This document shows, in pieces, positions 1 to 64,000 of a stretch of 64,000 nt of DNA (positions are counted from its first letter, which is position 1; every line of letters starts with the position of its first letter). Source of the stretch: Takakia lepidozioides (Eukaryota > Plantae > Bryophyta); the NCBI GenBank assembly GCA_030704615.1, contig CM060732.1, positions 76,384,001 through 76,448,000 of the forward strand, read 5' to 3'. The notes under the pieces are model-generated. The model saw only the letters and a program-made list of their open reading frames with translations, did not search any database and was not told the DNA's origin. The position numbers were made by a program, and so were the translations under genes.

Positions 1-1757
1 GGACGTCGTCCTCACTCTCTTTGATAAAATGGCTCTGCAGCCAATTGATATACAGTTCTCTTTTGAGATAATTATGCCCAGGTCACTCAAAACATTTGAC
101 AGGTACTTGAGAAACCCTCGGTTGTCAGATGCAATTTGGTAACTTCCCCCATATATTTTTTTGGGTCTTCTTCAAGTCCAACCAAGCCCTGTTAACACCC
201 ACAGCAGAAAGTGCTCAAGAGCCCAGGCGTCGGATTGATCTGTTATTTTAGCGGAGATCCAAAACCCTAATCCCTAGATTCTCTTCAATCAAACGCTACT
301 CAAACGCTGTACTTGATCCATTTCAATGTGATCCAACACATGCCTATTATCAGAACAAAGGGGAGTCTGCTATGCAATTTACTTCAGTGGTGGAAATCGC
401 CTCAAAATGAGCAACATTTGCTGGTATCTAAGAAGATAGATGTTTGCAAACATCTTACCAGAAGGATTCTGCAGGGGCCAAGAAATCCTTCCCCCTCTAA
501 AATGACATCTAGAAAAGACAGAATGCATTTCATGTGACTATGGACCCACAACGTCCTCAACAGTACAGAAAATAGGTAAACATCAGTCAGAGAGAAAAAC
601 AACAAATGCACCCACCAAAAGCATGGTAATCTTCTTAATTAGCAAATCTATAAACTTATTAAGTACCACTGACAGAACTTTGTCTCTTCATCAAAGCTCC
701 AGAGCTGATTAGTGGTGGTGGTCTCCTCCGTTTGAGACTTGTGTGATGCTGCGAGTTAGCCATTTCCTCGCAGGTCGCTCTCCTGAACGCTTCCAGTCAG
801 ATGGGCAATGTCTTTGGATGTAAGGGGGCAGAGAAAAGTATAAAGAGATGTTGGAATGTCTTCAGGCTCTGAAAAGTTATGAGAAAGTTTGCCTGTGCGG
901 AAATAGGGGTGGTGGGTAGTAGCAGCAATTGCATAGACATTGCAATGCATTGTGAGATATTGAGCAGGCCCGACCACAATCCGAAATTGGTATGTCTTCC
1001 TGACTATCGACAGCTGATCGGCACCCAGGGAAGGATTGTCTTTTTTCGAATGGCCCTCACTCCGGCATATTCAGACTACAAGGACGCATGCGATCAAATA
1101 GCTCAGCTTGCTGATGACCGTTCCATCCTTCAGCCTGGGGCAAAGGGGTAAGGGACTGGTGGTGTTCTTCTGTTCATGAGGTGGTGCAGGTTACTGCCCA
1201 TAGGCATTATATGACACAGCTTGATGGTGTACTCAAGAACGCCATTACAGAGGATCTGGGAAAGAAAAAGTTTAGGTGACACACACTGGAGATGTAGCGG
1301 GCATTTCTCTTTCAAGGTTCAAGCTGCGTGGTCTGGAATCCTAAAGACTATGATCACAGGTGTATATATATATAAATGAAGGAGGGAAATGACACTGATA
1401 TTTTTTTAGGGTTCAAGAAGGTGGTAGCAGCAACTGTGTGGAGAGTAGGGTGGGAAGGCCTTCCTCAAAGGTGGGCGTGGCGCTCAGAAGTGTGCGGTGC
1501 ACTGTCATGAGGTTTTGATCATACTACAGGGACTGTATCCATGCAATCAAACTCAAAAGGTTGACAAAAGTAAATCGGGATAAATCTCATCACATTTGGG
1601 CGATCAACACACAATTCGCTAAGCTAGCTGCAAAAGAAAAAGCACGGATATAGACGGTCAATGAGGAAATAGAACTTTTAGATCAGCAGCGTCAATGTTG
1701 CTGGACAAGGCCTCCTTCCCTCCAACACATATGGGCGTCCTTTTCTGTTGAAGCCTT

Positions 1758-2918
1758 CTAGTCATTAGGCTTTCCTGGCCAGACTGAGTCACTGAACGAG
1801 GGCTCAAACACAAAAAATTTCCTCAAAACTGAGTCCATTCCAGGTATGGTAAGGTTGCTGAGCTCCTGCCAAGAGTTCTTCTCGAAGTCATATACCAACC
1901 CAGAAACAACACCGTCTTGGAAGCCTAGCAAATAGACATTATCCCCTTGCCCCACACATGCACGATTGAAGCCTGGATATCTGAAAGAAGTGAAAGAACA
2001 GTTCATAAGGATCTCAGAAAATCCTTCTAGCGTTGTTCTTCTCACGTGCACCCAATTCTGCTTCTTTGTGCAGAGACGCCAGAAGTCAACATAACCCGGC
2101 AAGCCCAGGCGATCTGCACTGACCTGAAAAAGCTGCCCTTTCCGGGCGATAAGTGTCGCATTGATGGGATAAGGTAGCCTGGGTACGAAAAACTCATTCC
2201 AAATGTCTTGAGCAAAATCGTAGGAAACCAAGTTCCAGTTCCAGGTAAGCTGGTTCCGGAAATACATACCTCCATTACAGTGGATGGCAGCAGCTTCAAA
2301 ATCGGGAAACGCTCTGGATATCGATGTCGATCTCCAGGCATCTACGAACGAGTCAAATATTTGCGTGGCATGGTCAAGCACATCTAACGGACTCGTAGAT
2401 TCGTCCGATGTGACAAGAACTTTAAAGATGTTCAGTTTTATATCATAGCACATGGCTACCTGGAGGATGGGCCACCCACATTTCAAAGGAGGCAACTGCC
2501 GCCATGACCTTGTGAACGGATTAACCACAATAAGCACACGGTCCGGCGCAGACTGCTCACAATTTCTTTGGATCATTATATCTTGCATCAGGCAAACCAA
2601 TCCCCCTGCTGCAGCCACCATACGATATCCGGCCGGCCCAGGATCAAGAAAAGTGAGATCGAACTTGCGCCACGCTTGCTGCTTGGGATTGTACGCCACA
2701 AGAACTTTTCGGTCATTGACGCAGGAAAACCAAACTAGGAAAGCCTTTTCTGATGAAGGCGGCGCTTGTGGGAAGTTTGGTCCGCCGCTCTGCGAAAGTA
2801 TGAGTGCGTTCCATCTCTTGGACAGGCAACGCATCCCCAGCAGATCTAACAGCGGCAACTTAGATATTACGCGAGCCAGCAGGTCCTCCGGTAGCATCTT
2901 CCACAGTCTCGGGTCCAT
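1758..2918 (-). CDS. F-box protein with kelch-like/beta-propeller C-terminus (intronless, 386 aa)
   Basis: Uninterrupted ORF. N-terminal F-box (LWKMLPEDLLARVISKLPLLDLLGMRCLSKRWNALI) followed by plant F-box-associated motifs (AAAGGLVC, VVNPFTRSWRQLPP, IFDSFVDAW, YDFAQDIW, YDFEKNSW). Confidence 0.9.
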   Translation of the reverse strand: MDPRLWKMLPEDLLARVISKLPLLDLLGMRCLSKRWNALILSQSGGPNFPQAPPSSEKAFLVWFSCVNDRKVLVAYNPKQQAWRKFDLTFLDPGPAGYRMVAAAGGLVCLMQDIMIQRNCEQSAPDRVLIVVNPFTRSWRQLPPLKCGWPILQVAMCYDIKLNIFKVLVTSDESTSPLDVLDHATQIFDSFVDAWRSTSISRAFPDFEAAAIHCNGGMYFRNQLTWNWNLVSYDFAQDIWNEFFVPRLPYPINATLIARKGQLFQVSADRLGLPGYVDFWRLCTKKQNWVHVRRTTLEGFSEILMNCSFTSFRYPGFNRACVGQGDNVYLLGFQDGVVSGLVYDFEKNSWQELSNLTIPGMDSVLRKFFVFEPSFSDSVWPGKPND

Positions 2919-4265
2919 TGCACGCTAACCCACAGTCTGAACGAACTAATGTAGATTGACGACGAAGTTCGCTGCCCTCCTAGAGAATGCTTGCGATACT
3001 CAATCTCTACACGCACAGGATCCAGCTGGGAGGAACAGATTGGCGCGAGAAAGGCTGTTGTGACTGGACGGCGCAACACTGAGCCTTGGCCATGCCCATG
3101 TCATATGTGGCAGTCCATGTCGGTGACGTGGCCAATCCTCCTCAGACTCATACCGCCATGTCTCAGTGTCGTGTCTCGGTTGTTATTCCTACGCAGGCAG
3201 AAATTAGAAACTCGGCGTCATTTCCGTGGAGTTTGCAAGGTACTTCGGAGGGTTGATGGCTGTGGCTGCTACGCGTACCCCCTATTTCTATGCGTACATG
3301 TGTGTGCAGCCTCTGGAGCCATTTCCCTCCTCTCCAACCCTCCTGTCGGCCCCACTGATTGGATCTTCTCATAGTGTAGGGTTGCCTGACCTTCAACTCT
3401 CCCCCCAATTGGTCATGGTTACTATATGGTGGGACAATTGCCCAGGTCCTGTTTTAACCCTTAAACGACGACGCACGTCGTTTTTCATCAAAAACGTAAC
3501 TTTCTTGGATGAAGTCAGATGACATTGATAGGCCGCAAAACTAGTAAGTAGAGCGCCGTCAAGAATTTTTCTAAGTAAAGGGGGGTGCAATGCTTGACCC
3601 ATATGGTGCCAGCAGCATTGACCCGGTGACGTGGCCCCTAGTGGTCAACGTGTTTTGCGGCAAGGGGGGGGGATGTACACCGTAATGTCATGCCACTCGG
3701 GCCTGCATATAGGGTGGCATGGCATGTGCCCCGGGGTTGGGTGTCGGCCCGTGTGGAATGGCATAGGGGTGGTGGAGCTCTCGTCTTCCCGCTCTCCTCC
3801 TGTCCTCTCTTTTCTCTCGGACATTATAAAGCACCATTTCATTTCTCTCCTACTCTTCAATGCGAGCTGCAGGTGTGGTCCTCGTTTTGGATGAGAATGT
3901 GCTTTGTTCTTGTGCTTAGCTGGGTTTGACGAGGGCACCGCTCCGTTCTGACACAATGCCTTCATGCAATCTGTGCAGGGCTGCTTTGCAATCCGCCTTG
4001 TTCATTTTGCTAGGCTCCATTTGATGTCGTAGTTGGGTGTTGCCTTCATTGCACACTGCCTTCATGCAATTCTTTTTAGGGATATTTTGTAATCTGCCTT
4101 GTTAATTCTTGTGTGCTCGATTACAGCTCTGTCAAGTTATTTCACCACTTGCATTATTATTATCTCGTGGTTTTTGAGGCAAAGAGGGCCAGAGTCAGCA
4201 ATTCGTCAGGAGATTGGGTCAGTGACAAAGCGGTCCATAATCGTGTAGCAGATGTTGTCTTTCAG

Positions 4266-4334
4266 GTGGGCAATACACCCCTTATTCGTCTCAATGCAGC
4301 ATCAAAAGTTACTGGTTGTGAAATATATGACAAG
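4266..4334 (+). pseudogene. Isolated cysteine synthase (PLP-dependent) exon
   Basis: 69-bp segment between ttcAG and GTacaa encoding VGNTPLIRLNAASKVTGCEIYDK, the typical cysteine synthase N-terminal motif. No further exons recognised nearby. Confidence 0.6.
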
Positions 4335-6367
4335 GTACAAGTCTTAGCCCATCCTTTTTCAAAACCCTTATAAAAATTGCAGCAATGAGTTTGACTGTAG
4401 GCCTATTGAAACAATTCTGCACGCCTATGTGAAATTAGCAATAACTACCAATTATTTTTTTGTTGTGCTTGTGCCTAAGCCATGCATGTGTGCTCACAGT
4501 AAAAATCTTATTTTTGGGGTTGTTAGAGATTACAGTTGTTGTTGTGATTGTAACTCCGAATTAGATGTAGATGCTACAGATGACAGGGTCTGTCAAATTA
4601 TGAATAATTAGGCCACAACTGCTAACCTAAATTGAACTTACCAGTCTGAGATAAGAACAGCACATCCGTGCCTGGGGGGCACTCCTTATGATTTTGGTAG
4701 ACAGGTGAGATAAAAAGGGTATTTTCTTGGGGAGTATTTTTTTTTAATTTTTTCCACATCCTATAATTAAATAATTTTCTAATATACAACATTTTTCAGT
4801 AGGTTATTTTTTAAATATTTAGCAGCAACCATGAATATTAGTTATGCTATATTAATATAAAAAATAAAAAATAAATTTTTACGAAGCAAAAATTTGTATT
4901 GTACATTCTCATGCAAACTTGCATTTTACATATCATTATTTGTGAGAAACAAACTCATCTAGAGCGTCACTATCGACATCATGTATACATTCTGACTCTA
5001 TCGTAAGTCATAGTTATTGAGCTAATAATAAAATCAATATCTATTTATTTACTATCAATGACATCGTACTTGAACTTCGGATGCCCTCTAGACTTAGAGA
5101 AGTAATTTAATAGTACCATGATAGTGGTTGCTGATTTATAAGTATTGGCTGACGGGAGATCCCCCATCTAGTGCCCACCTTCATCCACCTTCATCCTCAT
5201 CTTCTGTATCCTGCCTATCCACTAGGTACCATGATCCACACCAGCAGAAACTGATGTTGTGCACCCCTTCGGCCTCCCTTACCTTTATTTCTACTCAATA
5301 CAACATTTCCACTTGCATCCATAGAGTGCTTGACACGTGTCTTTCAAAAATACCTCCAGCCTATGAGTAATTCTAAATAAAATGTAATTGGAGCCTTTAA
5401 CCTCTACCATATATTCGTTTAAATACTCCGCCTATATTTCTCATACTCTATATTACTCTTAAAAATGTTCTAATTTTTACTTGTAGAGAATATATGGCAC
5501 CCTATATTTTTTTGCGCGTTAGGTGGTAATTTTTGAAAGTGGATCCCCCTAGATCCAATTTATCCCAAAAACCCAATGATAGAGAACCTCCCCAAATCTT
5601 TGGCCCAGTTCAAAAACCTGCAGGTGGAGATATTATGAATTTCTCCAAGATCCAGGGTGGAGAATTTCTCTACTTTTCCAAATTCATGGATGGAAACCTC
5701 CCCATATCTCTCTCCACTTGGGGATTTTGAAGAATAATCCACATTCTCCACGGAGATGGAAGAATTTCTCTCACTTAGTACAAATCGGGCCTGGAGATTT
5801 ATGCGGATTTCTGTTCAAAATCTCCAGGTGAAGAAACTTCAAAACCTCCTTGTGATATATATACCAACAAAGGGGGGCATGTATGGAGAAGTGTCGTCAT
5901 ATGTCCAGCCTGATCAGCCTGATCGAGGAGTGGCCACCATGATTGTCTGGAACTGTGGTGGAAACGATGTATATAGGAAGTACGATAAAAATTTAGAAAA
6001 TCAAATTTTTGGAACAACTCATGTGGGGAATGTTTCATTCCTTCTTGGAGTGGAGTAAACGATGTGAGAAATATACTATGTCGGGAAAGGATATTTTGAT
6101 TCCCTTGTGACCAATAAAACATATGGCAAAACGTATCTCTTCACCACGAGGGAAAGAACACCATCTTTGATTTCCCCCCTTTGGAAAAATGTACTCCTTC
6201 ACCATGTGGGAATATGTAAAGTTGCTTGTACCTTTACCTCCAACAAAAGTGGGAAATGAAAATTTTCACCTTTGTTGCACAATTCCCTATGACATGCAAT
6301 TTTATAGCTATTCACTAGGGAACAAGTTGGTTTTTCCCCAAAGGAAACTCTCCAAATCCTCTTTGTG

Positions 6368-6515
6368 CACAATGTTGACGAGGTCATGGGGGCCGACTAC
6401 TTGGGGTGCAATGCTGCTTTTCCCTTGGCTACCTACACCAGGTCCCATACCAGTGTGACTCTCTCTAAAGCAGGCACATTCTATTTCGACAGTGAAGCAC
6501 CCGGCGATTGTGAAA
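6368..6515 (+). pseudogene. Phytocyanin (plastocyanin-like / ENODL) domain fragment
   Basis: HNVDEVMGADYLGCNAAFPLATYTRSHTSVTLSKAGTFYFDSEAPGDCE matches the phytocyanin pattern HxV.EV...DY..C.....L...G.YYF....GHC. Truncated and runs into satellite. Confidence 0.7.
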
Positions 6516-6974
6516 GAAAAAAATCATTTTCATGGTCAACCATTCGATTGCCCATTGAATGAATTTCGTTTGATCTCATATTTGTCCAGGACCTTTCCGA
6601 TGGTATGTAGAGCATACTGGAAAAGTTTCAAAGCAAACAAAAAATCATTGGATTAGCAACGAGTCGATACACCTCAATACCACCCGCTGAAGCTTCTTCC
6701 ATGTGTTGCTTTGTCTTTTGAACATACTAGCAAAGTTTGAAAAGAAACAAAATCATGTGGATGGGCAATCATTCGTTGGCCATTTCAATCAATTTCGATT
6801 CATCTCATATTAGTCTACAACATGTCGGATTGTGCGTAGAATACACTGGCAAAGTTTGAAAGGAAACACAAATCATTTTGATGGGCAACCATTTGTTGGC
6901 CCTTTGAATCAATTTCGATTGAACTCACATTAGTCAAGGGCCTGTCGGATGGTGTGTAGAACGTGCCGATAAAG
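6515..6974. repeat. ~120-bp tandem satellite, left part
   Basis: Recurring GCAAAGTTTGAAA.GAAACAAAATCAT..GGATGGGCAACCATT at ~6620, 6730 and 6850. Confidence 0.75.
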
Positions 6975-7418
6975 GAGGTTTGCTATTTCATGAGCATGAG
7001 CGGCATGAGCGGCATGAGCGGAGTAGTAAGACAATCGGTTTTCATGAGCAGAAGTACAAATTTCGAAAATAAAAAACAATAAAAAAAATAATTTAATGCA
7101 ATGTGTCAGGAAAAACAAATATATTATTCAGCCCCTTGAAGGGAAAATTGCAGTTTTGACAGTTGTACTCATGATATTTCGTCTTCCGCTCATGCCAATT
7201 CCCAGCGACATGTGCAAATATGGCGCCGAATTTCGCGGTAATAGGGTCCGTAACCTGGAAAACGACGACGTATTTCGCGGTAATAGGTCTCTCTGGCGAA
7301 AAATGGTGCCGAATTCCGCGGCTATAGGTCCCCTCATGACAGGTAATTCGGCGCCATTTTTCCAGTGAATGTTCGGACTTAGCCAGTTCGGACTTAGCAT
7401 GTTCGGACGTGCAACTCA

Positions 7419-9529
7419 CTTCCCGCATATAGTCGCCGAACTGGAGGAAACGATAATGCCACCATGCTAGCCAACTGACCATTGCTCCCTCGTCTGATTT
7501 CCTTACAGCACCTGACGATGTCCACGAAGCCCGTATGCATGCAAACTGTGTCTCTGCATCATCCAAGGTAGGAGCGCGCTTCCACGCAAGGCACATGGAA
7601 CGGTGCTCCTCTCTGAAATCTGGCGCCATGAGCCTGGTTGTGTACTGCGAAAGGCTCTGCAGAAAATGGAACCCGCAAGATCTCTCCTTGCCTTCCATGG
7701 GAACATTGGGGTCTTGTCCGTACACCCTTCGGATGGCAGCCCAATTTGCTTGTGCGTTGTCCGCCATGAAACCACGGAAATTCAGAGGGGGCAATCCCGC
7801 CTTGGCCATCTGTTCGTTTATTCCTGCCAAAGAAGCATCTCCGATTGTGTGTCCTCTCCTTTCATCTCACAAATAGCAATTGTCATCAGCATCCTGTAGT
7901 GGGTGTCGTAGACATGTGCACCCATTGTCACCCACTGGTGATTTGTAATTCGCTTGATATGGTCGAACATGACCCAACTGTTTGACAAGTTCCTACTCGT
8001 CATCCTGTCGACCAGTTCGACGCCGCTGCCAGGTCCACACGTAGACATTTTGAATATGAAACAACGATCTGCCTCAGTCCCTTGTCCTGGAAACCTACTT
8101 CCATGAATGTAGTCATATCCACATCGTCGCTTCACCTCCAGAATGGCCCAGAATGGAGTGCATATCCGAGCCACGCCCAATTTTCTATTTGCATGAGACA
8201 ATGTGGTTTCGGACATTCGGTGAACATACGTGGGACACCGACTCCAGCAATGCCTCCATTTCCTTCTCGTCGAGAGGAACTCTATCGGAGCCGTCTTCCG
8301 ACATAATTCTGGCCAATGCCATCTTATGGGCGGCTTGGAGCTGTATCTTTTTGGGTTTGGCACCCGGTCTCAATTTAACCTCCTCCTGAACGAGCTGCTC
8401 TGCTTCGTGGGCAGCCTCCCGCGAGTTCCCCCTCGCCAATTTGTGACAATGGGAACCAACGTGTATGCAAGCTCGGGTGAGGTCAGGGAAACGGTGCAAC
8501 ACATAGAACTGCTTGGCATTACAAACAGACATGCAGTGTGGTGGTTCTTTGCAATGCGCACACTTAAATGTGGAGTTCGGAACCTTCTCCTGAGCTCGAA
8601 ATGGTTGATGAGCTGTGCCTGTCCAATCGGTCTCGTTCCTGTGACCTCTGGATTTAAAGTGGAAGCAAGTTGGGGAGAAACACCGCAACGCGCCCGCACA
8701 AACAACGTAGCGCACCCGCACACCATCGAGCATCTTCATGCTGGTGGTTTGGTAACGCACCAAGGATGACCGTCATGTTTTCTATCCATATCTGTCAACA
8801 TTCCGGACGCCCTCGAGTAGTCCGCCCGAGGAGGGAACTCAAAGAAGATATTACCGTCGACGTCGGCGGGAAGGCATGTAACCGATTTAATTGCGAACTT
8901 GCTGTAGTCCAGCCCGGCCAGCTCCGACCGGTGTCCCTCCAGGTGAAGCCCTCGCAGAATTTCAAGAATAGATCGAACTGCGGTGCTCGTGCTGGAATAT
9001 GACTCCCTCCTCCACTGACGTCCATTGAGGACTTGCCTGATCTCCAAGACAACCTCGGAACTTCCATGACCTCGTCTGAGTCGGACAGGTTGTGAACAAC
9101 CCAGTTCTGGCTCGTCTTCATGGATGGGTTCGGCTCTGGATTTACTTCGTTGCGGACTTCTCTCTTTGAGGTAGCCACTCTCTGATTCGCGGATTGTTTC
9201 GTGGAAGGCGCCAGGATAGAAGGTGCATTTGGCAGGCAAATGAAGTCCCCAACAGCCCTGTATATGACGCTGTCCAATGGTGGAACTCGCCATTCCCTGC
9301 CATCGCCGAAATCATCGTGGAGCACAACAATACTCTCGACAACAAGGCCGTTAGAGTCCTTCCTTTCCTCCTCCAAAAAAACCGACCCCGGTTTCAGGTG
9401 GTATCGAATGCACAGATATTTCTCCATCACCCGGCAGGTGTCCCCTCTGCACGAGAATGAAGCTCTATGCTCGTGAGGAGGGCAGTACATTGTAGCGCTC
9501 GGGTTTTCCGCCATGGGAGATGTGCACAC
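7419..9529 (-). pseudogene. MULE transposase, frameshifted and 3'-truncated
   Basis: Consecutive frames give a WRKY/GCM1-like Zn domain (DGHPW..CAGALRC..C..CAHC..C..HVGSHCH), first catalytic D (WVMFDH), second D (FMADNAQAN) and CxxH (CGFH). Frameshifts near 8760, 8190 and 7830. Probable splice donor GTGAGT at 7418; the exon with the catalytic E was not found. Confidence 0.8.
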
Positions 9530-9819
9530 AAGACTCCCAGGATGGAGTGCGGGGAAGCTCCCTGGTAAAAGGGGGATGCAGCGATGGGAATGAATGCGAT
9601 GCCGATTTGTCCGAGCGACAAAGCCTGATCCAAATCCAGGGAGCCAACTATCTCAAAAATCCACAGTCAGAGTGTTAATGAACCTTGTCTCCGGAATGCG
9701 GCCCCTGGTCTTTGCGCAATAACTGCCAACGGTATGTAGACAGAAAGTGGGGGGCCGTCCGGATGATGACAGCTGAAGGGGAGAAGCCGGCACCGTGTCG
9801 TCACATTACTACCCCCGAA

Positions 9820-10490
9820 TGGAAATTCGGCACCCAATATCCAACAAGGGAAGCCCGGATGAAGTCGCCTTGGGCGCAGAGGCCGGCGCGTGTGCGACAG
9901 AGAACATCCCCTGGATGGAGATTCGGCGCCGAATTTCCATCCGGGCCCCCCAAAGGAAGTTGTGTCGGGGGGTCAGGCCGAAAACTGGCCGGCATAGAAA
10001 CATCCCCAGATGGAAAAACGGCGCCGAATTTCCATCCGGGGCGGTTCGGATGCAGTCGGGGAGGGGGGAGAGGCCGGCACTTGGCCGTCACATTTCAACC
10101 CCCGGACGGAAATTCGGCACCGAATATCGAACAGGGGACGCCCGGATGAAGTCGCCTCGGGCGTAGAGGTCGGCACGTGTTCGACAGAGAGCATCCCTTG
10201 GATGGAGATTCGGCGCCGAATTTCCATCCGGGCCCCCCCAAGGAAGTCTTGTCGGGGTGTCAGACTGAAAACTGGCCGACATAAAAACCTCCCCAGATGG
10301 GAAAACGGCGCCGAATTTCAATCCGGGGCCGTTCCAATGCGGTTGGGGAGGGGGGAGAGGTCGGCACCTGGCCGTCATATTTCAACCGCCGGACGGAAAT
10401 TCGGCACCGAATATCCAACAGAGCGGCGGAGAGGCCGGCACCTCTCCGACAGAGACCAGCCCCCGGATGGAAATTCGGCGCCGAATTTCC
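9820..10490. repeat. ~286-bp tandem duplication inside the MULE
   Basis: GATGAAGTCGCCT at 9859 and 10145; CCCAGATGG at 10006 and 10292; a partial third unit follows. Confidence 0.8.
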
Positions 10491-11330
10491 ATCCAGCAGG
10501 TAAGTGAAATCCCGGATCGATCGAAATCCGGCGCCGAATTTCCATCCAGCAGGTAAGTTGAATCCCGGATGGATGGAAATCCGGCGCCGAATTTCCATCC
10601 AGCAGGTAAGTCGGATCGCTGGCGTATGGATATTCGGCGCCGAATTTCCATTCGCCAGGTATTTCTTCGCTGAGAATTACCTTCCTGTAGGTAATTCTGA
10701 TCGATGAATTACCTTCCTGCAGGTAATTCTCAGCGATGAATTACCTTCCTGCAGGTAATTCTTATCGACGAAGGTAGGAAGGTAATTCCTCGCTCAGAAT
10801 TACCTGCAGGAAGGTAATTCTCAGCGATGAAATACCTGGCGAATGGAAATTCGGCGCCGGATTTCGATCCATCCGGGATTCCAGTAACCTGCTGGATGGA
10901 AATGCGGCGCCGAATTTCCATCCATCCGGGATTCGAATTACCTGCTGGACGGAAATTCGGCGCCGAATTTCCATCCATCTGGGATTCGAATTACCTGCAG
11001 GATGGAAATTCGGCGCCGAATTTCCATCCATCCGGGATTCCACTTACCTGCTGGATGGAAATCCGGCGCCGAATTTCCATCCATCCGGGATTCCACTTAC
11101 CTGCTGGATGGAAATCCGGCGCCGAATTTCCATCCATCCGGGATTCCACTTACCTGCAGGATGGAAATCCGGTGCCGGATCTCCATCCATCCGCTCTCCG
11201 ACCAACCTTGCGGATGGAAATCCGGTGCCGGATTTCCATCCATCCGCTCTTCGAATTACCTGCATGACGGAAATTTTGCGCGCCGACCTAGCTGGCGGAT
11301 GGACATCTGCTCTTCGAATTACCTGCATGA
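10466..11330. repeat. Palindromic ~52-bp units arranged as a foldback centred near 10747
   Basis: Unit core is the 30-bp palindrome GGATGGAAATTCGGCGCCGAATTTCCATCC. 10637-10720 is the near reverse complement of 10774-10858. Confidence 0.85.
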
Positions 11331-12139
11331 CTGGAAAAATGGCGCCGAATTTCCGATTTTGGTGCCAGTCAGATCTGGGACTTAGCCATTTTCGGCCCCG
11401 GAATGGAAAAATGGCGCCAAAAAAAAAAAAAAAAAAACGCCATTTGTCCAGTTCGGGGCCGAAAACGGCTAAGTCCCAGATCTGACTGGCACCCAAAATC
11501 GGAAATTCGGCGCCATTTTTCCAGTCATGCAGGTAATTCGAAGAGCGGATGGATGGAAATCCGGCGCCATATTTTCATCCATCCGCTCTTCGAATTACCT
11601 GCATGACGGAAATTTTGCGCGCCGACTTACCTGGTGGATGGAAATCCGGCGCCGGATTTCCATCCATCCGCTCTTCGAATTACCTGCATGACTGGAAAAA
11701 TGGCGCCGAATTTCCGATTTTGGTGCCAGTCAGATCTGGGACTTAGCCATTTTCGGCAACGAAATGGAAAAATGTCGCCGAAAAAAAAAAAAAAACGCCT
11801 TTTTTTTTAGTTCGGGGCCGAAAACGGCTGAGTCCCAGATCTGACCGGCACCCAAAATCGGAAATTCGGCGCCATTTTTCCAATCATGCGGGTAATTCGA
11901 AGAGCGGATGGATGGAAATCCGGCGCCGGATTTTCATCCATCCGCTCTTCGAATTACCTGCATGACGGAAATTTTGCGCGCCGACTTACCTGGTGGATGG
12001 AAATCCGGCGCCGGATTTCCATCCATCCGCTCTTCGAATTACCTGCATGACTGGAAAAATGGCGCCGAATTTCCGATTTTGTTGCCAGTCAGATCTGGGA
12101 CTTAGCCATTTTCGGCCCCGAAATGGAAAAATGGCGCCG

Positions 12140-12179
<40 letters not shown>

Positions 12180-12815
12180 GCCATTTTTTCCAGTTCGGGG
12201 CCGAAAACGGCTAAGTCTCAGATCTGACTGGCACCCAAAATCGGAAATTCGGCGCCATTTTTCCATTTTTGGTCCCAGTCAGATCTGGGACTTAGCCATT
12301 TTCGGCCCCGAACTAGATAAATGGCGCCGGAAAAAAAAAAAAAAAAAAAAACGATATTTTTCCAGTTCGGGGCCGAAAACGGCTAAGTCCCAGATCTGAC
12401 TGGCACCCAAAATCGGAAATTCGGCGCCATTTTTCCAGTTCTGGGCCCAGTCAGATCTGGGACTTAGCCATTTTCGGCCCGAACTGGAAAAATGGCGCGA
12501 AAAAAAAAAAAAAAAAAAAAAAAACGCCATTTTTCCAGTTTGGGGTCGAAAACGGCTTAGTCCCAGATCTGACTGGCACCCAAAATCGGAAATTCGGCGC
12601 CATTTTTCCAGTTCGGGGCCCAGTCAGATCTGGGACTTAGCCATTTTCGGCCCCGAAATGGAAAAATGGCGCCATTTTTCCAGTTCCGGGCCCCGAAAAT
12701 AGCTAAGTCCCTACGATGGCTGGAACCGCAACTGGAAATTCGACACCATTTTTCCAGTTCCGCGCCCTATCAGATCTGGAACTTAGCCATTTTCGGCCCC
12801 GAACTGGAAAAATGG
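11331..12815. repeat. Tandem hairpins with poly(A) loops (~360-bp, then ~175-bp period); resumes at 13324-13615
   Basis: CCAGTCAGATCTGGGACTTAGCCATTTTCGGCCCCG ... A(n) ... CGGGGCCGAAAACGGCTAAGTCCCAGATCTGACTGG. Units begin at ~11331, 11691 and 12051. Confidence 0.85.
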
Positions 12816-12819
12816 AAGT

Positions 12820-13323
12820 TGAAGACTCCCACAAGCTGAAACCATACTCCACACATGCACCACTTGCTTCCTTAACACCCGAGCTCTTCTTGAACTCCTC
12901 AAACCCTGCAACACTTACAGAACAAGAGCTTCTTCACAAGCTCTCAAACTTTCAATGATGCTCTTCTTGAAGACCTCCTCTTGTACATAAACACCACAAG
13001 ACTTTCTTCTTGCAAACCCTGCAACAGCTTGTAACTTAAGAGCTATCTATCAAGCTCTCTTCCACACACAAGTGTTAACTATGCTAACACCTTGCACTTA
13101 TAGATGTAAGCAGGTCTTTTTCTAGTGATACGGAAATGGTGAAAAGAGGAGAAACCATTCTATCACGTTATATAAGTCAAGCCAATGGCACATTTGCTAA
13201 AAGACTCCACCATACAGACCTCACCCACTCTCCATCTCAAGTACTAGAGCGACTTCAATTGGCTCAACTTTTGTTTGACCACATGTTTTTTGAAAGCAGA
13301 GGCATAGCCAGTGGGTACTTTCA
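12820..13323. mobile_element. Probable solo LTR nested in the MULE repeat block
   Basis: Unique ~500 bp interrupting the array. TG...CA ends with imperfect inverted repeats (TGAAGACTCCCAC / GTGGGTACTTTCA) and TATA-like motifs. No TSD seen. Confidence 0.45.
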
Positions 13324-13454
13324 GGGCCGAAAATGGCTAAGTCCCTAGGGTGGCTGGCACCAAAATCGGAAATTCGGCGCCATTTTTCCAGTTCCGGGCC
13401 CAGTCAGATCTGGGACTTAGCCATTTTAGGCCCCGAACTGGTAAAATGGCACCG

Positions 13455-13488
<34 letters not shown>

Positions 13489-13781
13489 GCCATTGTCTTA
13501 GTTCGGGGCCTAAAATGGCTAAGTCCCAGATCTGACTGGCACCAAAATCGGAAATTCGGCGCCATTTTTCCAGTTCCCGGCCTAGTCAGATCTGGGACTT
13601 AGCCATTTTCGGCAAGTAAATGCAATAAAATGTTGCATTTCAAGTCCACTGGTGCCACATTCCAACTTCACATGACCCTATTTCCGTGCCTCCTAACCCT
13701 ATTTCCGTGGACTTACAATGGTCTGCTCATGCTTTTTTTTTTTCCGCTCATGCTCATGCCGCTCATGAAATAGCAGCCCCC

Positions 13782-14040
13782 CCGGTAAAGTTTGAAAAGA
13801 AACAAAAATCATTTGGATGGGGAACCATACGTTTGCCTTTTTAATGAACTTCAATTGATCCCGTACTTGTCCAGGACCTATTTGAGGGTATGTGGAAGTT
13901 GGAACATGCTGGCAAAGTTTGAAAAGAAACAAAAATCATTTGGATGGGATTCATACATTCGCCATTTTAATGAAGTTCGATTGATCATATACTCGTCCTG
14001 GACCTGTTTGAGGGTATGTAGAACGTGTTGGCAAAGGGCA
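13782..14040. repeat. ~120-bp tandem satellite, right part
   Basis: AAAGTTTGAAAAGAAACAAAAATCATTTGGATGGG at 13787 and 13914. Confidence 0.75.
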
Positions 14041-17000
14041 TGAAGCTTGAGGTGACTGCATATAATATCCCTGGAGTTTGAACATGTGATAGGTTTGGAT
14101 AGAACATGAAGAGCACTTGTTCTATGCAACACGTTCACGAACGCCAGGAAAATGGAGTAGGAGGCCGCATGAAGAGATGTGAGGTGGCTAATTGCAGATG
14201 GAGTACTATATCAATAGTCTTAATTAGTCATGGGACGTGTGAGTTCTATGAAGACCTGCATTTTTAAATGCAGATTCAATTAAGTTCCTATGGAATGACA
14301 TATGCCAGGGTATTAGATTTTGTGATGTATACCATTGGACATAAGGACTTGAATAAACTGTGATGTCCATTCTTTGGTGTGATATTCGGGTATCAGTGAT
14401 CAGTACTACCTGTACTTCTAGATCAACTGGTATGTATGCATGCATAATATATTTGCGGCCTTTGAATTTAAACATCTTAAAACTACTAGCCTCAACATGC
14501 AGGAATTCTTATATCCCCTTGGAACAGACATTGAATGTAGTCTTACGCTGGCCTGGTTATGCTCTTTAGCAGGTTGATAATTGGTAGGTACCCAAGTGAT
14601 AGATCATAACGTATACATGTGATATATATAACTAAGTTCAACATTTTGTCCACCCGTCGGCCAGTAGTACTGATTGCCTGGGGGTTACCAAATGGAAGAA
14701 ATTGTTGGAAGAAATTATAAAATCGGATGACATTTTCCAACTGAGGAGAGGATAGCACCAGCTCCGCCTACAACCCTGGACAGCCTCCATTTAGGATTCC
14801 CAAGAAACGCATATCTCCTCTCGAATCAGTCTCATACGAGGGAAGATAGCGAGCCTTTTGTTGAATCTCATAAAGAATTACTTATGGACTCTGCTCATCA
14901 GCCCGTGATCTAATTTAACTTTAACTGAAGTACTTGTATAACCAAAAGTTTTTGGTGCTATCCAGACCTATATATGTTGACCATATGTGTATGACAACAG
15001 TACAACTGTATGGTGAGGTCGGACCTGGGGCCGATTCGATGCTCAAAAAAATGCTGGATTGGTCCTTTGTCTGTTTTTTCAGTTGTGAATATTCACAAGA
15101 AACTTTTGGCGGATCCCCTGGGTGTGTTGCAGGGGAAAGGGCCAATTTTCCCTGCAATCACACGGGGGATCCTTGTTTCCCCATTGACAATAAATCGTGT
15201 CAGGGGATCCGTATGTTAGGGGATCCGCGGGTCCGCGGGTCGCACCTTTTTCTCGCATCTTTTTATCTTTATCTATTTCTTTTTTTCTTCGTTTTTTTTT
15301 TTTTTTTCCTCACATTTTTTAAAGCATCTTGTACCCCTCTTTCGATGAGGGGCAAGAGTAGATATGGACAGTCCATTGTTGTGTTTGTGTTTGTGTTTGT
15401 GCTGTTTGTATTGGTTACGATTTGACTGCGATGGCTACGGCTCATTCAACTGTGCGATACTACCATGACTGGCATGGATAAAAAAAAAATAGGTGTACAT
15501 GCGACCTCCGCACGTTTAAAATTCCTCGACATTCAACAATAACACTGTCCATTCCACAAGATAACCGAAAACTTTTGAGAGCAAGATTTCAAAACCAGAG
15601 TCAATCTCTCACCAAATAGCGGCAACAACCCAAAGCATCCTTGAGGCTTCAGACATATGCATTCCAAGGATTCGCCACAAGGATTTCACATTACCAACCC
15701 GTACCAGCCACGCAAACCTACATTTTGCCTCATCGAATTTCAAATGACAGATACGCGAGGGTGCAGAACAATTCAAGTTTGGGGAGAAAAAGAAATGTAC
15801 GAAAAAAGCAAGATGTAACATGTACCAAAGAACCACTGGAATTGGAAGCACACCATGACAGTGCGATCGCAGTGAGTATGAGGAGGTAATCATACTAGAT
15901 GAATCTTTTCCAAGTACATCACAAGTATGCTTCGCACGCATAAGGTGGATGTGAGGATTACTTTCGATATGTTGTGGCAAGATATCGCTTGTAATATCTC
16001 CGCAAACTAGACGGTCAAAGTAAACTCTCTACCTGTAGTGTCTCACACTGTTTCTGATTAATATGATTCCAGTTTCACAACGGAATTGCAAGAAAACTGC
16101 ACCAATTCTATGTCTCCGTCACTAGGGAGCCTCCTATCGAAGAGTAGAAATAATTACAGTGACTCTGGAGCAGATTCCCTTGGAATCCTCCACAACATTG
16201 TCATTGTGCCTCACTTGTTCACTTTCATAGGCTTGAGACACTACTGGAAGCAACTGCCTGCCCGGGTCTAATATATGGGGTAAATACATGGTTCCAATCA
16301 AAACAAGGAATTTTTGAGGAGTACTGGAAGTCCAGAATACTTTGTTTGAAGGGAAACTCTGATGACTGAAACAAAGGTTTCCAGAATGTTAGTGGCCTCC
16401 ATTCTATTATTTTTCCTTCCCATCCTCTCACTCCTCTATTTTTTGCTCCATTGGAACAGAATAGGGCAGTCTTGCGGCCACAAGGCTACAGCAAGCAAAG
16501 TGTAATCAATACATCTTCCCCTTTGACACTCTCTCTACGTGGACAGTCCATTTTCCCCTACTTAAATACACATGTTATTCCCCTGTGATCCCATTTTCCA
16601 AAGGTCTTATTTTCCAAAGTCCCCATTTTCCCCTACTTAAATACACATGGTATTCCCTGTGGTCCCATTTTCCCCTCCAATACGAAGATCCCATGCGTAG
16701 CAAATTTAACTTCAAATCCCCTATGGCTTCATACACGGGGTTGCACACGTCAATGATGTCACGTCACGTCGGACCTCATGCTGACGCGACCAACGTCACG
16801 TCAGTTTTGCCGAAAAATCAGTAAAACATGAGTTAGGTGAAAAATATGTCACGTAGATGGACACGTTGTATTCCAAGCAACACCTTGGCAAGTGAATGAA
16901 TTGTTTTATAAATTACTCCATCCGCCAGTATTTGAGGTCATTTTTAAGTCATTATTGTTAAATTGGTGCGACCTCCAAATGGTGGTGGTCGCAGAATTTA

Positions 17001-17166
17001 TCTTATTTTTTAATAGTTGCGACCACTAGCAGAGGGGTTGTCGCAGCATTTTTGTTTTTTTTAAATAGATGCGACTACCAACAGGGGTGGTCGCAACACC
17101 CGATTGTAGCCAGCACTTGTACGAACCATACCATTGAGGCAACAATCAATGCAATAAGGCTTAAAT

Positions 17167-18930
17167 TTGTCGCACAGGAGGACTCTGGATAAGAAGTGGG
17201 CCCAATTTTTCTACGAGGCCAATATTCCGTTCAATGTCTCGAGGCTTCCTGCGTTTGTGGCTGCTGTCAAAGCCACGTCCGATTCCAAGTCCACATACAC
17301 ACCACCAAGTTATCGCAATCTCCGCACTGGATTCCTAGAAGAGGCTATGTCTGACCTCACCCAAAAGATGAATGAAAAGACAAGTGATTCTCGCCGGAAA
17401 TATGGAAGCACTATATGTGGGGACGGTTGGAGTTCTGTTACTAATCGACCACTATTCAATGGCATGCTGGTCTGTCCTGCGGGGGAACAGTTTTTGGGAT
17501 CCATTGACAGAAGCGGGGAGAGAAAAGATGCACGTTATCAAGCAGGGTTGTTGACGAGTTTCATCGATAAAATTGGAGCTGATAAAATTGTCCAAGTGTG
17601 CACGGACAATGCATCTAACATGGTTAAAATGACCGATATTTTGATGGTACGATATCCCCATCTATATTACCAAGGGTGTGTTGCTCATATCTTTGATTTC
17701 ATTTCGGAGGATTGGGAAAAAGAATCATGGATGAAACAACTAGTAAAAATGGCAAAGTCGGTTGTGACGTTCATTCGTACACATAACATCCCTCTGGCAT
17801 TGTTTAGAAAGCATGAACCCAAATACAGCCTTAGGAACCCGGGTGAAACCCGCTTTGCCACAAAAATTTTGATGGTGGATCGACTGGTGACTGTGAGGGC
17901 GGGTCTGGAGCAGGTGATCATTGACCCTCAATGGGATGCATATGTGGGCACCTTACGCGACTCTCGTAAGTCCAAGTCTTTGAGCAAAAGTCGGAGGGTC
18001 CGCGCAATCATTCGCTCCGACGATTTCTGACGAAATGTGCAAATTTTGTGTAGATGGTGGAGCCGGTGTTGATTGCTTTGCGGGAGTTGATGGAAAACAA
18101 CCAATAATGGGTAAAACATGGTTGATATTGGAAAACCTTGAGAAGCACGTGCAATCCTTGAGGCGTCCTCCATTTTCTATGGACGATGATTTGGCGGCAA
18201 GGACCGAGGATGCATTTTACGACCGCAAACGGATGGTTCTCACGGACTTGCATTAATGCGGGGACCTTGCTGAATCCATTGTTGCTAGACAATACAGATT
18301 TGAGAGGCGATGTGGATACCAAAGCCGGGCTTGTATGGGTGATCATGCAACTCGCGCCCTTGAACATGGCAGAGTGAGCTTTGTCCGAGTACCAGTGCTT
18401 CTCGAATCGCCATAATCCTTTCCATGACATGTCGGATCCAAAAGCAATGAACATGTTGCCACATGAATAGTGGGATCTGATTGGAGCTGGAGCAAGAACG
18501 TTAGCTCCCATTGCAAAGCCTATTCTTGTTCAAGTGTGCTCTCCCTCGTCCTGTGAGCGGAACTGGAGCAGTTACTCGTTTGTTCACAACAAGTTTCGTA
18601 ATAGGTTGAATCCTGCCAGGGCTGACAAATTGATTTGTGTCTACACGAATTGTAGGCTACTGCGAGAGAGGACAGCAAGTGACGCATCTGCATCTTACGA
18701 GAAGAATCTGTTGTCTGAAGAATCTGCCTCAGAGGTCCAATCTAGTAGCAATGATGACACCGACGCCGCGAGGGACTCCGACTCCGACGGTTGGGATGGG
18801 TCCGATGATGTGGGCAATCCTCCACATGACCCAATGGAATTTAATGACAATGATGCTGCAATGCATCCATCCTTCGATGACCTTATTGTTGATGAACTGC
18901 GACATGGTGTCATCCCAATTGCGGACTCTT
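17167..18930 (+). pseudogene. hAT transposase pseudogene (DUF659 core + C-terminal dimerisation domain; BED finger deleted)
   Basis: FFYEANIPFN, DGWSS, QVCTDNASNM, CVAHIFD, TRFAT, CERNWSSYSFVHNKFRNRL. Stops at 18028, 18254 and 18375. Confidence 0.9.
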
Positions 18931-20915
18931 CTCACAGGTCCCGGACTAATATCAGATCAATCAAAATTCATTTGATGGCTCAACGGATGGTTGGCCATCG
19001 AAATGATTTTGGTTCGCTTTTAGGCTTGGCCAGTATGTTCAATATACCATGGAAGAGGCCCCAGAGTAATATGAGATCAATCGAAATTTGTTCAAAGGGC
19101 CAACCCATTGGTTCACCCTTTGAACCATTTTACATTGACATTATACTTGTCCAGTAGCTTTAAGAGTGCATGTACAAGACACTTGCAAAGTTTCAAATCA
19201 ATCCAAAATTATTTGGCAGGGGAATGATTGGTTCACCCATAGCCAATTTCAGGGGCTGAAATTGCCATTTATGGGGCTCGAATTGCCAATCTCAGGGGCT
19301 GGATTTGCAATTTGAGGGGCTGAAATTGCCATTTCAGGGGCTTCATTTGCCAATTTCAGGGGATGCACTAGCAATTGCCATTTCACAGGCTACTATTGCA
19401 ATTTGATGGGCGGGAATTGTCATTTCAGGGGCTAGAAGTGCAATTTGAGGGGTTGGAATTAAATTTCAGGGGCTTCAATTGCAATTTGAGGGGTTGGAAT
19501 TGACAATTTCAAGGGCTCAAATTACAATTTGAGAGGCGGCCGGGGTTGGTCATTTTAGGGACTGGCATTACCAATTTTAAGGGCTTGAATTGCATTTTGA
19601 ATTATAATTCAAGGGTTAGAATGGGCCATTGGGGGGCTAGAATTACCAAAGCAATGACATCCAGAGCAATATAAAATCATTTGATAACAGAATGATTGGT
19701 TCACCATTTCAACCATTTTTTATTCACGTCATACTTGTCCGGTACTTGTAAGAGGGCATGTGGTTGACACTTGCAAAGCTTCAAAGCAATGTAAAATCAT
19801 TTGATAGGGGAACAATTGGTTCACCCTTTCAACCATATTTTACTGACCTCATACTTGTCCGGTACCTTTAAAATGGCATGTAAAAGACACTTGCAAAGCT
19901 TTAAAGCACTCAAAAATTATTTGATATATTCATGATTGATTCACCCTTTCAACCATTTTAGATTGACTTGAAACTTGTGAAAGACCTGTAAGAGGGCATG
20001 TACAAGACACTTGCAAAGTTTCAAATCAATTTAAAATCATTTGGTAGGGGGACGATTGGTTTATCCTTTAAACCATTTTAGATTGATGTCATACTTCTCA
20101 AAGACGTGTAAGAGGGCATGTAGAAGACACTTGCAAAGTTTCGGAGCAATAAAATATCATTTCATCGGGGAACTTTCCGTTCACCCTTTCATCCAATTTT
20201 GAATTGAATTGGATTTTTACTAAATAAAATGATTTAGAGGGCATAGGATTGTGGGGCGCAATGATTTTGTTTTTGGCTTGATTTTGTTCTGTGAGTTGAA
20301 CCCTCACACCACCACATCCTTGCCAAAAAACATACCAAAGAAAAATGTTTGAAAAAAAACATTCATCCTTTGCTCTATGCTCACTATTGCAGAACTCTCT
20401 ATGAAGAGTGCATGAAGTTGAAGATAACTACACCTTGGAGTGCAAATGAGGGAATAAAATGTGTTTTGGATGTTGTTCATGGTGATATGATGCATGCAAC
20501 TCTTCATGTTGTTATCAAGCATATGGCTTCAGAATGGAATTAAAAACAATTCATGTGCAGGCGAAAGGTTGTTTCTCGTCTATACAACACATACCTCCGT
20601 TATGAATTTGAATAACCTATTCAGACAACTTTGTTTAAGTTTAACTTTGGTCCATATGTGCTTAAGTACATACAAATCACATACACAAAGTTGCAAGCGA
20701 AGAAAAAATCATTTGCCCCCCGAACGACTCGTTAAACCTTTCAACCAATTTTCAATCATGAATCATTTAATAGGGGAACTATTGGTTCACCCTTAGAACC
20801 ATTTTAGATTGACCTCATACTTGTCCGGTAACTTAACGAGGGCATGTACAAGACACTCCCAAAGTTTCAAATCAATCTAAAATCATTTGGCAGGGGAACG
20901 ATTGGTTCACCCATT
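18930..20915. repeat. ~120-bp satellite blocks with an embedded ~20-bp minisatellite (19240-19650)
   Basis: GCAAAG.TT anchor at 19773, 19893, 20013 and 20133 (period 120). AATTTCAGGGGCTGAAATTGC-like units at 19240-19650. Confidence 0.8.
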
Positions 20916-21082
20916 GACTTGGTGTACACTGTCACTCTTCAAGATTCGTGGGTGTGGTGCTTGATTATCCCATATGATGGACCCAGGTGCCATGGCCAAG
21001 TAACAAACCATTAAAACATTATGGTACGAGACAAACACAATTGAAAACAACATTTATTCAAACATGATGTACAGTCAGAGGT

Positions 21083-22620
21083 CTACAAGTTTCTATCTAT
21101 CCTCCAGCAATTTTTGGGCTCAGACCAATTGAATAGCCCCGTCATAAAACGCTTCACAACATTTTCTAGTTTGTACCGCAACTCTACTGTGTTTACACAC
21201 AAGTTTTCCAGAGCCGAAACAAAACAGGTTCCAGTAGACATATCGTTGAACAGGCTTGCATAGAACGTGTTATCCCCATTTACTGCCTGGGCTATCTTCC
21301 CAATTGCAAAGGTCTCTGATGGCATGGTTAGAGGGGGCCTGGCCTACGAAATGTGTCATGTGACTGGTTGTTGGCTACATTATGAACAATTGCAATTTCA
21401 GGTGCAATCCACCATCTATGTGCGAGAGTCTTTATCATCTTGTCTCTGCTCTCGAAAATGTACAACGTGGTTTTTGGGTCATCCGTCGTGGAGGCCATCC
21501 CCCAATCGCATACCCCGATGTACACATCTTCAGACCCTTCTGGAAAATGCAACAAGATGTTGTCGGAGGACATGTCGTTGTGCAAGAGGTGGTGATTATG
21601 GACGTTGAGCATGATGTGCAAAAGCGCCCATGCCAATTGGGTGCGATTCTGTCGGAATTGAACCAGTCGGTTGACCTCCTGCATTTCCTACTCCGTCCCC
21701 CGTCGTTCCATTAACTCTCTGTTATCCCGATCATTCCCCCATTTCCTGTCAATACTCAACCATGATCGTATGGTCCCCCCATTCCACCAATGTGTGTAAC
21801 CTTCATTTCGACGTGGATGCAACGCAAAATACTTTAAGATGTCGAAATGATGGAACTTTACAACCAACGCCTCATTGTTATGTTGGACTTTGGCAAGCTC
21901 AGCATTTGTTTCCCTGGGCGTTTTCCCTGCTAGCTCCCAGGATGAAGGAATGAATTGATTCCCAACAATTCTAACCCTCCGAATTGTATCATACCCTCCC
22001 TGTTTGGGCGCGTCGAATTATTCTACCTATGCGTTTGTGGATATGTATCTCACATTCAATGCCGCATCCGCGGACGAGGACCCTGCCTTCCATGGGAGTG
22101 GTTTCGTATGTCGTTTGGCGTGGGCCTTTGCCATGTCAGACCACCAATCCACAAGCACAAACAACTCCTCCTCCAAAGTTAGCATGCGACAGGTCTTCAG
22201 CTACAGGTGTTCTCGTAACAAACTTGTCCATGGTTTGCCTCAGATTCCATGTGGCATCATGGGCCTGGTCCTCCATCCATTTCGTGAACTGGAACTTCGC
22301 CCTGTCCTCCTCCCATTCATCCCCGGCCAAAGCCTCCCTCATTCTCATCTCCATATTGTGTTGGAATCTAAGGACCCCCTCATTCCGATGTCCGACATAC
22401 AAAAGATTCAAACGCATTATGTCATTGTCCTTCAAATAATCCAGCACTACTTCACCACCTTCGCGGCCTCTACGCTTGGATAGTCTTTTTTGTTGACCTG
22501 ACTATCCCGTTCATGTGCATGTTTACGCTTCATATCTTTAAGCCCACCTCCCGAGGAACCCCCTGACACTGCGTTCGAAGCAATGTTTCCGGACATGATG
22601 AAAGTACTCTGCGGAATAGA
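21083..22620 (-). pseudogene. Protein kinase pseudogene with N-terminal extension, inside the hAT element
   Basis: Manual translation of one frame: GGYDTIRRV (decayed G-loop, ~21990), LAGK (~21925), WWNGGTI, stop at 21688, HNDMSSDNILL, VCDWGMA, WIAPE; after a frameshift, SETFAIG. Confidence 0.8.
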
Positions 22621-22969
22621 CGCGGCTTCGTAACGGAAAACTAAACCCAGACTATTGATAACCTTATATACTAGTAGAACAATTTCATCACCCTCTATCG
22701 GTATAGTACCCAAAGCAAACTGTATCCCGCAGTCCCAGGAAAAAAAGGCAAAAACTCCTCCCCCACACAAATCCACTTCCCCCCCCACAGCTCAGTCCTG
22801 GTCACCGAAGTTGAGACTCGAAGAAGCCCCAGAATCGCACTCACAGAGAGGGAAAAAAAATGGGTTGGGAATGAGGGGTAGGCCCTCATATACTGCCTGG
22901 AGAGGCTTGCCTTGAGCAGCGCGCGACCGCCTCTGCTGCCCATTCACGCCTCGCCACGTGTCTAGGTAG

Positions 22970-23450
22970 CGGTCGCACCTATGGGTGGTCGCAACTAATA
23001 ACAAAACAAAAAAACTGCTACAACCCCCCCCCTTGCTGATGGCCGACATTTTTAAAAACAAAACGAAAATGTGCGACCCCCCCATAAGCGGTCGCACCTA
23101 ATAACAAAAAAGAGAAAGTCTGCGACCACCAGCCGGTGGTGGTCGCACCCATTTAAAAATGTGCGACCATCCCCTGCTGGTGGTCGCACCTATTTAAAAA
23201 AAATGAAAATGTTGCGACCACCACCTGCTGGTAGTCGCACCCAATTTTTTGTTTTTTTAAATGTGCGACCACCCTCTGCTTGTGGTCGCACCTATTTTTT
23301 TTTTTTTTATAAATGTTGCGACCACCACCTGCCGGTGGTCGCACCCATTTAAAAAATAAGAAAAAATGTGCGACCACCCCCTTCTGGTGGTCGCACCTAT
23401 TTAATAAATAAATAAAATTGTTCGACCAACCGTTGCTGACGGTCGCATTA
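22970..23450. repeat. hAT subterminal hairpin array (GCGACCACC-N-GGTGGTCGC, ~40-bp period)
   Basis: About 11 short palindromic units separated by A/T-rich spacers. Confidence 0.85.
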
Positions 23451-26400
23451 TTGACAATATAAATCATAATATATGAATTTTACAAATAAATAATGAAGTC
23501 CACGTAATGAGGCCACATCGGTTGCCACGTCGGTTCTCATAGTAAATAGTCAATAGTAAAGTAAAAAAAATAAACATATTTATGTACAGTAACGTCCGTT
23601 TAGGACGTGACGTGACGTGACGCACGTCCGTCGCTGACGCGTCAATGCCACGTCACATCCAAATTTGCAACTAGGTTCATAGGGGATTTGAAGTATTCCC
23701 CAACAGGGGACTAACCAAAAGATTCTTATGATTGTTCATACATGCACAAAGATCGCAGTGCCATGATGTACACCCATCCATCAGCAGCAAATACATACTG
23801 GCCAAGAAACAGCAATCATTGACGCAGTGTAAGAGCAAGTGCAAGAGGTTTTAGCCTTGATTAATCATCCCCTTCTCTTTACGGCCTTCTCACACACCCA
23901 CAGCGCTACACAGAAACACAGGCAACCCGAGAGGCAACCATAAGACAACATTTCTAGCGTCTTCCATATCCAGACCACAGGACTAGATCCATTCACATCC
24001 ATCTTTCCGCCTCCATTGTCCCACCTTTGACTAGATTTGAAAAAAAATCCTTACCAAGCTTGTCCTTCTCTGTTGTCCAATCAAGTGCTTGGCATGTTTA
24101 AATCACTCGGTGCCACCATCATGGGGAACTAAACAATCCTAGAAGGATTCAACCAACCCTCCATCCTAATGACCTCTTTACGATGCTTATGTCTGTAGTT
24201 TGGACAGTGATCTTGGATTAATCTGTAAGCACCACCATGCAGTTGAGTAGCTCCATTCGTTCAAACACAGCCTCCTACTTGACCCAGTTGTAGACACTCG
24301 GAAAATCCTTGGGTAATGCATTTGCCTGCTTAGATAGATTATGATTCTGATTTTAATCACATAGTTACTGCAGTAGTAAAGCTGGTAGTTATGTCACCGT
24401 CTTAGTAGTCGATGGATAAGTCCGCTGGCGGTGGCAAATCAATTCTTCATTTCATTAGGTAGTTGCATAGCATAGTTAAGTAGATCAGGTGTTCCTTTTT
24501 GTTTCTATTCTAGCCTACGGTCCTCTGCTGTTGTAATACAACAACTCTACATTTGACAGGAACAATAACTTTTGCAAAACAGAGAAACATGAAGATTAAC
24601 CCTTAACCGACGACCACCATTTCGGTGGGCCAGCCCAAAAAGGGTATATAATGTCGTTGATGATGCCATAACTTCCTGGCATGAATCAACCACAGAAAGC
24701 AACCTTACAGAAATGTTTCTACCTACTACATCTATGTGCCCATGAATTTGCAGAGACTTTCACCATTGGAAATGGCAGATTAGAACAAAATAGTAATGTG
24801 GTTTTTCCACATGGCCAGCATTTCGACCCCCAAAAAAAGCTTTGACCAAGCTCGAAGTGGGGGTTATTGATTTTTGTTGTGGGAATGGCCCACATGTTCA
24901 CATTCTTGGGCACTCACATGATGTAGGGCTGAAATTTCAGCCCCATACCCCCAAATTTTATGTGGGGTCCTTTGTATGTGAAGTTGGGGGAGTCAAATTG
25001 CACTCCCCCAACAAAGGTTTACACTCTGCTCCATGGGGTGCTGAATTTTTAGCTGTGAAATTTTTCCTATGGTTATGTTGTGCTCTTCTACAGTGCACAG
25101 AGAATGCCAGAAGAACTTTTGGATTCTTCCAAAAATAAATCCTTAGATCTGAATTCGGGCTGTTTTTTTCTTGAAGAAAATTGGCGGGCCCTCACGGCGC
25201 TCACCCGCAGCCTCTTCAACTACCTTGTCCCGGGTAGTGCACACGTTTTATGCACACCAAGAGTTCAGCGCGCCAACCGCCATGGCCAACCGTCATGTTG
25301 ACCGCATGAGCTCCCTGTCCTCCTTGATATTACTGCATTCTTCAGAGACAATTCAAAAGCGTCCACTCAATGTTCATGGACGCTTCATATTTTTGAGAGT
25401 GTGCCTACCCCATCATGTACAACCAGTCCAATAACAAAATGATGTCCACAAATTTTGCTTTTCATGTGGGTTCCATGTGCCCTAAATAAACCATTCAGCA
25501 ATTGTTGTTGCAGGTTTTTGCACTTCCGCCATGGAATCACATGCCACTAATGGGATAATGCTCAACAAGATCAGTTTGAGGACCAGTATCCGCAGAGCTA
25601 ATCGTTCCTGTTATCAATCTTCACTGAGGATATCCTTCAATAGAACCACCAGTCTTGCACCCAAGAATGTGCATAGTATAGCCACCAGTATGTGCGAGAT
25701 GAGCAGCCTCATGGGGAAGTAAGATGGGACCTGACTTGAGGTTATAGCTGCAACTGCCTTCATGGCAAATTTGACGTGGGTGTACAGTTTAGTTTCCCAG
25801 ATTGAGTTTACCGCTTGAATAATTGCCTCTTCAGATTTGTACAATTTCAGGGCCACAATTGTATGGGACTTTGTATCGATTTTAGAAACGATGCCCCCAT
25901 GGGCAATAACGATGACATCAATTCCAAACGGCTTCAGCTCCTGCCTGGCAACATAGTGTCAATCAAACATTTGGATTATCAAGTTGAGCCCATCCCATCA
26001 GCAAAGTCACCACCCTCCTGTGTCTAGTTTCCTTCTACGCTGGCACAGGTACTACGAGAGCTCCTATTCTGTCAGTTACCAATGCAATCCCATCAGTGAC
26101 GATGGTCAACGAAGGTGAACAAGAACATTTCAATCTGCCCAATGAACCTCCCCGAAAAAAATTAAATTTTAGAGTAATTGAATACAAGATCACATTCCAA
26201 AAAGCGAAAAGAGCCACCTTCGTTCAACTTAGGTCCAACAATTTTTATTTTTATTTTCACCATTATCCCTGGACATTTCCGTAGCATAAGATTCCAAGCT
26301 AAAGATTAAAATGGCTAAAAAACATGCAGAATTCTTCCACGTTCGTGCAAAATTCTTCCACGTTAGAAGTCCATATCTCAAGTTGGTTTTTTTTTTTTTT

Positions 26401-27683
26401 TTTTTCGACATCCATTTATTTCGTTTTTTCCTTTATGTTCTCCCGCTCAGCCTCCACCTTCGGCAGCTAAAGATGGTTTGTCAATACAATCATGTGTCAT
26501 TTTTCATTATTGTTTCTCACAAATCCAAGCATACAATTACGGGCAGCCCGGAAAAAATATTATATTGCCACGTGGCCGCCGTTTCCGCATCCACGTCACA
26601 CTGATGGCTGATAGCTGATAGCTGATAGAATAGCAAATCCCCAGGTACTACTATGTGATCTTCATTTCATACACCAAAGCAACCCATGGTTGGAAGGCAG
26701 ATACCCTTAACCTGACGGAAGTGTTTTTTGAAAGTATAAGCATTGAACCTTGATCAGTGTTGATTGCAAGTAGATAATGCTCAATCATGTAAACTTGAAT
26801 TTCATGTTGTGCTCCATGAGTAATAATGGTTGTCCAGAGTGAAGTTCTTGTGCTTACCACCATGTATCACTGCTTTGTTTCCTCTGTGAGCAAGTTTTGA
26901 GGAACTAAGAGTTTCGATACAATCATTAAAGCTCTGGATTTGATCTTAATGTTATGGTTATCCTCAAGGTGATCTCAACCAACTTTCTTTAGGGTATAAT
27001 GCTTTAATTTTACCCTATCTCTGCTCTGTTGCCATTTGCCCAACACAAATTAATGTGGTACCTTATAATCATCCGGGCTCTGCAGCCCGACACAGTCCGA
27101 CACAGCCAGTCACATCTCGGCACACTCACAACATTCACAGTTTGACACAGCCCGTCACAGCATTCACCGGGAACGGTTTCCATGGCAGGAAACGACTGTG
27201 TGGGAACGACATCTACAGAGGGAATGTACATTCTGTCTGGACAACAGTTAGTTAGTTAGGCGGTTAGAACAGCTTGCAGGTAGAATAGACAGAGTAGCAA
27301 CAGGGAGGACACTTCTGGGATCACGACTTGGCCATCGGGGAGAGAAGGACGATCTGGAGCTGAGGGATGGAGAGCGCAGTGGAGGAGGAGACACGAACTG
27401 TTGATGCTTGATTCATGCAAGCTGTAGAGTTGACTGTAGAGTAGACTAGAGACACCATGGCTTCGCCCTGATACTTGATAGATCCTAATCTGATATTTAT
27501 TCCATACTAACACTGTGTAGAGAGAACTGAGTGAAGCTGTGGAATGAATGGATGAGTGATTGGAACCTGGTAGATTGCTGAAGCAATCTGATACTTAAAT
27601 ATAAACAGTACAGTAATTTGCTGACATGAAGGCAAGAAGGAACACAAACAGGAAACACTCCCATGATACACTAATTGTAGGTC

Positions 27684-28379
27684 ATGACTGATTGTTCTGA
27701 GTGGGCTGAGTGCTTAGAGATATCCAACTCTTCTATCTTGGAGTTCCCACCTCGGATAGCGAAGGGATGGATGAGTAAAAGCAGCTCGACATTTGGCGAC
27801 CATACTGGGGAAATGGGTCAAGAACAACCAGATGTGACATGCATCTGGTGGGATCATGGTGGTTGGAGAATCAAAGAATTTGATGTGAATCAAATTCCCT
27901 GTGGAACCGAGAAAGAAAGATTGTCCAAACAATTCTTTCAGAGGTTCTTGGAATTGCCAGACGGTTGCAAAGAAAACATTCTTAAGAGAGTGCATGATGC
28001 TGATCCTGAGTGGGGTCTGGAGAAAGGGGTGATAAAGATTTATCAAGTGGCCTGTAGAGGGAGAACAAGTTGGTTACCAACACTGGTTTATGTGATAGCA
28101 TTGCTATCCATTAAACGAGTGGAGTTTAAAGGCTGGGATGAACGGAAAGTGAATGTTTACACTCATATGCATGAAGAACTTGTACTGGTAAAGAATTGCA
28201 TTCCTAAGGATATCGTGTGGATCAAACTTACACCAAGAACAGCTTTTCAGACGTGCTTGCCATATGGTTATATAGTAACGGAGACTTCTAGTATAGCCAA
28301 GGGTGCATTAAAGCTTGAAAGAAATCCAGGCATATACGAGAGATACTACAGAAGAGAGTTTTGGTTATTGCCTCATTAA
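27684..28379 (+). CDS. Extra 5' ORF of Gypsy family B (231 aa, unknown function)
   Basis: Open frame upstream of gag, homologous to 54285-54979 with mostly synonymous differences. True start may be the ATG at 27813, just after the PBS. Confidence 0.6.
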   Translation: MTDCSEWAECLEISNSSILEFPPRIAKGWMSKSSSTFGDHTGEMGQEQPDVTCIWWDHGGWRIKEFDVNQIPCGTEKERLSKQFFQRFLELPDGCKENILKRVHDADPEWGLEKGVIKIYQVACRGRTSWLPTLVYVIALLSIKRVEFKGWDERKVNVYTHMHEELVLVKNCIPKDIVWIKLTPRTAFQTCLPYGYIVTETSSIAKGALKLERNPGIYERYYRREFWLLPH

Positions 28380-29269
28380 AGATATGAAAGACATGGGACA
28401 TGAGTGATGAAAGAGAAGCTAGACTCCACAAATATTCAGCGAAAAGAGAAAGTTATTTGAAAGCTAATTATCCATATCTTTGGGAGAGAGGAATAGACAT
28501 AGGGGAATCATCTAGACCTCTCACACCATTAAGACCAGAGAGTACATCACTCATACCGGAAGAACCAGAGTTGGATGCCACTCCTTCTTATTCTTTACAA
28601 GAAAGATTAAGGGATTTGGTATAGGAAGAAGATCAGCCACGAGAGGAAAGATCTAAGGTACATCCCTGGATTAAAGGTTTGACAGAAATCTTTGATCAGA
28701 GTTGGCATGGAACACCAAAAGCAGGAACTCCAGTTTCTGAAGCACAAGACAAAGAAGGAGAGGAAGATGTGGTAGAGCCAACGGAGAGTTCAAACTCTCC
28801 AACACCACTTCAGTTGAGTTATATGAAGTAAGTACGATGATAGTGACCAGAAGCAAAACTAAACTAATACCTCCAGTGGATGAAGAAGAAGATGTTAATC
28901 AAGATGGCAGTGATGTGCCTGAAGATGATGAGGCTTGGAGAGATGAGAATGAACTGCACAAGGAAGTGGCTGATACCATATGGGAAATGCAGGAGGATAT
29001 TGATATCCCTATGGCAGATTCTTCTAACTCTGAAAGAGAAGATGAAGAAGGGGAAGAGAAAGTGAAGCAGGAGGCTTCACAAGTGCAGGGTAATGAAGGG
29101 ACTTTGGCTGAAGTAATATATCAGTCCAAAGCTGAGATTACCATTGGACAGCTATTGGCTGTGGCACCTCATTGTAGGCACAGGTTGTATCAAGCAATCA
29201 ATCAGATTGCTCATGTGACAGAGAACACGGACCTGAATAGTAAGGTGACGGTCAGCAACTTTTCAGAGA

Positions 29270-31399
29270 GTGATAAGTGAATCCTTCCATGAGTATCTAG
29301 ATGATTTCATGCAAGTGTTATTAGATGCCTTCAGTGTGTACAGCTCTAATAATGAGCCTTTGCAGAAGTTGGAGTTATGTTTGGCCAGATGCAGGATGAG
29401 AGGTCTTGGTCTTAATCTAGAAAAATGTACTTTCTGTGTGAACTCAGAGGTATTACTGGGACACATTGTGTGTAAGAAGGGACTGCTTGTGGATCCTAGA
29501 AAGACAGAGGCTATTAAAGCCTCACCACCACCAAGTAACGTTAAAAGTCTAAGGAGGTTCCTTGGACAAACTACTTATTATAGAAGGTTTGTCAGACGGT
29601 ATGCACAGATGGCAGCTCCATTGAGCAAGCTTCTGAAGAAGGATGCAGTGTTTGCATGGACAGCTGAATGTCAACAGGCATTTGAAGCACTTACATTGTC
29701 AGTAACAACTACACCTGTGCTGATTAACCCTCACTGGCATGTAGTATTTCATGTACACTGTGATGCCTCAGGAGAAGCATTGGGAGCTGTGTTAGCCCAG
29801 AATGTCACAGGAAACATAGATTCACCCGTATACTATGCTAGCAGATTGTTGAACAGTGCGGAGAAGAACTATAGCACTACTGAAAGAGAAGCTTTGGCAA
29901 TAATTTATGCAGTCAAGAAATTCAGGCATTACCTATTGGGAAGGAAGTTTATGTTTTATGTGGATCATCCAACTTTGATTTATCTGGTGAACAAGCCTTT
30001 GATAAGTGGCAGGATAGCAAGATGGATGATAATCTTGCACGAGTTTAAACTCGAAGTTGTTTACAAGCCTGGCCATTTGCATCTTGTGGCAGATCACTTG
30101 TCACGGCTATCAACAGGAGAGGCCGCCACGGGAGTAGACGACCAACTGCCTGATGCGAGTTTATTTGCAGTGGAGGTGCAGGGAAGTGCAGATGATTGGT
30201 TAGATTGGCAGTGGCCAATCAGATACTACCTTACTCATGGTCAGTGCCCACCCAGTTATGGGAAGGAGCAAAGGAAAAGAATAGCTATCAAGGCTTTACC
30301 ATATACTATGATAGGGGGAAGATTATATAAGCTGGGACTTGATGGAGTTCTTAAACGATGCTTGTACCACCATGAAGTAAATAAAGTTTTGGAAGAAGTT
30401 CATAAAGGAGTGGCTGGAGGACATTTTGGAGAGGAGACTACCAGTAGAAAAATACTACTTGCAGGTTACTGGTGGCCTACTTTGTTCAAGGATGTACACA
30501 AGTATTGCAAGAGTTGTGATGAGTGTCAGAGGCTAGGACCTTTGCAAAGATCTGGGAAGATGGCTTTGCATCCTACGATGCCTACTGAACCATTTCAGAA
30601 ATGGGGACTAGACTTTGTTGGACCAATTAATCCACCAGCCAGGAATACACAGAACAAGTATATAATCACAGCTACTGATTATACTACAAAGTGGGTGGAA
30701 GCTAAGGCTCTGAGGGACAACACAGCTAAGTCCACAGCAAGGTTCCTGTATAAGAACATCCTCACAAGATTTGGCTATCCCCTGGAATTTATCAGTGACC
30801 AAGGAAGTCACTTCATTAATGAGACCATAGAACTATTGACTAAAGAGTTCATGATTGTGCACAGGAAGAGTACAACCTATTACCCACAGGGCAATGGGCA
30901 GGCAGAGGCCACCAACAAAATACTATGCACTATTTTGGCTAAGATAGTCAATGCAAACAGAACGGATTGGGATACAAAGCTGTTGACAACTTTGTGGTCA
31001 TACAAGACTTCCTATAAAGTCACCACCAAGTATACACCATTCCAATTAGTTTATGGTATGGAAGCTTTATTTCCAGTAGAATTTTTATTGCCTACCATGA
31101 GAACTAAATGGGGAAGGAGAATGGAATTGGAGGATTCAATTAAAGTCAGGAAACATGAATTATATCATGTGGAGGAAGTACGTGCTGATGCAGCAGATAA
31201 CATGACCAGAATTCAGATGAAGAGGAAGGATCAGTTTGATGAAGGAAAATTGAAGACTTTTAAGACGGGAGATTTGATACTCTGGTTGCAGAAGAAGAGA
31301 AAGATTAAAGCTTCTAAGCTTAAGTCACCATGGAAAGGACCTTATGTCATACAGAAGATGTATGATAACAACAGAGCCGACCTCCAGGGCCCTGCCTGA
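29270..31399 (+). pseudogene. Gypsy pol fragment: RT C-terminus, RNase H, integrase
   Basis: 709-aa frame: VLLDAF (mutated FLDD), [45 protein letters not shown]. Confidence 0.9.
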
Positions 31400-31927
31400 A
31401 CATCCCCATAGGGGCAGACACACCAAGTCAGGACCATGATAACCGTTACAGCATGATTTACATCTTGAAACATAGATGCAGTCACAGCCTACACCGGTAA
31501 CACCAACGGAGCATAAAGCACTTGTCGTAAGGCCGAATATGTATGGTCATCGCAGAGAACACGGCAGGGTTGCACACGTCAGTGACGTCACGTCACATTG
31601 GACCTGACGCTGACGCGACCAACGTCACGTCAGTTTTGCCGAAAAATCAGTAAAACAGCAACCTACAAAGGTAGTTTTGTGACATCGTCCTACCACATCC
31701 ATGCTGACCATGCATAACCTGCTATCAACTATGGGGTTGTGGGATTGTGCAGTGAGAACACAGACACCCAACTTAGTGCCTCGCTTGTTGCACCGTGGAC
31801 TGAAAAATATGCCGCGTAGGTGGACACGTTGTATTCCAAGCGACACCTTGGCAACTAAATGAATTGTTTTATAAATTACTCCATCCGCCAATATTTGAGG
31901 TCATTTTTAAACCATTATTGTTAAATT

Positions 31928-32500
31928 GGTGCGACCTCCAAATGGTGGTGGTCGCAGAATTTATCTTATTTGTTAATAGTTGCGACCACCAGCAGAGGGG
32001 TTGTCACAGCATTTTTTGTTTTTTAAAAATAGATGCGACCACCAGCATGGGTGGTCGTTTTTTTTTTTTTTCTTAAACAGTTGCGACCACCGCTATTGGT
32101 GGTCGCACAATTTTTATTTTTATTGTAATAGGTGCGACCACCATAGGGGGGTGGTCGCAACATTTTTCTATTTTTTAATATCTACGACCACCGGCATGGG
32201 GGTGGTCGCAGCATTTTTCTATTTTTTTAATAGGTGCGACCACCAACAGGGGGTGGTCGCAGAATTTTATTTTATTATTTTATTTTTATATAAATAATCT
32301 CTGTGACCACGAGCATGGGGTGGTCGCAGCAATGTTTTTTTTAAAAAAAAAATTAATAATCTCTGTGACCACGAGCTGGGGGTGGTCGCAACATTTTTTT
32401 ATTTATTTTTTAATAGGTGCGACGACCAGCATTAGGGTGGTCGCAGCAGTTTTTTTTTAAAAATAACATGCGACTTCCTCGTGCGACCTGGAGCGGTCGC
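31928..32500. repeat. hAT subterminal hairpin array
   Basis: Repeated GCGACCACC...GGTGGTCGC units with T/A spacers, followed by TATATAAA near 32550. Confidence 0.85.
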
Positions 32501-32868
32501 AACATTGGATTCTGATTCGTCGAGCATGTGAGGCTTGGAGGCTGGAGGGTATATAAACTGGTCCCAATACCCCTCACTTCTTTTGTGGCAAATACTTTTG
32601 TGGCGAGTGAATGTTCTTTATTCCTTGAGCAAGAGTGTAAGCCCAAGAGGAGGGTGCGGACCGTTTGCTGTTGTGGCTTCCATCAGAGCCACTGCAGCAA
32701 ATTGTCGAAAAACACAATACTACATGGTGCATTGATCCACTTGGATTGATGCCGTAGTGTTGGGCCATCGTATTCTGTTCTAACTTCTATTGCTCTTGAC
32801 AAATCTACCAAGTACATTAGTGTTCTTCGTTCAACCTTAAGTCTGTGGTTAGGGTTTTGGGTGTGAGG

Positions 32869-35820
32869 ATGAGGGAGGAGTGGATCCATTGGTTCACCGT
32901 AGACCCGCACAAAAAGGACGGTGTTCAATGCAATCTCTATGCATTGAAGCTGGCGGGTCGCAAAGATCGCATGTTATATCACCTCGGCTACAGAGATGGG
33001 AAGAATGCAGGGGTTAGTTTGAGCCCAAAAGCCTCTAGCGAGTGAAAGCCCACTTTGCCCAATGTGGAGGCAATATCCCACCGTCTCTTGATGTGGCCGC
33101 GGCTTCTGAGCCAAACACTCCATGTTCGAATCAAAATGTCCCTCAGAGTTGTACCCAAGGGGATTCGTGGAGAAGCCGGTGGGTCAGGAGCAACCCCCGA
33201 TTGTAGCCAGCACTTGTACGAACCAGACCATTGAGGCAACAATCAATGCAATAAGGCTTAAATTTGTCGCACAGGAGGACTTTGGATAAGAAGTGGGCCC
33301 AATTTTTCTACGAGGCCAATATTCCGTTCAATGTCTCGAGGCTTCCTGCGTTTGTGGCTGCTGTCAAAGCCACGTCCAATTCCAAGTCCACATACACACC
33401 TCCGAGTTATCGCAATCTCCGCACAAGATTCCTAGAAGAGGCTATGTCTGACCTCACCCAAAAGATGAATGAAAAGACAAGTGATTCTCGCCGGAAATAT
33501 AGAAGCACTATATGTGGGGACGGTTGGAGTTCTGTTACTAATCGACCACTATTCAATGGCATACTGGTCTGTCCTGCGGGGGAACAGTTTTTGGGATCCA
33601 TTGACAGAAGCGGGGAGAGAAAAGATGCACGTTATCAAGCAGGGTTGTTGACGAGTTTCATCGATAAAATTGGAGCTGATAAAATTGTCCAAGTGTGCAC
33701 GGACAATGCATCTAACATGGTTAATATGGCCGATATTTTGATGGTACGATATCCCCATCTATATTACCAAGGGTGTGTTGAATATATCTTTGATTTCATT
33801 TTGGAGGATTGGGGAAAAGAATCATGGATGAAACAACTAGTAAAAATGGCAAGGTCGGTTGTGACGTTCATTCGTACACATAACATCCCTCTGGCATTGT
33901 TTAGAAAGCATGAACCCAAATACAGCCTTAGGAACCCGGGTGAAACCCGCTTTGCCACAAAAATTTTGATGGTGGATCGACTGGTGACTGTGAGGGCGGG
34001 TCTGGAGCAGGTGATCATTGACCCTCAATGGGATGCATATGTGGGCACCTTACGCGACTCTCGTAAGTCCAAGTCTTTGAGCAAAAGTCGGAGGGTCCGC
34101 GCAATCATTCGCTCCGACGATTTCTGACGAAATGTGCAAATTTTGTGTAGATGGTGGAGCCGGTGTTGATTGCTTTGCGGGAGTTGATGGAAAACAACCA
34201 ATAATGGGTAAAACATGGTTGATATTGGAAAACCTTGAGAAGCACGTGCAATCCTTGAGGCGTCCTCCATTTTCTATGGACGATGATTTGGCGGCAAGGA
34301 CCGAGGATGCATTTTACGACCGCAAACGGATGGTTCTCACGGACTTGCATTAATGCGGAGACCTTGCTGAATCCATTGTTGCTAGACAATATAGATTTGA
34401 GAGACGATGTGGATACCAAAGCCGGGCTTGTATGGGTGATCATGCAACTCGCGCCCTTGAACATGGCAGAGTGAGCTTTGTCCGAGTACCAGTGCTTCTC
34501 GAATCGCCATAATCCTTTCCATGACATGCCGGATCCAAAAGCAATGAACATGTTGCCACCTGAATGGTGGGATCTGATTGGAGCTGGAGCAAGAACATTA
34601 GCTCCCATTGCAAAGCCTATTCTTGTTCAAGTGTGCTCTGCCTCGTCCTGTGAGCGGAACTGGAACAGTTACTCGTTTGTTCACAACAAGTTTCGTAATA
34701 GGTTGAATCATGCCAGGGCTGACAAATTGATTTGTGTCTACATGAATTGTAGGCTACTGCGAGAGAGGACAGCAAGTGACGCATCTGCATCTTACGAGAA
34801 GAATCTGTTGTCTGAAGAATCTGCCTCAGAGGTCCAATCTAGTAGCAATGATGACACCGACGCCGCGAGGGACTCCGACTCCGACAGTTGGGATGGGTCC
34901 GATGATGTGGGCAATCCTCCACATGACCCATATGAATTTAATGACAATGATGTTGTAATGCATCCATCCTTCGATGACCTTATTATTGATGAAGTGCGAC
35001 ATGGTGTCATCCCAATTGCGGACCCCCTTCCCTTACTGGAGCACACTCTCAACAATGAAGTTGAGGTCAACTCTCCCCCACCATGAGTTCCACGGACTGC
35101 GGGAGATGTGCAGGTCGAATCGTCGGATGATGACAACCGGCCATTGTCATTCCTTCACCGACATCGTGCCTCTGTGAACCATGCTTCATCTCACGCCGCT
35201 CTATCTCATGTTTCTATTTCTCAAGCCGGTCCATCCCATGCTGGTCCATCCCATGCTGGTCCATCTAGTCTCTCTCTCCCTCATATAATTCCTTCCATCT
35301 CTCCTCCGATCTTGGGAGACGCTTCTTCTGCTGCGGGACTTCTGCAAGTCGAACCATCGGATGACGACGACCGGTCATTGTCGTTTCATCTGGCCCGACG
35401 ACGTCCGCATATGAACCGCGCTCCTTCGACCCTCGCTGGTCCATCTCATGCCCTTCCTCTCATGTCGGCCCTTCTAATGTACGTGCGAGTAGCCTTCCTT
35501 ACACGAGACCTGCTCCAAGGCCACCACGAAATCTGGGACAAGCCCAGAAACGGCAGAGAATTGTGCAACCTTTTATTGGTGACCGACTTGTGAACAGGCC
35601 TGATACCCTAGATAGTATTCATGATAGGAGTGGAAATCGACCAGAGAGACAATTGAACGTACTCCGAGGACGATTACAGGTCCAACCCTCTAGAAACGAA
35701 AGAACAGATGGAGATCATGATTCTAGCACTGATCATGGGAACGGGGGTGAAGTGAGTGGGGACGAAGATTTTGTACTAGGCATGAGATCATACCATCGTC
35801 GTCGTGCCAGACAGAACTAG
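32869..35820 (+). pseudogene. hAT transposase pseudogene with BED-finger remnant and acidic/low-complexity tail
   Basis: WIHWF..VQCNLY..RMLYHL..GVSL (decayed BED finger), DUF659 core 33264-34127, EWWDLIG..CERNWNSYSFVHNKFRNRL. Same stops as copy 1. Confidence 0.9.
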
Positions 35821-36129
35821 GTACAGCTATAATTTCTGTCACATGATGTGTAGTATGTTTCCATGGACATCCATGTTTCAGTTTGGGTACATGCATACAT
35901 GTACGGAAATAAAAATGGTGGAATATGTGTACCCAAGAAAGGGTTTGGTGGTTGTGCGTGTGTTTGTGTTGCGTCATTACTTTTACATTGTTGATTTTCT
36001 ATTATGGTTTCGAAAGCCACAAAGGCCAGGTGCAGCTCCCAACATTCATCTTCCCCTTCACAAATCCATGGGGAGTCGATACATGTGCTTTTCATCTGCC
36101 TCTCCAAACATACATACAGGTGCAAGGGG

Positions 36130-37365
36130 ACCGACCTCCTGGTGGTCGCACCTATTTAAAAAAAAACAATTGTGCGACCACCAGTAGCGGTCGTCGCAAC
36201 TATTAAAATAAAATAAAAATGTTGCGACCACCCCCCTGCTGGTAGTCGCACCTATTTACTGATTTAATAGGTAGTAAGTTAGTACGTAGTAAGGGGGGGT
36301 TCCCTTATATAGCCTCTCTGGGCGGTGGGACCCTTCTAGAAGCCCGCCGACCCTAGGAGCCTTCTAGAAGGCCCTGAACACATGTCAACTCTACAGGACT
36401 CCCTATTCTAAATTTAGCCAATTTCTCCATTCTTTTTTTGGACCCCCTCATCTCATTCCTTAATACACGTGGCCTTCCGACATAGGCGCCCCACTCTAAT
36501 TCCTGGGCCACAGTAATTCCTGGACCACTCTAGAATCATGGCCCGAATGAAACTGCTCTACATATTATTCGCACCTATTTAACAAAAAAAAAAATGGTCC
36601 GACCACCCCCATGCTGGTGGTCGCAGCTATTTAAAAATAGAAAATTATGCGACCACCCCCTTGCTGGTGGTAGCCCCTAAAAAAAAATGGTGCGACCACC
36701 CCCCTGTTGGTGGTCGTAGATTTATTTTTATTTTTTATTTTTTATTTTTTTGGGAAACACCTGGGAGCGACAACTCATAAATCAGGCCCCTTAGTAGTGA
36801 GAGGAGAAAATAACCTCTTTCATTTATGCGCCAAGAGGCGTAGGAATGGGGCACCACACACGAACCATACCACACCCATCAAATAGCAAGATTTGATCCC
36901 ATAATCGTCCGGGTCGCACTCAGTGCACTAACCAACTAAGCTACTGACTGTTGGAAAAATCGGATAATTATGCGACCACCCCCCTACGACCACCCCCCTG
37001 GTGGTGCTCGCATCTATTAAAGAAAAGGAAAATAGTGTGACCACCAGCAGGTGGTGGTCGTACCTATTTGTTTAAACAAAATTTCTGCGACCACCCCCCT
37101 ACTGGTGGTCGCGCCTATTAAAAAAAAAAAATTATGCGACCAGCTCCCTGCTGGTGGTTGGACCTATAAAAAATAAAAAAAATCTGCGACCACCCCCCTG
37201 TTGGTGGTCGCACCTATAAAATATAAAAAAATCTGCGACCACCCCCTACTGGTGGTCGCACCCATTAAAAAAAATAAAAAAAACTGCGACCACCCCCCTG
37301 CTGGTGGTCGCACATAATAAAAAAAAAAAAAAAATGATGCGACCACCCCTTGCTGGCGGTCGCAG
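36130..37365. repeat. Internal hairpin array of the hAT family, interrupted by two insertions
   Basis: GCGACCACCCCC.GCTGGTGGTCGCACCTAT units. Insertions at ~36259-36568 and ~36721-36955. Confidence 0.8.
36721..36955 (-). mobile_element. tRNA-derived SINE candidate
   Basis: Minus strand: A-box-like TAGCTTAGTTGG (36943-36932), B-box-like GGATCAAATC (36899-36890), ~140-bp body, (AAAAAT)n tail. TSD not clear. Confidence 0.6.
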
Positions 37366-37790
37366 CTATTACTAGCGTGCGCAGTCATGATGACAGCGCG
37401 CGCCCCGAGTGTGGAGGGGGGCTTATAAGGCCTTCGAGGCCATTCTCTCCCTCATTTTTCTCCACACCAAGACTTGGTGGGCGATGGGATGTTGCATTCC
37501 TTGTCATTGAGTCCGAATGGAGAGGGGTGATATTGGTTGGGTGGGGGTATTTTGGGCCGTTGGTTTCTACAAAATCGATGTTGAGTACCTCTCGGGAAGC
37601 CCTCCTCTGGCACCCACGTTTTTTTCATTGCACATTGTGTCATATCACTTAGAACTGCGGAGGGAGTGACACATGCCTCTAGTACTTGGGAAGGATTCAT
37701 TAGGGAGTAGGATTAGGTACGATTTAAGAGGGTTGGGAGAGCATTTTTCTTAGCAAACACCTGTCGAGTAGGGGTAAGCCAGAGCCATAA

Positions 37791-40075
37791 ATGGCGGAGG
37801 AGGAAGACAGAGGATGTCATCCCAGGGATGACGATAATGAACCTGGACCTCCCAAAAAAAAATCAAAAGAGGCCAGGCGCGAACTTCGTTGGGACATATA
37901 CAATGACCCCAACATTCTTGCGGAACCAGGTTGGGAAGTTTGGAGGTTGGAGCAGCGGTGGTCGCTTGGTGACTGCAGGAAATTTATGGACTGGTGTTAC
38001 ATAAATCGTTTGTGGCCCAGAGATAGACATGATCCACAAACCAAACAAAATCAAGCTAGCTTGCATTCCTGCGCCAACCCGCATTTCCGCCACAGGGCAG
38101 AGGAGGTACATACAACATTGTGGGGTCAACTCCTCGTCAACAACAAGATCCCGTATTTATTTGCGGCCATTTTGTACATATAGTTGATTTTATTGCGACC
38201 AGTGGATTGGCAAACTGCCACTGCGAGACAGCGTACCAGACTATACATGTTCTCTGATATCCCAGACTTGTATATATGTCAGGGGCAGGACATCATACGG
38301 TTGGATGGAAACGACGAGGTGGAAGAAGGAGGAAAGACGGATGGAAACGATGAGGTGGAAGAAGGGGGAAAGGCAGACCAACCTCCAGATTATACTCCGC
38401 AACAGGTCTCCGCAGCCAGGCCTTCAACGTCTGAGGTGGAGGGGGGCGAGGTACGCTCTCTGTTGGAGGAACAGTTGGCCGCACATGAACAACACATCAA
38501 GGACCTACAGGACATTGTTCATTTGTAGCGGTGACAAATAGCGAAGTTGCTGGAAAGAATGGGGTTGGGGACTCTCGACAGTGTATGCGGTGTGCTTCAA
38601 GACCCGAGGCCAATCACCAACGAGCAAGACATATTGGCGCGTTTGAATATGCCACCAATGGACATTGACCGCGTCATCGACGGGGTTGACTCAATCGGGC
38701 AAGGGAATGAAGTGCAAACGCCTGAACTGGACCCGCCGAGGGTTGAGGAATAAAGACTTGCGGCGGAGAGGGCAAGAAAAGGGAAGGACCCCATAGTGGA
38801 AACTGGGGAATGTTCAGCCGTGCAAATTACATCGGCCCAGGAACAGGAATTAGAGCAGCTTGTGGGGGAACGCGAGCAAGCTAGGGCTGTTGAATATTGG
38901 TACTCAAATGCCATGCAAATCCGATCGTGGCCATGGTTGAAGGGGAATTGGCAGAATTGGGTGACATGGGCGGGCTATCTAGCATCGCGGGAAACACGGA
39001 TAGAAGAAGCGTTGTCCTCCCTCTAACGTGTAGCACGTTTGTCAAATCGAAGCGTAGATAGCATCTATGCTAATTTGCAAAGGCATGACACTGTGCGTGA
39101 TGTATTCACGTCGAAGTACACTGGATTCACCACATTGGGTGATGTGGATGCCATGTTTGAGCACTGTGTGCATACAATTTTTGATACCAATAAGAGCATA
39201 AACTGGGATTTGGAAGTAGAGGATGAGTGGGACAGCAAGTCGAGGATGTCATCCAACATTCATGAGGATAAATGGACGTGGATACCACGGAGCAATCCAG
39301 CGTCATGGGTAACAGATGGTACGGTGTGCACAATGTGCCTAAACCCTTACGGACCGGAGAGAGGCTATATGCTTGGTTCATGTGGCCATTTGTTCCATCC
39401 CGCATGTCTCATATCGGCATGCGAGCCAGCCAATGCCCTGACTGTCGTGGACCAATCCATCGACGTTTCTATGAGTTGTTTGGGTTGCAAAACAATATGC
39501 CCATGGGATACGAGTACAACCGGTACAACATGCCATTGGATGTATCGCCTTACGATTTTTTAAATTGGCAGCACTGGGAAGAGACAATGACATGGGATGC
39601 TCCAAGAGAGATGCACGCCTTGGATGCGAAGACGTTAACTAGGGTGAAAGATCCGGTGATTTTTTGGGTGACATCCAACTGGGAAATAACCATGCGTGCT
39701 AGAGGCATATGAGACCCAGTCCAAAGGGAGCTTTTTTGCCGGAACTTGGGAGGGCATTGGAGCTGTATTAGTCAAAGATTCTTCCGACTGCCTGAGGATC
39801 CGTGGGTGCCAGCGGAAAACGACCCATACAATCGCGAACCGATTGGGAGAGACCTATTTCTGAGGCAGTTGGAGGCCGCTAGCATCCGTTGGGAGGATAT
39901 GAATGAGAGGTACTGGGTGCCTCGTCGAGATGAAGGGCCATTTCTTCCAGAGTTGTTAAAATTTGGGAACTTGGTCACGCCATGTGTTCTGCCAATACTT
40001 TACAACACTCGTGATGGCAGCCTTGAAATTGTCCAACACCTCCTCCTGCTGGGGGTCTCTGTGGCTTACCACTAG
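37791..40075 (+). pseudogene. RING-H2 finger protein pseudogene inside hAT copy 2
   Basis: Long frame broken by stops (38181, 38526, 38751, 39024). CTMC..SCGHLFHPAC and, after a frameshift at ~39408, QCPDCR give C3H2C3. Basic NLS-like PPKKKSK and coiled-coil-like segments upstream. Confidence 0.7.
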
Positions 40076-40889
40076 GCCACAACCCTTTTGTGTAGTTTTA
40101 CAAACATACACATAAATGTTAGAAAAAGTAAAGAAATAAAAATGGATGAATCCCATATCCGGTACCGCATGGGACTGGCATTTTTTAAGATGGCATAATC
40201 GGTAGATTGAGAACCGGACCAAAAAAAAATTCATATGTTTAATGAGAACCTATAACCGAGATGTTTTTCAAACCTATTGGTATACCCTGCCTTGGCCATC
40301 CATTTTTTTCAAAGAGTAGGCTGTAACCGGGGCCGGAAGAGGGCTCAAACATGGTACCCGGCCAACACTAGTAAATGCTCCCTCACTGTCGACATATACA
40401 TAGGGGTGCTCTTGCCACTTCCAAACATATCGGATTTAATTGAAAAATTGCATAAAGCCGTAGCAAGAGCGACAAACCCGCCTCTGGCAAATGTGGAAGA
40501 GAGTCAGCACTCGCCTAGAACGCTATGCATGATGGCAAGGGTGGACCACACAACATTGGGTCCCTCTTTGACCACTCGAGCCCAGGCTCAAACTCTCTGT
40601 ACTGGTGGAGGCACGTCCTTTACACCCGGAGCATCTTCATCAGCATTTGGAGATGACGACAACGAAGTAATAAATCTAGATGAAGATAACTAGAAAGGCT
40701 AGAAACATAGGGAGTAGGCCAAAGGTCTCAGGTTGCGAAAACTTAAATGTGCAACCCACTGTATAGTCTATGTAATTTTTGAAAATACGAGGTTCATCCT
40801 TTGAACCATTTTTGAATGACCTCATACTTGTTCGATACCTGTTTGACGGCATGTACAATATACTAGCAAAATTTCAAAACAATCAAATC

Positions 40890-41230
40890 GTGAATGGAAC
40901 TTCGCCCTGTCCTCCTCCCATTCATCCCCGGCCAAAGCCTCCCTCATTCTCATCTCCATATTGTGCTGGAATCTAAGGAACCCCTCATTCCCATGTCGGA
41001 CATACAAAAGATTCAAACGCATTATGTTATTGTCCTTCAAATAATCCAGCATTACTTGCTTCACCACCTTTGCGGCCTCTGCGCTTGGATAGTCTTTTTT
41101 GTTGACCCGACTATCCCGTTCATGTGCATGTTTACGCTTCCTATCTTTACGCCCACTTCCCGAGGAACCCCCTGACACTGTGTTCGAAGCAACGTTTCCG
41201 GACATGATGAAAGTACTCTGCGTAATAGAC
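40890..41230 (-). pseudogene. Second copy of the kinase gene N-terminal region
   Basis: Near-identical to 22285-22621 (MLDYLKDN.IMRLNLLYV.H.NEG.LRFQHNMEMRMREALAGDEWEEDRAKF). Joined directly to a satellite piece at 40780-40890. Confidence 0.85.
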
Positions 41231-42229
41231 AACTCAGTTTCATCTCGTTCAGGTACCCATGGAGGGAGTAGTGAGAGGAAAGTCGCCAGTAGCAGGGATC
41301 TGTGGGTATGACATATTCCACCATTGCATTGTTGAGGTTTGCCCATTACCAATAATTATCCTTCTTATTTCCCTTTTGACTTTCTTATGTTGCATATGTT
41401 GGAATTTAGCCAGCATCTCTTAAACATGAATTGCGTATGTCCTGGCATGACTGACTGTCTTGGCTGATATGGCAATTGCCAAAAGCTCCAACTGGGGAGG
41501 TGCCTTCCAAGGAGGAAAGTCTAAGTGTGTCCTCTTGCAGATGGCTTACAGCAAAGGCAGGCTTTCACTGTTCGATCAGTTGGCATATAAGGCTCCACAA
41601 TCAGGAGCCTTAGACTGGCATGTGCGTACTTTAAACTCAAGCTCCCCTACAAGAACCACACCTGCTTTATTCTCAACATTGTCAAAACGCCAAGTCATAG
41701 TCAACAACTATTAAAATAACAACTAATAAGTTAAAAATTGTTTGTTATGTGTGTTGCAATTAAGCGTTTCAAATGACACAGGTGCCTATTACTGACTTGG
41801 GCATATGACTTGAGTATTCATTTACTTACCCATGACTGCTTAACTCTGTTTTCTACTTCTGTTTCATAATAACTGAGTGTGGGCATAGTACTTACCTGTA
41901 TGCACCCATGGAGATCATCCTTTCCACCTATGTTCTCTATGTGCAAGCATTTGGATTGGATGGATCCGTGGGCAGGGCAATGATCTTATTCAACAACTCA
42001 CCTCCGGCTCGGCATCAACCCCACACAAGGAAACAGTTTTCGACAAATGAGAACTTCCAGATGAAGACATCGACGTGGACTCCGACTTTGAGTGTACGTA
42101 AGTCCGGTTTGTTTTGGATGACATGTCGGATTTTTCATTTTATCAGACCTTCATTTTTGTCACAACCGCGGTCCTGTCTTTCTACTTACTGGGCTTGCAA
42201 CTTTGGGAATCTTTGCAGGACACCAAAAA

Positions 42230-42470
42230 CAACGGTCGCTCTGTTAAGTTTTTCTAAAAAGTGAAGCGACCATCCTATGGCGGTCGTTCTTTTTTGTTTT
42301 TTTAAAATGAAGTGACCGCCAATACGGCGGTCGCTCTTTTAGGTATTTGTTTTAAATGAAACGACAACCATATGGTGGTCGCTCTTTTTGGTATTTATAA
42401 AAGATGATGCGACCGCCCAATAGCGATCGCTCTTTTTTGTTTTTTTTTAAAAATGAAGCGACCGCCTATA
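42230..42470. repeat. Variant hairpin array (AAATGAAGCGACCGCC..GGCGGTCGCTCTTTT)
   Basis: About 5 palindromic units with ~48-bp period, related to but distinct from the hAT arrays. Confidence 0.65.
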
Positions 42471-42789
42471 CGACAATGACACGTTAATTCCGAAAATTTT
42501 GCTACTTATGAACATGAAGCGTCTTCCGCTACGTGATGCTCCAGCCTCCTGTAACAACTCACACGTGTAGTCGTCTATCTTGCAAAGTCTTGGCGACCAC
42601 TGCCTCCACCAAGCGGTTGATGGAGTCTTCGGAAGGCTCCGCGGTCGCCGTTGTCATGTTCAACTATCGGGGTTTCAGGCACTTTTTGGCCTTGTGCCTA
42701 GTCTCCCAGCAATTAAAGCACACCCCATCAAAGGTCGCCTTCTGCCTGCCATGTGCCGTCGCACCTATTTTTCCTTTCGGAGCAGCGGG

Positions 42790-43145
42790 TGCCGCCCTGG
42801 CATGCAGTTTGATAATATGGCTGAATGAGATGTGGTATCAGCCTAGCCCATAATTGCACTTAATTAGAGTAGGCAATGAGTGAAGACGGGTTCGTGGTGA
42901 CATCGTCCAAGCTGGAATTGAATCGATGTCGTTATGAAATATGCCCTTGTGGTGAGGGCGTGCAGAGCAGGAGCGCGGGATGGGGCTTTGGAGACCTGAA
43001 AGGAAATGATGGGGGAAGGGGTGAAGCTCGACCACATCATGTTTGTGTGCGTGTGCAAGCCTGGCAGCCCTGGAAAGCACGTGCAAAGAGGTACATGGTT
43101 GCATCACCAAAGCTGGAATTGTACCAGATGTGATTTTGAACAATA
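42790..43145 (+). pseudogene. PLS-class PPR gene fragment, interrupted by the DNMT-Gypsy element
   Basis: Across frameshifts: FDNMAE.DVVS, EMMGEGVKLDHIMFVC, ACASLAALE..KEVHGCITKAGIVPDVILNN. Confidence 0.7.
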
Positions 43146-43598
43146 TGTCGTGCGCATACACCTCGCTACACAACTACATCGGTGTCCAAACCACACAACA
43201 TATACATACACACAAATCAGTCTGCCACAATATGCACAAAACCAAACCAACATTTCACTCATAAAATAAGAATCAAGCCCACTACACCCCCAAGGCTTAG
43301 GGGAATCAACAATACACGCGCCATAGCCGACGCGGGAGGCTCAACTTGAGAGAGATGAGCCTCACCGCGCGTTCGCCGTGAAGATAAGCCACGCCCAGGG
43401 GCCAACAAATATCTTGACCCCTGGGTTGACACTTGGATCAAGCCCAAGTGTCATATATAAAAACTAGTTATTTATTGGCTAGTTTCACACTACTAGTAAA
43501 CTTTATTTGACAGCTGTCGTGCGCATACACCTCGCTACACAACTACATCGCTGTCCAAACCACACAACATATACATACACACAAATCAGTCTGCCACA
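43146..43598 (-). repeat. 3' LTR of family A with 86-bp direct repeats at both ends
   Basis: 43146-43231 matches 43515-43600 (one mismatch seen). Begins TGTGG after the PPT, ends CGACA. TATA-like motif near 43455. Confidence 0.7.
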
Positions 43599-43854
43599 AT
43601 TGCCCCCCTAGCTGGTGGTTAGGTCCCTCTAACTCCAGATAGCTACAAGAGGTAATAGCCACAGCCTCAATAAGTCCTCTATCACTGTCCCTATTGTACT
43701 CAAACTCTATAGACCAAGAGGCCGGGTACAAGAGTAGCCCCATCGTTATTCGCCGTCTTGTGTGAACTTGAGCCAGAGATCTCATGTATTGGTCCCATAG
43801 TATCTTGGCCTTGTGGTTCTTATTAGTCTCCCATGGTTGTATCCATTGCCACTA

Positions 43855-45281
43855 TTAAATGCAACGTGGACACAACCAGTCCCCATCAGGAACCATATCA
43901 AGAGGAGGCGTCAAGCATCCCATGTGCCAACCTCTTGAGCATCGATCGTACACCAGCATGGTGGCTGCCCTTCTGGCAGACCCACACAACATGCACCGCA
44001 AACCTGCAGGTACCACCGCCAAGTTTGGGTCAACCCTTCCATCAACATTTGGAAGGTGACATGGCGCGCAATTACGCACATGGTCCTTCCAAGTCATGCC
44101 ATCCCGACCCTCCAAGATCAGGAATCCTGAGGGCAACACCTCTCGAACCCTCAAAATAGTACGTCCTGCAGTCACATCCAGGGTCGTAGGAGCAGTCTGT
44201 TGCAAATAAACATAGTCATCAGGGTTAAATCTCCGAACCCTAGGACAATAGCCCCCACCACGTATGGTAGCATACCTCAACGTATTACGATGCTGTGCAA
44301 TGGCAAGGTTATCGAAAGCCATGGGCATGACTTTCTTGAACAACTCTGCACGCTGATCACATGCACATGCCCACACGTCCGGATCGTCAAGGTTGAGAAC
44401 TATAGCAGCTTCTCTACGAATGGATGCAAGCAAATCTGGCTCTCGGCCAAAGAGAAGAAAGTATGGTGAGAAAGAGGCAAGTGATGCTTGCTTGCTGAAC
44501 CTGTAGCCCATGGCTAACCAGGGTAACTGAAGATCCCAATCTCCTAGGTGTCCCTTCTGCAAGCCACACTTGCACAAACCCCTCTTCACTGTCTGAACAA
44601 CCCTCTCTGCCAAGCCATCGGCCTCAGGATGATCCCGAGAAGTGGTGCGGTGGTCTACCAAGGCCTTATCACACAACGCCTGAAACTCCCCCAAGAACTC
44701 TCTCCCTTGGTCTGTGAGTACCTCAGCTGGAGCACCGAATCGGCTAAGCACACAATCCAAGAATGCATACGCAACTCCCTCACTAGCCTTATCAGGCAAT
44801 GGAACCAATTCAATCCACTTGGAGAAGTGCTACACCATCACCAACACGTACTTGTTGTGGCGCATGGTCAGTGGCAACGGCCCTGCGAAGTCAAGACTCC
44901 ACCTGTAGCCCAATCCCATGTTCGGAAGAGGGTGCAATTGTGGAGTAGGGGCGTTGAATGAAGCACGCACCCTGTCACACACCATGCACCTAGCCACAAA
45001 TTGTTGCACCTTTGTGTGCATACCACGCCACCAATACTGCCCCTGTAGTAGACTATGAGTGTGTTGCACCCCAAAATGCCCCAACTCCTCATGGGCATGC
45101 CGCACTAACCGTGCCCGCTGTGTTGGGTGAGGCACAATCTCACTCGACCATCCTCCCACACTCGGAGCAGGTGTGTCCCCTCCTACTTGAACCTCTTGGC
45201 TCGTTGTAGGATCCGATCCCTCTCCTTGGCAGTCACAATGGCTGCAGTGTCTCCAGTGCGGAGGTAGTCCAACACAATGGG
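43855..45281 (-). pseudogene. Integrase with C-terminal PHD finger
   Basis: HEELGHFG..CMVC, WSLDFAGP, TDQGREF, GLAER; tail CMLC..(C>Y)DRC..WHMGC..VPDGDWLCPRC. Confidence 0.92.
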
Positions 45282-47205
45282 GGCGAACAGGTGAGGACCA
45301 TGAGGCGCAGGCCGCATCCATGGCACACGTGGGAGGTGCTTGAGGTTCAGAGGGAGTTGGCAGCCAATGCGGCGTTGATGGATGAGGTTGGGGATTTTTC
45401 TTGGGTTGAGGAGGTCCTTAAGGATGGGATGATGGGGCAGGATGAGACATTGTCACTGATAGAGTAGGCAGTGGTCACTGCTCAAGAGGTTGCAGCATAG
45501 CAACCACGGGACGCGTCTTCTACCTCTAAGCCTGCTGGACTCAAGGTTGCAGTCACGGAGGACAACTGGGAGACTGATATTGGACCCATAGTCACCGGAG
45601 GAGAGAGACGACGTATACGGCGGTTCTTGAGGGCTTACAGGAACTGCTTTGCCTTTTGTTTGAAGGACTTGGGAGTACTGAAGGGTCAAGAGATTCGCAT
45701 TGAATTGGCCGCTGACACGCCAATCTTTCAGAGACCCTATAGATACAGTGACATGGAGAGGTCCTTGATTCAGATGAGGACTCAGGACCTCTGGGAGGTT
45801 GGTTGGGTGGAGCTATCTGGTGGAGAGTATGCTTCAGCCACAATGATGCCAGCCAAGAAGGATGTCTATGGCAATTGGACGGAGAGACGTATGTGCGGTG
45901 ATTACCGGCCTGTAAATCGTCAGACCAAGTCCGATAGGTATGCCATGCCAACACCAGAGGAGATCTTTGATGCCATTGGGCATGCCAAGGTCTTTAGCAC
46001 TTTGGATTTACGATCCGGATATCACCAGTTGCCGATCATAGAGGCGGATAAGCAGAAGACGACATTCTGGGGGATCAATGAGCACGGGAAGGATTGCCTA
46101 TACCAGTGGCGGTTCTTACCATTTGGGCTTAAGAACGCTCCTGCAGAGTTTCAGAGAGTCATGGACAGGATTCTAGCAGGGGTGGAGTTTGCTCGGTGCT
46201 ACATAGATGACATCATCATCTTTAGTGCTATGGTGGAGGAGCATGAGAGACACCTTCAGGTGGTATTTGAGCGCTTGAGGGCGCACGGATTGAAGTTACA
46301 TCCGGGGAAGTGCAAGTTTTTCCACAACCAAATTGAGTATCTGGGTCACATGATATATCCTGGAGGATTGGGGGTACAGTAGACTAAGGTAGAGGCCATT
46401 GCACAGATTCCACGTCCCACGGATGTGAGCCGAGTTCGAGCTTTCATGGGGTTGGCAAACTATTATAGACGGTTTGTCAAGGGATTTAGTGCCATTGCAA
46501 AGGCTCTAACCAAGCTAACCAAGGTGGACCAGGAGTGGCAGTGAGAAGATGAGCAAGAACGAGCTTTTCAAGAGCTCAAGGCGAGGTTGACCTCAGCGCC
46601 CATCTTGAGACGACCTATCAGGGGGCGTCCTTTTCAGCTGCATACAAATTGGAGTATGCTGGGGCTTGGAGCGGTGCTCACACAGGTGGATGATGAGGGA
46701 AGAGAGTTCGTAGTGGTTTATATTAGCCGCTCGAACAACGCTGCAGAGGCTAAGTATAGCTCATATAAGGGAGAGTGCTTAGCTGCAGTGTGGGCCGTGA
46801 CACACTTCAGGTGCTATCTATATGGCAATCTCTTCACCCTTGTCACGGATCACCAGCCACTCAAGTGGCTGATGGAGTCAGACAAGCTTATAGGAAAGCT
46901 TGCATGATGGACACTCATACTCCAGGAATATGACTTTTAGGTGGTACATCGACCCGGTCTAGTCAATCGGGATGCGGATGGGTTAAGTCGTAATCCATGC
47001 ACGAGCCAGCAGGATGACACTGGAGCTTGGTGGCATGGTGAGACGGACGAGGAGATGGTGCCCGGATGACATGCATCTGCATTTCTGTGTATCTTGGCAG
47101 CGGAAGGCCAAGTTGGACCTGCAACAGGGATGACTGTAGATCAAGTGTCTGTGGACCCTGAGGCCAACAATGAGCAAGGTGGCGCCAAAGATATACATGA
47201 GGATT
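45282..47205 (+). pseudogene. Reverse transcriptase + RNase H of family A (inverted segment)
   Basis: RMCGDYRPVN, LDLRSGYHQ, LPFGLKNAP, YIDD (~46200), HTNWS, GECLAAVWAV, TDHQPL, NRDADGLSR. In-frame stops at 46380, 46542, 46905 and 46938. Confidence 0.92.
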
Positions 47206-48200
47206 CTCTATCAAGGGAAGTGTACTCCGTACTCTGCGCTGCTCAGCCATAGCCAAGCTGATAATCCAGGTCAAACAATTGAGATCCATGGCTTGCCCCA
47301 ACACCTGACGACGTGATGCCTCAGAAAGAGATGGCACCGCCGTGGTACCAATGGTAAAACCCATCGCCCGCTTGCGCTTGTCAACATTGGGCTCCACTAA
47401 TTGCTGCAACTGGCTATCCCACAAGAGGCCAGGTCCACCATCCCGGAAAACATGAGATCCTGGAAAGCTGAGCAGTGTAGGCAATGTTGCTTGTGGGTGA
47501 CCCACCTTATTGACCACTGCCAAAGGTGATCGGTCATTGTGTCTCACACACTGAGACTGCCTCCCTATGTCCAAAATGCTATCAACCGTGAGGTTTGGTG
47601 GCCGCTGCACCCCATCAAATGCACGCTTGAGCATTGCAGGTGGCATCAAGTTGGTCCACCATAGTCGTGGGCGATGAGCCCGTGACCCTACTGCAGCTGC
47701 ATCCAGCAATACTGCTGACCCAAGCCAAGATCGCACTTGATGCACACTGGTCACCTTGGCCCGAGAATCACCCATCAATGGCACATTCTCCAAGATATAT
47801 GCCGGAGAGTCTGTTTGCTGAAGCTGTAAATAGCGCAGGACCCTCAACATCTCCCAAAACATGCGTGACCTTGAGTCTTGTAACCCATTGCCATGCCCGG
47901 CTGATGAATGCCCTTGGCAGGGCCAACCTGTCACTACCAAGTGAATAGGGCCAAACCGCTCCAAATCCTGCGCCCCCAGCAAAGAGATGTCTGCTGGCAA
48001 GGCTTGCTAGTATCCACGAACTGCAGACACTGGCAACAAATCAGGGTACTGCTGTACCAACTGAGCAACATGGCGCAGTGAGACGCGTCGTGCAGTCTCA
48101 TCCCTCTCCACATACAAGTAACGTCGAACTCGTACACCTGCCTGCAACACTGCAGCCAATCCAGTGCTGATCCCGCCAAACAAGTCCAGAAGACAATGCC
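47206..48200 (-). pseudogene. C5 cytosine DNA methyltransferase domain within the retrotransposon polyprotein
   Basis: Motif I LDLFGGISTG, II YVERD, III ADI, IV GWPCQG, VI LENV, VIII HRPRLWW, IX KRAMGF, X LGQAMD. One stop at 48007. Confidence 0.93.
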
Positions 48201-49256
48201 TTCGTCCGGGCACTGCCATACAAGAGGTATGGTGTTCAATGGCGACAACTGAGGTGGTCCTGGTGCAATCACCGCACTCTCCTCCTCTCCTGACGGTACA
48301 AAGGCATCTACCCAGGCTTGTTGCACACGTCTATCAGCAGCCTGCTGCAAATCCTTGCTCGTACCCCACAATGGAGTGTGAGCAACCATGGCAGGCAACT
48401 CCGCTGTACCATGCATGTCATCCTGCTCTGCTGGAGGTGGCACATCCTCTGCATGGGCATTGCCCTCCAGCAACTCTCCAGGCCAACTAACTGCAGCTGT
48501 GAAGGCTGCTAGTGTTGGCATCTTGCCCCGCTGGGCAGCAGCAATACCCCCAATGAATGTCACATGGAGCTGTACACGACGACCATCCCCTGACTGCCAT
48601 CCAGGACTGTAGGATGCTGACTCCTCCCAAAAATCCAGGATGAAGCCCATGGGATACAACACTGCCCCACCAATGAGGACATCGTAAGAGACCGTGTCTG
48701 TCACAATGGCCTTGGCTCGCATCACTGAGCCATCTATAGGATGATCCGGCTGTAGTCTAATGGCCAACTCACACCGTGTCATGCCCCGAGCCTGCTCTGA
48801 TCCTCCCAGAGATGTCTGTATCTGGAAGGGACAAGGCTCCATATCCGCCTTCATGAGGCCCAAACCTGCAATACCGACTTTGCCCAACATCAGTGGCTGA
48901 GCTCCCGAGTCCAACAAGACCCGCAGTGGCCGGTACCTCTTGCCTGCCGGTCCACTCAAAGAGAAAATGTCATCCTGGTTGTCTAACAAGACAACATCAG
49001 GTGTCATCATGGCGCGCTCAAAGGCTGGCCTAGCTGGCAGCTCCGTCAACCTGGCAGCTGCAGCTTGCCATGGCGCAGCCGTGACAGTCTTGACCCTCAA
49101 ATCTGAGGATCCCTTTGTCACTACACCTTCCACTAACTCCGCAGAAGATGAAGTGACCTCCCCACTCTCACAGAGTGTTGCTGCTAGTCTGAACATTGCA
49201 GCTGGTCTACCCCCGGCATCGCAATCATGGTTGCTGAGAACAGTGGGGCCTGACAC
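48201..49256 (-). pseudogene. Aspartic protease region of family A
   Basis: VLLDSGAQ and YDVLIGG. A 1-bp frameshift near 48195 separates it from the DNMT frame. Confidence 0.85.
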
Positions 49257-51152
49257 ACAGAGGTGGCCGCCCCCAACAACACACTGGCTGCACTAGCCTT
49301 GGCAGCAGGTGTCAGTGCTGCACGTGTAGCTCTTCCCAATGGCACAATAACGGCCTCTGCTTCAGTATCTGTCGGGCGAGAACTAGGTGCCATGGATGTT
49401 GTCGACCCTGTCTCTACCAAGATGAATGATTGAGGCAACCTAGCCTTACGGCTTGCCTCCCCACGCTGTGGATCCAACTCCACCTCTGCACCTCGTGGCT
49501 CAGGAACTCGTGCTGCTCCTCGAGTGACGGCTGTAGCAGACTCCACCTGCACTAGTGGTAGTGTTGCCCCACACATAAATCCCATGCCTCCCATGTCTCC
49601 TCCGTCAAGATGACGCTGCTGAGGAGGAACAGGAGGTGGACCCTCAGGTCTTGGAGCTGGTACCACCTGAGCTGTGGCCATGGCAGCAAACCTTTGCTCT
49701 AGCTGCTGAAGCCGGTTGGCCATACCTTGGTCAACGCCCTGACCTCCGCGTCCTTGGCCATACTGTGCTTGCCCTTGTCCTGCACCTCGTGCCTGGCCAC
49801 CTTGTCCTCTCTGAGGTGCTCCACCTCGCTCTCGGCCACCATTGTTCCCTTGGAACTGGCCTCGCCGCAACTCAGGGTGCAAGTCATAACACTGGGCATC
49901 TCCATGCCCATACTTGCCACAATGCCCACATTGCAACTGTGCAGGCTGTGTTTGTGCCGACCCTTTGCCACTCTCTGGGCAATCTTTCTTGACATGGGGT
50001 TCTCCACATGTCCAACATACCACCCCTGGTTGCTGTTGGCCTGCAAAAGATGCTACTGGCCTCTGCACCTGAGGTCCCCTGTAAGCTCCATGGAATTTGG
50101 GTTGGGCAACCTTGCCCCCCTGACCACACTGTTGGGCAGTCCCTTGTGCCTGTTGGCTGGCAGCTGCACCTCGTGCAGGCATGTCCTTGCCAAATCCAAT
50201 GGTAACAACTCGCTCTTCCACCATGTTGAACTCAATCCGCTCAGCCAGCAGAAACACATCTGCTAATATGGGTTGGGCCGCTTGTAACAGGGTTGCATCC
50301 CGCACCCTTCTCCTGAGCTCCTTGTCCAAAATTCCATACTAGAACTGGATTGCCTAAGCTTTAGTAACCCCTTGGGTCACACTTATCAAGCGCCTCATAC
50401 GAGTGTAGGCCTCTCGCAAGCTCTCACTGGATTTGCGCTGGAAGTCTTGCAAACTTCGAAGCTTCTCTGTCCGTACGCCTTGGTAGTTCGTCCGCAACTC
50501 ATGGAAGAACTCCACCACCGGGTTGAATTTAGGCACATGTGTTGTAGTTGTGGCAGAAGGAGTAGTAGCACCTTTTGAACTGGTACCACCTGCAGAAGTA
50601 CCGACACTACTTGTTCCACTACTAGTGCTGGCAGTGGGAGATATTGGTGCTGATGCAGCTATTGGTTGCGTCGTGCCTCGAGTAATGGAAACGTAATCAG
50701 GTGACCAATACATCCTCCACTCCTCAATCTCTGCTTCATGTCCTTGCCTGAACTCGTGGTAATCGTCCATAGGCGAGCCTTCAAAATGCTGGAACAGTCC
50801 CTTCCACGCCATGAATGGGGTTGTTCATTGCGCATCTACTACAAATCACACCAGCTGTCGAACTCCTGGATAAAGTCATCCAGCTCGATTATGCCCATAG
50901 CTCCAGAGTACCTACAAGGCCCCTTGGTAGCTCCATACATCTCCTCCATGTCGTCCCACAACAATGGCGAAGGAAACTGCACACCTGTTGATGAAGCCTC
51001 CGAGTCTGTGTCAGACTCTGCACTAGTTCAGGGTGGAGATGAAGATGGTCTGAACCGAACACCTCGTCTTGTGAACCCACTCTCACTGCTACCGCGTGTA
51101 GCCGTACTCCCCTCAAAACCCTTGGGTGACTCCGTGATGACACTCACAACCC
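49184..51152 (-). pseudogene. Gag of family A with two zinc knuckles
   Basis: FQRKSSESLREAYTRMRRL capsid-like motif; CWTCGEPHVKKDC and CGHCGKYGHGDAQC. Probable ATG at 52187, separated by the solo LTR. Confidence 0.85.
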
Positions 51153-51157
51153 GCACC

Positions 51158-52174
51158 TGTTAGAGGACTGTAGGGGACTTAGACACTTATACGGGATCTG
51201 TAGGGTACCCTTAATTTTTGCACAGACTGAGACCAACAGGAGCCTTAGGGGTGACAGCAGCGCACTGTAGAGGGGGGTTACACAGTCAACACAGCCCGTC
51301 ACAGTCGTCACAGCCCACACAGCCAACACAGCCCGTCACAGTCGTCACAGCCCACACAGCCAACACAGCCCGTCACAGTCGTCACAGCCCACACAGCCAA
51401 CACAGCCCGTCACAGTCGTCACAGCCCACACAGCCGACACAGCCGTCACAGTCGTCACAGCAGACACAGCCCACACAGCCAGTCACAGCCCGGCACAGCC
51501 ACACAGCCAGTCACAGCCCGACACAGCCAAACACAGCCAGTCACCGCTTGACACAGCTGTCACGATAATAGGGAACGACTGTGGGGAACAACACCTGTGA
51601 AGGGAACATGTTAGTTCACAGACGACGGTTAGAGAGGGAAACGGTTAGAACCGCGGATAGGAGGATAAAGGGAGAAACGGGGAATGAAGGAGGATCATCA
51701 TTATTCGGAGGAGGACTTCTTAGTCAGTGGGAGCGGAGATCAGAGGAAAAAGCTGGAGAGCACGGTGAAGGAGGAAAGAGGATTAGTAGATGTTTGTTAT
51801 ATGCAAAGCGGTAGTGATATTGTAGAGCAGATTAGAGACATAATGGCTTCGGCCTGATACCTGATAAATCATAATCTGATACTTACACGATACAATCACA
51901 CTGTGTAGAGAGATCTGAGTGAAGCTGTGGATTGAATGGATGAGTGAAGAAAACCGATAGATTGATGAAGCAAACTAATACTTAATTATCAATGGTAAGG
52001 TAGCTAAGATGAATGCGAAAAGGGAAACAAATAGGAAACACCCCCATGATACACTAGCTGTAGGTCATGACTGATTGTTCTGCGCGGGCTGAGTACTTAG
52101 AGATTTCCAACTCTTCTATCTTGGAGTTTCCGCCTCGGATAGCGAAGGGATGGGTGAGTAAAAGCCGCGCGACA
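51158..52174 (+). mobile_element. Solo LTR of Gypsy family B
   Basis: TGTTAGAGG...CGCGACA, homologous to 53284-54392. Perfect 5-bp TSD GCACC (51153-51157 and 52175-52179). Confidence 0.95.
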
Positions 52175-52722
52175 GCACCTCCCCCATGTAACACTATAAG
52201 GCTCTAGTACTAATTCTAATAGTGACACGGGTGAGCACCTGTTGCGGATTAAGGGTCATATCCTAGTGGTTAAGGGCACCTGCACCTGCATCCACCGCAA
52301 GAACTCCTATGGTTGGCTGGTCATCAACCCAGCCTCACCATAGAGGAAACACTGGTGGTCTTGCTAGTCATCACTCCAGCCTCACCACCGACAGTATACT
52401 CTAGGATTGACCGGTGATCAAATCTGGCCTAATCCCTATGAAAGTAAGCGCCCACACAAAACCAACATGGCACACAGTCAAGCATGCAGGTGTGGGGGGG
52501 ATCCAAACACAAGAAACCAAAACATCAACACCCCCACACCAAAATCCCTCTGCAGTGCTGTTCCTGCAGAATACCCCAGCCCAAAAACCCCGGACTGACT
52601 GGCCTCCACCAAGAGAGGCTTTGGCAACTACAAGTACAAAGTAATGAAAATAGTAAAGAGAGGGAGGGGAAGAATAGAGGCCCGACCAAGCAAGATCTAA
52701 TCCTGATCTATGCTATCAACTG

Positions 52723-53283
52723 TCAGACTTCTCTCAAAGTGCCTCGCTCTGCATGATGGTAAGGTGTGGGAGGTATATCTATGTCCAGAAACCTGCCACT
52801 AACCTTATCCCAAGCTACAGTAGCTCGCTCTAACCAACCCTCCTCCTCTTTCTGCCAGGTAGAGACAAAGCAATACTCCCCTATCTCCCGCTCACTGAAT
52901 ACTAAAGAAAATAAAGTTAGGGTCTGACAGTCTCTCAACTCGAAAGCTTTGAGACGGTTGCGGGTGTCCTTGTTGCGAATGACTGCATCTCCTTCAAACA
53001 GAACAAACTGTTCATTGCTAATGAACCCCCGCTCGTGGTTGCCTCGTGCAGAGCGTGTCTGGCTGCAACCACGTTTGATTGCAAAAACTTGTGCAGCTCC
53101 TGCTTCTCTGCTCCAGTACACCACGGCCTTGTGGCTGAACACCTTGGTCCTCGAGGCTGTCTTTGGCTGTGTTCCAAGCCTAGCTTTCACCCACTTTGGT
53201 ATTTCACCTACAGCTGCAGAACTGCTTGCTCCAACAGAGTTCTGACTGTCCAAAGCAATATTGAGGCCCTCAACGCCAACTAC
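52723..53283 (-). CDS. Possible extra ORF upstream of family A gag, 5'-truncated by insertion
   Basis: Frame is open from the insertion junction at 53283 to the stop at 52723 (~186 codons). No motif recognised. Confidence 0.4.
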   Translation of the reverse strand, partial: VVGVEGLNIALDSQNSVGASSSAAVGEIPKWVKARLGTQPKTASRTKVFSHKAVVYWSREAGAAQVFAIKRGCSQTRSARGNHERGFISNEQFVLFEGDAVIRNKDTRNRLKAFELRDCQTLTLFSLVFSEREIGEYCFVSTWQKEEEGWLERATVAWDKVSGRFLDIDIPPTPYHHAERGTLREV

Positions 53284-54392
53284 TGTTAGAGGGCTGCTTG
53301 GGACTTAGACGCTTTTACGGGATCTGTGGGGTACCCTTAATTTTTTACACAGACTGAGACCAACATGAGCCTTAGGGGTGACAACAACAAGCTTTAAGGG
53401 GGGAGATACACAGCCCAACACAGTCCATTACAGCTCGACACAGCCAACACAGCCAGTCACAGTCAACATAGCCCGTCACAGCCAACACACCCGGCACAGC
53501 TTCGCACAGTCACATAGCCAGTCACAGCTTAACACAGCCGACACAGCCCGACACAGCCCGACACATTCCATCACAGTCCAACACAGCCCGTCACAGCCCG
53601 ACACAAACCGCCACAGCTTCGCACAGCCCGACACAGCCGCCCACAGCCGCCACAGCTTCGCACAGCCCTACACAGCCCGACATAGCCAGTCACAGCCCGC
53701 CACAGCCTGATACAGCCAGTCACAGCTCGGCACAGCTGGGGAACAGTTACCATTGGTAGGGAACGACTATGGAGGAACGACATCTGAAAAAGGAACGTGT
53801 ACTACAGAGATAACGGTTAGTTAGGAAAGCGGTTAGAACGGTTAGTAAAGAGATAAAGCGGGAAGCGGGGACATCTCGGGGGATCACTTCTGGGGGAGAG
53901 GATCGCTTCTTGGAGGACTTCGGACATCACTGGGGGGAAATAAAGCGGAGAGTGCATCTTTGAGTAGAAAGAGGGAGAGCACGGAGTAGGAGGGGAACGA
54001 TCTGTTGATGCTTGATGAATGCAAGCAGTAGAGTTGTAATGTAAAATTAGAGACTTCATGGCTTTAGCCTGATACTTGATAGATATTAATCTGATTCATA
54101 CTTCATACTCACACTCTGTAGAGAGATCTGAGTGAAGCTGTGGAATGAATGGATGAGTTGATGGAATCCGATAGATTGCTGAAGCAATCTGATACTTAAA
54201 TACCAACAGTAAGGTAACTAGCTAACATGAATACGGGAAGGAATACAAATAGGAAACACCCCCATGATACACTGGTTGTAGGTCATGACTGATTGTTCTG
54301 AGCGGGCTGAGTGCTTAGAGATTTCCAACTCTTCTATCTTGGAGTTCCCACCTCGGATAGCGAAGGGATGGGTGAGTAAAAGCCGCTCGACA
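53284..54392 (+). repeat. 5' LTR of family B, containing a CACAGC-rich tandem array
   Basis: TG...CA ends; matches 63832-64000 and 51158-52174. Confidence 0.95.
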
Positions 54393-54979
54393 TTTGGCGA
54401 CCATACTGGGGAACTGGGTCATGAACAACCAGATGTGAGAGGCATCTGGTGGGATCATGGTGGATGGAGAATTAAAGAATTTGATGTGAATCAAATTCCC
54501 TGTGAAACTGAGAAGGAAAGATTGTCCAAACGATTCTTTCAGAGGTTCTTGGAATTGCCAGACGGTTGTAAAGAAAACATTCTTAAAAGAGTGCATGATG
54601 CTGACCCTGAATGGGGTCTGGAGAAAGGAGTGATAAAGATTTATCAGGTGGCCTGTAGAGGAAGAGCACGTTGGTTACCAACACTGGTTTATGTGATAGC
54701 ATTGCTATCCATTAAGCGAGTAGAGTTTGAAGGCTGGGAGGAAAGAAAGGTGAATGTTTATACTCATATGCATGAGAACTTGTACTGGTAAAGAACTGGA
54801 TCCCAAAGGATATCTTGTGGATCAAACTCACACCAAGAACAGCTTTTCAGACTTGTTTACCATATGGGTATATGGTAACGGAGACTTCTAGTATATCCAG
54901 AGGAACATTGAAGCTTGAGAGAAACCCAGGCATATACGAGAGATATTACAGAAGAGAGTTTTGGTTATTGCCACATTAA
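54285..54979 (+). pseudogene. Extra 5' ORF of family B (1-bp deletion near 54775)
   Basis: Homologous to the open ORF 27684-28379 (CATGAAGAAC vs CATGAGAAC). Confidence 0.65.
54395..54412 (+). promoter_or_regulatory. Primer binding site (tRNA-Arg-like)
   Basis: TGGCGACCATACTGGGGA 2 nt after the LTR, identical at 27794. Resembles the tRNA-Arg PBS of Tat/Ogre elements; tRNA identity is inferred. Confidence 0.75.
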
Positions 54980-55000
54980 AAGAAATAAAAGACATGGGAC

Positions 55001-58000
55001 ATGAGTGATGAAAGAGAAGCTAGACTCCAGAGATATTCAGCAAAAAGAGAAAGCTATCTGAAAGCTAATTATCCATATCTTTGGGAGAGAGGAATAGACA
55101 TAGGGGAATCATCTGGACCTCTCACACCATTAAGATCAGGGAGTACATCACCCATACCGGAAGAACTAGAGTTGGATGCCACTCCTTCTTTTTCTTTGAA
55201 AGAAAGATTAAGGGAATTGGTACGGGAAGAAGATCAATCACGAGGTGAAAGATTTGAGGTACATCCCTGGATAAAAGATTTGACAGAAATCTTTGATAAG
55301 AGTTGGCATGGAACACCAAAAGCAGGAACTCCAGCTTCTAAAGCGGAGGGTGAAGAAGGAGGAGAGAATGTGGCAGAACCAACGGAGAGTTCAGACTCTC
55401 CAACACCATTGCAGTTGAGTTACATGAGTGAAGAAGAAACCCAAGGGCAGAACTTGGAGGATGAAAATAGAGAGAAGAAATTGGAAGAGGAAGAGTATGA
55501 AGAAGTAGACCCAACAGCTGAGGTTGAGACTACAACCAAGACATCCCAACCCGTTGGACCTGGATCAAGTGGAGCACTTGGATCACAGGCCAACGAAGGT
55601 GTCGGCTCAGGGGGATCAGGCGGGCTGCCTGGATCTGGCTCTGGGGGGACAGGGAGTGTGGGAAGTAGTGCAACTGGAGCTGGGAATAATGTGAATATCG
55701 TGGGGCCAGTAGCAAGGAGTGCTCAGGGGCCACCACTTAGTGGAAGATCCACCACAACTACAACAGGTCCTCAAGGACCAGCACCGGCAAGGGTGCCAGT
55801 ACCTGTCGGTGGGCAGAAGGTAGGGCCACAGATGGCGTTACAACCAACACGGGCAAAACCACCTTTTCCAATATATTCAGGAAAAGGGGATCCCGATGTA
55901 CACATAAGCCAATTTGAGCACATGTGTATAGTGAACAATGAGAATAGCGTTGATGCCAAGATGAGATTGTTTCCTTGTTCACTTATCAAGAAAGCAAGTG
56001 AATGGTATGCAAGATTCCCTGATAATCATTTCCTAACCTGGAATGGCTTGAATACAGCATTCCGAAATAGGTTCAGGACAAGTAAAACTGAGGATGAAGT
56101 GTATGGAAGTTTACAACAGTTAAAGCAAAAGAAGCATGAAATTGTTGAGGAGTATATGGAAAAGATGGAATTGATGATGAAAAAGCTGGCTGCTGTACCA
56201 GCACCAGGTTTACAGAAGACTTGGTTTGTGAGTGGACTAAGACCAGAGTTGCAGAAGAAAGTGGATATGTTACCCCATAATACAGTGGAGGAGGCATTTG
56301 AAACTGCAAATAGAATTGAGCAATTGGGAATGCTCAGGAGAGAGAAAAGGGATGATGAGGACTCTGAGGATGAGTCAGATGAAGAAGAAGAGCAAGAACT
56401 GAAAAGGAAGAGTAAGAGAAAGGAGAAGTTGAAGAGGGATAACTATGAGAAAAGATTAGAAGAAATCTTGAAGAAATATGCCACAGAGGCTGCAACACAT
56501 TAGAGGAAGGGTGTTTGGTGTGCAAAGTGCCTGAATGAAGGCCATACCACCACTGAATGCCACATGAAGGAGAAACACTGTACTATCTGTAAGATGGATA
56601 ACCATTCTACTGAGAATTGTTACTACAACAGAAGGACAGCTGCAAGAGAACCTAGGCAAGTAAGGGTGCATCAAGTGCAACTCCAGCCAAGAAGAAACAA
56701 TGATCATGACCACTATGGTAGGCCTGGTGGTTATAACAATGGCATGGAAGGGAGAGGTAATTCAAGAGGGAATTACCAAGGAAATTCAGAGGAACTATTA
56801 GGGTAATCCAAGGGGGAATTACCAGCCAGGGAATCAGGATTACAGAAATAATCCAAGAGCAGACCAAGGGCGAGGACCCAATGGTGAAGAACTGTGTTAC
56901 TATTGTAATCAGCCAGGACATCGAAAGGCAGCCTGTTCGTTCTGGATTACACCAGAATGAGATGAGAGCTCCTGTGAATGAGGGCCCAGTGGTGGCAGCT
57001 CACATGGTTAGGCCATGTGTTGTACCAGAAGTAAGTACAATGATAGTAACAAGAAGCAAAGCCAAACTAATACCTCCAGTAGTTGAGGAAGATGATGATA
57101 ATGAAGATGGCAGTGATATGCCTGAAGATGATGAGGCTTGGAGAGATGAGAAGGAACTGCACAAGGAAGTGGCAGATACCATAAGGGAAATGTAGAAGAG
57201 TACTGATATTCCTGTGGCAGATTCCTCTGATTCTGATGGAGAAGAAGAAGTGAGTGAGGATGAAAGGAAGAAAGAAGTTGCAGACATGCAAAGTAATGAA
57301 GGGACTTTGGCTGAAGTAATATGCCAGACCAAAGCAGAGATTACCATTGGACAGCTATTGGCTGTGGCACCTTAATGTAGACATAGGCTGTATCAAGCAA
57401 TCAATCGAATTGCCCAGGAGACAAGAAACACAGACCTGAACAGCAAGGTGACCAATTATAATGTGAAGCCGGAAGGGCGAGAAACAGTCATGGACTTTGA
57501 TGATTCTATGCCAGTAATCCAATTGAGAATTGGAAGCACAGAACTAACTGATGTACTGATAGATGGAGGCTCTGGAGTAAATATCATGACAGACCAATTA
57601 AGGAAGAAGCTTGGTCTAAGTAACATGAAACCAGCCCCATTTACAGTAACAATGGCAGATCAAAGAAGTGTACAGCCATTGGGATTGATAAGAGGAGTTA
57701 AGATACAGATACAAAAGATGATCTTTATGATCACAGTAACTGTGTTAAAGATGGATGAAGTCATGGAGGCTTACTCCTTATTATTGGGACGTCCGTGGCT
57801 GAAACAGGCCAGGGTATTCCATGACTGGAATTCTCAGTTACTAACTGTGTATAATGGAATGCACGAGATACAAATTACCACCAAGAAATCTAGTAGATTA
57901 CCTACTACGAGAAAACCTCGAGGGGTCAGAGAGTATGACTGGAGAGGAGGACTGGATGAGGAGCAGGAAGCTACCCTGTTCGCTGCACACCCAGAGTGAG

Positions 58001-61000
58001 AGCAGGTTGCAGAGATGCGGCTGGAAGGCCTAAGTTGTTTAAGAGGTATCTACTGTGGTGTAGTGTCAGCAACACCAATTGAAGAGGAAACCAGCAGTTA
58101 CCCATCACATTTCTATGAAGAAAGAGAAGGAGAAATGGAAATCCTAGAGGAACCAGCCACTGTGAGTTTACATGATGAAGTGGTGACTGGTTGGACAATC
58201 ACAGCTGATGAGCAGGTGAGGGAAGTGAATGTGGGAACTGAAGAGGAAACAAGGATGGTGAAGGTAGGAGCTGATTTGGAGCCAGAATTCTTTGAAGAAG
58301 CTAAGAGTTTGTTCATCAAATACAGAGATGTATTTGCTTGGAGCTATGAGGATCTAAAAGGGATACCACCTGAAATATGTCAGCATAAGATTGAACTGGA
58401 ACCAGGATCAGTACCAATCAAGCAGGCAAGGTACAGAATGAATCCCAACTATGCACAGAAGGTTGGAGAAGAGATCAAGAAGTTGGCTGAGGCTAAGTTT
58501 ATATACCCAATAGAGTATACAACTTGGTTGTCACCCATTGTGATAGTTCCCAAAAAGAATGGTAAACTAAGAGTTTGTGTGAACTATAAGAAGTTGAATG
58601 CTTGGACGAAGAAGGATCCATTTCCCTTGCCATTCACAGAAGCAGTATTGGACACTGTGGCAGGCCATGAAATGTACTCATTCATGGATGGCTTCAGTGG
58701 ATATAATCAAGTGCAAGTGACAGAAGAAGACTAGGGAAAGACAGCTTTCATCACAGACTGGGGTGCTTATGCATACAAAGTCATGCCTTTTGGACTTTGT
58801 AATGCACCAGCAACATTTTAGAGAGTGATAAGTGAATCTTTTCATGAGTATCTGGATGATTTCATGCAGGTGTTCTTGGATGATTTCAGTGTGTACAGCT
58901 CTAAGAATGAGCACTTGCATAAGTTGGAGTTATGTCTGGCCAGATGCAGGATGAGAGGTCTGGGCCTGAATCCAGAGAAGTGTACTTTCTGTGTGAACTC
59001 AGGGGTGCTTCTGGGACACATTGTGTGTAAGATGGGATTTCTTGTGGATCCCAGGAAAACAGAGGCCATTAAAGCCTCTCCACCACCAGTAAATGTTAAG
59101 AGTCTAAGGAGATTCCTTGGGCAAACCAGTTATTACAGAAGATTTGTCAAAAGGTATGCACAGATAGCAGCACCATTGAGCAAGTTTCTGAAGAAAGATG
59201 CAGTGTTTGCATGGACAACTGAATGTCAACAGGCTTTTGAGGAACTTACATTGTCAGTAACAACTACACCTGTGCTGATTAACCCTCACTGGCATGTAGT
59301 ATTTCATGTTCATTGTGATGCCTCAGGAGAAGCGTTGGGAGCGGTGTTAGCCCAAAATGTTACAGGAAATATAGATTCACCTGTGTACTATGCTAGCAGG
59401 TTGATGAACAGTGCTGAAAGAAATTATAGCACAACGGAAAGAGAAGCATTGGCAATGATCTATGCAGTGAAGAAATTCAGGCATTGCCTGTTGGGCAAGA
59501 AGTTTATGTTCTATGTGGATCACTAGGCTCTGATATACCTGGTAAACAAACCTCTGATAAGCGGAAGAATAGCAAGATGGTTGATAATCTTGCACGAGTT
59601 TGAGTTCAAGGTTGTTTACAAGCCTGGGAGGCTGCATCTTGTGGCGGATCACTTGTCACGGTTATCAACAGGAGAACCAGCCGTGGGAGTAGATGATCAA
59701 TTACCAGATGCGAGTCTATTTGCAGTGGAGGTGCAGGGAAGTGCAGATGACTGGTTAGATTGGCAGTGGCCAATCAGATACTACCTTGCTCATGGTCAGT
59801 GCCCACCAAGTTATGGAAAGGAGCAGAGAAAGAGAATTGCTATCAAGGCTCTACCTTACACTATGGTAGGGAGCAGAATGTATAAGCTAGGACCAGATGG
59901 AGTGCTGAAGCGATGCTTGTACCACCATGAAGTAAATAAAGTTTTGGAGGAAGTTCATAAAGGAGTGGCTGGAGGTCATTTTGGAGAAGAGACTACCAGT
60001 AGGAAGATACTACTGGCAGGTTACTGGTGGCCTACTTTGTTCAAAGATGTACACAAGTATTGTCAGAGTTGTGATGAATGTCAGAGGCTAGGACCTTTGC
60101 AAAGATCTGGGAAGATGGCTTTGCATCCTACAATGCCTACGGAACCATTTCAGAAATGGGGACTAGATTTTGTTGGACCAATAAACCCACCAGCCAAGAA
60201 TACACAGAACAAGTACATAATTACAGCCATTGATTATACTACGAAGTGGGTGGAAGCTAAAGCTTTGAGGGACAACACATCCAAGTCCACAGCAAGGTTC
60301 CTGTATTAGAACATACTTACACGATTTGGCTGTCCCTTGGAATTTATCAGTGATCAGGGAAGTCACTTCATTAATGAGACCATTGAATTATTGACTAAAG
60401 AGGTCATGATTGTGCATAGGAAGAGTACAACATATTACCCACAGGGTAATGGGCAGGCAGAGGCTACCAACAAAATACTATGTATTATCTTGGCTAAGAT
60501 AGTCAATGCAAACAGAATGGATTGGGATACAAAGCTGCTGACAGCTTTGTGGTCATACAGGACTCCATATAAAGTCACCACTAAGTATACACCATTCCAA
60601 TTAGTTTATGGTATGGAAGCTTTACTTCCAGTGGAGTTTTTGTTACCTACCATGAGAACTGAATGAGGAAGAAGAATGGAATTGGAAGATTCGATTAAGG
60701 TCAGGAAACATGAATTATACCATGTGGAAGAAGTACGAGCTGATGCAGCTGACAACATGACCAGAATTCAGAGGAAAAGGAAGGATCAGTTTGATGAAGG
60801 GAGGTTGAAGACTTTTAAAACAGGAGATTTGGTTTTGTGGTTACAAAAGAAGGGAAAGATTAAAGCTTCTAAGCTTAAATCGTCATGGAAGGGACCTTAT
60901 GTCATACAAAAGATGTATGATAACAACACGGCCATGTTATAAACCATTAACAAAGAGATGCTGGGGAGAGTCAATGCCAACAAGTTGAAATGATACAGTG

Positions 61001-61140
61001 GTATCCATGACAAACCATTGAGGCACGATTTGCATATAGAAACACAGGAACAGTCAGGGGCTACCCTAGTAATACCAACGGAACATGAAGTACTTGTCGT
61101 AAAACCAATTGTGTATGGTCTGAACAAAGAACACAGGTGT
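55001..61140 (+). pseudogene. gag-pol of family B (gag, 3 zinc knuckles, protease, RT, RNase H, integrase)
   Basis: YSGKGDPDVHI; CAKC..H..C, CTIC..H..C, CYYC..H..C; LIDGGSGVN; MDGFSGYNQ; FLDD; HCDASG; WGLDFVGP; WKGPY. Many in-frame stops. Confidence 0.93.
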
Positions 61141-61144
61141 TCGA

Positions 61145-61485
61145 ACAGCTATCACAGCCCAACACAGGGTCACACAGCCTATCACAGCCCAACACAGGGT
61201 CAAACAGCCTATCACAGCCCATCATGGCGCGACACAGCCTATCACAGCCATCAAGGCGCGACACAGCCTATCACAGCCCATCACGGCGCAACACATCCTA
61301 TCACAGCCCATCACAGTGTCACATAGCCTATCACAACCCATCACAGCGTGACACAGCCTATCACAACCTACCACAGCGTGTCACAGCCTATCACAGCTTA
61401 CCACAGTGCGACACAGCCTATCAGAGCGTACCACAATATGACATAGCCTGTCACAGCTCAACACAGCCTACCAGGGTTACACAGT
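61145..61485. repeat. 21-bp tandem array after the integrase (ACACAGCCTATCACAGCC...)
   Basis: About 15 units, built from the same CACAGC word as the LTR array. Confidence 0.85.
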
Positions 61486-62173
61486 CCATAGGATCCGTGA
61501 CAGGTGGACGTGGGTTAACATCCGGAGAGTGGCCGGCGGAAAAGTGGACGGAGGCACGTTTAAAAATAGACACGTGGACGCCAGGGCGAGACACACAGCC
61601 GGACATGGAGTGCAAAGCCAAGTGTCATCAAGGAAGAAGACAAAATTGGCCGTCAAAGTACCTACCCGACACATTAACTTATTATAGGCCCATTAATGCA
61701 TACAGGGAAAGGGTAACGGAACCCTTTAAAAGTACCGAAAAGCGAAATCCATGTCACATGTGCTATCCTAGTGGACAGTCCAGAGTGGAAAATCCATGGA
61801 AGGAAATTAAATCTAAAATCCAGTCACAGCGGTTACAGCCAATCATAAGCCAGAAGCAGGATCAAGAAATTGGAGGGATTTTAAGCGCAAGAGTCGGCGT
61901 CGTTCCAAGTAACGGGCGTCTCGACGGGACAGTCCATCAATGCTATAGCTTTGAAGCTATGGAGGAACTAACAGACTATACGCTCGCGATACTACTTACG
62001 CAGTGGCACGGGGATAGAAGAACAGAGAGTATCTTTTCTCTTAATCGATGCTTGCAAGCCCCGCAGGCTTACAAGAAATTACCCATAGCATTTTGTGGCA
62101 ACCATACGTTTATGCTTTGTGCACTACAGGCATTTCTTCAATTGTTACAGCAAAACCTTTTTGTGGGTCTAGA

Positions 62174-63639
62174 ATGAAGAGAGTGAGAGGAATGGAAGAA
62201 ATCAGGGTGAAGAGCACCACAATCCTACAGAAACAAACGATTGCTACTCCACAGGCGGTACAGTTACTGAAGGAGCTGCGATTAGAAGGATTGCAAAGCA
62301 AAGATTGGACATTGCACCATAGGCAGTACATGTTACAATTCTTGTAGAACTTTGAGCCTAGGACAGGAGCAACAACGGTGAAGGGAGTTGAATTAGAAAT
62401 TACTCCCCTATACCTACAACAATTGTTTGAATTGCCATCAGGTCAGGTATTGCCACAACTACTATAGACAATGTCTATAGTAGGATAGCAGAGCTACAAG
62501 AGGATGTAGACGGCATGCAGACTCAGGTGGAGGACCTGACATCAAATATTGACAAGAGAGTCTTTGTATCTGAGGAGCAGCTGATGGCTTCTTATTTACA
62601 AGCCAGAACTTTTCAGTCTTCTTCGCAGGGGGTGCAGGAGCCAGTGCCACCAACACCACAACAAGTCACAGTGACAGTAGCTGACCCTGTTCTTACTATA
62701 GCCATACCACAGCCACCACAGCCTGAGGTATGGGGGGATGCTGCTTTTAACCCACCTAAAACTCCTGCTGCATGGGAGTACAGTCGGGCTATGATTATGC
62801 CCTTCAACCAAATTCCCATTGTATTGGATTTGGCTTGGAAGGAATTTAGTCCTCCACAGTCGTTGGCACATTACTACCAGATCATGCGCATTTGGCTGCC
62901 AGTGGCAACTAGGACTAAGGTTCTTCCAAACAATCGACCCATTGAGGATCATCACTTTGCAAGGTACTGACATGAAGCAAGTACCATGTTGAAGGAATTA
63001 ATTGCCTTCCAAGTTGTACATGGATTCATTTATACGAAGACCAAGGAAGTAGCAAGTATTGTCATGGGCTGCGGGTTATACTATGCTGCTTGTTTTCTGG
63101 CACGTTATCACATTGAACAGCAGAAGATGCAATCGTGCTTTCTGAGTTATTCCAGTGGGGATCATTGGGTCTTACCTTCAGTGCCACCTCATATGTACCT
63201 ATATGAGGCAAAAGTTATGATGCAAAAGGATTCTCAAATTCGTTCATGGTTTCATGCGGCCTGGAAAAATTTGTCAACACATAAATTCGGGCCTGACGAT
63301 ATTTTCTTTAAGGGCCATGAGGCATGGAAAAACTTGCATAATTCACAAGTCATTGGTACCCCACTCACCTGGACAGACAAGGAGCTCAGGGTCTTCACCA
63401 ATTTTGCCATTCAGCGCTTACAGCAAGTTTTGCAGTTTAAACTTCCAGACATGGTGGGACAACATTGTATGCCCCAGATGATTCCACAAAAAGTTCGGCC
63501 GTTAAAACACCTGAGATGCGATGAGGATTATGATACTATTGGTTCTTCAGCGGACTTTTTTGACATGGCAGAGGACTATGCAATTCAGATGGCAGAGAAG
63601 AAACGACGGGGGTCTCCTATGCCTGAAAGATTACCTTGA
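62174..63639 (+). pseudogene. Extra 3' ORF of family B (env-like position)
   Basis: Broken coding frames 62174-62470, 62515-62970 and 62986-63639. QFL.NF..TTVKGVELEITP..L..LFELP resembles plant-transposon accessory proteins. Confidence 0.6.
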
Positions 63640-63831
63640 TATCAGCCAAAAGAGGGACTGACATATCCAGGTAGTGTTCAATCATCTCCCTCAACCAGTG
63701 ACAGGACACGGGCTCGCACACGGAGTCCTTCACGAGACTCTCAACGTCACAAGGGTGCTCGCTCACAAAGGTTTGCTAATCCCAAACAGTAAACCGTGAG
63801 GACACGGCTTTTTGAGAGGATGAGGGGTAAA

Positions 63832-64000
63832 TGTTAGAGGGCTGCTTGGGACTTAGACGCTTTTACGGGATCTGTGGGGTACCCTTAATTTTTTACACAG
63901 ACTAAGACCGACAGGAGCCTTCGGGGTGACAACAACAGGCTTTAAGGGAGGAGATACACAGCCCAACACAGTCCATCACAGCCCGACACAGCCGACACAG
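63832..64000 (+). repeat. 3' LTR of family B (cut by window end)
   Basis: 9 mismatches in 169 bp against the 5' LTR, by manual count. Confidence 0.95.

Follow-up and report, generated by a model that had tools for sequence, protein, structure and literature searches.

A DNMT3-like methyltransferase upstream of a conserved, predicted leaky stop codon in a Ty3/Gypsy retrotransposon family of bryophytes

The 64,000 nucleotides of contig CM060732.1 from the bryophyte Takakia lepidozioides that were analysed here, hereafter called the window, contain a Ty3/Gypsy retrotransposon copy in which a DNMT3-like C5 cytosine methyltransferase (DNMT) domain follows Gag and the protease (PR) (Table 1). The copy is dead, as a first-pass annotation of the sequence had stated: 12 premature stops and 4 frame changes interrupt it, and one further stop lies in the linker. 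Four of the premature stops fall in Gag, which is also frameshifted near 50825 and at 49205-49247, one (a TAG at 48009) in the DNMT domain, five in the reverse transcriptase and RNase H (RT-RH), whose matches span 45501-46907 on the plus strand, and two, together with one frameshift, in the integrase (INT). The protease of the window copy gave no match in a Pfam scan. At the equivalent place in the relatives P0018, P0035 and L023, Asp_protease_2 is matched under the cut-off (E 9e-5 to 5e-3), and the window frame shares 44 % identity with the Marchantia protein P0002. The DNMT domain had been described as joined to the protease frame save for a frameshift, and the protease frame indeed runs up to a frameshift near 48190. 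The C-terminal linker of the domain is cut by an inversion.

Table 1. Positions of the retrotransposon features in the window
Feature	Position	Strand	Basis or remark
Element 5' region	50950..53283	-	Interrupted by solo LTR of another family, ~51153-52174
Gag with zinc-knuckle region	49205..50949	-	Retrotrans_gag E 0.004 (under cut-off); tblastn with P0002
Aspartic protease, LDSG ~48911	48600..48950 (approximate limits)	-	Motif read in frame
DNMT3-like C5 cytosine methyltransferase domain	47206..48195	-	Last domain of Gag-PR-DNMT frame
Inverted block: DNMT-RT linker, RT and RNase H	45278..47206	+	RVT_1 E 2e-32, RT_RNaseH E 5e-29
In-frame stop with readthrough context, TAG CAA CCA (UAG-CAR-YYA)	45498..45506	+	Between DNMT and RT
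Integrase: H2C2 zinc finger, rve core, C-terminal PHD finger (~43858-43995)	43855..45277	-	Pfam
Conserved non-coding motif GATGGGGC-N7-9-ACCCGGCC	43720..43744	-	Between pol stop and polypurine tract
Polypurine tract	43602..43611	-	Follows the conserved non-coding motif
Repeat B, first copy, ends ACGACA	43515..43600	-	85/86 bases identical to terminal copy
2-base spacer and repeat A (starts TGTCA)	43232..43514	-	B/A junction ACGACA-GC-TGTCA
Repeat B, terminal copy (element 3' end)	43146..43231	-	Repeat comparison

That this block is inverted in the window copy follows from strand switches in contigs of two runs. In run X10, the 5009-nt contig of record 9, which comes from another organism, aligns on the plus strand to 43594-45277, on the minus strand to 45278-47206 and again on the plus strand to 47213-48506, and a contig joint of run X3 shows the matching switch. 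The inversion is either genomic or an assembly error, and the contigs fit both; about 39 bases are missing at its DNMT side. The placement of the DNMT between protease and RT given by the first-pass annotation holds as the order of the family, but in the window copy itself RT-RH are inverted. Compared with other copies in run X1, 284 of the 574 differing sites read T/A in the window and C/G elsewhere, as would be expected if methylated DNA had decayed. CpG depletion (0.46 in the window element, 0.28–0.70 in relatives and 0.18 in the neighbouring Gypsy) is uninformative on the target of the methyltransferase.

The 5' end of the element falls outside the window. At 53284 its 5' region is interrupted by a nested Gypsy element of the plus strand, recognised by gag and RT matches, which reaches past the window end, while the solo-LTR insertion is supported by the joint 51152/52175 in X1, X3 and X5 and by repeats at 51157, 53284 and 63832. 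This other plus-strand family, whose LTR contains ACACAGCC micro-repeats, is present as the nested copy (53284-64000), the solo LTR (51153-52174) and a decayed copy (27070-31400), and has an extra degenerate frame after the integrase (~62200-63800). Two copies of a hAT-type transposase region (17158-19157 and 33255-35086; DUF659, E 1.7e-34) are flanked by arrays of TGCGACCACC repeats of about 50 bases. In the regions 7093-9652 (minus strand) and 9700-13700, decayed transposase-like frames, one piece of which was scanned with no Pfam match, adjoin 53-base and 173-base repeat arrays with long inverted arms, and two related short frames of about 120–180 codons lie on the minus strand at 21959-22501 and 40822-41355. 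The land-plant genes earlier noted in the flanks of the element are recovered in part: a phytocyanin (PF02298, E 4.8e-9) and an F-box protein with a plant-type beta-propeller are confirmed by Pfam, whereas the PPR sequence at the insertion site is a decayed remnant, seen by eye as two short pieces with no Pfam match. These flanking sequences suit a land-plant host, and the relatives of the element point to a bryophyte; a search with the F-box protein gave 2 matches at 26 % identity among 2184 candidates, too few and too distant to narrow the lineage.

The methyltransferase motifs LFGGISTG, YVERD, GWPCQ, ILENV, HRPR, RAMGF and LGQAMD follow one another in canonical order on the strand of gag, protease and integrase, so that reading the frame bears out what had been noticed at first pass. 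The profile comparison suggested there also gives a match: PF00145 is found in the translation, its one TAG read through as X, at E=1.3e-9, which is over the curated cut-off. Among 30 matches to PDB sequences, 29 are DNMT3A, DNMT3B or DNMT3C (best E 5.6e-13, to DNMT3A/3B), and the sole other match has an E of 6.5e-4. A structure predicted from a 26-row alignment (pLDDT 82.9) finds DNMT3A/B as all of its top Foldseek matches, with DNMT3A best (E 2.5e-15, TM 0.64/0.76). Across 57 DNMT domains, the catalytic Cys is kept in all 57, the Glu of ENV in 54 and the two arginines of RxR in 55 and 50, while motif IV reads EC instead of PC in 27. The clade with the shared stop described below keeps both PCQ and ENV. 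The EC variant is common in algal relatives too. A recent phage origin of the domain is not supported, as viral contigs gave only 11 weak phage methyltransferases (E 2e-7 or worse); a search of the ESM Atlas returned only phage-dominated PF00145 clusters.

The first-pass annotation had placed the DNMT inside a polypurine tract (PPT)/LTR boundary; a PPT does lie 3' of the domain, but the termini are split direct repeats and not ordinary LTRs. Five complete loci have the arrangement A-internal-PPT-B-A-B and the termini TG and CA; an exact 4-base target duplication flanks three of them, one has a duplication with one mismatch and one has none. No second (5') copy of repeat A occurs within the 64-kb window. 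Contigs of X1 and X3 have loose ends at 43145, at the 3' end of the element, which was inserted into decayed PPR sequence, judged from PPR-like frames read by eye. The inner junction ACGACA-NN-TGTCA, with at most one mismatch per half, is found in 13 of 23 sequences as against 99 of 4600 shuffles. Because this B/A junction resembles joined integrase ends, a circular or end-extended intermediate cut by the integrase may be involved. A TGG primer-binding site directly after the 5' repeat is absent in 6 of 6 sequences read by eye, and the family lacks the two full identical LTRs with a tRNA primer-binding site by which Ty3/Gypsy elements are recognised. Its Pol order is nevertheless the PR-RT-RH-INT of Ty3/Gypsy, with a DDE integrase (rve, H2C2), and the RT-RH of L023 is closest to Ty3 (E 3e-69; next 3e-42). 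Membership of the DIRS order is rejected by the DDE integrase and the 4-base target duplications. No chromodomain was matched by Pfam in ORF2 of L023. The GATGGGGC/ACCCGGCC motif, sought with at most two mismatches, occurs in 9 of 14 sequences of the readthrough clade and in 0 of 9 of the other clade, and is possibly a small hairpin or priming signal.

Relatives are found well beyond the window. A search for longer proteins gave 53 matches among 7991 scored candidates, and the 22 that are plant-named all come from bryophytes: 19 from Marchantia polymorpha (best 73 % over the whole domain), one from Calypogeia fissa (74 %) and two from Sphagnum. A domain-length search gave 227 matches, and M. 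paleacea and Riccia sorocarpa appear as further species among the 120 listed; vascular plants are absent from the named rows of the protein matches listed. Since the Marchantia, Calypogeia, Riccia and Sphagnum matches lie on contigs of up to 49 Mb, presence in land plants is independent of the window, and the suspected DNMT-bearing Gypsy family of land plants is confirmed in these four genera. In metagenomes, 448 of 549 pattern matches encode relatives, and in the best 80 of these 448, which were analysed as loci, gag-DNMT-RT-RH-INT-PHD all lie on one strand. A 48 % identical relative, P0082, is deposited as a Candidatus Obscuribacterales MAG protein on a 2.4-kb contig; a bacterial source was rejected, and mis-binned plant DNA seems likelier.

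A scan of 1.84 billion representatives widened this picture with 179 clusters at E <=1e-30. Most of the 80 listed new proteins of at least 580 aa have the order RT-RH-DNMT-INT-PHD or part of it, 22 of them complete, and about 10 of the 80 carry the DNMT after the protease or before RT. Twenty scan proteins that were looked up provided as named relatives Scenedesmus (with the order RH-DNMT-INT), four Closterium and one Klebsormidium nitens. The RT-RH-DNMT-INT-PHD proteins (P0186-P0318, P0042 and P0195, one being from Scenedesmus) form a clade of 25 rows (SH-aLRT 96). A second clade, 36–42 % identical and stop-free, has GWECQ for GWPCQ and mostly ENT for ENV but keeps the catalytic Cys (L042, L045-L048, L050, L052-L057, L059, L061-L067, L069, L072-L076 and L078-L080). 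At L009 (1-2025) and L079 the two DNMT clades are adjacent or nested, hence both reside in one host genome. Sequence comparison thus indicates that the domain has a long history in Gypsy elements of the green lineage and that it has moved within the element, two positions being occupied. In the parts of the literature examined, no chlorophyte example of a Gypsy-borne DNMT was found.

A quick DNMT tree of 76 rows with SH-aLRT values, computed without bootstrap, took 8 phage methyltransferases as outgroup, and the trees left out host DNMT3, DRM, CMT and MET1. Marchantia, Calypogeia and Sphagnum join the window in a 15-row clade (SH-aLRT 99), nested in a 27-row clade that shares the stop but has a value of only 87. 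In an RT tree of 35 rows the matching clade has a value of 99 and the main groups agree, which points to co-inheritance of the two domains and no more, as kin share traits. The K. nitens domain lies within a 68-row element clade (99) against the phage outgroups, in a tree that holds no host DNMT3, and its protein match supports the kinship to charophyte Gypsy-DNMT3 elements that had been suspected. A calculation of dN/dS, also suggested at first pass, revealed purifying selection on the DNMT, with 0.09–0.18 in seven diverged pairs between subfamilies. One pair reaches 0.71, and the DNMT medians within the two large decayed groups, 0.52 and 0.37, resemble those of RT (0.52 and 0.30). Pairs of the window with its relatives have pN of 0.20–0.36 and saturated pS.

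A stop codon lies between DNMT and RT in the family. Sixty of the 80 loci span both the DNMT end and the RT start; in 37 of them, here called close, the DNMT is 45 % or more identical to that of the window, and the 23 others form a distant clade. All 37 close loci have an in-frame stop at most 40 codons before RT, and in 33 of the 37 a TAG or TAA is followed by CARYY, whereas of the 370 decay stops in these loci only 5 precede it. The distant clade has the CARYY stop site in 0 of 23 and any stop in 5 of 23; looking ahead of its DNMT for a stop in common gave three columns of ambiguous frame. The exact TAG-CARYYA context occurs in 6 of 37 close loci and CAACCC in 26 of 37, a large Sphagnum-like group; among the remaining contexts, a second stop replaces the first codon in 3 of 37 and 1 of 37 is unrelated. 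These 37 loci are not independent, as the Sphagnum-like group accounts for about 29 of them and five small groups for the others, but CARYY is seen in five subfamilies, the window's own counted in. The linkers between DNMT and RT vary in length (255, 300, 387 and 393 nt), yet 27 of 37 keep one frame, the remaining 10 being frame-shifted. In L023, 1369 codons of Gag-PR-DNMT are followed by TAG CAG TTA and then, in frame, by 1047 codons of RT-RH-INT-PHD. The single open reading frame gag-PR-DNMT-RT-RH-INT that the first-pass annotation expected is therefore absent from this clade, in which the stop parts Gag-PR-DNMT from RT, although one frame holding both DNMT and RT is present in the distant clade and in P0183, P0279 and P0037.

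In the window, four runs examined over 45380-45620 list no variant at the stop (4/4 runs), where depth is highest. At the neighbouring stop at 45465, other copies differ in nearly all of the depth in 4/4 runs; this stop was rejected as the recoding site, being private to the window copy. Protein models tell a similar story: of 18 long proteins inspected, which include duplicates, 17 stop a short way past the DNMT and have no RT. Five of them are Marchantia models of 1278–1281 aa, encoded on autosomes and the V chromosome. Tobamoviruses, benyviruses and pomoviruses have UAG-CAR-YYA as their type I readthrough motif (PMC3542737), whereas readthrough between gag and pol is rare among LTR elements and described for gammaretroviruses and a few Copia elements (PMC3441728). 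We consider readthrough of the conserved UAG very probable on the basis of these alignments, and its position after the DNMT implies that as much methyltransferase as Gag would be produced.

These features suggest a chain of events to which, as a whole, we assign a probability of about 0.6: a leaky UAG, a DNMT made at Gag level and packed in the particle, and methylation of the element's own cDNA. Most ribosomes would stop after the DNMT and yield Gag-PR-DNMT, while a minority would read the UAG and add RT, RNase H and the integrase with its PHD finger. The DNMT would enter the particle with Gag and be freed by the protease, steps that appear likely. Conservation of the catalytic residues makes it quite probable that the family enzyme is active, and once freed it would be locally concentrated around the new cDNA and methylate its cytosines, although the choice of this cDNA as target is favoured only slightly over others. 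The element would probably benefit because its new copies are methylated on arrival and so resemble host chromatin or are silent from the outset. The PHD finger of L023 is closest to those of CHD4, PHF12, PHF21A, KAT6A, ATXR5, KDM5 and UHRF1, and these fingers are mostly readers of unmodified H3 tails. Judged from these closest solved relatives, the finger on the integrase may steer integration to nucleosomes with unmodified H3 tails. Related SymbioDIRS-Dnmt3 domains carry out de novo CG methylation in yeast; KnitGypsy-Dnmt3, the closest relative assayed, gave no methylation there, a result its authors call inconclusive (PMC5890265). Since the second clade and the algal relatives are stop-free, and the chlorophyte-type DNMT lies between RNase H and integrase, Gag-level expression would not be a universal need.

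The RT-RH-INT part could be expressed by splicing or re-initiation instead of readthrough, as in Ogre elements, and the gene models P0007 and P0040 do skip the stop region, though perhaps as artefacts of the predictor. Re-initiation would be helped by an early AUG past the stop, which exists in three subfamilies in all and lies only three codons downstream in the large Sphagnum-like group; in L023 and L001, however, no early AUG is present, the first one lying within RT at codons 117 and 48, respectively, which makes re-initiation unlikely as a general route. A single CARYY stop in five subfamilies with differing linkers, and the frame kept across most of these linkers, also speak against such expression, as does a 2173-nt contig of run X8, RNA by guess only, that crosses the stop without a gap. 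We therefore hold such expression to be quite improbable. Still further from the evidence, the DNMT might be a captured fragment of a host gene or a locus-specific assembly chimera. The locus is rearranged by inversion and nested insertions, and the trees were built without host DNMT3, but most of the metagenome pattern matches encode relatives, the domain occupies the equivalent position in liverwort, moss and algal proteins, and it has no introns in the window or in relatives such as L023. In run X1 the contig depth of the DNMT (516–896 thousand) resembles that of the remaining element (~500–1160 thousand; flank 39 thousand, values that give no copy number). DUF3444, which is part of the definition of plant host DNMT3s (PMC6453930), was not found by Pfam in the element proteins scanned. 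The reading of the domain as part of the element and not host cargo, proposed at first pass, consequently stands; intact relatives such as L023 refute a captured host gene, and this last explanation has almost no probability left.

The function of the enzyme leaves more room for alternatives. An active DNMT released by the protease could act in the nucleus and methylate integrated copies, competitors or host chromatin, as a self-limiting or competitive regulator. Expression at Gag level would yield far more enzyme than one cDNA requires, de Mendoza et al. consider consequences for the host and a slowing of transposition (PMC5890265), and the mark is meaningful in mosses, where host DNMT3b makes most CHH methylation (PMC6453930). 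Pfam nevertheless detects no targeting domain beside the DNMT in ORF1, the PHD finger sitting on the integrase, and relatives with the DNMT inside Pol tie the domain to the pre-integration complex, so that action in the nucleus appears unlikely, if the most serious of the competitors. About half as probable is that the domain has been kept to bind cDNA or RNA in the particle, or to methylate RNA, and not for DNA methylation. The inactivity of KnitGypsy-Dnmt3 in yeast (PMC5890265), the EC at motif IV in nearly half of the domains and a stoichiometric expression that fits a structural part could all be understood in this way. Against it stand the near-invariant catalytic Cys, ENV Glu and RxR, the retention of PCQ and ENV by the readthrough clade, and a sequence and fold nearest to DNMT3A/B and not to DNMT2. 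Methylation of the element's own cDNA by a packaged enzyme thus remains the preferred reading. Its most inclusive form is more tentative, with somewhat less than even odds: an old, intact land-plant lineage would combine an active Gag-stoichiometric DNMT, a virus-type leaky stop, the marking of its own cDNA with 5mC ahead of integration (with host chromatin as a further possible target) and a replication intermediate with split repeats that a DDE integrase cleaves.

Retrotransposon-borne DNMTs are known from dinoflagellates and charophytes, as the first-pass annotation had stated (PMC5890265). The closest parallel is KnitGypsy-Dnmt3 of Klebsormidium nitens, likewise a Ty3/Gypsy element with an intronless, unpermuted DNMT3-related domain under purifying selection and, as far as the legend of its Fig. 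4c allows the comparison, a DIRS-like repeat layout (PMC5890265). According to its text description it differs in being known from a charophyte only and in having the DNMT in the Pol ORF (PMC5890265); in the bryophyte family, by contrast, the DNMT is the last domain of the Gag frame, ahead of a leaky-type stop, and the integrase has a PHD finger. The K. nitens protein GAQ93235.1 (35 % identity over 321 aa, E 4e-55) shows, by eye, a Gag-like region, a protease motif and the DNMT in this order. SymbioDIRS-Dnmt3 and SymbioLINE-Dnmt of Symbiodinium are also retrotransposon-borne C5 methyltransferases but belong to other orders (tyrosine recombinase and LINE) and represent independent captures (PMC5890265). 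EpiLTRs and DAM-LTRs of Cymbomonas and Euglena share the Gypsy-like nature and the pairing of a DNA methyltransferase with a chromatin reader, but theirs is a sister of DNMT4, accompanied by a Dam domain and a chromodomain, and their authors distinguish them from streptophyte Gypsy-DNMT3 (bioRxiv 10.64898/2026.05.21.726589).

With tobamovirus-type readthrough the family shares an in-frame UAG before the polymerase in CARYY context (PMC3542737), but its largest subfamily has C at the sixth position, unlike the viral UAG-CAR-YYA (PMC3542737), and the stop follows a protease and an accessory enzyme, not Gag alone. The unpermuted catalytic fold is common to the host plant enzymes PpDNMT3a/b and animal DNMT3A/B; unlike these host DNMT3s, the family DNMT is intronless, has no DUF3444, PWWP or ADD and is about 22 % identical to DNMT3A.

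What was already known is Gypsy-DNMT3 from charophyte algae; what appears to be new is its presence in land plants and the location of the DNMT on the Gag side of a leaky-type stop. A 2019 review states that methylase-encoding transposons do not occur in land plants "such as tracheophytes" (PMC6338049), a statement whose general form the bryophyte copies contradict. In their accessible text, PMC12344493 and bioRxiv 10.64898/2026.05.21.726589 mention the elements for "streptophytes" and do not name bryophytes, "Marchantia" is absent from the main text of PMC5890265, and the accessible portions of PMC6453930, PMC11244446, PMC11982613 and bioRxiv 10.1101/363937 hold nothing on Gypsy-DNMT3 elements. 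No bryophyte Gypsy-DNMT3 or readthrough site was found in the literature covered, which includes few subscription papers or repeat databases, and an earlier mention is possible.

Why a transposon should carry a transposon-silencing enzyme has been a question since 2018, for which a tractable host has so far been missing. The mechanistic news is that the enzyme lies on the abundant side of a predicted recoding site. Bryophyte DNA methyltransferase gene counts may include unrecognised element-borne copies. Several full-length Gag-PR-DNMT frames are present in Marchantia polymorpha, annotated as hypothetical proteins, and this liverwort is a genetic model with methylation mutants; with these full-length ORF1 copies, the self-methylation hypothesis of 2018 could be put to the test in a model plant.
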